A stretch of DNA of 64,000 bases, taken from NCBI RefSeq assembly GCF_036971445.1, contig NC_091469.1, positions 189,596,001 through 189,660,000 of the forward strand, read 5' to 3'. The translations under genes and the position numbers were made by a program. Source of the stretch: Narcine bancroftii. Its lineage: Eukaryota. The notes beneath the pieces were generated by a model that did no database searches, was not told the origin of the DNA, and was given only the letters and a program-made list of their open reading frames with translations. Shown here piece after piece: positions 1 through 64,000 of this stretch (position 1 is the stretch's first letter; every line of letters begins with the position of its first letter).

Positions 1-1225
1 AATCTTGGGTGTTTACAACTGCACACTGAACTTTTTCCTAAAAGATTGCATATAAATGGTTCAGTTGAAGGCCGCAGTCGCGACCAAAAGATGTGCAGAT
101 CAAATTTTGAATCTCAATATCTACTGTGGATCATTCACACTAAAGTGGTGTAGAGGTAATTCACTACTGTATGCAGCCCACTGCTGCTGGGAGTCCTATT
201 CTACAGTCTGGGCAGGTACTAACTCCAAAATTACACTGAAAATTTACTCTGAATGAGGAGGAGCGATCCGTTCACATCTTAACTTGAACCAAGTGAAACT
301 CCACTTAATAAACCGAGTAGTAGTGGAATTACAGTTAGATCCCATGCAGATGGTAGTGATAACATGAGTAAAAGGGATCAGGTCAGATTGATTCCTGGCC
401 CTGCAACATTTGCTTGTTGATTGCCTTGATTAAAGGGTTAATACCAAGACCACTGTATAATCCTGTGGGAATATCAGTGAGATATTTTACTTCAGTATTC
501 TGTAAAGGATTGATGATGTGCTATAAATTAACACAATACCCAAGCCAACCAGGATTTTAAATTTGGGCTGAAGATTGGTGGTCCCAGAATGAATGAGTGA
601 ATAAAATTTGATCATCAAAAATGTTGAAAGTGATTTTTCAGGAAAGTATTTGCTCCCTTTTAATGCAGGTCTCCACCTTTGACATGTTTACCCCCTCACA
701 TATTATTTGAGATGATTTTGGTTTGCTTTATTTATTAATGACCAGGAAAGATATAATATACTTGGGAATAGAGAGAAATAATTTTTACCATCTGTGTCTA
801 ATCTTAGATTTCATCACAAGACTTTTCTGTAAATGGATCGTGTTCCAAGCATCGTTAATTTGGAATGTACTGAATAACTTTCACATATAGACAAACTATT
901 AATTACTGATGGCTTCTGGAATCTATTTTATAGAAAAACAGGATTATTATAAGATTGATTTGTGGTGCATTTATTTAGTCTCAAAATCAGATGCTGTGGA
1001 AAATATATTGGGCAGAATGTGTCTTTTGGAAAAGATAAAAATCAAGGAAATTAAAATTGGTGACCATTGTGGTTGAGCTGACCTTAAAATTTTTCTGCCT
1101 ATTAAAATTCTGTTTTTCTGATTTTATTTCATTTTCTTTTTAGCCTTTCATTTTGCAATTACTTATTTAATTTGTTTTCAGTTATGGCCTCTATGACCAT
1201 TGGTACTAGCGTATTTAAAAATGGA

Positions 1226-1865
1226 TGGAGCGGAGACAGCGCTGATAGAAGCATTCTAGGAACTGTAGGTGATGCCAGTAGAGGACCATTACCTACAGCT
1301 CCTAGCCCTGTCTCCGCTCCATCTTCAACATTCATTGGAATGACTTCATCACCAACATCGAAGTACTCGAGCTGGCAGAGTCCGCAAGCATCGAATCCAC
1401 GCTGCTGAAGACCCAACTGCGCTGGGTGGGTCACGTCTCCAGAATAGAGGACCATCGCCTTCCCAAGATCGTGTTCTATGGCGAGCTCTCCACTGGCCAC
1501 CGAGACAGAGGTGCACCAAAGAAGAGGTACAAGGACTGCTTAAAGAAATCTCTTGGTGCCTGCCCCATTGACCACCGCCAGTGGGCTGATCTCGCCTCAA
1601 ACCGTGCATCTTGGTGCCTCACAGTTCGGCGGGCAGCAACCTCCTTTGAGGAAGACCGCAGAGCCCACCTCACTGACAAAAGACAAAGGAGGAAAAACCC
1701 AACACCCAACCCCAACCCACCAATTTTCCCTTGCAACCGCTGCAACCGTGCCTGCCTGTCCCGCATCGGACTTGTCAGCCACAAACGAGCCTGCAGCTGA
1801 CGTGGACATTACCCCTCCATAAATCTTCGTCCGCGAAGCCAAGCCAAAGAAGAAAAGAAGAAAGA
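1226..1865 (+). mobile_element. RTE-clade LINE, 5'-truncated copy 1, with inverted 5' segment and 13-bp TSD
   Basis: ORF 1426-1800 (HRLPKIVFYGEL...CNRCNRACLSRIGLVSHKRACS) is an RTE ORF2 C-terminus. 3' UTR AAATCTTCGTCCGCGAAGCCAAGCC plus (A/G)-rich tail. TSD ATTTAAAAATGGA at 1213-1225 and 1866-1878. Confidence 0.93.
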
Positions 1866-1924
1866 ATTTAAAAATGGACTCTTACATGGGTGGGATTGGC
1901 AAGGCTGGCATTTGTTATTTATCT

Positions 1925-2125
1925 CTACACTATTACAGCACCAGCAACCTAGGTTTGAATTCGGCACTATCTGTAAGGAGTCTATGTGCCCTCATGGGCC
2001 TCCTCCGGGGTACTTCGGTTGTCTCCCACGATCCAAGGGTTAAAGGTTAATTGTTCACAAGGGTGTATTTAGGTGGTGCAGGTTTGTGGGCTAGAAGTTC
2101 CTGTTACTGTGCCGTATCACAAAAC
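1925..2125 (+). mobile_element. V-SINE (HE1-like) tRNA-derived SINE, decayed
   Basis: B-box-like GGTTTGAATTC followed by V-domain-like TGTAAGGAGT...CCTCCGGGGTACTTCGGTTGTCTCCCAC. Similar to copies at 47025 and 52258. Confidence 0.7.
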
Positions 2126-5100
2126 TGGAAAAAAAAGTGGTTGTGAGCCTCTGAGAACTGTTGTAGACTGTGTTAATCTCCAACAGTGACATTTCTAGAT
2201 TTACTGCAAACAGAGATGACAACCAACCAGCTCTCAAGGTGTGTCCTCTAATTGGACCTGTTGGACGTAACCTGTCGCAAAACCTGGCAACTGAATGAAG
2301 TATAGGTGGAACACTCAATCCCGTGATCTATCTTGCGATTTTTCACGAAGGGGTTTTTTTTCCCTCCTTCCAGTTCATTATGTCAATTATAATGATTGAA
2401 TTCATTGTATTTGATTTTCTAATTGTATTACACTGGGAACAGCCCCGACACCACACACCCCACCCAAGGATTCTAACTTGTGTTTAAAGATCCAAGGGCC
2501 TGTGTAAAAACAAGTGGTTCCCCTCTGTTCTTCCCAAACTTCTCCACCAGCTAATTCCCCAGCACATTGAGAGGCTCGAGAATTGGGAATAGTAATTCAT
2601 TCTACACCACTCAATGTTTTGGCATCAGATTCATTTTTGGGACTTAGAATTCTCCCCTGGAGTCAAGGATTGGCCACTTTTGGTCCTAATTCTCATTGTC
2701 CAGACCCTCCTGCCTGATTGGAAACCAAGCTTGTCAAAGATTAAAGAAGCTTGCATGCAGCTCAAATACCACTTTGCACAGAGAACAGTAGACTTCTTGA
2801 ATTCCTCCCTGAAATCCTGCAACTATCCATGTAATGCAATTAATATCTAGGCTGTGATTCTTTAGCATCCTGTAGATATAAAAATGCAAGTTCCAGTTCA
2901 CATTGTTGCTTCACTTTTGCCATTTTTGGGGTTGAATCCTGGCTGACCTTTGGTGTCCTCTATCAACATGGACATTTACTATATCAATTTTCAGTTTCAA
3001 ATCCTCAACAGTAAACTGATTTTTGCTTCAGTTCATGTTGTGGAGTTTGGCCATCGCTGGGAAGGCCAGCTGTCATTGCTCATTCCTCATGCTGGGCAAA
3101 GCTGCCTTTGTGAACAGCTGGGGAATGTCCTCCTACAATGCTGTTGGGTCAGGAGTTCCAAGATTTATATCTACCCATACGGAAGTTTGAACAATATTCT
3201 TCCTAGTTGGGATGATGTACAACTGTTCCTGGCCTTGGTTGGTTCAATTTCATTACCAAACAAAGCTCTCTTACCAAAAGAAGTGTGCTACCTGGTCATA
3301 AAATTCTAAATGGTCTTCCACTCTCCATCTCCCTGCTCTCATGGTTTTACTGTAGAGATGTGGTATGAAATTGAATAGCACTGTGTAGCCTGGATAACTA
3401 TCCACAGGAATTAAATAGCCATCCTGTTTTCCCCTTTGCCACCTGGAATTGCAAGGTTTCAGCAGGTGACACAAGAAATTTGACATCCAATAATGTCGCC
3501 ACTCCACTGACTTTGAAACAATGTGCCTGTATTAACCTTTATACTGATTTACACGGTGGGATTTTGCAGCTCATTACACTGGGATTACTCTGGTTTCTTT
3601 GCTTATCTTCTGCAACTGAATTCACTGCAACAATTTACAGACAGGCACAAATGAATTCAGTGTTTTGTGAACAAAAGAAAACTGGTAACTCTATTCTGTG
3701 GGTGAAAGTGCACGATGGATTGAAACGTAACAAATTAGCCTTTTGTTCAGTCATTAAGGTGAAGCTTACTCCATTCACTCATTTATGGATCATTTACCAC
3801 ACAGTGAACAAGAAAACTGGGCCCTCATTATTGCTTATCTGATCTTAGACCCTTAGCCTTGCTATCCACCTGCTCTCATCTCTGTGATCCTCCTGTTCGG
3901 TGCACTTTGGCAGCTAAAACTTTGGCAGCAGCTCAGCAAAATCAGCAAAATCCAGCAACCCTAATCTCAAAGTATAATTAAGTTAAAGTTGTCAGAAATT
4001 CAATTCAACACCATCACTGAGAGAAAGTTTGACAATGCTTTGTGATCAAACTGAGGTGCCAGCAGTGCTGGGAAAAGATCAAGAACTGAAGGGAGGAATT
4101 AATCACCATTGTTCCTTTAGCACTCATATTTAAACAAAAGCTGAAAAAACTTTTTTTGAACAAGTTATTTACTTAGTGTGAAATTACTCAACAATTGTAC
4201 TTGATAAAGGCACAAATCAATGGAAAATGTAATTAACATAATTGGTGAGGCCTACCCAGTTGGAAGTATCTCAAAAGCTGTTGAATTTTAAAACATGGCG
4301 TGATCGAGCAGCACACACACACACAGTGTCTGTACACAGGTGCAAGCAACTTGCATGCACTTCCTTCAACTGTCTTGCGTTTCTTGGTGAGAGGTGAAAA
4401 ATTCTTTTGCTGCTAGTAGGTGTGTGCTGATATATTAGTTCACATTCACCTGTATATTTTGTGTTGGTTATTACTGTAATGTTCTGTGCTGACACTGTGT
4501 TTGTGGTTTCATATTGTAATGGTTTGATCTCACACTATAACACAAGGTGAGTGTTATGTTTATGCTGGATAATGCATGTGATATTATATTCCAGTGGTTT
4601 GTCTGGATAATGTATGTAAAGTAATATTGATAAGCCTAACACTAGTAAATGTTGAATCCCACACCTGGGCATGGAGATGATAGGCTAAACCCTCAGATTA
4701 GCACAGGAGAGCAGGAAAAACTGTATTGATGATTTCAAGAATCAGTATTTAGTGGTATAGGATCTCAATAAGATCCATGTAAATAGAACAAATATCCTAA
4801 TTAACAATGTTACACCATACGGAAGAGCTGTTGGACATCTTGTGACACTTCCTTTTGGAAATGTGGCTTCATCATTGCTCTGCCACATGGATTTAGTTAT
4901 ATTACCTACAATGTTCCTGAGGATAGTCATCAAATCATTTGAATTTGCAGCTAAACCTGCCAAAAATCTGTTCATGGCTGTGAAAATCTTGGAAAAAGAA
5001 ACATGATATGCTTGATAAATGTTGATACAACAATTAATCAGAAGAACAGTGAATGCACAGCTCTCCCATCCAGCCTAACAACTTCTGCACTGTTTTGGTT

Positions 5101-6338
5101 TTGCAGAAACCTCTTCCTACCTTGCTCTATCAATTCCTATGCAGCCATCTTTCTAATCCTATCTTCCTCAGGTACTTGTGCAGTCACATCTGCTTGACCT
5201 TGTGGTAGCAAGTTCCCCAATCCCATTATTCACTGAATAAAGACACTTTTTAAAAAAGTTTATTTAAAATAAAAGCACTTAGCAAACATATTACAATATT
5301 TCAAACTTAATCAAAATACATGTGGTATTTATATAATAAAGAAAAAAAAGTAAAAAAATTAAAAAAGAAAAATCTTCTATAAATTCCCCCTACAAACTTG
5401 GGGAAAAAAGAGAGGAAAATTAAAAAAAGGGATGAAAAGCACAACAGGAGTACTTCACTTCCTGATACCTTTAAATATATAATATCTGATTTCCAAGTTA
5501 TAGCAATACATTTTCTAGCTATTGCCAAAGCAATTTGAACAAATATTACTTGATAAATATTCAGTTTTAATTTAGGTTTAATTCCTCTAACATCTCCCAG
5601 TAAAAAATAACATTGGATCCTGTGGGAATCTAACTCCAGTTATTCATTCTAATAAATTACCCAAATCAAACCAAAAAGGTTTAATTGTGGAACACTGCCA
5701 TTTCAAAAGCAAAAAGTACCAATTTCTTGTCCACATCTAAAACATAAATCTGAATAAATTTAAATCATATTATGTAACTTGTGGTGTTAAATATAAAAAT
5801 TATATTTATCTAACTGATATCTCACATTTATTGTACTTTCACACTCTCTCCACATATCTGAATCCATCTATGTTTATCTATTTGTTTATTTAAATCTACC
5901 TCCCATTTATGTCTTGTTTCATGAACTCCTTCTTTTCAAGCCTTCTTTTGTAATAATTTATACATCTCTGAAATAATTTTTTGTACATCCTTATTACTTA
6001 ATTATACTTCTTTCTCAGCTGGTAATATTAAATTTTGGCCAAAAATTTCACCAAAAAACTCAACTTGATAATAACAAAATTTTGTATTTTCCAATATCTT
6101 AAATTTTTACTTCATTCTACTAAAAGTAATACATTTCCCAGCCTCAAAACATCTTCAATTTTCTTAATATCAAAATTTTGCTAAATTTTTAAAAAGTATT
6201 TTCCATAGAAAATGGAATGTCTATTTAGAAATAAAAGTGTTCTTCCCAACATTAAACCTTTTCCTCCAATCTCTTTATCAACTTTATTCCAAAGTTTAAT
6301 TAAAATTTTCAGCATGGGTGTTTCTCTATTTGCTATTA

Positions 6339-7465
6339 GCTGAACCAAGCCATGAAAGACCTCAACAATGAAGACGCTGTTTACATCCGGTACCGCACGG
6401 ATGGCAGTCTCTTCAATCTGAGGCGCCTGCAAGCTCACACCAAGACACAAGAGCAACTTGTCCGTGAACTACTCTTTGCAGATGATGCCGCTTTAGTTGC
6501 CCATTCAGAACCAGCTCTTCAGCACTTGACGTCCTGTTTTGCGGAAACTGCCAAAATGTTTGGCCTGAAAGTCAACCTGAAGAAAACTGAGGTCCTCCAT
6601 CAGCCAGCTCCCCACCAAGTCCACCAGCCCCCTGACATCTCCATCGGGCACACAAAACTCAAAACGGTCAACCAGTTTACCTATCTCAGCTGCACCATTT
6701 CATCGGATGCAAGGATCGACAACGAGATAGACAACAGACTCGCAAAGGCAAATAGCGCCTTTGGAAGACTACACAAAAGAGTCTGGAAAAACAAACAACT
6801 GAAAAACCTCACAAAGATTAGCGTATACAGAGCCGTTGTCATACCCACACTCCTGTTCGGCTCTGAATCATGGGTCTTCTACCGGCATCACCTACGGCTC
6901 CTAGAACGCTTCCACCAGCATTGTCTCCGCTCCATCCTCAACATTCATTGGAGCGACTTCATCCCTAACATCGAAGTACTCGAGATGGCAGAGGCCGTCA
7001 GCATCGAGTCCATGCTGCTGAAGATCCAACTGCGCTGGGTAGGTCACGTCTCCAGAATGGAGGACCATCGCCTTCCCAAGATCGTGTTATATGGCGAGCT
7101 CTCCACTGGCCACCATGACAGAGGTGCACCAAAGAAGAGGTACAAGGACTGCCTAAAGAAATCTCTTGGTGCCTGCCACATTGACCACCGCCAGTGGGCT
7201 GATATCACCTCAAACCGTGCATCTTGGCGCCTCACAGTTCGGCAGGCAGCAACCTCCTTTGAAGAAGACCACACAGCCCACCTCACTGACAAAAGACAAA
7301 GGAGGAAAAACTCAACACCCAACCCCAACCAACCAATTTTCCCCTGCAAATGCTACAACCGTGTCTGCCTGTCCCGCATCGGACTTGTCAGCCACAAACG
7401 AGCCTGCAGCTGACGTGGACATTTTACCCCTCCATAAATCTTCGTCCGTGGAGCCAAGCTAAAGA
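6339..7465 (+). mobile_element. RTE-clade LINE, 5'-truncated copy 2, nested in L1
   Basis: Open frame 6352-7413 (353 aa) with RT motif LLFADD and C-terminal Cys/His motif. Same 3' UTR as the other copies. Abrupt GC shift against the AT-rich L1 on both sides. Confidence 0.95.
6352..7413 (+). pseudogene. RTE ORF2 C-terminal part (RT domain end + C-terminal Zn-finger-like motif), 5'-truncated
   Basis: ELLFADDAALVAHSE, YLSCTISSDA, LLFGSESW, RWVGHVSRM. Lacks the endonuclease and the N-terminal RT. Confidence 0.9.
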
Positions 7466-10400
7466 TTAACAATCTTGGATTCCATTTTTAAATTAAATGT
7501 TGTGAATCTGTTTTTCATATTTTGTTAAGTTCTATATTCACCCATGCTGGAATGTTACTTAAATCATACATTACATTAATAAATATCAACTGTGCTGCTT
7601 TATAATAATTCATAAAATTTGGAGCCATAAACCTCCTAAATCATATTTCCATGTCAATTTCTCCAAATAAACCCTAGCCATTTTCCCTTACCATAAAATA
7701 TTTTAATTCCTTAAATAAATTTTGGAGAATTGATATTGAAAATGAGTGAAATAAATATTGTATTCAAGGAAAATCATTCATCTTAACACTGTTTACTCTA
7801 TCCATCAAAGTAATAGGTAGCATACTCTATCTTTCCAAATCCTCTTTAAGTTTCTTTAATAAGTAATTTTGTCATGTTTTATTGCACACGAATATCTAAA
7901 TATTTTATTCCAAGATCTGGCCATCTAGATTCAATTACTTCCTTATATTTCTCATAATCCCCATTATCTAAAGACATAATTTCACTTTTAAAGCAATTAA
8001 TTTTATAATCCAATATGTCTCCATATTCTTTTATTCTAATTTTAAGTTGTTGCAAAGAATTTGAAGGATCTGTTAAATAAATCAAAACATGCTCTGGAAA
8101 TCAATTTATTTTATATTCTTCTTGTTTAACCTTAATACCCACAATCTTTGAATCCTGTCTTATTAATTCAGCTAACAGTTCTATTGCTAAAACAAATGAA
8201 GTTGGTGACAATGGGCAACCTTGTCTACTTAATCTAGTTAATTCAAAAGATGTTGAAATCTGTCCATTAGTCATTACTTTTGCAATAGTTTTTTTTGTAC
8301 AACATTTTAACCCAATCAACATTTCTTTAGAACTTTAAAGAGGAAATCCCATTCTAATCTATCAAATGCCTTTTCAGCATCAAAAGATACTGCCATATTC
8401 AGGTCTCCCCTTTTTTGGACCAAATGTATCAATCTTGTAAGCCTTGATACGTTATCTGCAGATTTCTGACCCTTAACAAATCCAGTTTTTGATCCATATG
8501 TATTAATTTCAGTAAATATTTTGCTAATCTATTTACTAATATTTTATAATCTGTATTTAATAATGAAATTGAGGTATTAAAATATCTTTAAATTTCTTAT
8601 AAAATTCTACAGGAAATCCATCTTCTCCAGGCAATTTATTATTTTGCAATGAGCTCATGACCTCACTAATTTCACTTATTGAAAATCTACATTAAAATCT
8701 TTCTTTTCCACATCATTCGGACTAGGTAAAGTAATTTGAGATAAAAACTTGTCAATCTTATTTTCATCATGTACTGATTCCGAATGATACAATTCAGAAG
8801 AAAGTTACCCAAGTACATCATTTATTTCTTGTAGTTTATATGTAATAGTCCCCAAAGTTTTTTTAACTGCATTAATGACTCTAGATATCTGTTCTGCTTT
8901 CAATTGCCATGCTAAAACTTTGAGCTCTTTCTCCTAATTCATAATATCTCTGTTTGGTTCTTTGAATTAATTTTTCTGTTCTATATTTCTGAATAGTATT
9001 GTATTTAAGTTTTTTTTAATTAATTAATTGCTTTCCTTTCCTTCAGAAGGATTATTTTGTAAATCGTTTTCTAATTTACCTATGTCTTGTTCTAATTGAT
9101 TTGTATCTTTTATATATTTTTTTAATTTTAGCAATTAACTTATTATTTGATCTTATATATGCTTTTAATGCATCCCAAATAACACAATTATTATCTAATG
9201 AATTAAAATTCACTTCTAAAAATAATTGAATTTGTTTTTTTATAAAATCACAAAATTGAAAAACGTCCATCTAAATGGTATATTTTTTCCTCTAAGATTG
9301 AACATGTTAATCTTAGAGGAATGAAGTGGCGAATGGTCAGAAAGTATTCTTGCTTTATACTTAACTTTACTAATCCTTTCTTGTAACTGTGATGATAATT
9401 TTAAAAAATTATTCTCAAATAAGAGACATGCCTATGAGAATAAAAAGAATAATCTTTTTCTCTAATATTCAACTTCTGCCAAATATCAACTAAATTTAAT
9501 TCCTTCATAAAACTTAACATTAGCCTTTGCTGCTTTATCTCTTATTACTGTTTTAGTTGATTTATCCAATAATGGATCAAAAATTAAAATCACCTCCAAT
9601 TAAAACCTCTTCCTGAGTAAAGACTTTTCTTGCATTGTCATTAGAAGCAAAATTTGGCAGGGAAGTCCACGGCATGGAACACCACTGGGATAAAAGAATG
9701 CAAAAAATGACACAATAATTTGTAATCTGGATCTTGGATTTTATCAGGAGGGTGGTCTGGAATTTTGCAGCCAGAAAGAAGCAAATTAAATAAGTGAAGG
9801 CAGGTTTGAAGATGAGGAAAAAAAAATCAGGAATACAAAAAAGCTGGGAAACAAGAAAGAGAGGCATGACTGTGTTTGTGCACTAATATTTGAAGACAGT
9901 AAGATGGTTTAGAAAGCACTAATAACACAAATTGGACCTTGCACTTCATGAATGGAATTGTTGATTTTGATAAAACCTAGTATAAAACACTTGCTCAACA
10001 CTACTGGAGTATTGTACTTAATTCTGAGCACTACTCTTTACGTAAGTAAGATTGGCTTTGGAATGGATATGGAAAACATTTCCTTCAACAATGAAATTAC
10101 AGCTACAGGCATTACTGGAGAAAATGGCTTTGCACTCTGGAAAACTGAAAGCTGTAAATACATTTAATATGGGTGTTAAAATAATGAAAGATTATGATGG
10201 AATAAGTGAAGAGAAATTCTTTCCAATGGCTAAAGATTGATGATGATATTTAAGGCAAAAAAAAATGGCAGAAAGAAAATAGTATGTGGAAACTAGATGG
10301 GATTTAGAATGATTCAAGGTAGCTTTCAAAAGAGAATTGCCTAAATAATTAAAGAGGAAAATATTGAGAAATATGGGAAAGGAGTGGGGGAATTGACTAG

Positions 10401-12879
10401 CGAGATGCTCTTCAAAAGAACAGATGTAAACTCTAAGAGCTGTGGTATACTAAGAGTATGTTCAGTGAGTATTTCCAGTCAGTAATATCGTCTCACACAT
10501 GGTTGGAAAATGTTTCTGAATTTGTTATTTGTAAAGAAAGTTCATAATGACCAGTTTATCTCATAACACTCCCTGCACATTTTGACTTTCTGTAACACCT
10601 ACACTGCAATTTTGTTTTGTATATAATTTCCTGTTGTACTCAAGTGTGGGTTAACTTGTCTAGATAGCACTCAAAACAAAATGTTTATCAATGGTTTTTT
10701 TTGGTATACATGACAATGAACAATTCAATTCAGTATTTTTTAATTGGTGAGGATACTGAGGGACTCATAGCCAAGATGGATAAATGGAGTTGAGTTAGAA
10801 ATTACAAGTATTGTACATTTTCTTTATCTGCTTACCAATCCCTGCCAATAGAAACAGCTTGAACTTGTCATACATTTCATGGATCAAAACACCTGTGCTG
10901 AATATCCTTGTAACTTTTGCTGCTCTTGGGAAAATGATCCCTGAATCTCCTAGTCTTTCCAAAGAATGCAAATCCTGGTATTTTTCAGTAATAATTCTAC
11001 CCACCACCCTCCCCCTCGTCATCCCAATCCATTGCCAAAGAGTACTACTGAATGGAAAGTGATTCGGCTCCAACAATAGCCTGCCACACATATTTTGCTG
11101 CCTCTGTTACCTTGTTATTTTCCAGTACTTTATTATTGATATGTTTTTTATTACATGCACCTTCACCAAGATTATAATCTTTTAGTAGATTGAACATCAC
11201 TAAACTATTCACCTTCTCTCTTTGACTGAAGTAAATTCTACTTTTCTCCATTTTAAAATCTGAATGAGGAGTGCGACTTTCTTTTAGTTCCAGTGGAAGG
11301 TTATGCCTATAATGTTAATCTTCCACTTTTTTCTCTTTTGTTATTCATTCTCTGGAAACAGGCTAGTTCACCAAGCCATGGCCTACATTGTTCCAAGTTT
11401 AATGTTGCCTGGCTTGTTGGGCCATTTAGTTTAATGCCAACACAATAAGTGTGGGACTTGTCCTACATATGTACTAGATAAAGCAGGCATGATGGATTTT
11501 CTTCCCCAGAGGAGAGTAATGAATGGGCTGGGTTTTTAAAGCAAACAGACTGTGATCATTTTATCTGGTACCATACTTCTGAAGAGTTTGTCTTAAAAAC
11601 AGAATTGAGATGATAAACAAGAGATTTAAGTTCACATTTCTGTTGATTGTAGGCCATTATTAGTCAAGTAATTTGACCTCTGCATTATCGTACTTGTATT
11701 CTTTCCAGAATTTCTGAGCATTTGTTAAATTGAAAGGTTATATGAAGCTCCCTTTAGTTCCTGTCATTTCAACTTGCTGGGATAAGCCTCAGAAATCCCT
11801 TATTTGGTTCACTGACTTCAACTCTCTGCTGCCCCCTTTTGTCAAGTTGGCATTGTTGCCTTCTTGTTAAAAAGCTCAGCAACAATAAGTCCTGACTGGA
11901 ATTTGACAGTTCTCCTGCCTCCTCACTAAGACTATAGATGTTAGGCCAGGTCTTATTGATCAGGCCATAAATTACCCATGAATGCTTCATTCTCAGGCCC
12001 AAACCCAGGGATTTTAAAACAGGTTCACCAAATTGTCAATTAAGTGCAAATCAATCCTCAGCCATTTATCACCACTGTTAATCTGGCCATGCAGTCCTAG
12101 GCAAAAAATCAATAGCAACTGTCGCAAGGGAGCAATTGAAGAGAGCTATAGGACCAACATCTGCTGTATAAGGGCAACAACTGAAATTTATTTTTGCTGA
12201 AAATGACACAATAGCAACAGTGAAAGCTGCAAACTTCTTCCAGCTGGATGTTCAGGAAAATTAGGTTCTTTATTTCCTCCCCATATCCAAAAGGCAACAG
12301 GTCTTTTCACTACTTTCCTACCTTGCCACGCCCTACTCCATGCTCCAATCCTGTCCCCCATCCCCTCCAACCCCCCCCACAGTTCAGTTCAAAAGAAACA
12401 TCTTGACTGAGATTACTCCTGGCATTTTCTTTTCTTTTTTAAATGTTTCCTACAAAAATAACATGCCATAAAATGTAAACTGCTGCCTGAGATGGGAAAG
12501 GTCAATCGATTTCACTTTCAAGCTACTCTTGGCCTTAGTTCACCCCTCTGCCAGCTGTTGGTTTGCTCTGGGCACCTGTCTACACTCTCTCTGTCACCCC
12601 AGCCAAGGAGGAGCAACAGGACCAAGACCAAGTAGTGCAGAGGTGATGTCAGGTGGCACTTGCTCACAACAGGGGCCGTGCATGTAAGAAACCCTCTCCC
12701 TGTGAGACTTGGGACTTCAGCTGAATGTTTTCAAACCAACGCTGATAGATTTTTATTTGGCAAAGAAGATTAAAGGAAATGTTAAGCAAAGAGTGCAAGG
12801 TTGTTGTTGGTGCACAATTCAGCCAAGTTTTCAATCTCCATCCTGCATGCTACTCATCCCTTTCCTTTACACAACCCTT

Positions 12880-13065
12880 ACCATGATAACGTCAGCAAAT
12901 TTATAGATGGTGTTACTGTTGCACTGAGCTACACAGTCGTAGGTGTAAAGTGAATAGAACAGGGAGGTAAGAACTCAGCCTGTGGTGCTCTGGTACTGAT
13001 GGAGGCTGTGGATGGAAAGAGAAGGTCAACATTGCACTTGGAGGTTCTTGACCTGAATTGTCAAC
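12880..13065 (-). mobile_element. Rex1/Babar-like LINE RT fragment
   Basis: Reverse complement reads GAPQ...SLYTYDCVAQCNSNTIYKFAD, homologous to the Rex1-like RT at 50084. Confidence 0.7.
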
Positions 13066-13319
13066 CATCCCTTTGCTGCACAATGTGCTGAGTTCTTTCA
13101 GCAGTTTTTTTTAAGCTCCAGATTCTAGCATCTGTAGTCATTTGTGTCTCCAGTAAAGGAAATGTAACATAGGCAGATAGATTGTCTTAAGCTATAAATT
13201 AATTATGATTGAATCCAGCCATTCTCGGTGGTGGGGGGGGGGGGGGGTGGGGGTGTACAGTCCCCGGTGGGCCCCAGCTCTGAAATCATTTAAAAAAATG
13301 TATGTGGAAGGGCCTAACA

Positions 13320-13851
13320 TAGGGGTCTCCAGTGGTCGATAATGACCCCTAGGGGCTAATGGGTTGAAAAATGCCAGGGGGTCGAAAGGGGAGTCAATAA
13401 ATGCTGGGGAGGTTGATTGAACTTTTGTGGTCGAAAGAATTCTAGAGCCCGAGGTCCCCGCTCCTGCCTGGCAACCTGAGATGACTTCTTCGATGTGGAT
13501 GGCACCGTACCAGATGTTAAGAATGGACTTGCCATCACCAATGCTGAAGACTTGGACCCAGCTCTATTTGGCATCTTCCTGGCCAGAAGCAAAGGGATTT
13601 ATTTTACTGTTATTGTAATAATTTGCTTGCTTAATTTACATATTTGTTACTTGGCAACAGGGGTGTTGTAACAAAGTTTGGGTTGTTGCTGGGAGGCCAG
13701 GACACCATGCATATGGTATGGTGCACAGGTACCCTCACTAATGCATATGGAAACTACACGACTACTGACTGACCGACTTATTTATTGTATATGCCTGGGG
13801 GTCAAGGATTCCATGAAGGGGTCGATGGTCTAAAAATTTTGGAGACCCTTG
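13320..13851. mobile_element. hAT (Charlie-like) MITE
   Basis: TIRs TAGGGGTCTCCA / TGGAGACCCTTG. Flanking 8-mers GCCTAACA / GGCTAAAA (6/8 match) fit a decayed 8-bp TSD. Confidence 0.7.
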
Positions 13852-15039
13852 GGCTAAAAGAAACTGGAGAAGTCTATGTTATTGCCATCTGGAGAGTGCC
13901 CTGACAGAATATTAGGAGTTCCTTCTTCAATTTTTGGGATGTGGCTCTGGTCCTGTGATCACTGGGATGCAAAGAAAATTGGTGGCAAGAGCAGAGTGTC
14001 TCCATTGTCTCTGAAATTTGGGTCATTAATAATAGATGCAGCTGATCCACATGCTTGGTGATAACTGGACCTCTTGATATTTAATGTAAAAATAAATGTA
14101 GCAAATTGTTCATTTCAAGGACCTGCTCTCACGCATGCCTGAAAGATATCTGTCCCAATATTGGACTGGCTCCTTTTTATTGAGAGGGTTAAGACCCCAA
14201 CCCCTTGATAATGAGGGCTAGAGATGTCGACAAGGAAAATTAAACTCTCCTGAGCAGGGACGTGTCCTGCTCCAGGTCTCCCTCACCAGGAGAGGACCAA
14301 CTATATGACTGAACACAAAAAGAGTGAATCAGTTTTGGTTTTGATGTGGAATCAGGGCAAGGGGGAGTGTGCAATGTGAGGGCATCAGCTGCAAGCCTGA
14401 AAGAGCTTTCGCATTTGCTTCATTTACCTTGCATCCTAGCTCTGTCTATCATGTGAGTGCTGAATTACTTGTAAGACTCGTTCTGTTTGATGTATCATAG
14501 AAATATGGAGTGTCATCCTTCCCTCTGAGGATACTTGCAAGGTGTTTTAAAAGGAAAAAAAATCTATAAGCCCAGTTCTGTAAATCAGAACACAATCAGC
14601 TAACATCACCTTGTTTTCTGTGAACAAATCCCAGAATCTTTCAGCGAATGAGAATCTTACTCGGATAGAGATAAATCTTCCTGTTTCTGACAAATCCAGA
14701 AAATGGAATTCCTTGGAGATTCCATCCAGCTGCTGTTTATTGAAAATAGTCAGAGGGGATAAACGGCAGGATGATCAATAATTATCTGTCCAATATAATC
14801 AGGAGGGTTTTCAAAGGGAGATTGGCCTGAGATACACCTCCAACCTTTGCGATGCAGCGGAGATTGAGCTGCTACAGCACCCTGATGGAATGCTAATGAA
14901 GTGGAGGGGAGAATATTCAGTGACTGTAAAATGACTGCTGTACGATTCAGCAATCCATCCACTAAAACTTACAGAACCAATAAATAAAATGCTCTGGTCA
15001 CACACCGTTCTCACTACCTTTTTTGATAAATGTATCCTA

Positions 15040-15310
15040 AGACATAGGAGTAGAATTAGGCCATTCTACCCATCAAGTCTGCTCTGCCATTCAAATAATG
15101 ACTGATGTATTTTTTCCTTTCAACCCCATTTTCCTGCCTTCTCCCCATAACCTTGGATACCCTTATTAATCAAGAACCGACCAACCACCATGTCCTGGGG
15201 CTTCTGGCAATGAACTCCATAGATTCACCATCTCCTGACTGAAGAAATTTCTCCTCGTCTCTGTTCTAAAGGGAAGTCCTTTTGATCTGAGGCTGTGCTC
15301 TCTGGTCCTA
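15040..15310 (-). mobile_element. CR1 LINE 3' fragment
   Basis: TTCTCCCCATAACC...TTCCATAGATTCACC...GAAGAAATTTCTCCTC, as in other CR1 3' ends here (20060, 63200). Confidence 0.75.
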
Positions 15311-15604
15311 CTTCTTATCTTCTTAAGCTTGCATCCTTCAAATTCAAAAGGGTTGGCATTCTCTGGGTGTTTACATGTTTTATCATTACTGGATGATGCA
15401 ACACAGCGACTGGAGATGAGTCAGAGATGAGAGTCCAGATCCCATCTTAAATTCATCTTAAATTAGGTAAATCTGGGTTAAATATTTTTTAAGTGATGCT
15501 GGTAAGAGGTGCAGCCACTGAAAATTTGTTTAGTTAACCGATGCTTGTTTTGGAAGGAAATCTTCCATCATTATCTGGCCTTGTCCATATGAATTACACA
15601 AAAA

Positions 15605-15790
15605 TTTTATGGGGCTTGACAGAGTGGATGTAGAGTTGATGTTTCTTTTGGCTGGGGTGTCTCCATCCAGAAAGCTCAGTCTTAAAGTGAGGAGATGACT
15701 GTTCAGGATTGATGAGAAAAAACTTCCTCCCCCAGATGGTAATTAACCTTTGGATGACTGTTGAGGCTCAGTCATGCAGTATATTTAGAC
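15605..15790 (+). mobile_element. CR1 LINE 3' fragment
   Basis: GGGGCTTGACAGAGTGGATG...GATGAGAAAAAACTTC (MRKNFLPQMVINLW, cf. CR1 MRRNFFSQRVVNLW). Confidence 0.7.
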
Positions 15791-15794
15791 GTAC

Positions 15795-15995
15795 GCCATG
15801 CCCTTCTGGACCACAAGCCCATGCTTCCCAATTACCTCACAACCCCCATATGTTTTTGAAAGGTGGAAGGAAACCAGAGTGCTTAGAGGAAACCCACGCA
15901 GTCACAGGGAGAGCATACAAACTCATTTCAGACATTGCCAGATTCGAACCTGGGTCATTGGTGCTCTAATAGCTTTGTGCTAACCATTATGCTAG
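15795..15995 (-). mobile_element. V-SINE (HE1-like)
   Basis: GGAAACCAGAGTGCTTAGAGGAAACCCACGCAGTCACAGGGAGAGCATACAAACTC is the reverse complement of the V-domain. B-box GATTCGAACC on the reverse strand. Confidence 0.8.
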
Positions 15996-16489
15996 TGTCA
16001 GCCGTATAATCAATAAATAAATCTGTAGATGTTCAAATAGAGAGGGAATCCAGGAGATGTGGGATTTGCCTGAGATCTTAGATCTTGGAGCATTGTGAGG
16101 GGACTTCTTATTTCCTATGCTCTAAGCACACAACAATAAGACTGATTGTCAACTGCCCTTAATTGTCTGACCATTGTTGTTTACAACAATCAGCTTACCA
16201 CTAGTTCAGGATGAGCACTCAATGCTGACCTTGATGAGAATCCCCACATGCTATGATTCAATGTCCAATTTGGGTGGAAAATCGCTATTTGTATCATCTA
16301 CTGATATCAGTTGATGTGCACACCCTCCTATCTAACCTGTTGTAGTAGCTGAATGGAGTACTTCAGAATTCAGATGGAGCATTCACACATGGATAAGGAG
16401 GATATATTCATGAACCCCTTCATTCCTGTATTACTGGATCAGCAATATTTCAGAATTGGAAGAGAAGTTGCAATGTGGCCACAATGACA

Positions 16490-16800
16490 TGTAGGGACAT
16501 TAAGCAGCTTGTTTGCAGATAATAGCGTCTCACAAGCAACAAGTGAAATGCTAATCTTGTTACTTCAAAGATTTGGGCGAAATGTTAGGTGGAAGGTGAA
16601 GGAGAACCTTACTGCTCTCAAGGATGTTGTACATCTATCTGATGTGGTCATTGAGATTTTAGTTTGAAGTCTCATTTGTAAAGTAGCATTAATACTATAG
16701 CTAGGAGTGATGGCTGAGCTAGTGTGCATGGGGTTTCAGAGTAAAACCTGCTCCCAGAACCTTTGACCCAGAGGTGAAAGGGTCACCTGCTGGGCCAAAG
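16490..16800 (-). mobile_element. Deu-domain SINE (SacSINE1/AmnSINE1-like), old
   Basis: GGAGAACCTTACTGCTCT...GTTTGAAGTCTCATTTG...CCCAGAACCTTTGACCCAGAGG layout resembles a reverse DeuSINE (recalled consensus). Confidence 0.45.
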
Positions 16801-17169
16801 TAGTAAATGATATGTCCTGTTGCAGTCTATTTCTTGGATCACTGTGTGCAAGGAACACAAACACGATAAAAGTAGATTTGGGGCAGGATTTTATTCTTGC
16901 TGGATAGAAAAATCACACAAAGAAAGAGGCAAAATGGCTCCCACAACTGTTTTGATGACCATTTTGAAATTAAATTTCTCCATTATAAAAGCAAACTCCT
17001 GAAGACGGTAGAAATCTTAAACACGAATGAATATAGAGGTCTTGATCACAGAAACAGGCCCTTCTCTGCACTGAATCTGCACCTACTGTCAAGCACTATT
17101 TCATTCTTCCCACTTTCTGACAGACTCCACCCCTCATTGACACACACCACTAAATATACTAATTTGCAA

Positions 17170-17300
17170 GTCGTTATAACATAGGAGGAAACTGGAGCAT
17201 GTGGAGAACCCCCACGCAGTGACTGTAGAATGTTCAGACCTCATACACAGAAGTCAGGGATGAACTTGGATCACTGGAGCTGCAACATTGTGCAACTCAC
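17170..17300 (-). mobile_element. V-SINE fragment
   Basis: GGAGGAAACTGGAGCATGTGGAGAACCCCCACGCAGT is a reverse V-domain. Confidence 0.7.
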
Positions 17301-17369
17301 TAATGCTGAAAATACTCAGCAGGCCAGGCAGCAAATGTGGAGAAAGAAACTGATCTTTTATCTCTCATT

Positions 17370-17640
17370 TCTACATCCAATCTATTGTTCTTCTCCTCTT
17401 TTCCTCTATTTTATCCCTTTCTCCTTCCTTTCAGCATCATTTATCTATTCATCTTTTCTTTCTTTTTCTCATTCTCTCTCACAGTTTTTCCCTATCTTCA
17501 TCTCTTTCCCTCTTTTTCTCTCATGCTCTCTTTTCTCTTTCTCCCTTATTTCTTTCCACCATCCCCCCAGCCTTCATCCATCACCAAAACATGGTTTTTT
17601 CTCTCTCTCTCACTTACCCCCCCCCCCTCCATTACCCTGT
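17370..17640. repeat. CT-rich low-complexity tract
   Basis: Almost pure pyrimidine strand. Produces the F/S/L-rich spurious ORFs 17230-17748 and 17337-17786. Confidence 0.8.
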
Positions 17641-17949
17641 TTTGGGGGTGGGAAATCCAGCTTTCATTCTATACTGTATCAATCTGTTCCAAGAGGCCTG
17701 TCAATTGGCACAGGGTGTATAAACAGGAAGGAATTTGTGTTCAGCTGAACACCAAGCAAACAGCTGATGTTTACCAGAGACACTAAGAGTGAAGGTCAAA
17801 GCAGGTGGTCTTTGGTTGGTTTATTGGGCTGAAGGACAATTAAAGGACAACAATTAAATATTGCCCCATTCTTTTCACAGGCTGTATGTAGAAACAGGGA
17901 GAATGGTCTGTATGCAGATTATTCTTGGCTTTTTACTGTGTACAGGCAG

Positions 17950-18600
17950 CATGTGACACAAAGATTGGAGTGGACAGTGAGGAAGGCTTTCAAAGCTTGC
18001 TGAGGGATCTGGACCAGTTGGAAAAATGGGCTGCAAAATGACAGGTGGAATTTAATGGAGACAAGTGTGAAGTGTTGCACTTTGGAAGGATATTGTTGAG
18101 GCCAAATTTGGAGTACTGTGTGCAGTTTTAGTCACCTAACTACAGAAAGGTATCAAGAAGATTGAAATAGTGCAGAGAAGGTTTACTCGGATGTTGCCAC
18201 AACTTTAGGAACTGAGTTACAGGGAAAGGTTAAACAGGTTATTCCCTGGAATGTAAAGAATGAGGGGAGTTTTGATAGAGGTATACAAAATTATGATGGT
18301 ATAGATAAAGTAAATACAAGTAGGCTTTTTCTAGTGAAAAAGTAAAAATGAAAGGACATGGGTTAAGGATGAAAGGGAAAAAGTTTAATGGGAGCTTGTT
18401 TACACAGAGTGGTGGAAGTGTGGAATGATTTGCCCACTGGATTGATAAATCCATACTCAGTTTTGACATTAAAGAAAATTTGGACAGGTACACGGATGGG
18501 AGAGGTATGGAGGGATATAGTCTGGATGGGGAAAAAATAGTTGGCACAGAGTAGAATGGCAGTAGGACCTGTTTCTATACTGTAGTGTTCTCTGGTTATA
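17950..18600 (+). mobile_element. CR1 LINE 3' fragment with internal deletions
   Basis: GACACAAAGATTGGAG...TGGAATTTAATG...AAGTGTGAAGTGTTGCACTTTGG...GGCCAAATTTGGAGTACTGTG. Tail CCTGTTTCTATACTGTAGTGTTCT. Confidence 0.85.
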
Positions 18601-20057
18601 AGGTTTTAAAGAAATGGTCCTGGCACTGTAACTGGGCATGAGGAAAGGTAGTCGACCGCAAGGGAGATGGCTTCCGGATAAACAGCCTAATAATGGTCAA
18701 GGAGGCAAAAAGAGTTGGAACAGAAATATTTAGAAATGTAAAAATTCTCCTGAGGTTCATAAAATTTCTGGAAGCAGGATCATTACCTACTCCAGATGTT
18801 TGTTGTGGAGAGAAATTTGGAGAATTATCAGTGGTGAGTGTCAGGAGAGTGGAAAAGTTGGCAAAATATGGTTAATCAGGAATTTTGGTAAACAGAAAAT
18901 TGGAGGAGCCATACATTTCATTAAAATGTGAAAGAATCTAAAAGCATAAATGAACAGACCTGGCAAAATAATAACAAATGTTTAGCAGATAAAGAGGTCC
19001 AAATTCTTCAATTCAGAGTGCACTTTCAGCGCTCTACAATAGATACACCATGTTCTGTACACAGGAGGATCCCACTTCACAATTGTGCTTTTTGTACTTT
19101 CTTATGACAAAGAATGAGACCATTTGGCCATTGTGTATCGCTTACCCACAGAGCAATCCATAAATCCTATTCCCACTTGTTTTCCTACGACCTGCACTCT
19201 TTCTCAGATGCCCATCTTAGCTGATTAATCAACAAACCAGCTGATTTTGGGATGGGGTGGTGGGGGACTGAGCCCTTCTCCACTTAACTAATCATGGAAG
19301 AATGTAAAATGGATGGCACAGGGCTGATTCTACAGTGGAGTTGTGGTGCTGCAGCACTGAACCACTGTGCTACCCATTCTGCATCCTGCCTCAGTGGTTA
19401 AGTGGAGCATGTGGGACAGGACAATCTAACCAAGTGCTGCTATTTCTCACACCTCCCTCCTGACAGAGAGGTTAATGGGTCTATTGTAATTTGCAGCTTC
19501 TGAGCAGCTGTTCTCCAGGCTTCCCAACAGAGGCAGTGTTCAGAGGTGGGCTTAATAGACCCCTAAGCTGAGTGTGGCACAAGTACCTCTGATGGGTACA
19601 TGCACCATTGTACCCAGCCTGCTCCTCTCTGATTGGCCAGGAAGCATGGACTCTAAGTAAATATTTGAACAAACTACAAATCAGTTATCTACACCACAAT
19701 ACACTTAGTTTGGATTCAGGCATAATACGCTTACCATCGTGCTCCTTTTCACCGCACCTCCCTCAGTTATCCCTCCCCCAAACTACTCATACCCTCAGAA
19801 CCCCAATTCTCCCGCCCTCTCCTACCATCAGACTGCCTTCTCCTTAATCTCTCAAACTCACTCTATCTTATTGCCCTTCTATTCCAGCCCAAGAACTCTC
19901 CATTCTCATCTTCTCTCATTCACAATGAGTCTGGGACTTTTGGACGGGATATTAAACAGAGGCCCTTATTGATCAAGTCATCACTTTTGAGGATGGTGTG
20001 GTAGTTGGAGAGCCAGGACAGAAGTACTGGGGCATGGACGAACTGGAGGGGTAGTAA

Positions 20058-21930
20058 GAGCATAAGATATAGGAGCAGAAATAGGCCATTCACCCCATTG
20101 ACTCTGTCCCACTATTGAACTGATCCATTTTCCCACTCAGCCCCACTGCCTGGCCTTCTCCCCATAATCTTTGATCCTCTGGCTAAAACAAGAGCCAATC
20201 AATCTCTGCGTTAAATGCACCCAATTACCTGGCCTCCACAACTGCCTGTGGCAACAAATTCCACAAATTTACCACTCTCTGGCTGAAGAAATTCAAATGC
20301 TTCTCTGATCTAAGTGGACACTCTTCAATCCAGAAGTTGTGCACTCTTTTCCTTGATTCTCACATTGTGGGGAAACAACCTTTCTACATCTACCCTGTCC
20401 ATGCCTTTGAACATTCAAAATGTTTCAGAGATTCCCTCTCATTCTCCTAAATTTCAATGAATACAGGTCAAGAGCTGTATGATAACCCTTTCATTCCTAG
20501 AGACATTCTAGTGAAATTGCATTGTACTCTCTCCAACATCAACACATTGTGTTTTAAATGAGAAGCCCAAAACTGCTCACAATATTCCAAGTGAGGTCTC
20601 ACCAGTGCCTTATAAAGCCTCAACTTCACATCTCTTCTCTTATATTCTACTACTCTTAAAATAAATCCCAGCATTAGATTTGCCTTTTTCACCATCAGGC
20701 TATCCTGCATGAAGACTCCCACATGTTATATGTGGATGGTAGGGAAACGTGGCCTCCCTGACCGTCTGGAATATTGTGGGGAGGGTGGTCACATGCCCTC
20801 CCTGTCTAAAACTTATTTGGAAGTCACATCCCCTGTCAATCAAGGTTGACTCTGACCACCCATTAGTGCACACCTTACTGTTGGCTAGTTTAATTTACCT
20901 CGGGTCATTATTGGCTCAGCGCCCAGATCAGAACTGTATATGACATTCTTTCTCTCTTCTTCATGGTCCAAGCCCTGGATATTGCTCAACGCCAGGTCGC
21001 TACTGTAGACATTGCTGGAAGTGTCATGGATAAGGTGTGCACCACACTTTAGCTGAGCGGTAGTACTGCAATTGATCATTGATTGTAGAGAGCCGCAGCC
21101 CCCAATGGTACAAAGTACCAGGAGTGTGTGTGAAAATCCCTGACTGTAGAATATGTACACATGTGTGAGTGTGTAGGGCATAGGTGGCCACTGGATATGA
21201 TCTGAATATCTATATAGTTGTTTAGTAATATAGTAATTGAGTATCATTTGACATTCTCTTCTATTTGTTTCCTGTATGTTCATTAAAGTTTCCTGTGATT
21301 GTAATACTTGTGTCCAGACTTGTTTCTCTGTGAACCCACCGAACCTGATGGATGAAATACTTGTCCTGCATATGTATTGTTTGTCTGTATGTGTGTCATA
21401 TCTGGTTGTCTGCGTTGTTTGCTCTGAGGACCAGCTAACACTGTTTTTTGGATTGTATTTCTACAATCAAATGACAATAAATAACATCTGGGTATTTTAA
21501 AATTTTCTCTCCATTTAAAAAAAATAATCTGCTCATTTATTTTTTTCAACCAAAATGATTGAATGTCTACTTTCTGACAGTATAATTCATTTGCCCATTC
21601 TCTTAATCTCTCAGTCCTTCTGCAGGCTCTGTGTTTCTTCTACACGGCAAATCATTAATATACAACCTAAAAAGAAGTGACCCCAACATCGACCCCTGTG
21701 AAATGCTACTAGCAACTGGCAGACAATAGGACTGTAATCCTGATATTCCGACTCTCTTGTTTCCTGCCAATGGTCCACCCAGACTTGTATGCTTCCTGTT
21801 ATACCATGGGCTCTTACCTTGTTAGGTAGCCTCATGTAAGGCCCCTTGTCAAATGCCTTCTGAAAATCCATGTACCCAACATCCACTGCATCTCCCTTAT
21901 TCAGCCTGCTTGTCACTTCCTCAAAGAATC
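20058..21930 (-). mobile_element. CR1 LINE fragment split by an LTR insertion (CR1 parts ~20058-20723 and ~21500-21930)
   Basis: ORF 20468-20722 (LYKALVRPHLEYCEQFW) and ORF 21611-21967 (FFEEVTSRLNKGDAVDVGYMDFQKAFDK) are collinear on the minus strand. Confidence 0.88.
20724..21349 (+). mobile_element. LTR (solo or 3'-clipped) related to the ERV-like LTR at 47973-48600
   Basis: Starts TG. GGAAACGTGGCCTCCCTG, GTCACATC.CCTGTCA.TCAAGGTTG, GGGTCATTATTGGCT and CTGTGAACCCA..GAACCTGAT are shared in order with 47973-48600. Confidence 0.85.
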
Positions 21931-21994
21931 TGTGAGCCAGAGAAGCAAGAACAAGTGAGTGAAGCACAAAAGCCTCCAGACACTATAATTGTAG

Positions 21995-22085
21995 CACCTT
22001 GAAGAAGGGCTCGGGTCTGAAATGTTGGTTATATATCTTTACCTCCTATGGATGCTGAGTTTCTTCAGCATTTCTGTGCTCTTAC
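21995..22085 (+). mobile_element. Penelope-type terminal repeat fragment with degenerate hammerhead-like core
   Basis: TTGAAGAAGGGCTCGGGTCTGAAATGTTGG...GGATGCTGAGTTTCTTCAGCATTT, homologous to the tail of the Penelope element at ~24445-24520. Confidence 0.65.
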
Positions 22086-22356
22086 AAGAACAAATGAGGC
22101 TGTGATAAGCAGCAATGTTCAAAATGAGAAGAAGAAGAATAAAATTTGTGACCTGATCAAGGAGCTGAGGCTTTAAAAAAGAAAATGGAGAAAATTAAAA
22201 TGGGAACACTTATTGGTTTATCAGTTTAAAATCTGAAAAAAAGACGAGATATATTGAAAGGAGGTGTCATTTATGTTGTCAATAGGCCCTTTTCATGTAA
22301 TGAAAAAGCTTTACTGTAAAAGAGGAGATTCTCCACCCTTATGTCGAGAGACTTAC

Positions 22357-22638
22357 CTTGTTGAATGCACCATGGAGGCCTCCAATGCGCTGACTGCAAT
22401 CCCTCTTTGAGAAGGGTAATAATCGGTGGACCTCAGCACTCCGCCACCTCGCATGAATGTAATGCCGCTGTTGTGGCTGGTTAGAGGCAAGCTGATGACA
22501 TTGCAATGACATCGTCAGCCTGAGACGTAGGAGCGGGGCATTAATGGTCTTACTGAGGGTGCGCTGGATCTCTGTCTGGATACTAAGACCGGCTGAAAAC
22601 ATCACAAGCATCTGTCTTGCCTGCTCCGAGGCCGCCAT
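22357..22638 (-). CDS. Candidate first coding exon of an unidentified gene (94 codons, MAASEQARQML...HGAFNK)
   Basis: Strong-context ATG (ATCATGG) and a frame open to a perfect phase-0 donor AAG|GTAAGT at 22357/22356, in locally CpG-rich unique sequence. Product not recognised. Confidence 0.3.
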
Positions 22639-23689
22639 GATCCACTATAGGGCTCTTTCCGCATTGGTGCATATAAATGATGTCAACTTGGCAGGTGGTG
22701 CTACGGCCCCAGTTGCCCCGCTTCCATCTGCTCTGGATGGTTCTACTAGGCAACTCTCAACATAAATGTGGTGCAGGAGCAGCCTTTTAGGGCTGTTCTA
22801 TGAAAGGTAAGTTTATGTTTTCCCTCCGCGCTTACAGCCGGCCTCCAGGTGTACACAACGAGTGTACATCTTTACGAATCATTCTTAATGAGAATCTATT
22901 TCTCTCATCATTGTCCCAGTGCCAATCTGAAAGGGGCTGTGTGCTCACACTCAGGACCAACACACACCATTGTGTCCAGCTGAAATAGTGGGAGATATAT
23001 TGAAACAAATAATATTACCCTTCTAACATGGTTTATATTAACATGTCTCTTGAACTCCATTGTCTATCTTCAACTCCCCCTACCTTCATAATCTCTTTAG
23101 TCATGTTCTGTATGCACTTCCTTTTATCCCCTCTCTCCTCCCAGCTCTAGATGTGAAGACTCCAGGAGAATGCACTGTCAACCCCAATCCTGATCCACTG
23201 TTATCGAAGGGTTAACCTCACAAAATGAGACAAGAACTTTAATGTTCAGAACCTGAGAATGGGGAATGTTTAAGAACCCTCCCTTGAAATGTGGGGCAGT
23301 TACTGGGAGTGGGGAAAGACTTAGTTTTGTCCCCTTTGCATTCCTAAATGACAATGAAGAGAATTTTTTAAAAAGCTTTTGAACAATGAAAATTAAAGTA
23401 TTCCTCAAGAGTACAGAGGCATGTAGATATTGAACATTTTTCACCGGCGGACAAAAACATTTTCTACCAGATCAATTTACTCTGCCTTAATCTACTCACT
23501 CTATCCTACAATCCATCATATTTTACAATCTGCAATTTCCCCACGTTAAATGGCTCATGAATTGTCGTTCCTTCTTTTATTTCTTCTTATAACATGAAAA
23601 ACCTTTTCCTCCTCATAAAATGAGGGAATTGTGGTTCCGCCCTTTCAGTTCAGAATCCATTAGATTCTCCGGTGAGGTAATCCACCCCT

Positions 23690-23960
23690 CTGTGCCCCCA
23701 TATTGGCAGCCACCTTAGCAGCTCATCTGTCAAACGGATCCAGTAATCAATCACTGAGACGATCAATATGCAGCGTAGACATTCATCATGAGTCTAAAAG
23801 GACCATTAGGATGCGGTTGTCAGTAAAATGGAACAGAAAGTGAAAAAGAAAAGAAAAGCAAGCTAATGGAGATTGCATGCTGTTTACATCCAAAAATAAC
23901 TCGCAGGTTTTCATAGATTTACTTGAAACCATGAAACCTACTCTTGCAGTGAATCATGGT
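23690..23960. promoter_or_regulatory. Candidate conserved non-coding enhancer (Pbx-Hox/Meis/Fox motif cluster)
   Basis: TGACAG (reverse, 23727-23732) 11 bp from TGATTGATTA (reverse, 23744-23753). TGTTTAC at 23881. Non-repetitive and retains CpGs. Confidence 0.4.
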
Positions 23961-24439
23961 TCACAACTCAGAGGTTTTATAAAATTTTGGCCTCCTCTGA
24001 TTGGATTGTCACAATGATTTGTGTTCAGAGGCACCTGAGAAAATAGAAAAGCAGAAGGTTATGGATTGCCAGGAGTACTTCACCAAGCAATCAAGAGCTG
24101 TGGTGTGTTTATTCTGTTTTTTTAATATATCTGTTTGTATTGTCCCATCATAGCTCCTGAACTCATCACGTAGCCAAATGGAGGCTGCTTAACGGTTCTG
24201 TAGCTTTCACTGCTGGAGAGGTGGGCTATTCTTATTGACATTGTTAAGTGGAGATATTTAATAAGCCACAATACCTAAATATTGAATCGTGAGAAAAGAC
24301 AGGAGAATTAGTCTGGGTGCATATAAGGCCACCAATATAATATCAGATCAGGGTTAGAGTCAATTTACCCCTCCCTATTTAAATAGGGCAAATGAGTGAT
24401 TAAGCCAAAAGACTTGTACCTCCCCTTCTAGGGCAGGAC

Positions 24440-25790
24440 ACAAAAGTGCGGCGGAAATTCACACACCGTCCACGGGATGTAACAGGCCGTCAACGTTTTG
24501 GGCCTGAGCCTTTCTTCGGGAGTCTCGAAAATCAGGCAGGTGTCTGAACAAAAAGGTGGGAGTGGGGAAAGGGCAAGAAGAAGGGGAAGGACATGGGCTG
24601 ACAGGTAAGAAGTAATAGTTGGATGCAGGTGGAAGGATAGAAGAGAAAGGAGCTGAGAAGTGAGAGGGCAAAGGTCTGAAAGTTAGCTCTGATAGGAGAA
24701 GGGGTTGGGGAGTTGGAGGAAGGGACAGAGGAATGAGGGAAAGAAGGACTGGAAGAGGGAATTTATGGAAATTGGAAGTCAATATTAATGCTGTAGGGTT
24801 GGAGACTGCTGAGATGGAATACTAGGTGTTGTTCCTCCTATTTGCGGGTGGCCTCAGCTCAGCAGTACATAAGGCCATGGACATACATGTCACTGTGGCA
24901 ATGATGAGTGGAATTCAAGTGTTTGACCATTGAGAGGATCTTGTTGTTGCAGTGGACAGAGCGAGAATGGTTACTGAGGTAACATCCCAGTCTGCAACCA
25001 GTCTTCTTGATGTAGAGGAGGCTGCATTGGGAGCACTGGATGCAATAAATGACCCCCACAGTTTCACAGGTGAAGTGTTTCTTCACTTGAAAGGACTGAT
25101 TGGGGCCCCGAATAATGGCAGGGGAGGAGGTGCAAGTGTAACACTTCTTGCAGCCACAGGGGTGATGGATTAGGGAGTCGTGGTGGGAGCAATCCCTACA
25201 GAAATGGGAGAGGGGAAGGGAAATATGTCTGGTGTTGGTATCCCATTGCAGGTGACAGAAATTGCAGACAATGGTATGTTAGCTACTGTAGCTGGTAGCA
25301 AGCATGAGGGGAATCCTTGTTACTTTTGGGAGGAAGGGGAATGGGGCCACGGCAAATGTGGGGGAAATAGAGGAGATGCAGGTCAAGGTTGAGTTAATGG
25401 GAGTCAATGGGAAGCCATGTTTTCTGAGAGCAGATGCAGTGGAGATGGAGGAATTAAGAGGAAGGAATAAAATCCTGAAAGGACCGAAGGTGGGGAGAGG
25501 TGTGGTCAAGGTAGGAGTTAGTGGTTTATAGAAGATGTCTGTAGATCATCTCCAAAAATGGAGAAAGAGAGATTGAGAATGGCGAGAAAGATGCCAGAGA
25601 TGGGCCAAGTGAATTTTGAAGTCAGGGTGGAAGTTGGTAGCAAAGTGGATAAAGTTGATGAGTTCATCATGGATGCACCAAAGTAGTCGTCAATGTAATA
25701 GAGGAAGAGTTGAGAAGCCTTGCCTATGTGCAAGCTTGCAACAAGGATTGCTTCACATATCCAATGAAAAGATAGGCCTAACAAAGACTC
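24440..25790 (-). mobile_element. Penelope-like retroelement (RT end + GIY-YIG endonuclease + 3' tail), decayed
   Basis: SQLFLYYIDDYFGAS (RT, ORF 25518-25805). KHFTCETVGVIYCIQCSQCSLLYIKKTGCRLG (GIY-YIG with CxxC, 24859-25086). Pyrimidine-rich tail, then GAAGAAAGGCTCAGGCCCAAAACGTTG. Confidence 0.9.
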
Positions 25791-27234
25791 ATGAACAGAT
25801 TGCACACAAAATTTTGGTTAAGTTCATTTCCCTCCCCAGTGCTAAATTTTCTCCATCAATTAACCGGGCAAGGAGCTAATGACATGGATGTGCAAATAGA
25901 AAGATGATAACAACAAGCATTTAAAGCAAGTTTGATGGCGTAAATATTCCAAAGGATCTTCACGGTTGCATTATTAAACAAGAAGGGGTGTGTGGCATCT
26001 CCGTTTTCAGTCACACTTCATTGTGACACTCCTTACGAAACTGCTAGCTGCTGGTTCGGATCCCAGTCAAGGGCACAAAAGTTTATTTTTGTGGCCTCCT
26101 CAGGTGCTCTACTGAGGTTGAAGAGAGGAGCATAAACAGGCTCAAGATTCAATAAGATATGCCTGGAGAGAACATGATTGAGGGATGTGATGCATGATTG
26201 GGAATGAGATGAATTCTGAAGCTTCATCAGGCTCATAGCTAGTTTGTTGTTGCCAGGTTTGTGTACTGATCTTTGTCCATTCTCATTCTTAATATCAGCC
26301 TGAAAATCATATACGGGTCCTTTAGGGAAATGTGTACTATAAATCTGCAGCTGTATTAACAGGGGCATGGTTGAGTGAATTTTTTAATGTTGAGACAGTC
26401 TTTTCTCAAATCACAATTTGTTACATTAATTTCAGCTGTTTAAAGGCCTCATTTTGTCCATAATAAATGTTTTACTTCTTGGGATGTGGGCAACACTGGG
26501 AATCTGGGTAACATCGGAAAAGGATGTTGATGTATCGACTGGTGAGCAGAAAAATGGAAGCCTCTTCCTCCAAAGATGGTGTTTCCGTTGCATCGGGCAG
26601 TTCTAGAGTAGAGGGATGAGGGGTCACTTCCCCCATTTTCTTCAAACTATTTCCGCCAAGGCTGTAGCTGCAGTCACCAGTGGTGCTGTGAAATAAACGA
26701 CTCATCTGCTCTCTGAGCAGACGGGAAAAAGGAAAAGACATTAGCAAGTGGGAAGGATGGTTAATATTCAAAGGGTTAACTCTAGGACCTTTGTCTCTCT
26801 GGAGTGTGCACCCTCTTAAATAACTAGCTCATATAACAACCACCAGTGCCATCTGTTAGGCAGAGTCTAGTCACTATGCATTATTCAGCAGTGTGCTCGT
26901 GGAAACCTCTTCAGCTTCTGGGAGATTATTCATGCAGAAGTTACCTTGGAGGCACAGATCAGGTGTTGAGTAATTCAACACGACTGCACAGGACTGCAGT
27001 GTTTGTTCTGCCTTTCCAACACCCCAGCAGTGTCCCCCCTCCGCACTATTATATTACTAGCTGCCTCCATCGCCATGTTTCCCCACTTCACAATCTCCCC
27101 CCATGGGTCCCCCTCCCACATTCCTCCCTGTCCTTCCCAACATTCTCTTCTCCAACACGAGAACCTTCCCCACACATCATCTCTCAACTCGTCACCTCCT
27201 TCTCCAATATTCTCTTTCATCCCGTGTTCACAAG

Positions 27235-27600
27235 GAACGTTCAACAAGGAACAGGCCTCTCCAGCCTGTCCCGTATTTCAACATGATTGTGGCAGATCAA
27301 CACTGGCCTCCTTCTTGCCATTTCCTCATAACCCTTACTTCCCTATAAAATTACCAAAATATATCTACCTCCACTTTAAATACTTCTAATGACCCTGCCT
27401 CCACAACCTCTGTGGAAAGTGAGTGCAGAGATTTACTAGTCTCTGTGAAAAGAAATTCCCACTCACATTAAATGATCAGTCCCATGTAATGATGTCCCCT
27501 CACTCAAGATTCTCCCATGAGTGAAACTATCTCAACATGTACCCTGTCAACCTGCTCAGGATCTTACACATCTCAGTGAGGTTGCCTTATTATTACCTTT
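27235..27600 (-). mobile_element. CR1 LINE 3' fragment
   Basis: TTTCCTCATAACCCTTAC...CTCCACAACCTCTGTGG...CTCTGTGAAAAGAAATTCC is the CR1 3' pattern. Confidence 0.7.
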
Positions 27601-27789
27601 GCCTCAAACACTCAACCTTCCTCATCCTTCTTTCCATATCTCGGCATCTCCCAAATCTTCCCCTACTGATCATCTGACCCCTCCCCGATTCCTACCCCTC
27701 TCTACATTCCTCCCATGAAGTACCTTCTCCCTTTATTGATTATCCCTCACATTCTGTTCTGTTTCACTAGGTTGTATAATTTATAATTT

Positions 27790-30372
27790 CATTAGATAGG
27801 GCAGGTAACAGAGCTATGTGTGGGGAGCACTTCGGCTCCAGTGATCATAGTACCATTAGTTTCAATATAATTATGGAAAGGGGTAGGTCTGGTCCAATGA
27901 TTGAGGTTTTTGAGTGGGGAAAAGCCAGATTTGAAGAGATGAGAAAGGATTTGTGAGGAATGGATTGGGATGATTTGTTTTATGACAAGGGTGTAGAGGA
28001 GAATTGGAGGTCTTTTAAAGGTGAGATGTTGAGGGTACAGAATCTTTATGTTCCTGTTAGGATAAAAGACAGAGCCAAAAGTTTGAGAGAGCTGTGGTTT
28101 TCAAGGAAGATTAGAAATTTGGTTTGAATGAAAAGGGAGGCCAACATTAAATCTAAGAAACGAGGTATAAACAAGATGCTTGGAAAATACATTGATTGTA
28201 AAAAGAATCTTAAGAAATTGGGAAAGTGAAAAGAAGATATGAAGTGGCTATAGCAAACAGGGTGAAAACAAATCCAAAGGGTTTTTACAAATATGTAAAT
28301 AGCAAAAGGAGAGTGAAGGGTAAAATTGGTCCCTTGGAGAATCAGAGAGGATAAATGTGTCAGGAGCCAAATGAAATGGGAGAGATATTGAACAAGTTAT
28401 TTTCTTTGGAATTCACTTGGGAGAAGGATATTGAATTGTCCAGGATAAGGAAGAAAAAGGGGTAATTATGGAAAATGTAGGAATCAGGAATGAGGGGATA
28501 TTGGAGCTTTTGAAGCATATAAAGGTGGATAAGTCTCCAGGTCCAGACGGATTTTCCCCAGGACCTTGAGGGAAGTCAGGGAAGAAATAGCAGAGGCTCT
28601 GACAGTGATTTTTTTCTCCCCAAAGTTATTAGAGAGGGGCATAGGCCCAGAGGATTGGCGTATCACACATGTGATTCCTTTGTTTAAAAAGGGTTCAAGG
28701 AGTAAGCCGAGCAATTATAAGCCTGTAAGTTTGACTTCAGTACTCAGTAAGTTAATGGAAAGTATTCTTAGAGATAATATATATAAGTATCTAGAGAGAC
28801 AGGGTCTGATCAGTTTGACAAATCTCATTGAATTTTTTGAGGAAGTGACTGGGAATGTTGATGAGGGTAGAACAGTGGATGTTGTCTATATGGATTTCGG
28901 TAAGGCCTTCGATAGGGTTCCACATGGAAGGTTGGTAAGGAAGGTTCAGGTGCTAGGTATTAATTTTGAGATAGTCAAATGGATTCAACAATGGCTAGAA
29001 GGTAGATACCAGAGAGACATGGTGGATAACTGTCAAGATGGAGGCTGGTAACAAGTGGTGTGCCTCAGGGATCAGTATTGGATCCCTTGTTGTTTGTCAT
29101 TTATATTAATGATTTGGATGATGGAGTGGTAAACTGGATTAGTAAATATGCAGATGATACAAAGATAGGTGGAGTTGTGGATAGTGAAGAAGGTTTTCAT
29201 AGATTGCAGAAGGATTTGGATTGCTTAGAATTGTGGGCTGAAAGATGGCAGATGGAGTTTAATACTGAAAAGTGTGAAGTTCTTCATTTTGGAAAGAATA
29301 ATAAAAATAGGACATATGCGGTGAAGAGGATGGCATTGAAGAATGCAGAAGAACAGAAAAATCTAGGAATAATGGTTCATTGTTCTTTGAAGGTGGATTC
29401 CTGTGGATAGAGTGGTGAAGAAAGCTTTAGGTATGCTGGCCTTTATAAATCAAAGCATAGAATATAGGAGTTGAGAAGTGATGTTGAGACTATTCAAGGC
29501 ATTGGTGAGGCCGAATTTAGAATACTGTTGTGGTGTGCTGTTAGCCAGAATCTGACTCACACAAGGTAAAGACTGTACAACAGGCTTTAATCCACAAAGA
29601 CTTCCACAGAGCCAGGCTGGCTGTAGCTACAGTAACTCTGAGTGAGACTTCGGGAGGCCAGCGCAGGCTTATATCCCAGAGGGTGATTGACACCTGACTG
29701 GGTGGGGCTTGATCCCTTCAGGCTGACATTGACAGCCGGCCAGGTGTTCTCCTGTCCCCTTACACTCCTGCAGGTACAGAGGTTTCCCACTGCAGTAGGC
29801 CGGCGGTGTACCACCACAACTGTGTACAGTTCTGGTCAGCAAATTATAGGAAGGATATCAATAAGGTAGAGAGGGTGCAGAGATAGATACTAGATAGATA
29901 GATAAATTCTAAAATGTTTCCTGGATTTCAGAACCTAGATTACAAAGAAAGATTGAGTAGATTAGGTCTTTATTCATTGGAGTATAGAAGTTTGAGGGGG
30001 GATTTGATAGCGGTATTTAAAATCATGAGGGGGATAGATAGAGTAGATGTGAATAGGCTCTTACCTTTGAGGGTAGGTGAGATTCAAACAAGAGGTCACG
30101 AGTTGAGAGTTAGGGGACAAAGGTTTAAAAGTAACATGAGAGGGAACTTCTTCACTCAGAGAGTGGTGACTGAGTGGAATGACCTTCCAGAAGAGCTGGT
30201 CGCAGCAGTCAATTTTGTCATTTAAATAAAAGTTGGATAGGTATAATGGGAGGGGATTGGAGGGTTATGGGCAAAGTGCAGGTAGGTGGGACTAGAGGAG
30301 ATCACTTAGATTGGTATGGACTAGAGGAGCCGAGATGGCCTGTTTCCGTACTGTAATTGTTATATGGTTATA
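27790..30372 (+). mobile_element. CR1 LINE ORF2 (APE end to 3' tail), frameshifted, split by a solo LTR
   Basis: HFGSSDHSTI near 27830. ORFs 28566-29051 (PLFKKG, NYKPVSLTS, YMDFGKAFD), 29060-29410 (PQGSVL, KYADD) and 29914-30225. Tail GGCCTGTTTCCGTACTGTAATTGTTATATGGTTATA. Confidence 0.95.
29529..29818 (-). mobile_element. Solo LTR (290 bp) with 5-bp TSD
   Basis: Termini TGTGGTG...CACCACA (7-bp inverted). TSD ACTGT at 29524-29528 and 29819-29823; removing the insert restores CR1 GAATACTGTGTACAG. TATAA and ATTAAA on the minus strand. Confidence 0.9.
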
Positions 30373-31102
30373 GAATCACTGATCATAGCAGAGTGGGTGG
30401 GTGATCCCCTTCACCCAGCCTTCTTCTAAACACTGAACCATCTGTGAGCTGCATCTTGCTGGGTGTCATCTCAGAATATTTTCTACTATTTTCTTGTTAA
30501 CTTGCTGACAGTCTATTATACAATAACAATTAGTTGCTCCACTTTAACCTTGCACCAAAATAGAGGCTTGCAACTCCCTGGAACGTATCACTCAACATCT
30601 TTATCACAGATATCAAAGGAACAATGAGCATTACAGTTTGTCACTGTCCACAATTTTGTCTTTACAACCACATTTTGACATGAGCACTGTCCGCAGGGAT
30701 TGATTCCAGAAACAGAGAAGGCCAGACATTACCAATCCGTGATTGTCAATAGAAGATCCTAGTATCTATCTCCCCCACACCTCCACCTTCTACCATTCAC
30801 ATCAGTAGATGGTCCGGAACAGTCAATGATGTTCAGCTGCCAATTTGATATGTCAGTTGTTGCCAGTTGCATGCAACAAGATTTCATTAACACTGGCAAT
30901 AATGATCAGAAGATGACTGTTCAGTGCCATTATTCCTTTCCCTGAATTCTCTAACCTCCATGACATAGACAAGAAATCTTTAGTGAAGACATCACCCATC
31001 TTATGCGGCTCTGCATTGATCTTTAAGGAAACCTATTCTCTCCCTAGTTACCTTTATTTTTCCCTTAAGTAGTCAGGACATTTTGAGGAGATCATATTTT
31101 AA

Positions 31103-31576
31103 GACAGCATCGAGTCCACGCTGCTGAAGATCCAGCTGCGCTGGGTGGGTCACGTCTCCAGAATGGAGGACCATCGCCTTCCCAAGATCGTGTTATATGG
31201 CGAGCTCTCCACTGGCCACCGTGACAGAGGTGCACCAAAGAAAAGGTACAAGGACTGCCTAAAGAAATCTCTTGGTGCCTGCCACATTGACCACCGCCAG
31301 TGGGCTGATATCGCCTCAAACCGTGCATCTTGGCGCCTCACAGTTTGGCGGGCAGCAACCTCCTTTGAAGAAGACCGCAGAGCCCACCTCACTGACAAAA
31401 GGCAAAGGAGGAAAAACCCAACACCCAACCCCAACCAACCAATTTTCCCCTGCAACCGCTGCAACCGTGTCTGCCTGTCCCGCATCGGACTTGTCAGCCA
31501 CAAACGAGCCTGCAGCTGACGTGGACATTTACCCCCTCCATAAATCTTCGTCCGTGAAGCCAAGCCAAAGAAAGAA
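31103..31576 (+). mobile_element. RTE-clade LINE, 5'-truncated copy 3
   Basis: ORF 31145-31519 near-identical to the other copies. (GAAA)n tail. Probable TSD ATTTTAA at 31096-31102 and 31577-31583. Confidence 0.93.
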
Positions 31577-31609
31577 ATTTTAAAACATGCTGCAAGGTGG
31601 CAGAAACAA

Positions 31610-32240
31610 TGAAGTTCAAGTTCATTATCATCCCACTGTACCTGTATTACCTGACAAAACAGCATTTCTCTGGCCCACCATGCACACATATAAACACAAA
31701 ACAAAGCACATAATAATCAAATATATACATAAAGATATAATTTCAAATATATTTAAATATTTTGGAATAATTTATCCATTTCATTTGTAAGAGTCCCAAG
31801 GCTACAGGATACCATTCATCAATCTCAGTCTGCAGGGAAAAAACTATTTCTCAGCCTGGCAGTCCTGCTTTTGATGCTCCTGTACCTGCATCCTGTTGGC
31901 AGTAGGTCAAGGACAGTGTGATGGATGGAAAGAGTCCTCAATAATTCTTTGAGCCCTATTTAAGCAATACTCCCAGTGACTGTTGTCGATAGAGGAAAGG
32001 GAGACCCCAGAGACATTCTCGTCCATTTAGATGATCCTCTGTATTGACTTCTGGCCCAATGCTTTTCAGCTGCCACACCACACATGACACTCTCTATTGT
32101 GCTTCTGTAAAAAGTTGTCAAGATGAGGACGGTTAACCTTACCCACCTCAACTTCCTTAGGAAATGCCGTACTTTTGCACTTTCCTCACTAAATGATCCA
32201 GGATAGGTTATCTGTTACATGCACACCAGGGAACCTTTGT
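31610..32240 (-). mobile_element. Rex1/Babar-like LINE 3' fragment
   Basis: ORF 31960-32151 LTTFYRSTIESV (cf. LENFYSCTMESI at 50451), followed by a tail. Confidence 0.7.
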
Positions 32241-32399
32241 GCAATACTGTAAGGAATAGGAATGCCATCATAGAATAATACTAATTTTCTGTGCAGATGG
32301 AGGCTATTTGGCCCAGCATGCCTATGCAGGGCAAAGGTGGATTCATGTTAATCCCATTTCCCAGCAGCTCAACTCATTGAATACTCATCCAAATTCTTA

Positions 32400-33090
32400 A
32401 AATCAGAATTTATTATCATGAACAAGTCATGAAATTCAGTGTTTTGTTGCTGCATCATAGAGCAAACATTCATATTATAACTAGCTTACAACATTACTAT
32501 AAAAAAATTAAAATAATAGTGCTCGAAAGGTAAGGAGTATCTTTAGCCCCTTTCACACTGGCATCCCAGTAAATCAGCCATTCAGTGTCCCGGGATAGGA
32601 TACGAATGGGGGTTTGGCCTTTCATACTAGACCACTCCTAACTGGGACACTGAATGCTTTCACACTTGCAAGGGTTTATCCCCAGCGCTTGGTCTGTTCT
32701 ACCTTTAATAGGAAGTTCCTGCAATGCAATTGCCCATTTTACACTTGCCTGACCTCAATACTGGCATCTGCAGACGCTGGGGATTGTACTAGGGGTTGGG
32801 ACCAGCAAACCCCAGTGTGAGATGATGTCATCTGATGCCAGCGTTGAGCAGATTTTGATTTCACACTTGCCACTTTAAAGGCCAATTGGTGTTCGATTCC
32901 TGGGATCACTGGCAAGTATGAAAAGGGCTTTTGGTTCATTGATTATTCAGGAATCTGATGGCAGTAGGGAAGAGGCTTTCCTTCTGCCATTGAGTACTCG
33001 CCTTTAGGCTCTTGATGGTAGCAGAGTGAAGAGGGCATGGCCTGGGTGGTGGGGGGGGGGGGGTGGATCTTTGAGGGTAGAGGCTACCTT
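32400..33090 (-). mobile_element. Rex1/Babar-like LINE 3' end, interrupted by a MITE
   Basis: AATCAGAATTTATTATCATGAACAAGTCATG and TTTGGTTCATTGATTATTCAGGAATCTGATGGCAG match the reverse complement of the tail at 50800-50977. Confidence 0.8.
32545..32929. mobile_element. Harbinger/PIF-like MITE
   Basis: TIRs AGCCCCTTTCACACTGGC / GCAAGTATGAAAAGGGCT. 3-bp TTT duplication at the insertion point in the Rex1 tail. Internal TTTCACACT motif copies. Confidence 0.75.
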
Positions 33091-36000
33091 TTTTTTGGTG
33101 TTGATATTTCTGCCTTCATATCCTTGTGCAGCCAATGGTTTACAGACCTCCCACACTCAATGGGGAAAGACATTCTTCTCAAATCCCCTCTAATTCTTTT
33201 ACCAATTGTTCACTCTTTCTGGGCTCTTTGTAATTTTATGCTCCCTTCAGTCTTTTTGTTCTAAAGAAGATTGTCCCAGTTTATTTTATTTCTGCTCATA
33301 ACTATATTTCTCCAGACATGGTGACATTCCTGTATGTCAACTCTTCAATCTCAATAAGGCGAGCATATTCTTCTTGCGGTATGGTGACCAGAAATGGACA
33401 TCCATCTGGTTGTGATCTAATTAATATCTTGCAGAATATGAGCATGACATCCTCAATATACTATCCCTCAACCAAAAAAAGAAAATATTCATTTGGGTTT
33501 TTAGCCATCTTGTCTATTTGTTGTGGCACCTCACATTTTCCAGCATTCTCCATATCATTCCACTGTACTTATTTGACATAATGAACTCATCGATTGTAAA
33601 GAACAAACTGAAAACCAAAGCTTGATGATAATTTTCTGTTTGCAGTGGGTTCTGATAACAAATTTCACATCTATATAATGCAAGTTAGTCTTTGAATTAA
33701 TTTCAGATGTTTTTGTGATTTAGTGATTTCATTTTTAATTGGTGTGATTAAAAAAGAATGCGAAGTTGACTCATCTTCCGAGTAAGAGGCTTTTTATTTC
33801 AGACATCTGGCTGTTTTTTGGCACTCCTTAGGAATGTTGACTGTCTTTTACTTTCTTTGGATGCTCAGTGACCAGCTGAGTTTCTCCTGCACTTTTGTGT
33901 ATGACACAAGATCTCAGCATTTACAGATTTCTTGTTTACTTCTTCATTGTGGGGATGTGATGCATTTAGAGGGCAACAGGGGAATGGGACTGATGGGATT
34001 ATTCTGATGGGAACAGGCATGGACCAAATAGGTTACTCTTTGGAAGTGAAAGAGAAAACTGAAGCATTTACAGCTGCCATTATGAATGAATGATATTCTC
34101 GGCTTGCTCTTGAAATTCCTGCCATTTTCTTGTTTATTTGATTCCTTCCACACGATGTCAAAAATAACTGAGAACATGAATTACTTAAATTTATTTCAAT
34201 TTTAAAAAAAATTCTCTTGCATGTTGCTCGCAACTGTCACCCGGAGGCTAATTTCTGGGTTTGCTGAACCACCTGAGCAGGTTTGCAACCCTAAAATTTG
34301 GACCCCAGGGCCAGATTAATAGTGAATGCTTAGCCACAGAATGTTGCAAATGTTGCTCTACACAATGATAATCAGTAGCTAAGTAGCTCATTGAGTGCGT
34401 TATCGTGCAAGTGTGAAGACCTCAGATAGGTCTTGATTCTCTCCATGATTCAATAACTCACAACCAAAGAATGGGAACTTCAGTAAAATGTAGGGCCTGA
34501 GTGGGTGAGCAGAAAATGAAACACCACCTATTAATGTAGATTCTCCAGAGAACTCCCTCACTGAAGAATGGGCAAACAAAAAATAATGCTGAATAGTAAA
34601 AGAAGACACGCCCAAAAGATGAGCAGAGAAGGGTTTAAAGAGCATCTTAACAATGGGGAGGTATAGAGACTGAAATTAGGAAGGAATTCCTCAATTTAAA
34701 TCTTCTACCAATGGCCGATCTTATAAAATCATGGATACCAAGATGCCAGAATCAGCACAGGTACTCGAGCAGAAGAAAATGCTGAATAAATTACAGAAGA
34801 AGGGAAGAACAAATCATGAAAGGAATTGAAAATCAGGAAGCCAATGTGACACAGAGGTGGTGGGTGAATGGCTTCAAGTCCAAACAGCAGCAGGAGAACT
34901 TTGGTGAACTTTTTTTATAAAGAGTAGACCAAAAAGAATCCTCTTGGAGTGTATTGGAATAGTCAGGTCCAGAGGACCCAAAGTTGTAGGTGAGGATATC
35001 ATTAACAAACCAGTTTGGATGAGAGCTGGGCTAAAAAGAGATAAAAGAAAATTGTGTTATTTTTAACAGAGAAAGTGCCTGTGGATTATAAACACTCACA
35101 TGCTTACATGAGTTTATTTTAGTTCATAGGGAAATAGTCTAATTGTAAATGTCAATCTTTGCCTTTGTGTTTCGGAATGAAAAAGCACAGAGTGCAATCA
35201 TTCCCCAAAGCACATTACTCAAGGAGTAAAATCTGAGCTTCTCTCTACATTTCCTTCAGGACAGGACTTTGAACATTAATTTCACTAACAACCTGGGTCT
35301 GAAATCTACCCCTCACTTCTTCAGTCACCCAATGATTTCTATAGTTAGAACATCTTGAAAAATGTATTTTTTCAGATCTGTTTTCTGGTTTCAATTCTCC
35401 AACTGGCTTTGTTTACTGTAACTGGGAGTTCTCTCTCCAGTGAGGCTTCTTGACTCAGGTACCCAGCTTGGGAGGTCTGAGTGAAGAAATGTCTCCTTTT
35501 GTGGGAATGTTACAGACCACTTGCATTGTGCTATATAAAGTGCAGCACTGAAACGGGCCTCTTGTTCCATCTGATTCATATTGGTGCTGTTGCTCTACAT
35601 CAGTCTCCTTCTACTCGCCTCATTCCATCCATTCCCTCACTAATTGTTGAAGTGCATGAACCCCTCCTACTCCGCACTTCAGCAAGTACCAGTATAAACA
35701 AACTATCACCCAACTACATCGGGGGCAGATGATTGGTTTTAAAGAGCATCTTAAAAGAGGAGGGAGAGGTAGAAAGTGGAAATATTCAGAGTGGAAATTT
35801 AAGAGCTTGGGAGCCAAGGTTGCTTATGGCTTAGCTGCCATTGGGGAGACACAAAACTCGGCAATAAAGTGGAGAGTACAGATTCCCAGTCTGTAGGGAT
35901 AGGGGATGTACGAAGGGATTTGGAAATAATGGTGAGAATTTTAAAATCAAAGTATCGCCAGAACAGTAATTCTGAGTAAAGGTGGTTGTTCTGAAATGTT

Positions 36001-37689
36001 TCTCTCTCCAAAGATGTTGCTGAGAACTAGATGTTTATTTTAAATAACTGTCTCTGTGATGTTTTACTTTTTGAGAAGCAAAAGGTGATACATTGAATGA
36101 AAAACCCCATTGTATTGAAGGCAAATAGAAAATGAGGCAAGAGACAACAAAAGGTTTTCTGGAGATTTGTTTCTTTACCCAGATGCTGACCCCTTATCGG
36201 AACTTTGTGTTTGGTGTTGAAGCTGAGAGATCGGATTGATTAGGGCCCATTTTTAAGGCAGGAGTAAATCAGGTTTACTGTGGTTTAGAGGTTAAATCAC
36301 ACCGATTGTGAAATTGGATTAGGATCTCCTGCCTTTGATCTGCTGTTTGCGTAATTTTCTTTTCCAGCCTTCCTGACAAAAACCAAAGCAGATACAACGA
36401 GGAGGAGTCATCTCAGGTGGTGCAGTTACGAAGGTGGCCTCCTTTCCATTCCTTGCTCCCTGAGCTGAACTGGAGGACAATAAATGTAGTGAGGAACATT
36501 TTAATTGTCATTCATTTAAAATTATGGTGAGGAATGCAGGAGGCACAATATCAGTGGTGGATGAGGTCTGGGTAGTGTTTGACACCTTGGGGGTGCATAA
36601 GGGTTGTGGATGGATTAACACTCCTTGTATCTGTGTGGGTGAATGCACCTGTATAGGAGACCAGGAAAAATGGTGCACATCTTTCCTTGACAATACTAGT
36701 GAGACTGTGATTAATTTTGTGATATTATTCCATTGCCCCTGGATTGTTGCTCATGAAACAGCCACCTCCTATCAATCTTCTAATGGAAACCCTGGCAGAT
36801 ATTCTGCTACTGCTACTGCCCCCTCTTCTTAACCTCCCCAAAACATTCCTGCCAAGCTCGACAGCCCCCTGCATGAATTTCCTTAACCCAGGAGGGTTAA
36901 GTCCCTCTCAGTAAACTTTGGTGTCTCCTACTCAGCTGACTTTAATGTTCTTTGATGCCATGTAAAGCAATACATCTTTGTTTGTGATGCCATAACCTGA
37001 GTTTGCAGAACCTGTCCACCAGGGGCACACACTAGCGCTCTGTTCCATTCTTCTCAAATAACTGTGCAACTGACTTAACAACGTGTCAATTTCATTCGAT
37101 TCACATATCCTGCTCTTGCAAAGAGATGGGGTTTGAGGTTCGACAGATCATTTATGTCAGGGAGAATGCTGAATTGCAAACCCATTAAATTTCACTGCAA
37201 TGGAATAACAGTGATTGCTTTTCAATTCAATACACAATTTACTTAAATAACAGCACTTGCTTTGATATTGCACTTCTAGGATAACTTATGCCCCAAAGCA
37301 CTTTGCTGGAACCAACTCAAATAAACAACAGCTGAGCTCATGAAGGAGATAGTAGGACTCGTAGGCTATCCCCAGTCAGAGGAAAGTTTTGAAAGCTGAC
37401 TTAGAATGGTTTTGGGGGAGGCGAGGAGCAATTGGAGAAGATAAAAGCAAAGGATTTGAGATGAAATGTAGTGAATTAAGGGCCCAGGCACAACTGCCTA
37501 CAATGGGGTAAATGAAGTCACAGCTACCAAGGGACTAGACCTGGAGGAATACAAAATTCTCAAAAGATTTGGGTAGGGTTGAGTGGAGCAGGTTGCATAT
37601 TTAGGAAGGGGTAATGGAAAATGAAAGTGTTCCACACCTCTTGAGGAATATCCAGCAATATTTCCATGAAATCCAGCATCAGATTTGAG

Positions 37690-38292
37690 GAAGACTTTCA
37701 AAGCTTGCAGAGGGATCTGGACCAATTGGAAAAATGGGCCAGAAAATGGCAGATGGAATTTAATGCAGACAAGTGTGAGGTGTTGCATTTGGTAGGACAA
37801 CCCAAGAAAGAACACGGTAAATGGTAGGGCACTGAAGAGTGCAGTAGAAGAGGAATCAGGGAATACAGAAACTTTCCAAAAGTGGCAGCACAGGTAAATA
37901 GGGTTGTAAAGAAAGCTTTTGGTATATTGGCCTTCATTTATCAAAGTATTGAGTATAGGAGTTGGGATGTTATGGTAAAGTTGTATAAGACATTGGTGAG
38001 GCCAAATTATGTGCAATTTTGGTCACCTAACTACAGGAAAGATATCAATAAGATTGACTCTGTATGAAGAAGTTCTCCCCAATGTTCCCCTTAAATTTTC
38101 ACAGAGAGTGGTGGGAGTGTGGAACGAGCTGCCAGCTGCAGTGGTGAATGCGGGTTCAATTTTAACATTTAAGAAGTATTTGGACAGATACATGGATGGG
38201 AGGGCTATGGACTGGGTGCAGGACAGTGGGATGAGGCACAGACTAGAAGGGCTGAAGGGCCTGTTTCTATGCTGTAATGTTCTATGGTTCTA
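37690..38292 (+). mobile_element. CR1 LINE 3' fragment with internal deletion and micro-inversion
   Basis: KWARKWQMEFNADKCEVLH, VVKKAFGILAFI, SQRVVGVWNELP. Tail CCTGTTTCTATGCTGTAATGTTCTATGGTTCTA. Confidence 0.9.
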
Positions 38293-40299
38293 AATCCCTG
38301 TGTCTGCTATTTGGATGTAGCATTAATTCGGCCACAACATCCCCAAATTAATGTGGGTAAAGCCAACATAATTATTGACACCTGTGGTCTAAGGACAAGG
38401 TCAGCATTTCTTATATTTCTTCTTATCATTGAGTAGCTTAGTTATTGATGTAAACAAGTGACAATAACTAAGGTTCTTGGAGAGCATAAGGAAAAGGTTG
38501 CTTTTGGAAAGTGCAAATGGACAAGGCCAAAATAAGCCAAGGAATGATTTCACCTGACCTCTAACCTTGACTGTACTAATTACTACTTTATGAAGCAATT
38601 CTTCATTGGATGTCAAAAGTGGCCTGGAGAGGGCAGAAGGTTAATTAACCAATATTCCCAATGTTAGTAATGATTAACTAATTAAAAGATTCTGTAATCA
38701 TTGAAGCCGATAGCCATGGAAGTTGAGGAGGTATCCAATTAACAAGCCAAGGCCAAATTATAATTTGTAGCAACTGAAACTGGTCTCTTGATAATTTATG
38801 TGCCAGAGTCATTGCTCAGAATGAATGAAGCAGCTTTCCAAAAAACAAAATATCCATTTGTAAACTTAATTAGAAGGGTTTCTCCTGCCATAATGTGGGG
38901 ATTGAATTTCCAAGGTGATACCAATGTCTCATTTAGAATCCGTTTATCCAGGTTCTTGGAATTCCCTGCCAAAACTATGGGAGGAATCAGTTGACCTTCA
39001 GGGAAATTCTGCCTCTTTCCCTCTGCACAAAACCCTTAATGGACAACCCCATCACCTCAGACATCTTCTTAGTCCACAGATGTGGTTCAATTCCCATCTT
39101 CATTCTGCTACTGATATGACTGGGCCTTATTTTTAGAGTAAAGACCCTTATCATTCCATCACTGGTTCTTGTACTACAGTATCCTTGGATTATTGGATTA
39201 ACACTTCTGAATTCTATCCTTAAGCCTCTCCCTCTTGCTCCTTGTATCTTCGATTAAAATAGTCCTTAATGAACTACCTATTTGGCTAACTACCTTAACA
39301 TTTTTGCATGTGGCTTGATGCCAAATGCTTTGAAGGGCAATGTTAAAGGTACTGTATTTAAAATGTGTAATGATGGAGAGCAATAACTGACCTTATCAGA
39401 ATGAAAGTAAGGTATAATGTAACTTACTTTTGAGATGAGGGTTGATGTCTTAGAGTGAGGATTGAGCGGATAGAGCCTTATTATCAGGTGTCCCGCAGTC
39501 TGACCAATATATTGGCAAGGTTAAAAGCAATGCATCCAGAATAAGGGCTTGGAGAAGGATTTCCAAAACATTGCTGCTCAACCACAGTCCCAACACTTAT
39601 TCAGAGAAAGAGAGTCCTCCTTATGTTCCTGTCATTCCCTTTTCTGGAGAAGTTTCTTACTCATGGTGATGGGCTGGGGAATTTTAATTTTGTCTGCTGC
39701 TTTCTTCAATGCAGGAACAATAGAATGGTGTCAATAAAGAACAAAGTGAAATGCTGCAAATTCTCATTTGGGCAGGCTGGAGAGGGAGAAAGCAGCATAG
39801 TTAACAATTCTGAATAGTTCTGATCTTTCATCAAAAATAAGACAGAAACAAAACAAATTGTTAGTTGTGGGGAAGGTGAGGAGGATTGGGGAGAATGAAA
39901 GGAGGGTTTATGCTGCGGTGACTGGGCTCCAGAAGTTGTCATTACGAGCAACTCAGAAACTGCTCATGCAGCCATTGACAGTCACTCCTGTTTCTTCTTT
40001 CACTCTGACAAAGGGCTCATTCACCTTCCTGGGTTTCCTCAATCAGAGGATCCATGCCTTTGTAAGGAATCTTTTATTGGCCTAGTTTGTGTACTTAACA
40101 CCTTGTTTTCCAGGATTTTCTTTTTAATTGTTAAATTAAAAGAAGAATGCTGGATTTGAGAAATGAAGAGGAAAGCATTTCTGTAATTTTAAATCTACTT
40201 GACAGAACCCCCGCCCCCTACCAACTTTTAGAGCAGGCTGGAGGAGATCAGTTAGATTATTGGGGACATTAGGACATCTCTTGAAAGATTTGGGGAATT

Positions 40300-40560
40300 A
40301 ATACAAGTTTATGAGAGGCAGAGATAGGCTGGACAACCAGAACCTTTTTCCCAAGGCAGCAATAGGATATCTGTTTAAGCTAAGTGGAGGAAAGTTTAGA
40401 GGAGATTACACAAGTAGTTTTTTTAAAAACAGAGTGGTGGGTGCCTGGAATACATTGCAGGTGGTAGTGATGGAGGCTGATACAATAGGAACTCTAGATG
40501 GGCATATGGATATTAGAAAAATGTAGTGTTTTGGGCTGTGAACAAGTGAAGGGCTAAATT
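40300..40560 (+). mobile_element. CR1 LINE 3' fragment
   Basis: ORF 40311-40526 MRGRDRLDNQNLFP...RVVGAWNTL. Confidence 0.8.
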
Positions 40561-41709
40561 GATGTCAGTTCCTCAACATCCCAGTTCATGCAAGCTTGAG
40601 GGTAGCAATATGATGTTGAGAAAGAGAAAAACAGAGAGATGGCGAGAACAGAGCGATCATGAAATAAAAGCAAAAAGTTGAGGGCAATTGATAAATTGAA
40701 AGTTCACCAGTCATGTTCCTAATTGTCTCTGTCAAGGGATGTGGGAGAGAAATTCTCAGGTTTTTCTCAGATCATGAAGAAGAAGTTTAAAGATTTTGAC
40801 AATGTATTTGATAGGGTAAGTGATGGACATCTATGATCTCAAAGCAGAGATGTTCCAAGGGTTGAGGCTGAACAATGGGAACAGGAATGCAGGACCACCA
40901 GCTTTGCTGGTGTTCAGAGTCAAGCAGTAAAGCTGCAATGGGAACTGTGACCTTTCATGTCACTCATATTGAAGGTCCATCAGTGTTTGGTTTTCAAGCC
41001 GATGAGTGTAAATACAGAACTACTGAGAACTCCTGTCACTGCTAGATGCCAACAGAATATCCAACACACTGCTGAGTGCCCAATGCAAATGGCAAACAAT
41101 TGGACACGAGGCCAAAGGTTCATTTCAGAAAAGAAATAACAGACTTCACAGTTTCTGACTTAAAAACAGGGCCCTGACGAGGATGACCCTTGTAAATCTT
41201 TATCCGTGTCAGTAAATATTGGCAGTCCTCATCAACCCAGAATTTGCAGTCCTCAAGGGAGCAATGGTTTCACAGTCAGAGCTGCTCAAAAAATCTTCAG
41301 CCCCAGAACCAGTCCATTCTTGGAGATGAAAATTGACATTTCAGCTTGAACTCAGCTAACCACCCCACCGTCCCCCCCCCCCCCAACCCGCAATCACACT
41401 AATGGCCTCAGCATAAGGGTTCTAGGCCTGATAGGTCCCTATATTGTACACTAACTGTCTGTGTCATTGCTGGAATTTTTGATGCAGTGAAACTAAATCC
41501 AAGGCTCAGGACTAACTGGAAACTTTGTCAGTGGCAACACCGTGACAGGATTTGTTTGGTGTTTGAATCCCGTGATGAGGCTATAAAACCTTTAACAGGC
41601 ATGTGGAGCACTGGGATTAGCACGTCTGACCTTAGCCTTCTGGTTTCCCATTCCTCATCCTAGCCCCAACAAGTATGTCGTTCTGACTGGAGCACCATAC
41701 CTCTTCAAG

Positions 41710-41900
41710 AGTGGCGCAGGTAGTAGAGGTGCTGCTTCACAATTACGGTGACCTAGTTTCAGTCCCGACCTCCAGAATTGGTTGTGTGAAGTTTGCATGC
41801 TTTTCCTGTGACCACGTGGGTTTCCCCTTGATGCTCAAGACTCATCCCAAAGACCTGTGCATTAGCAAGTAAATTGGCCACTACGAGTTGTTTCTACCAG
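41710..41900 (+). mobile_element. V-SINE (HE1-like)
   Basis: A-box-like GTGGCGCAGG. GTGTGAAGTTTGCATGCTTTTCCTGTGACCACGTGGGTTTCC V-domain. Confidence 0.75.
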
Positions 41901-43120
41901 AAGTGGGTGGTAGAATCAGGTGGGCAGGTGAGTTAATGGGAATAGGGTACATGCAAAATTAGTGAGGAATAGGATTTGCTAATGACTTGATGGCCTGTGT
42001 TGAACAAATGCTATTACTATCCAGGAAGAACGCCTTGTGCTATACTTTTTTGCAATTGTCCTGTTGACAACATGATCCCAAGTGACCACTGATGCAGTAT
42101 CCTGGCTGCAGTAAGCTGGCATTTCTTTCCTGCTTTTTGCTCATCCTGTTTGATAAAGAGGCCAGGGACAGATTTTCAGGTGTCCGGGGTATGAGATTGG
42201 GATGTTGCATCAGATATACTTCACTAAAACATTTTCTCTAAATAGAAATACTTTGTGTGGCCAATTCACAAGGCTGACCACACACCCAAATTTGGACCCT
42301 CTCACCTCCTATCTGGTTGTTTATCACCTCCTTCGACCAGAAATGAAGAAACAAGATGTTGTTGTGGTGTCAAACTGTGCTAATGGAACGTGTGTCAAAA
42401 ATTAGGAAAACTCCTTGCTCTTTAAATTCAAACAGAGTAGGCCCTGCAGCTGGTGTATAAAGGTTTGCAGAATTGACCAGTTCTTTACATCTCATATTGT
42501 CAGTGATTAATTCCATCTTTGTAAATTACACCAAGGAGTCATGAGCCCCCTGGGTAAACAGCAACATATCATCATATAAAGCTGGCTTAGTTTTAATTAA
42601 AAAAATTTCAATTAAAGTCCTTGGAAGTCTTATTAGACACAGTAATTGATTTCACCCGAGTATGGACACATACTGAGCTATTTGTTTTTGATTTTTATTT
42701 TGCTTCGGCAGATTGGATCAGTGGGGAGGGATGAGATGGTTTACTGACTCTGAAGCTTCCCTAGGCTGTGCTGTATAGTCCAGTGAACAACTCCGAATGT
42801 CACGAGCCAGAAGGAGCAGCACCTTTGGAGTTTGAGCTGTTTTCTGTGCTCAAATTAGCCACGTCAGGCCAGGAAAAGAGTTACAGAGAAGTTGAAGCCA
42901 ACTGTGCCAATCCAGTTGTCACACTCCATGTATAAGAATCTGATTGTCTAACCCCTGACATTGCACACAGGATGCAGCATTCCAGAGACCTCTCTCCAGA
43001 AGGCTACACACCAGACCTTCACAACAAATGTCATAAGCAAATCAATGCTCTCCAACTTCAGATGATACCTTTGAGATCATGCACTCCATTTTTAAAATCC
43101 ATCTGGCAGATGTCATCCTC

Positions 43121-43500
43121 CAGATGGTCACTCCCCAGGCACACACCCAGATGTCACTCCCCAAGTACACATCTGGATCTCACTCCCTAGGTGCACACCT
43201 GGATTTCAATCCCCAAGTACACACCCGGATGTCACTCCCCAAGTACACATCTGGATCTCACTCCCTAGGCATACACCAGATGTCACTCCCCAAGTACATA
43301 TCTAGATCTCACTCCCTAGGCACACACCTGGATTTCAATCCCCAAGTACACACCCGGATATCACTCCCCAGGCACACACCCAGACGGTCATTTCCCAGGA
43401 ACACACCCAGATGGTCACACCCCTCCCCCCCCCACCAAAGTGCATACCCGTATGTCACTCCCCAGGCACACACCTGGATGTCACTCTCCAGACATATATC
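43121..43500. repeat. 26-bp minisatellite (~14 units) with higher-order structure
   Basis: Consensus GGATGTCACTCCCCAAGTACACATCT. The ORF track shows a 26-aa (3 x 26 bp) recurrence. Confidence 0.92.
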
Positions 43501-43689
43501 CAGCTGCCACACTACAGATACATATTCAGATATCCCCAGAAAGGAAGATGATAAGCAGAAGGCAATGGAGTGATAGTGTTGGGAAGGAACAGGAGGGGGT
43601 CTTTCCTGCCATTCAATATCATGGCTGACCCCTAGCTTAACTGGATCTGTCAAGTTCAGTTCAGCTCCATTCGGGTAATAATGCAAATA

Positions 43690-44000
43690 TGACAGCTGTG
43701 ATAAAGCAAGGAATTGGGCACCAGAGCAGGAATACCTTGGTGAGACCATATCTTCGTAATGTGTGCTGTTTGAAACAGGAGCATGCCTCCTCTGCCATTC
43801 AGTAAGACTATAGCTGTTCTGGCAGGAGTCTCAGCTCCACTTCCCCACCTCTTCCCCATAAACCATAATTCTCCTATTCTTCAAATATCTATTTTTTGCA
43901 TCAAGACAGCTTCTACTGCTTCGTTGGGCAGAAAATTCCACAGATTCACTACTCTCTAGGAGAAGCAGCTCCTCCTCATCTCTGTCTTAAATCTACATCC
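43690..44000 (-). mobile_element. CR1 LINE 3' fragment
   Basis: CTTCCCCATAAACC...GGCAGAAAATTCCACAGATTCACTACTCTCT...CTCCTCATCTCTGTCTTAAAT, matching 63225-63385. Confidence 0.75.
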
Positions 44001-44371
44001 CACTTTTCAGAAAGGAGGAGAAGCCAGTCTTGGAGAAGGAGGAGGAGAAGCCACTCTTTGAGCAGAGGGAGGAGAAGCCACACCTCGAGAAGAAGGAGGA
44101 CATTCAAGAAGCTTGAAGAAGGTCTCATCTGGAGAAAAAATTCAGTGGAAACTAAGAAATTGAGAAAAAAGGATGACATCTCACAGGAGACAGAGTGAGA
44201 GGGTAGTATCTTTGTGTAGCTGTGGGAGTTGGCTGGTTCATAAAAGATGACAGTGCTAAGACTGTCTCATAAGAAAGAGAGAGAAATGGGAAGTGGGGGA
44301 GCTGTCTAACTCCTCGTATGGCTCCACTTATCACTTTCCAGCCTAGATCTTGTTCCATTATCCGCTTCTCC

Positions 44372-44596
44372 ATCTGATTCCAACATCCCCTTCTCCACCT
44401 AGTTCCAACATCCCCCTCTCCTCCTGGTTCCAACATCCCCCTCTCCACCTGGTTCCAACATCCCCCTCTCCACCTGGTTCCAACATCCCCCTCTCCACCT
44501 GGTTCCAACATCCCCCTCTCCACCTGGTTCCCCCACCTGGTTCCAACATCCCCCTCTCCACCTGGTCCCAACGTCCCCCTCTCCACCTGGTTCCAC
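44372..44596. repeat. 25-bp minisatellite (~9 units)
   Basis: Unit GGTTCCAACATCCCCCTCTCCACCT, with several perfect copies and one internally deleted unit near 44526-44538. Confidence 0.95.
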
Positions 44597-45142
44597 TCAC
44601 ATCTACCATCTCTATTTCACCCCATCCTACCCAGTATTATTACATATTGCCAGTCTTTCCTATTCCTTCTCAGGGTCTCAACCTAAAATATCGACTGACA
44701 TCCTCTGGCACCTCCTGAGTTCTTCTGGCATTCTACTTTTGTTACAGGAAGAAAAGCTGAGGACAATATGATCAAGAGGGACTGGGGCAGCTGTTGTATG
44801 AAAAGTCTACATATCGCTGCACTGTACAATATACACCTGGGGAAGGATGTTCACCCACTCTGAATACATCGACTTCTCAGTACATAAAGTATATTCCAGT
44901 AATGAGGCACCAAGAAAGCTCACAGCACATTGTTTATAAAAATAATACCATGATTAAATATACATTAAACTGTGAGAACCTGACACCACCATGGCGTAAG
45001 TTTGGGATTTACTGTATTTCTCTGCTACTTGAAACTGTGGCTGTTCAGCACCCCCTGCTGACATTTAGCAGTCATTGAACATTTACAAACCATTCCCTTA
45101 CTGCTTGTCAAAAAGCAAAGAAAAGCAAATGAAAATGTTGTT

Positions 45143-45335
45143 AAAAACTGCAGATGCTGGAAATCTGAAAGACAAATGGGAAATGGTGGAAATACTTGAC
45201 AGATTGAGGAGCATTTGTGGAGTGAGAAGTTGATGCCGTATTATCCACTAGAAACATTAGCTGTTTTACTCTCTCCATGGATCCAGGAAAACTTCCAGCA
45301 TTTTCCAGTATATTTCTGTCATCTCTTGATTTCTG
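45143..45335. mobile_element. Inverted pair of Penelope-tail-derived short repeats (MITE-like)
   Basis: Left arm CTGCAGATGCTGGAAATCTG...GCATTTGTGGAG. Right arm CTCTCCATGGAT...CCAGCATTTT. Both are orientations of the tail also seen at 13065, 22050, 33860 and 51925. Confidence 0.5.
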
Positions 45336-45689
45336 TTGGAAACTGTAAAATAGCAGTTTCCCAGTGTTCTTCTTTTCTTTTCTCAAGTCTCTGATTTATC
45401 CTAAGGAAAGGACGTAAGGAAATAGTACATTAGTAGCACATTCAGCCCTCACATCTGCCCCATCATTCAATAGGATCATAGCTGATCTGCTCAGACCTCA
45501 GCACCTCTGCTATGTCAGACTGGCAGCAAGGCCAACCTCTTCCTCGTCTCATCAGGACAAAATAAGACACATGCTCACAGATGAATCTCTATCCCAGCCA
45601 CACACCCACACACATATGTGCATTCAACCTACAAACTCACAACCTCCTAATTGATAAAATTCTGGGGTTTTTTTTCCTGCTTATAACCC

Positions 45690-46820
45690 TCCCATATTGC
45701 AGTAATGAAACAACTCTTGTCAAGGTCACACATCTTTCCATGGAATGTGATCATCTTCCCTATAGATCTGCTGCCTTTCCCATGGCTGAGGACATCAACC
45801 TCCTCTTGTGTCTCTCTGCCCTCTAGAACTACACATTCCTGGTTCCAATCATATCATCCTGCTGTCGCCAGAGAATCACTCGCTGTCTTCCCACGTCTGC
45901 ATGCTATCTCTAGTGCCTTCTATACTTGGCATCCTGTTTCTCACCTGCATGCTATTCGTCAGCATCATCACCCTACCACAGCACTAGTCCATGTATTCAT
46001 CATTCAGCTCTGCCTCGCTATCTCTCTTAACCCTTTGTTATCTCTGGAACTACTCATCCTCAAACTGCATGTGCCATATTTGATCCTGAAAGAGCAAAAC
46101 TTTATCAAGAAGAGAAACAAGGTCTTCAGTCATATCCGCATCCATCCAATCAACTCTGGAAGCAATTGTCCCCAAGATCAATTTCTTTATTAAGACTATA
46201 CTGATTAGATCACATGTCTCAAGCCTGGCTTCACCATACCACTGCTAAATGATTCATCTGTGCTTTCTTTACCTCTTTCTTTTAGCTATTTTAACACAGC
46301 TCTGACTGTCTCCCATCTCCCACCACCCATATCCAAAGTTCAGTGTTTTAACTCATACTATCTGTTCACTGATGCCTGTTGACCTACACTGATTCCAGGT
46401 TACTTGCACCTTATTTGAACATTCTCAGCATTGTTTTTAAACTCGCCATGGTCTTGCTCCATTCCCATATCCATCCCTCCTTCAACCCCTAATCCAAGAT
46501 CTCGGTTTTCCTCTGCCTTCTCAAAAGTTCATGATTTTAATCCTTCCATTGGCAGCCATACCTGGGTCCCTGAATTCAGGAATGACTACCCTAAAACTCT
46601 CCAGCTCTTTCTACCCTCTTTTAAGTCGCTCCTTAAAACTTGTGCTTTTGGACACTGACCTGTTTTCTCCTGATATGGCTCACTGCATTGAGAGCATTTG
46701 ATGCAAACAACTAACTAATTTGGGTGATTACACCAGTTTTGTCTGCCAATATTCCTGTGAAGACCTTGGGTTAATTTTGTTCCATGTCAAGACGTTACAT
46801 GGATATCACTGTTGTTAGAT
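45690..46820 (+). mobile_element. L2 LINE remnant, old
   Basis: SNETTLVKVT...DLSAAF-like RT start at 45700-45800. L2-type 3' end CTCCTTAAAACT...TTTTG and TGTGAAGACCTTGGG tail. Confidence 0.6.
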
Positions 46821-47024
46821 GAATTGGTTGAATTCAACATTTGAATTCACATTCCCAACTGTCAGAACATTGTCCCATCTCTTCAATAATCAAAAAGGCT
46901 CATTGTGGAAATGACTCATAGATGAATGAAGTATGTCAGTTACTACAATTAAATTCAATACCCGAGTTTTGATAGAGCCTTTAATATCATAAAATATTCC
47001 AAGGAGCTTCAAAGAAGTACTATA

Positions 47025-47262
47025 CGGTTGGTATAGCGGTTAGCACAATGCCTTTGCAGTGTCGGCGATCGGGTCCAGACTAGGGTTCAAATCCTGCGCT
47101 GCCTTATAAGGAGTTTGTATGTTCTCCCGTTGTCTGGATGTGTTTTCTCCTGGGGCTCCGGTTTCTTTCTACCGTTCAAAACGTACCAGCGATGCAGGTT
47201 AATGGGCACGGGTTCATGTTCCAAAATGCCCTGCTACCCTCCTGTATGTCTAAATTTAAAAT
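47025..47262 (+). mobile_element. V-SINE (HE1-like), relatively intact
   Basis: A-box GGTATAGCGGTTAG, B-box GGTTCAAATCC, V-domain GGAGTTTGTATGTTCTCCCG...GGCTCCGGTTTC, A-rich tail. Confidence 0.85.
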
Positions 47263-47420
47263 AAAAATATTCAAAATGTGATACCTGCAACATAAAGAGA
47301 TACTGGGTTACTGACTCATAGAGATACAATTTTAGAGACGGTCTCCTAGTATTTTTCATGCTTATAATAACAAAGATAATTTTTTTAAATGGTATTAATT
47401 AGTGACTGGATGCAGTAAAC

Positions 47421-47637
47421 TGGGATGGACAAACCACGTCTCGTGAGCCACATGTGGCTCTTTGACCTATAATGTGCAGCTCGCAGAAATATGTTGGCTG
47501 AGACAGAAATCGTACGAGCTGGTGCTCACAATGGTACTGTTAGTGGACCTGGCTTATAATCGTGCGATTGTTTCATCTATCAAACATCTAAAGTTTATCG
47601 AATGTGGCTCTTACATTAAGCAGGTTTGGCCATCCTG
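47421..47637. mobile_element. hAT MITE (217 bp)
   Basis: TIRs TGGGATGGACAAACC / GGTTTGGCCATCCTG (12/15). Flanks CAGTAAAC / CAGTATAT (6/8). Subterminal ATGTGGCTCTT repeats. Confidence 0.75.
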
Positions 47638-47684
47638 CAGTATATGTTCCACTCATTTAATTATGGGTAGTGTTAGGTTGACCA

Positions 47685-47972
47685 TTAGAACCATAGGATA
47701 CTACAGCACCGAAACTGGCCTCTTTGACCCTTCTAGTCTATTCCAAACTATTTTTTTTGCCTAGTCCCAATGATCTGTACCCTCATATTACTCCATACCT
47801 CTCCTATCCATGTACCTGTCCAAATTCTTCTTAAATGTTAAAGTTGAGCCTGCATTCACCCTTCAGCCGGCAGCTCATTCCACGTTCACACAGCTCTTTG
47901 TGTGAAGAAGTTCCCCCTAAACTTTTCCCTTTTCACTTTTAACCCATGTCCTCTGGTTTGTATCTCACCTAT
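47685..47972 (-). mobile_element. CR1 LINE 3' end, cut by an LTR insertion
   Basis: TAGAACCATAGGATACTACAGCACCGAAACTGGCC tail. TGTGTGAAGAAGTTCCCCCTAAACTTTTCCC. Confidence 0.85.
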
Positions 47973-48600
47973 TGTGTGTGGAGGAAACGTGGCCTCCCTG
48001 CTTGTCTGGAATGTGTGTACTGAGGGAGTTCACATGTCCTACCTGTCTGAAATGTATTTGGAGGTCACATCACCTGTCAGTCAAGGTTGGACTCTGGTCA
48101 CTAATTGGTGGACACCTTGTCGTTGGCTAACTAAATCACCTAGGGTCATTATTGGCTAGCAGCACAGATTAACACTGTATATAACACCAACACACAGCAC
48201 ATTCTTTCTCTCTGCCTTGTGGTCCAAGCCCCAGACATTGTTCCATGCCAGGTTGCTAATGTGGACGTCGCGGGTATACTGAACCTGAGCCGTAGTGTTG
48301 TGATAGATCAATACTTACAATAGAGTCGCACCCCCATTGATCAGGGAACCGGGAGCGTGTGTAAGAGTCCCTGTTAATAGTGTGTGTGGGGTCGAATATA
48401 CATTTACCATTGTTGGAGTTTAACTAATGTCCAAGGTGAATGCCTGAGCCGTTGCCTAAGTGAATTAGCAATTGAGTACCGTTTAATATTCTCATCTGTT
48501 GGTTTCCCATGTGTTAATAAAAGTTACATGTGATTGTGACACGTGTCCAGGCTCATCTCTCTGTGAACCCATTGAACCTGATACGCTTCTCAACACAACA
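47973..48600 (+). mobile_element. 5' LTR of an ERV-like element (628 bp)
   Basis: TG...CA termini, TATATAA ~48178, AATAAA 48516-48521. Immediately followed by AT + TGGTGCTGTGA. Confidence 0.85.
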
Positions 48601-48602
48601 AT

Positions 48603-48620
48603 TGGTGCTGTGAGCAAGGT
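48603..48620 (+). promoter_or_regulatory. Primer-binding site, tRNA-His-like
   Basis: TGGTGCTGTGAGCAAGGT, 2 bp after the LTR. First 11 nt match the tRNA-His complement TGGTGCCGTGA at 10/11. Confidence 0.6.
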
Positions 48621-48759
48621 TCAAAGAGTTATGACTGGACACATGTGGAGTTTTAACCATGTGAGAAATTGTATTAATAATTGTGTGTGTGTGGGCGTCC
48701 TACTGATTGTGCAATTGCTCACCAACAGGGACCCCATCACTGATTTCAGAAACGGGGGC

Positions 48760-50020
48760 AGCAGGAGGTAACCTTTAGGGACCCCGGGGTCGGATTATAC
48801 AATCCCTGGGTGGACCGATGACCGTCAGGGGATCAGCTATTTGGTGGCGTGGCTGGCAAGCCATGCCATGCCAGTCATTTGGGTTGGCAGTTTGGACCCC
48901 CCACAAACAGAAGATAGGGCACCATGTGGTCTCCAACCTGGAGTTACTGCGATTTTCCAAGGTCGGGGTGGTGGGGGGGGGGGGGTGGGGGGGGAGTCGC
49001 CCTATGGTTATTGATATCCCTATTTAGGCGCCAGTGGGATATCACATCTGAGTTCAGTAGTCAGGGAACCCAAAAAGATAGGGAAATAGAATCCCTGCAA
49101 CATGTGTGTTGGGAACTGCAAGAGGCAGTGTAGACTGCCCAAGGACAAGTGACCAACTTAGAATTCAAAATCATGGAGGCAGCTTCCAAGCTGATTGAAA
49201 CACTGCAGCTGCAAGCAGCTCAGAGCTCTGGCTCGCAGCTTGACTCAGGAAATGTCCGAGCCATTGTCGACATGTGGTGGGGGATGGGTATGCATGGATG
49301 GTGATTACCCTGAGGAAACTGAGTCCCATGACACTCTTCCTCCTCCCTGTGTGCCCAAGCCTTTACAAGCCCAACCAGTTTCCATGCGTTCCCAGGTCTG
49401 CAATGAGGACACCCTGCCAACTGTCCAAAGCAAGGAGGTAGGAGAAAACGGACTTTGGCTGGGCACAAAGATGATCATTGTGAGATGATGGAGTCCCAGG
49501 ACTACTCTGCTGAGGGGCGAACCAGGCAAGGAGACCAATATCACCATGGGCCAGACGAACACTTAGCCATGCCACTGTTTCAGTTGGGAGATGAGGGAGC
49601 TCCCAATTTCTTTCTCTCTCATCAGGAAATGAGGACCCTGGGTCATCTGTCTGACCAGCAGATGATTGCCAACACCTTGAGGGCGCCGCCAGAAGGCACC
49701 ACCCTCTGGAGATGGGTGATGACAGTGGTCTGGGCCAGGTTCCCTGCCCTCCCTGAAAAAGGCCAACATGGCCAGTCACAGTGGCACACCATTGGTGTGG
49801 GGACAAGGATTGTTAGGGAGTGGGCACTAATCATGGGAATCAATTGGGGGTACCCATGTGCCTTGATGGGCTATTTAGTCACCGCCGCACTGTCCGACCA
49901 TAGAGGACTGGTCTTGCCCCTCACGGGATTGGCGGTCTGGGAAACCATTACCCTCCTGGAGGGATTGGAGTACACAGAGCGGTGAACTCCCACTCAAGTT
50001 ATCAGAGCTGAGGGGAAGTT
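48760..50020 (+). pseudogene. gag: Decayed gag resembling class III (ERV-L/Fv1-like) retroviral Gag
   Basis: ORF 49455-49985: LFQLGDEGA..EMRTLGHLS..TLWRWVMTVVWARFP..WHTIGVGTRIVREWAL. This parallels the recalled ERV-L Gag pattern LxxWDNGx..ExxxLGxLS..SLxxWLxxxxxxRxP..WxTxExGIxxLRE. Lies directly downstream of LTR+PBS. Confidence 0.65.
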
Positions 50021-50039
50021 CGTTGAGTTGGAAGCAACG

Positions 50040-50977
50040 TCTTCTCCTCGCTGATTATCAACACAGGCTCATCCCAAGGATACGTGCATTGCCCACTGCT
50101 CTGCTCTTTACACACCCTCAACTGTGTGGCCAGGCACAATTCCAATGTTATCTGCAAGTTTGCTGATGACACCACAGTTGTCGGCAGAATCGTAAATGGC
50201 ACTGAGGAAGCCTACAGGAGGGAGATAGACCAGCTCTTTGAGTGGTGTAACAACAACAACCTTATGCTTAACTTTAGCAAAACCAAAGAGATGATTGTGG
50301 ACTTCGGGAGAGAGTCAGGGGAACACAACCCAGTCTTCATTGAGGGCTCAGTAGTGGGGAGGGTCAAGAACTTTAAATTCCTGGGGTATCAAAATCTCTG
50401 AGGATCTGTCCTGGAGTTTCCAGGTTGATGCAATTCAGCGGCTATACTTCGTGAGGTGTTTTAGCAGATTCAGTATGTCACCGAAGACTCTCGAAAACTT
50501 CTACAGCTGTACCATGGAAAGCATTCTGGCTGGTGGCATCACCGCCTGGTATGGAGGCGTCAACTCTCAGAACAAGAATCAACTCCAGAGGGTTGTTAAC
50601 TCGGCCTGCGACATCACAGGCACCAGACTTCACTTCATCGAGGAGATCTACAAGAGGTGGTGTCTTAAAAAGGCATCCTCTATCCTCAAATACTCCCCAC
50701 CACCCAGGCCATGCCCTCCTCACTCTGCTAGCAATGGGAAGGAGATACGGGAGCCTAAAGACGAGCACTCAGTGGCACAAGGACAGCTTCTTCCCCACTG
50801 CCATCAGATTCCTGAATAATCAATGAACCAAAGACTTGCCTTACTTTTCGTGCACGACTATTTTTTTTATTGTATTAGTGTTGTAAGACGGTTCATAATA
50901 TGAACATTACGCACTGTAACGCTGCCACAAAATACAGAATTCCATGACTTGTTCTTGACAATAAATTCTGATTCTGA
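50040..50977 (+). mobile_element. Rex1/Babar LINE, 5'-truncated
   Basis: ICKFADDTTVVG, YRREIDQLFEWC, KTKEMIVDF, SFFPTAIRFLN. Tail AATAAATTCTGATTCTGA. Confidence 0.9.
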
Positions 50978-51149
50978 CGTTCGGCGACGTCACCCTGTTG
51001 ATGTCTCATAGAGACGTGCGCTCTCTGGAGAGAGCATTGCTGGGGGAAGCCCCATAGATGTGGGGCTTCCCATGCACTGCCCACTCTGACCTAGACCAGC
51101 TTCCTCTCTGGTCCTCTGCCACCAGAGGTGGCCCCTGATCCTCTAGCCC

Positions 51150-51750
51150 CTGACATCTATCTTTTGAGCTTTCCCAACCCACCCCCCCCTTTAGTGTGCC
51201 AATGTCCCTGTAACTCTTGTTTATCACCCCCTCTGCCTCCCAAATGATCCAGAGTCCATCCAACTCCGGCTCCATTTCCTTAACTTGGCTTGTCAGGAGC
51301 TGCGCTGCACTTCTCACAGATGAAGATGTCGGGGATACTGCTGGCTTCCCTGATGACCCGCATTCTGCAAGAGGAGCATTCCCTTGCCTTGGCTGCCATT
51401 CCCACTGTTTCGAACTAGAGGAAAAATATGCATATCTAAAACCTGCCCCTACCTGCTGAATCCCTTTTGGTTCATGGAATAGGGTGGCCCTTTCTTACTT
51501 CAACTCCTACTATCTCTCACCTCTTTCCTGTCCCCGCTGAAGCCTGTTCAGCCAAAGCCTTGCCACTCTGAATCAGACCACTCCAGCGATGACTGCTCTG
51601 CTACACAGTCCCTCACTTTTATAGTGATTCTCAGCTTCTTCCTCCAATCAGCTTCTAGCTGTTGCCTCGGCCCTTTTGAAATTCTAACTGCTGCTGTTCC
51701 TCAGATCACCTGACCTCTCTTGCTCCAATCAGCTTTTTCCTCCAAAATGA
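51150..51750 (-). mobile_element. CR1 5' region / ORF1 remnant
   Basis: ORF 51006-51317 QLLTSQVKEMEPELDGLWIIWEAEGVINKSYRDI resembles the CR1 ORF1 coiled-coil region. CCAATCAG repeats and TATAAAA upstream on the minus strand. Confidence 0.6.
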
Positions 51751-52257
51751 ATGTTTCTGACTAATCAAAAATTTTGCTGCCAGTTCTCAGTAATGGAATC
51801 ATTTCACAAGGCCGTAATGCCTGAAATGGGCAGATAACTATAAGATATAGTCTGAGCAATTGGCTTTAAAGAATTTCTTCAGGGAAGGAAGAGAAAATAG
51901 AGATAGAGCCCGAAAAGCAAAACAGCAGATGTTGGAAGTCTGAAACATAAACAGAAGGTATTCCACATGTCAGGCAGCATCTGTGGAGAGAGAAAAACAC
52001 AGTCAATATTTCAGGGTAAAGAGTTTTCATCCAAACTGGCTGGCCTGCTAAATATTTCTAACACTTTCTGCTTTTATTAAAGGGCCAGAGAGATTTGTTG
52101 AGGAAATCCCACAGTTCAGGGCCAAGCAACTCAAGGCATAAGGCAACAGTAATGGAGCGATGAAAATCAGGGATACACAGAAGAACAGAAATGGAGCTGT
52201 GCAGAGATCACAGTTGGAGGTGACAGGGAGGAGAGACAATGGAGAACTCTGAAATTG

Positions 52258-52490
52258 TTGGTGCAGAGGTTAGTACAATGCTATTACAGTGCCGCCTGGG
52301 TTAGAATCCGCCACTGACTGTAAGGAATTTGTATGATCTTCCTGTGACCTGCGTGGGCTTTTTCCAGGTGCTCTGATTTCCTTCCACTCTCTAAAATGTA
52401 CAGGGTCGTATGTTAATTGGATGTAATTGTGCCACACGGGTTTCATGAGCCAAAATAGCCTCTACCATGCTGAACATTAAAGTTAAAAAA
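52258..52490 (+). mobile_element. V-SINE (HE1-like)
   Basis: Collinear with 47025-47262: GGTTAG...GGGTTAGAATCC...TGTAAGGAATTTGTATG...GCGTGGG. Confidence 0.8.
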
Positions 52491-52735
52491 AATTAAAAAG
52501 GGGATGTAACCTTTGAATACTTTTATTGTCTCACGATTGTATCATTTTACCCTAACTGAACGCACAGGGAACGTGGCAGGAAATGTGTACTAGGTTATGG
52601 AATGGCAATAGGAGATCGTTTATTGCAACTTCTGTTAAGAGAGTGTTCTTTGCACCAGCCACTGGAGGGTGGTATTGAGCATAGAGTCTCAACAATCTTG
52701 CCTGACTAAAAAGTCAAAAAAGAATTTGTTAAATA

Positions 52736-53434
52736 CAGTAAAACCCCTGGTATCTGGTATCTACAGGATTGGTAGATGCCGGATAAACATGCTTTTCAAT
52801 TACTTGAGACTTTCTCTTCAAACGCCTAATATGCAGGAAGAATAAACAGTTTAAAAGGCAAAAATATGATACTGTACTTTCACTGAACAATCTTCACTTG
52901 TATGAATATATAAACCTTAAAGCATTTTACTTTATTTTTAGTCACATTCTTTGAAAACATTTAGCCGTTGCTGCATCTTCAGGTTGCTCTCCTTTCATGA
53001 AGCTACCGGAGTAATGAAAAATAACATTGTAGATAATTAGCCTCCCCCACCCCAAGTTTACAGATACAGCTATACTCATACACTTAATAATATACTAATA
53101 AAGATAAAAATTCTTACCAAACAGGGATAAGGAGGCACTTTAAGAAAGTTGCCCCAACAGCGAGCAGCATCAATCAGTTCTTCATCCTGGGCAATGCCAT
53201 TTTATTCAAACACAACTTTATTCAAACAGCTGTGCTACGAGCAAAGCACGAACAAGGCACTCTCCTTGCTGAATATTTGCTCCCATCTTCATCGAAGGTT
53301 TTTGTGTTAATTCAAAGAACATTTACTTTTACAATTTTATACTTTTATTTCAATTTTTATTTATTCTTATTTATTGAAATCATTATTTATTTATTTTCCA
53401 GTGGCTTGAATTCTGGATAACAATAGTTTTACTG
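52736..53434. mobile_element. Tc1/mariner (pogo/Tigger-like) non-autonomous element
   Basis: TIRs CAGTAAAAC...TATC / GATAAC...GTTTTACTG, flanked by TA on both sides (52734-35, 53435-36). Confidence 0.85.
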
Positions 53435-53670
53435 TACTTCATTTATTTCCTTCCTCTCTATATTTTTCTCAGGCTGGTCAACCATTTCTCAGCCCACAAA
53501 AGAGATAATCCTCATAATTTTAGTTAGATCCTGGAATGTTGGGTCTTCTGAGGTTCTTCATGCACAGGTTGAAGAAGGTAATGATTCACCATCAGATTCA
53601 GCAATGAGTAATTAATTATGGACTTCAGTGAGATCTATATCAATCAGTACAGAAAATAATTAATATAGCC

Positions 53671-53939
53671 TGTAGTAGCATGTGTGCTACTGCAAAGTTT
53701 GAAAAGAATGACACATACCCAAGAAGTCGAAGTCTGATTTATTGCACTGGCAGCTCTGCCTATATTCTCTCCCCGCTGCTGACAGGAGTGATGTCACAGC
53801 AGCACCAGCCTCGGATTGGTCAGCATTCCCACCATTGCTTATTGTTTCCCATGCAGGTTGTCACCTGGGATGAAGGTCGTTGGCCCCCACAGGGTCTGCA
53901 CAGTTGCCACATTTGCATCCTAGTTAGCAGGCTGCTACA
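53671..53939 (-). repeat. Gypsy 3' LTR
   Basis: TGTAG...CTACA. Adjacent C-rich run 53944-53978 is the polypurine tract on the minus strand. Confidence 0.88.
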
Positions 53940-56900
53940 TGACCTTCCCCCCGCCACCCCCCACCCCCCGCCCACCCCCAGCACTGGTAATCGGAATGCT
54001 GTCCGCCGCTTTCAGTGGCTTACCTCTGTGTTGCGGAGGCTGAGTGGAGATCAGTTGGCTAATGTCCAGATTTGCTGGCGGTCTTCGGTGAAAGTCTCTT
54101 CCTTACTGCTGATATCCAGCACACATGTTGTCCTGTTGTGTCTGACTACTTTGTATGGCCCCTCGTACGGCCATTGCAGAGGTGTCCAGTGTGCTCATCT
54201 CTGTACAAAATGGTACTCACAAGTTTCTAAATCTCTGGGAACATAGGACTTGGCCTGGCTGTGCTGCAGAGGCTGTGGAGGGGCCAGAGTACCTAGCCTT
54301 TCCCTCAGCTTTGTCAATGAGGCTTTCAGGTCCTCTGGGTCTTTGGTGGCAGTCTAGTACTCCCCTGGTATCACCAACGGCACACCATTCACCATCTCGG
54401 CTGAAATAGTCTTTTAGTGTGGTGCAAATCCCCAGGAGGACCCAGGGTAGCTCATCCACCCAGTTCAGCCCCTTGAGCCAAGCCATCAAGGCAACATTTA
54501 GGTGCCTGTGGAAATGCTCCACTAACCCGTTGACCTGAGGGTGATAAGCTGTGATGTGGTGGGGCTAGGTTCCCAGCAAGTTGGCCAGCACTGTGTACCT
54601 CTGTTGGAAGACATATGCTCTGGGACTCTGACCTTGACACCCAGGTGTTAATCAGTGCCCTGGTGCAGGTCTCGGTGGTTGTATCAGACAGCAGGACTTT
54701 GTCCGGCCACCTCATGGATCAGTCAATCATGGTGAGGAGATATCTCGCCCTGTGGAAGACTGGTAGTGCCTCAACAATGTCAATATGGACAGGGCTGAAC
54801 CTACATCACGCTGGCTTAAACGTCCGGGGGGGAAGGGTGGGTATCTTGACTTGTATCTGCACTTTGGACATCTGGCAGAGCTTGCAGGTCTTGGCCTACT
54901 GACTGACCTGTTTCCAAAGGCTGTGCCAGATGAACCTACTGGCCACTATTTTGACAGAAGTTCTGATGGTTGGGTGTGCCACCGCGTTAAAAACCTGGTG
55001 TTTCCATGCTTCTGGCATGATGGAGCAGGGTTTGTTAGTGGAGACATCACAGAGCAGCATCTGGTTACCAGAGCCAATGACATCGCCTTCCAGCCTGAAC
55101 CCAGAAATTGCCGTCCTGTATACCAGGATCTCAGGGTCTTCTAGCTGTGCCTTGGCTAAGGCTGTATATTCTATTCCCTGGGACAGGGCCTGGATGGACT
55201 CAATCAGGGGGTGGGACAGTGCGTCGCCCACCACATTGATTTCACCCACAATGTGTTGGATGTCCATGGTGAACTCAGACACATATGAGAGGTGTCACTG
55301 CTACCCAGCCAACCACAGGTCCCGACATTTTGAGGAAGGCAAAGGTTTATGGCCAGTGAAGAACCTGAATTGTCTACCTTCCAAAAACTACATCAAGTGC
55401 CTGACTGCCAGATACAGTGCCAATAGTTCACGGACAAAGGCACTGAATTTGAGTTTGGGTGGCTGGAGGTGTCTGCTAAAGAAGGCCAGGGACTGCCATT
55501 GCCCTTCAATAAATTGCTCCAGTACGCCTCTTACCACTGTGCTGGAGGCATCTACTGTGAAAGTGGTTGGCGGCTCTGGCTTAGGGAGTACCAGAAGGGT
55601 GACAATGGCCAGTGTGTCCTTAGCTTTCTGGAATGCCGTCAGAGCCTTATTGTCCCAGGTAATGTCTTAACCTTTCCCTGCCATGAGTGCAAACAGGGGG
55701 CACATAATGTGGGCCACTGCCTGTATGAAACAGTGATAAAAATTAATCATACTGGCGAATTTTTGCAGCTCCTTCACTGTCTGGGGCTTGGCGAAGTGCT
55801 GAACAGCCTCTACATTTTCGGGCAGCGGTTTCACTCTGTGCCTGTTGATTTGGTCCCCAGGTAATCGATCATTTCCAGTCCAAACTGGCACTTAGCAGGG
55901 TTTATAGTTAGTTTGAGTTCCTGTAGCCGGGTGCACAGTTGTCTTAGATGGGCCGTGTGCTCTGTGTGATTGCGACAAGCGATGAGAATATCATCCAAAT
56001 AGATGAATGCAAATGTGAGATCCTGGCCAACTGCATCCATCAGCCTCTGGAAGGGCTAGGCTGCATTTTTAAGTCCAAAGGCATTCTCAGGAACTTGAAA
56101 AGTCCAAAAGGGGTAATGATGACTGTTTTAGGGATGTAATTGGAATGAACTGAGATCTGATGATAGCCCCTAATGAGATCAACTTTTGATCATGGCCTTT
56201 GTAAGTTAACAGAAAAGTCTTGGATATGGGGCACAGGGTATCTGCCCAGTGTGGTGGCCCCATTGAGGTGACGATAGTTACCACATGGCCTCCACCCTCC
56301 TGCTGCTTTTGGTACCATGTACAGGGGGGAGGCCCAGGGGCTGTCAGATGCAGCACTATCCGTAGGTCTTCCATTTTTTAAGACTCATCCTTGGCGAGGG
56401 TGAGCTTCTTGGGGTGGGGGGGGAAGAAGGCAGTGCGCCCTGACGTGGAGCAGGGGCTCACAATGAGAATGTGGTGCCTTACCCTGTATTTTGGTTTGGC
56501 TGAGGAAAACTGTGGCGCCACAATTGAAAGGAACTCTGCCAGGATCCACAAGAATACATTTCGGACAAAGTAACGGAGTTGAGGTGGGGGACAGTAACTT
56601 GTCTTCCCTCAGGGCCATTGTTTGAAAACTCCTGACATGCACCAAACTCTGCCCTTTAAAATCCACCAGCAGGCAGTGGGCTTGCAGGAAGTCTGCTCCC
56701 AGGAGTGGTTGCGCCACTGCCGTAATTATGAATGCCCATGTGAACTGATTGCGGCCAAAAGGAGAGGGACGGTGCGGGTGCCAAAAGTTTTTATGGTGGT
56801 ACTGTTAGCAGCCCTCAGTGACTGGCCCAGCTTGCTGTTCTGGGTGTCATAGTCCAAGGGGGGCGGCAGGGTGCGGAAAGGACGCTTATTTCAGCACCAG

Positions 56901-57644
56901 TGTCAATAAGGAAGTGCCTTCCGGACAGAGAGCCCCACACTTGGAGGAGGCTGTCACATTGGCCAACCACCGCAGCCATTAATGACCATTGGCCATGGAG
57001 TTTCCCTGAAATGTGCAGGGTGTGCAGCATCGACGGGTCCCCACACCTCATCGATGGTGATAGTACTAGTGCTGGTGGGTAGGGGGGGTCCACTGCTTGC
57101 TGTAGTCTTGTCGCTGGTTGTGTGCGGGGCCTAGTGATCTGCTCCACCAAGGTGCCATTTTCTTCCTTTGATCTCCAGAGCTCATCCGCCTGGGCTGAAA
57201 CTTACCTGAGGTCATTGAAGTCCTCACCAGCAAGCAAGAGTCAAAAATCGTCCGGTAGCTGTTCCAGCAAAATCTGCTCAAAGAGCAGATAAGGCCTGTG
57301 TCCCTCAGCAAGGGCGAGCATCTCACTCATGAGGGCGGATGGGATCCTGTCCCCCAACCTGTCCATATGGAACAATCAGGTGGTGTGCTCGCGCTGTGAG
57401 GGAGCTATTTGCCTTACTCTGGAGACTGCCACAGGAAATCGATGACTCTTGCTGCCATGTCCTGGTCGAGTGAGATCACCACATAGTAGTAGCATGTGGC
57501 ATCAGCGGTGATCTGTTGGAGGTGGAACTGTGTCTTGGCCTGTTTGAACCACACATGTGGCTGTGACACACAGAACATTGACAGCTTCAATGAAACCAGG
57601 TGAAGAGTTGTTTGGTCCATCATTTTCAGGTCCAACAGGTGGTT

Positions 57645-57663
57645 GGATCTGCCGTGGTCACCA
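57645..57663 (-). promoter_or_regulatory. Gypsy primer-binding site
   Basis: Minus strand reads TGGTGACCACGGCAGATCC, 1 bp after the 5' LTR. Confidence 0.7.
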
Positions 57664-57664
57664 A

Positions 57665-57965
57665 TGTAGCAGACGCGCTACCGCAAAGTGTGGAAAGAAT
57701 GACAAACACCCAAGATGTGAATTCAAAGACTGACTTATTGCACTGGCTGCTCTACATGTATTCTCTCCCCACTGCCGTTAACAGGAGTGACATCACAGCA
57801 GTGCTGGCCTCGGATTGGTTGGCGTTCCCATTATTGATCATTATTTTCCGCTGTTCGGATTGTCAACTGGGATGAATGTCATTGACCCCCACGGGGTCTG
57901 CGCGGTCGCCACGTTCATCAGCCATCTTGTGTATCGGGTCCCGTCCCGGTTAGCGGGCTGCCACA
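57665..57965 (-). repeat. Gypsy 5' LTR
   Basis: TGTAG...CCACA, alignable to 53671-53939 along its length. Confidence 0.88.
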
Positions 57966-59274
57966 TACTATTAATTTTGATCTTATACAGAAATGACATC
58001 TGAAATCATTTAATCTCCAGACACTCTGCTGAGTACAAGTTGGGTATTTCTGCATTTAGTGCCCCACCTATTCTGGGTCCTGAACATGTGCAGTTACTCT
58101 TGCACTCAACTTGTGCATCTTAATTTCAACAGTTCAAACAAGGCTTCTTCACACAAGCCCCTATCAAGGTTAAAAAGTAGCACTAAGACTACAAATAGCA
58201 TCCAAATAAAATGCTCAGACCTATCAAACTGCACAAACCCAAGTTATCCTGCATCCCTCTGCTTTGAACGCCATTTAAATAAAGCAGAGTACTGTACCTC
58301 TAAACATGAGCCGAGATCCATGCTGTGCACCCAACAACCATGACCTGGTCTCATGTCAGAAAGCTCACACATCAAATTTCAAACACACCTCCTCAAAGTC
58401 TGCCTATGTGCCACTGTTGTTAAGAAGGTAATACAAGGTGGGTCCTGGGTGAGGTCAGTGTGAAAAATCCATGCTCAAAAGAAGCAACAAGTGCAGACTA
58501 ATAAAAAACCTCAGAGAATACTGAAAATGTTCAGTTATTCAGGCAGTAACTAAGGAAAGGGAAGCCAAGTAAATATTTTAGGTCAATTACCTCTGATTAT
58601 AACAGACTGAATGAAATTGACTCTCAGTAACATTTCCATCTAATTTTTTACTTTTCAATCCATTTTTGATTTGTGTGCATTAGTGATAGGCATTTATCTT
58701 CCATCCCTAGTTGTCCTTGAAAGGGTGATGGTGTGTCTTTTTTCTATTGTTCAGCCTGTTAGATAGGTACTTCCTCAGCTGCCTGGTTGTAAATGACATG
58801 GGTTTTCAGGGAAAAGATGCTGAAAGAAATAGTCTCTTGCATTTATGAACACCTTTCAGATATTTAAGACATTTTTTCTTTCAGGTAATCATTGTTCTTA
58901 TGTGCGAATATGCAACGTTAATGTGACTTAGGACAAAGCTTAAACCCACAAGCTTGTGGGTCAGCGGTGATGGTGCCAATGGTAGACCTAGACTTTAGTC
59001 TACCCGGAGAGTACTTCAACTCAGCTGAACAGAAAAGTTAAAAGGAGCCAGATGAGACATTTAAATAGGGACTTGTCTGCCATCTTGACTGGGTTATAAC
59101 ATCCCAATATTTTGAGGAAGAGCCAGTGTTGTGATCAATATTTAACCCACAGACAGTATTGCTAAAGCAAGTTATTTGGTTGAGATATGATAGATGTTGT
59201 GAGATCTTGCTAAGCTGAAGTAATACCCTCATGACAATGTACAATGCACGTATAAAGTTCTCCAGTAGCTGTTG

Positions 59275-60602
59275 CGACACCGTGAGTAGGAAAGGGCTTT
59301 GGCAAATACTAGAGCACCTCGGATGCCCCCCAAAGTTCCTCAACATGGTTATCCAACTGCACGAAAAACAACAAGGTCGGGTCAGATACAGCAATGAGCT
59401 CCACTGAACCCTTCTCCATTAACAATGGTGTGAAGCAAGGCTGCGTTCTCGCACCAACCCTCTTTTCAATCTTCTTCAGCATGATGCTGAAACAAGCCAT
59501 GAAAGACCTCAACAATGAAGACGCTGTTTACATCCGGTACCGCACCGATGACAGTCTCTTCAATCTGAGGCGCCTGCAAGCTCACACCAAGACACAAGAG
59601 CAACTTGTCCGTGAACTACTCTTTGCAGACGATGCCGCTTTAGTTGCCCTTTCAGTGCCAGCTCTTCAGCGCTTGACGTCGTGTTTTGCGGAAACTGCCA
59701 AAATGTTTGGCCTGGAAGTCAGCCTGAAGAAAACTGAGGTCCTCCATCAGCCAGCTCCCCACCATGACTACCAGCCCCCCTACATCTCCATCGGGCACAC
59801 AAAACTCAAAACGGTCAACCAGTTTACCTATCTCAGCTGCACCATTTCATCGGATGCAAGGATCAACAACGAGATAGACAACAGACTCGCCAAAGCAAAT
59901 AGCGCCTTTGGAAGACTACAGAAAAGAGTCTGGAAAAACAACCAACTGAAAAACCTCACAAAGATTAGCGTATACAGAGCCGTTGTCATACCCACACTCC
60001 TGTTTGGCTCCGAATCATGGGTCCTCTACCGGCATTACCTACGGCTGCTAGAAGGCTTCCACCAGCGCTGTCTCCGCTCCATCCTCAACATTAATTGGAG
60101 TGACTTCATCTCCAACATCGAAGTACTCAAGATGGCAGAGGCCGACAGCATCGAATACTGCTGAAGATCCAACTGCGCTGGGTAGGTCACGTCTCCAGAA
60201 TGGAGGACCATCGCCTTCCCAAGATCATGTTCTATGGCGAGCTCTCCACTGGCCACCGAGACAGAGGTGCACCAAAGAAGAGGTACAAGTATTGCCTAAA
60301 GAAAGCTCTTGGTGCCTGCCACATTGACCAGTGGGCTGATATCGCTTCAAACCGTGCATCTTGGCGCCTCACAGTTCGGCGGGCAGCAACCTCCTTTGAA
60401 GAAGACCGCAGAGCCCACCTCACTGACAAAAGACAAAGGAGGAAAAACCCAACACCCAACCCCAACCAACCAATTTTCCCTTGCAACCGCTGCAACCGTG
60501 TCTGCCTGTCCCGCATCGGACTTGTCAGCCACAAACGAGCCTGTAGCTGACGTGGACATTACCCCTCCATAAATCTTCGTCCGCGAAGCCAAGCCAAAGA
60601 AA
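59275..60602 (+). mobile_element. RTE-clade LINE, 5'-truncated copy 4 (longest, frameshifted)
   Basis: DTVSRKGLW, GVKQGCVLAPTLF, LLFADD (59394-60164) and C-terminus 60200-60550. Same 3' UTR. Confidence 0.95.
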
Positions 60603-61539
60603 TAAAATTCATGATATACATGAAAAGGAAAGGTAGCTCTTTCCTTTTTTTTTAAACTTTCCTCCCCTCATTCCATTCTCTCTTTGTTACTTTGCTTTCC
60701 AGTTGAAATATTGCATTTGTCTGGATTTTGCCCCAGTGTTTGTGTGGTCTCCCAAGCTGAGATAAATCATCAGCTGAAGCAAGGTGTCAAGCAACCTTTT
60801 TCCATTCCTTACATCAGCACAGTCTTACAACATTTCTGAGTGTGCTGTATCTGTCATTTATCATTGCACAGTCCCAGAATTATTCCAGTGTTGATTAAAT
60901 TAGTAGAAGCAATCAAAATCTCAGGCTAGTTAATTGAGAAGATGTATTTAGGGCTTGACGTTTTAACACATGGTTGATTAAGTGTTATAAGGTTTGTTTT
61001 TGATTTTGCATAATTTAACTTTAAATCCTGTCGGTAGAGCCAATCAGGGCATTTAACGACAGGCGAAAACCCTTTTAATATGCACACATCTCTGATTTAT
61101 TTTGTCGTGTAATGTCCTTTTGTTTATTTTTATTCCTTATTTTATTAGTATTTGCGTTTGTGCCAGTGACAAATTTCCTCACGCCAATATTTCATGCTCA
61201 TGCAATCATTTAATAAATCTTTCAAAGTGGTGATAACTCATTTAAATTGTAAAAAACAAGCAACAATTGACCATCCACATCACAAGCAGAGTAACAAAGC
61301 TATTCCTTATTTTCTCTGGGGTCTTTATTAAACACCAGTCAATGGATCTGAATTAACATGTAGACAATGTGTTGAAGCTGGCAAGTGAAATTGGACAAAC
61401 AGCATAGTTAATTAATAGTTAAGAGTGAATTGGTACTAAATTTAAAAAAACAAATAAATTAAGTTTTAAACTAAATATTTTTCCCATGCAACCTGGAACA
61501 TGACAGTCTTGCAGAGAAGAACATAAAACATTGGTGGTG

Positions 61540-62030
61540 GAACAGTGAGGGGGCGCTGCAGCTGAAAGACCCATGCATGGATTCAGCAGCTGCTGGCAAC
61601 TTGAGGCAAGGAACCCACGTGGTCTATGGTCTGCTGGAGACTGTTGACAGGGGATTTGCGCTGGGCTGCAGACTGCTGGAGACTGGCTTGAAACTGGCTG
61701 AAGGGGTACCAAATATTGGAACTGGGATGCAAGGGGTTGTCACTGAAGGATTCCTGATTGTGTCAGAGGTTTGGATCTGGAGCTCGGTTGCAAATGCTTT
61801 GGACTGGACTCTTCATGGCTGTGGAGGCTGCGGAAGCGCTGGAGGCAAAACTACGGACAATGGGTAGCTCTGTATGGACTCTCCTTTGCTTCTCTTTCTC
61901 TGACTGTAAGAGGCACTTCAGGCAATTTCTGTCGATGGCAAATCTGTCTGCCTTACAGCAGAGAAAAGCAATTTTGTGTAACATGACACTGTTTAATTCC
62001 ATGACAATAAATTGAATCTTGAATCTTGAA
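61540..62030 (+). mobile_element. Unclassified non-LTR retroposon with Rex-type 3' tail
   Basis: GC-richer block ending ATGACAATAAATTGAATCTTGAATCTTG (polyA signal plus short tandem tail). Confidence 0.55.
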
Positions 62031-62269
62031 AACTAACTCAAATCATGGAATTCTCAAATCTCTGAATGATGAACAATTTTCTAAATGTGATTCATGAGGC
62101 AAGAAGTGGTTGATATGTGATTGATTTACACAATTAGAAGAAGACAAGTGTTATGTATCTGTTCAGATCCATGAAAGAAGGTCAATACAAAACTAATTGT
62201 GTTGCTTGGTGATTTTAGCAGAGGAACTCGCAGATTCTAAACATGATTTGACGAATGTAGAAAGATGAC

Positions 62270-62640
62270 AAAAGAGTCAAATGTCTTTCAATGGTGACTT
62301 CCTGAGCTCCAGTCATCCTGAAGCAGTTCACAGCTAAAGAAGTATTTTAGAACTGTTGTCAGGTTGAGAAAATGGAAATTATAATGGCATTTTATGCACA
62401 GCCAGTCTGATAATGATCAGATAATCAGTTTCAATAATGTGGAGAAAGGGATTAAATATTGACCAGGGACAAGGAAAAATTCATCTACTCGTTTTCAAAA
62501 TACTGCTTGAGGTCTCTCACATTAACTTTGAGAAGAAACTGAAGTATAATTTTTCCACTAGAGCAGCCTTCACACAGTCCTTGAGTATAATGTTCTCTTG
62601 TTGTCTTGTCAAACGTTTATTGAGATTCATACAGTGGATA
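62270..62640 (-). mobile_element. Deu-domain SINE-like remnant
   Basis: AGCAGTTCACAGC..GAAGTATTTT...TGATAATGATCAGATAATC...GGGATTAAATATTGACCAGG, resembling the recalled AmnSINE1/SacSINE1 consensus. Confidence 0.5.
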
Positions 62641-62809
62641 CTTTAATATATCTCTTTCTTATTCTCCTTTTCAAAATAAATGCACACTTATCTCCATGAG
62701 CTGGAACAGCCTAAATTAGGTCCACATGGGCGATGCCTGCAAAAAGTTATGAATATCTGCAATTCAGTAGTTTTAAAGTCAGAAATTTGATGGAACTCGG
62801 ACAAGATCA

Positions 62810-63168
62810 GAAAGGTCATCCCATCACCCTCAGCATGCTATTTATCACACTGTTATCTTCAGGCAAAGAAGTGCAGAAGCCCAAAGGTCAACACTTCTAG
62901 GTTCAAGAATGATTTTTTTTCCCCAATGGTTATCAGGTTCTTGAACCTAACTCAAACTAGTATCAAAGACCTATCTGCTCTGTTGTAATGTCTTTTTTTT
63001 CCCCACCAACTGCTATTGAAAATATTTATCCCTCCTTTTATATTTATGAACTTTTTTCTCTTGTGTGGTATTTTAACTTGTGCTTATTGTACAATAGTGT
63101 ATTTTATGTAACAGCGTTGCTGCAGCAAACAAGAAGAATTTCAGTATATTTATATGTTGTACTTACAT
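62810..63168 (+). mobile_element. Rex1/Babar-like 3' fragment
   Basis: CCCATCACCCTCAGCATGC...AGGTTCAAGAATGATTTTTTTTCCCC..TATCAGGTTCTTGAA, homologous to 50700-50820. Confidence 0.65.
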
Positions 63169-63169
63169 A

Positions 63170-63921
63170 AGAAATAGGATCATGGCTGATCTGATCATTG
63201 ACTCAACTCCACCAACTTGCCTTTTCCCCATATCCCTTAATTCCTCTTTTATGTAAAAATCTATCTAACTGAACCTTAAATAAGTTTAATGAAGGAGGCT
63301 CAGCTACTTCCCTGGGCAGAGAATTCCACAGATTCACTACTCTCTGGAAAACACAGTTTTTCCTCATCTCTGTCTTAAATCTACTCCCCTGAATCTTGAG
63401 GCTGTGTCCCCTAGTTCTGGTCTCACCTACCAGTGAAAACAATTTTCCTGCCTCTATCTTATCTATCCCTTTCATAATTTTATATATTTCTATAAGATCT
63501 CCTCTCATTCTTCTGAATTTGAGTGAGTATAATCCCAGGCAATTTAGTCTCTCCTTGTAGGTCAACTCCCACATCTCTGGGATGCACCTGGCGAACCTCC
63601 TCTGAACTGCCTCCAAGGTCAGTATATCCTTCCTCAACTATGGAGACCAGAACTACCCACAGTACTCCAGGTGCAGCCTCACCAGTACTTTGTACAGTTG
63701 CAGCACGACCTCCCTGCTCTTGAATTCAATTCCTCTAGCGATGAAGGCCAACATTCCATTTGCTTTCTTAATAAACTGTTGTACCTGCAACCCAACTTTC
63801 TGCAATTCATGCACAAGTACTCTCAAGTTCTTCTGCACTACAGCATGCTGCAGTTTTTTACCATTTAAATAATAATCTGCTCTTCTATTATTCCTACTAA
63901 AATGGATGACCTCACATTTAC
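63170..63921 (-). mobile_element. CR1 LINE 3' part
   Basis: ORFs 63653-63979 (KCEVIHF, LYKVLVRLHLEYC) and 63203-63637 (RRMRGDLIEIYK, QRVVNLWNSLP). Confidence 0.93.
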
Positions 63922-64000
63922 TAACCATATAACCATATAACCGTTTACAGCACGGAAACAGGCCATGTCGGCCCTTCAAGTCCGTACCGGTTCATTTGAC
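63922..64000 (-). mobile_element. 3' tail of a second, younger CR1 nested in the previous CR1 (runs off the window)
   Basis: (TAACCATA)2 + TACAGCACGGAAACAGGCC matches the reverse complement of the tail type at 30337-30372. Confidence 0.8.

Follow-up and report, generated by a model that had tools for sequence, protein, structure and literature searches.

The endogenous retroviral locus

The window analysed here, a stretch of 64,000 nucleotides of Narcine bancroftii contig NC_091469.1 (positions 189,596,001 to 189,660,000 of the forward strand), contains the remains of an LTR-bearing element in forward orientation. The 5' LTR (47970..48600, forward strand, 631 bp) is located within an older reverse-strand repeat and carries TATATA at 48178 and AATAAA at 48516. 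The LTRs of sibling copies start with TGTTGTGT and finish with ACACAACA, which places the start of the window LTR at 47970; its terminus is ...CA at 48600, and the public contigs containing the older host repeat part from the window sequence at 47969-47971. The features proposed for this LTR in the initial annotation (TG..CA ends, TATA and AATAAA) are all present, while its start, given there as 47973 with a length of 628 bp, lies three bases earlier. LTRs with TG..CA ends accompanied by a tRNA primer-binding site (PBS) are thus seen, the 5' LTR and PBS in the window and the PPT and 3' LTR in the siblings. Another LTR of this family (67.5% identical), in a more advanced state of decay and without internal sequence, is found at 20743..21349 on the forward strand. 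All 30 bins of the region 47500-51500 are covered by one DNA sequencing run, which may derive from the source sample, indicating that the window element is not an assembly artefact.

The PBS (48603..48620, forward strand) is complementary to tRNA-Ser(CGA) with three mismatches, as against four for tRNA-Ser(TGA) and six for tRNA-His(GTG). These values refer to the tRNAs of this genome, the genes of which were located by pattern and identified with ARAGORN, and the comparison covered the Ser, His, Ile and Asn tRNAs. The tRNA-His-like PBS suggested initially is rejected, as all 33 PBSs recovered from the family are nearest to Ser, with a mean of 3.2 mismatches to Ser versus 7.9 to His, and those of the best copies and of the window copy fit Ser(CGA) with 1-3 mismatches. 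The His-like appearance of the window PBS may have arisen through CpG-type decay.

Downstream of the PBS, the leader and the decayed 5' part of gag (48621..49406, forward strand) are riddled with stops and frame breaks in a region where the siblings have a coiled-coil region. This is followed by a stop-free gag stretch (49407..49985, forward strand) of 192 codons from stop to stop, or 176 codons when counted from the TTG at 49455, which covers most of an ERV-L/Fv1-type capsid region and ends in a premature stop. Both the 176-codon open frame at 49455-49985 described previously and the motifs quoted from it are present. The gag remnant extends (49986..50022, forward strand) as far as the insertion point of a 5'-truncated LINE (50023..50977, forward strand), which encodes an RVT_1 domain (E 8.5e-10), shows a weak match to PF09004 and is bordered by a GTTCG duplication at 50018-50022 and 50979-50983. 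Its motifs suggest that this LINE is of the Rex1/Babar type. The element then continues with the end of a shortened gag and the start of the 3' region (50978..51190, forward strand, end approximate), and the pieces flanking the LINE in the window adjoin one another in 19 of the 20 sibling loci. An interruption by Rex1 at ~50040, with a possible resumption at 50978-51150, had been proposed; interruption and resumption are both borne out, while the LINE starts at 50023 and the resumed part reaches ~51190. Neither pol nor a 3' LTR is visible in the window, as had been noted, nor in the next 40 kb. The missing 3' half of the copy, amounting to ~1.2 kb of the 3' region and the 3' LTR, was found neither in the window, nor in the 40 kb downstream, nor in the 10 kb upstream.

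A stop-free frame of 192 codons over a capsid region homologous to Fv1 could represent an Fv1-like restriction gene that the ray has domesticated, a reading that we regard as scarcely credible. Frames at least as long as that of the window occur in 21 of 149 other scored copies, indicating that its length is not beyond chance for the family, and the third-position ratio of the window gag (1.06) is equalled or exceeded in 17 of 36 siblings. The frame furthermore lacks the 5' part of gag, has its first ATG only at codon 27 and is degenerate at the conserved capsid positions, and it is not the single-copy frame under purifying selection that would characterise an Fv1-like gene. The larger part of the internal region has no coverage in sequencing runs presumed to derive from RNA, which speaks neither for nor against expression. 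The window copy is a functionless one, which has decayed neutrally, taken up a LINE and lost its 3' half.

Several unrelated elements are also present. A decayed Gypsy-type LTR retrotransposon with DUF7041 gag, RVT_1, RT_RNaseH and Integrase_H2C2 domains is located at 53900-57800 on the reverse strand, while class I proviral remnants with an MLV-like RT (186 bits versus 95 for foamy) occur at two loci of the genome, in one of them at positions 367-984 of the fetched sequence, on the reverse strand. The 3' part of a LINE is found in four copies, 83-97% identical, at 1300-1860, 6340-7470, 31020-31720 and 59310-60610 of the window, two of which encode RVT_1, and two minisatellites with units of 26 and 25 bp are located at 43107-43423 and 44352-44595, respectively.

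Relationship of the gag remnant to ERV-L and Fv1

A profile of mammalian ERV-L/Fv1 Gags (18 sequences, 16 of them from a separate search) matches the window peptide with 21.9 bits, against a maximum of 5.9 among 2000 shuffles, and a profile of 29 bird-type Gags matches it with 46.7 bits, against a maximum of 5.5 (2000 shuffles). The bird set and two of the mammal rows were picked from the matches of a ray profile, leaving the mammalian test as the more independent of the two. When both profiles were run against the six frames of the window, the sole match was at 49458-49832, with the Gypsy element of the window left unmatched. The assignment of the peptide to the ERV-L/Fv1 type of Gag, unlike those of Gypsy and BEL, is upheld by these scores. 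Of 1.84 billion proteins searched with a profile built from 26 natural frames of this genome, 98 are matched at E<=0.001. Twenty of these were looked up, 14 of which are named; they originate from birds, a snake, turtles, a frog, rays and two mammals ('Fv1-like'), and three are labelled 'Friend virus susceptibility protein 1-like'. The closest named proteins belong to N. bancroftii itself (77-82% identical to the capsid region of the young Gag discussed below) and to the stingray Hemitrygon akajei. A profile search for proteins longer than 518 aa yielded none, which is weak evidence.

Searches of the window peptide against Pfam and the PDB sequences gave no match, and the profile and the decayed gags likewise returned nothing useful. 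The AlphaFold model of the same region in an intact relative reaches a pLDDT of 90, and its best structural match, a moderate one, is the foamy-virus capsid (Z 5.8, rmsd 4.9, 146 residues aligned), a score that is tied with Arc and PNMA2, is similar in Z to copia capsids and falls within the chance range for helical folds. Foldseek with this model found no match at E<=0.001, while a decayed relative folded alone and without an alignment gave an unusable model (pLDDT 40.7).

Immediately after the capsid, a helical hairpin of ~40 residues (residues 208-251 of the model of the intact-relative Gag) resembles SAP/Rho-N-like folds (Z 4.0-5.7, rmsd 1.8-2.6) and occupies the place of the orthoretroviral zinc knuckle. 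A weak match to PF17687 in the ray and mouse ERV-L Gags falls on the same hairpin, which in the predicted structure is a candidate nucleic-acid-binding module of the ERV-L-type Gag; its first part is apparently missing from the pol-less family described below. A further capsid-region piece, 48% identical to the window peptide, is encoded at residues 264-311 of XP_072893852.1 of Hemitrygon akajei, indicating that the old lineage is present in a second ray order. This gene model fuses a TRIM coiled coil, a PRY domain and a cut SPRY domain to the capsid piece, and the join is probably an insertion that was mis-read as an exon.

A family of elements without pol

The family to which the window copy belongs has the build LTR (~630 bp)-PBS-gag-non-coding region (~1.3 kb)-PPT-LTR, with a total length of ~4.2 kb and uninterrupted internal regions of 2.5-3.1 kb. 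The 3' LTR was reached in 15 of 20 fetched siblings, and PR, RT, RH or IN was encoded inside none of the 20. First-look searches gave 996 candidates for the internal DNA, 1491 for the gag peptide and 4349 for the LTR, which are not copy numbers, and the best of the other LTRs are 73-79% identical to that of the window over most of its length. Both siblings and the pol-bearing elements discussed below were fetched by likeness to chosen queries, and counts among them are not genome-wide frequencies. In the two copies scanned, the 3' part matches no Pfam pol domain nor any other Pfam family. A search for env in 42 3' regions found no match (best E 0.15), and dUTPase was found neither in these nor in 20 pol-bearing loci; two controls were matched while the divergent dUTPase of a Xenopus Pol was missed, so that a very divergent one could escape this search. 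The initial proposal to look for env and dUTPase in full-length relatives has a divided answer, with env present in sister lineages and absent from the group sharing the LTR of the window copy, and dUTPase detected in neither set. The ~1.2 kb of 3' internal sequence (for example 3490-4724 of one oriented sibling) is common to the pol-less and the env-less pol-bearing elements, where it lies in the place of env.

The absence of pol from the locus could also mean that a complete provirus inserted at this site and shed pol and env later, in line with the truncation of the window copy and with the occurrence of pol-bearing copies that have suffered partial deletion. The junction between gag and the 3' region (50978-51190 in the window), however, is common to 19 of the 20 siblings, which largely refutes such a loss, and in a comparison of gag DNA the copies without pol fall into a single group, making this a very improbable history. 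The lack of pol is a property of the whole family, and not merely a result of the cut in the window copy.

The siblings have the 5-bp target-site duplication (TSD) of class III elements, exact in six of 31 copies and within one mismatch in eight of the 31, as compared to one copy with a 4-bp and none with a 6-bp duplication; in 23 of the 31, the flanks disagree at no fewer than two of the five positions, through decay or boundary error. LTR pairs differ by K2P distances of 0.19-0.29 (seven pairs, median 0.21), or 0.16 when CpG sites are left aside. With a mammalian rate, this last distance translates into about 37 My, and with the rate that PMC4422223 assumes for sharks into about 370 My; the age is thus rate-dependent.

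Divergence among 36 pol-less copies is flat over the three codon positions (0.267/0.258/0.276), suggesting neutral decay after a burst, while that between pol-less and pol-bearing gags is rich in third-position changes (0.455/0.383/0.564), suggesting that the ancestral gags diverged as proteins. In a capsid motif that is nearly invariant among relatives, two key positions are kept in none and four of the 36 pol-less copies, as opposed to six and seven of eight pol-bearing ones. From these degenerate positions, the Gag of the pol-less family was probably already a passenger.

Pol-bearing relatives and placement of their reverse transcriptase

Of the 14 loci fetched with a query combining integrase and the 3' region of a nearby copy, 13 contain parts of pol and, downstream of them, the shared 3' region, and none matches env. 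One complete pol-bearing, env-less element of 7252 bp has an LTR distance of 0.21, the only pol-bearing pair available. These 7.2-kb elements have the LTR, leader and 3' region of the pol-less family, with a likeness of about 66-79% over these parts, and an equal LTR-pair age. One env-less pol-bearing member with the same LTR (79%) is located ~230 kb downstream of the window copy, at ~189876000-189881300. Other decayed relatives have different LTRs and a gag-pro-pol-env organisation, with Ser-type PBSs in those bearing env. The retroviral Pol order PR-RT-tether-RNase H-IN is found in relatives only, those with the same LTR included, as the window family lacks pol, and gamma-type env (CXXC, furin site, CX6CC) is likewise restricted to the ray sister lineages.

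A young sister family of ~8.5 kb has a different LTR of ~1 kb, an exact Ser(TGA) PBS, a 5-bp TSD and a gamma-type env (TLV_coat), with gag and pol in one frame split by TGA and with neither a dUTPase nor a zinc knuckle. Its RT is 100% identical over 166 residues in 21 of 150 scored copies, and a stop-free pol frame of 1043 codons occurs in 16 of the 150; some of these cluster on two contigs and may be duplications. Four copies were fetched, in which the two LTRs agree at 98-100%; no two of the three 5' flanks obtained are alike, and three copies have a damaged env or pol. Over the RT-tether region, identities of the young family amount to 66% with a stingray protein, 58% with a mouse cluster that has a dUTPase and is presumably MuERV-L, 54-62% with proteins of amphibians, lungfish, bichir, killifish and owls, and 45-48% with the common bird type. 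The best 120 of 348 Pol matches include caecilians, frogs, newts, lungfish, bichir, killifish and owls; no shark protein is among these 120, which is weak evidence, and no RT relative was found in IMG/VR.

All ray rows form one clade in the RT trees (SH-aLRT 96 with 52 rows, Gypsy included, and 98 with 38 rows), apart from class I and Gypsy. The ray clade groups with mouse ERV-L-type and Xenopus tropicalis Pols (SH-aLRT 94 and 98 in the 52- and 38-row trees, respectively), the latter being presumably XtERV-S. The trees are quick maximum-likelihood searches without foamy, SnRV, HERV-S and class II rows, the smaller one omitting 19 of 57 rows (short, long-branch, redundant and Gypsy), and the mouse, Xenopus-containing and ray branches form an open fork in them. 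Within this sampling, the class III affinity inferred at first from the Gag peptide also holds for the retroviral pol of the relatives with the same LTR. The notion of a deep branch of an amniote-type family, by contrast, finds no support, with close Pol relatives in amphibians, lungfish, bichir, killifish and owls, a ray clade inside that radiation and a related frog element already described (PMC8278194).

The RT placement also bears on whether the locus derives from a retrotransposon of the Ty3/Gypsy or BEL type, the Gag of which would resemble that of ERV-L by convergence. In favour of this, the predicted capsid fold also matches Arc, PNMA2 and copia capsids at similar Z. The relatives, however, have the retroviral Pol order together with a TLV_coat env, the best PDB matches of their Pol are the MLV and foamy RTs, Gypsy RT falls far outside, and the ERV-L profiles pass over the Gypsy element in the window itself. 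Refuted by the position of the RT, such an origin retains a negligible probability.

Origin and spread of the pol-less family

The window locus is, with good confidence, the 5' half of a defunct, Ser-primed element that is interrupted by a LINE, has an ERV-L/Fv1-type gag and lacks both pol and env; its family is likely to have spread in germ cells by means of the enzymes and particles of env-less, pol-bearing relatives. In the gag DNA tree, the pol-less copies form one group that is sister to the env-bearing lineage (FastTree support 0.996), and the first- and second-position distances of their gag core are lower to that lineage. At their ends, by contrast, they match the env-less group, which suggests a recombinant with an internal deletion. 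The family would thus have originated by internal deletion and recombination. Its RNA would have been transcribed from the 5' LTR, packaged by a helper Gag and reverse-transcribed in trans with tRNA-Ser(CGA) as the primer, following which a helper integrase would have inserted the cDNA inside germ cells. The Gag of the family may have been degenerate before its spread and have ridden along, and the mutations, the LINE and the loss of the 3' half would date from after the insertion of the window copy. This cycle follows general retroviral biology, and the trans-mobilisation is inferred rather than observed.

Judging from their sequences, the env-less pol-bearing elements of 7.2 kb with the same LTR are the likely helpers, although their identity as such is not certain, since relatives with env are nearer to the pol-less family in the gag core than this group is. 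The same gag grouping, along with the existence of decayed env-bearing relatives with a Ser-type PBS, would be expected if the pol-less family had instead been carried by an env-bearing sister retrovirus and owed part of its spread, as a defective virus dependent on a helper, to reinfection. The copying signals, however, reside in the LTR, leader and 3' region, and these match the env-less group rather than the five env-bearing loci, so that an env-bearing carrier appears unlikely. Mobilisation by the env-less relatives remains the preferred reading.

Taken more broadly, it is conceivable, though we would lean slightly against it, that rays host an ERV-L/S radiation of their own, which has repeated independently of mammals the passage from an enveloped virus to an env-less retrotransposon and on to a high-copy, MaLR-like parasite, with all stages in one genome and a gag-pol-env sister still invading the germ line. 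If true, the ongoing invasion by the sister would be the first such case in cartilaginous fish, judged by the Fig. 2 legend of PMC10435555, which lists 37 orders with invading ERVs and no chondrichthyan order among them. The family extends the ERV-L/Fv1-type Gag and the serine-primed class III retroviruses to rays, and offers, outside mammals, a counterpart of the ERV-L/MaLR pair, with the loss of env and then of pol traceable in one genome. It also explains the ray gene models named 'Friend virus susceptibility protein 1-like' as retroviral gags, NCBI annotation already labelling ray members 'Fv1-like'. Hundreds to thousands of gag copies would constitute raw material for a fish Fv1-like restriction gene, a possibility raised in PMC4977317, although the window copy is not one. 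The window locus itself is inert, and the significance of the family is modest, resting mostly on the young sister family and on the series of three stages.

Comparison with known systems

Class III RTs include those of fish, amphibian and bird ERVs (PMC8278194), and class III has been placed in the clade Huo, found across all major vertebrate lineages (PMC6001957). From cartilaginous fishes, SnRV-like and epsilon-like ERVs are on record for the elephant shark (PMC4422223, PMC4977317) and a foamy-like ERV for the catshark (PMC10699275), and 13 species have been screened (PMC12287698); the parts of bioRxiv 10.1101/2025.06.08.657570 drawn on here do not mention ERVs. No ERV-L/S-type or MaLR-like family was found for rays in this literature, while supplements, Repbase or Dfam may hold one. 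CmiERV lineage I of the elephant shark clusters with the snakehead retrovirus, and the portions of PMC4422223 drawn on describe for it no ERV-L-type gag, Ser PBS or pol-less family.

The ray family is a class III family of the ERV-L/S type that is MaLR-like in build and falls outside a strict definition of ERV-L, having a Ser primer and no dUTPase. ERV-L elements have a PBS for tRNA-Leu, whereas that of the ray family fits Ser(CGA) in the comparison with Ser, His, Ile and Asn tRNAs, and that of the young sister family is exact for Ser(TGA). The Gag of the intact ray relative is homologous to mammalian ERV-L/Fv1 over ~460 residues with 24-25% identity (E 2e-32 and 2e-23), and the 5-bp TSD and, for the ray helpers, the lack of env are further features in common with mammalian ERV-L. 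Unlike mammalian ERV-L/Fv1, the ray elements match no dUTPase, have env-bearing sisters and show no sign of domestication. HERV-S is likewise primed by serine. Complete members of HERV-S/ERV-S have env and no dUTPase (PMC8278194); the resemblance of the ray family to them is by description and not by RT.

The closest described element is XtERV-S of Xenopus tropicalis, which has an ERV-L-related gag-pol, a Ser PBS, a gamma-type env, a 5-bp TSD and 19 deleted copies (PMC8278194), and the ray family represents a new host for a known kind. The ray family or its relatives share with XtERV-S the ERV-L-related gag-pol, the Ser PBS, the 5-bp TSD and the lack of a Gag zinc knuckle, as well as solo LTRs, derivatives that lost pol by deletion and, where members are complete, a gamma-type env (PMC8278194). 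They differ in the ray host, in forming a separate ray clade, in the Ser(CGA) primer, in an env-less pol-bearing stage and in a much greater age. While no dUTPase is matched in the ray family, XtERV-S has a divergent one by modelling, and the ~1000 internal and ~4300 LTR first-look candidates of the ray compare to 19 deleted copies and more than 140 solo LTRs of XtERV-S (PMC8278194).

The MaLR elements of placental mammals are also pol- and env-less and show homology to ERV-L gag (PMC11359688). The ray family resembles ERVL-MaLR (THE1, MST and MLT1) in the lack of both genes, an ERV-L-like gag remnant, a high copy number, many solo LTRs and a presumed intracellular spread, a likeness that is by description only. 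Unlike the MaLR elements, the ray element is longer (4.2 kb) and derives from a ray-specific lineage with helpers of its own, and the LTR and gag that it shares with other ray elements argue, at the level of sequence, for an origin independent of the mammalian MaLR.
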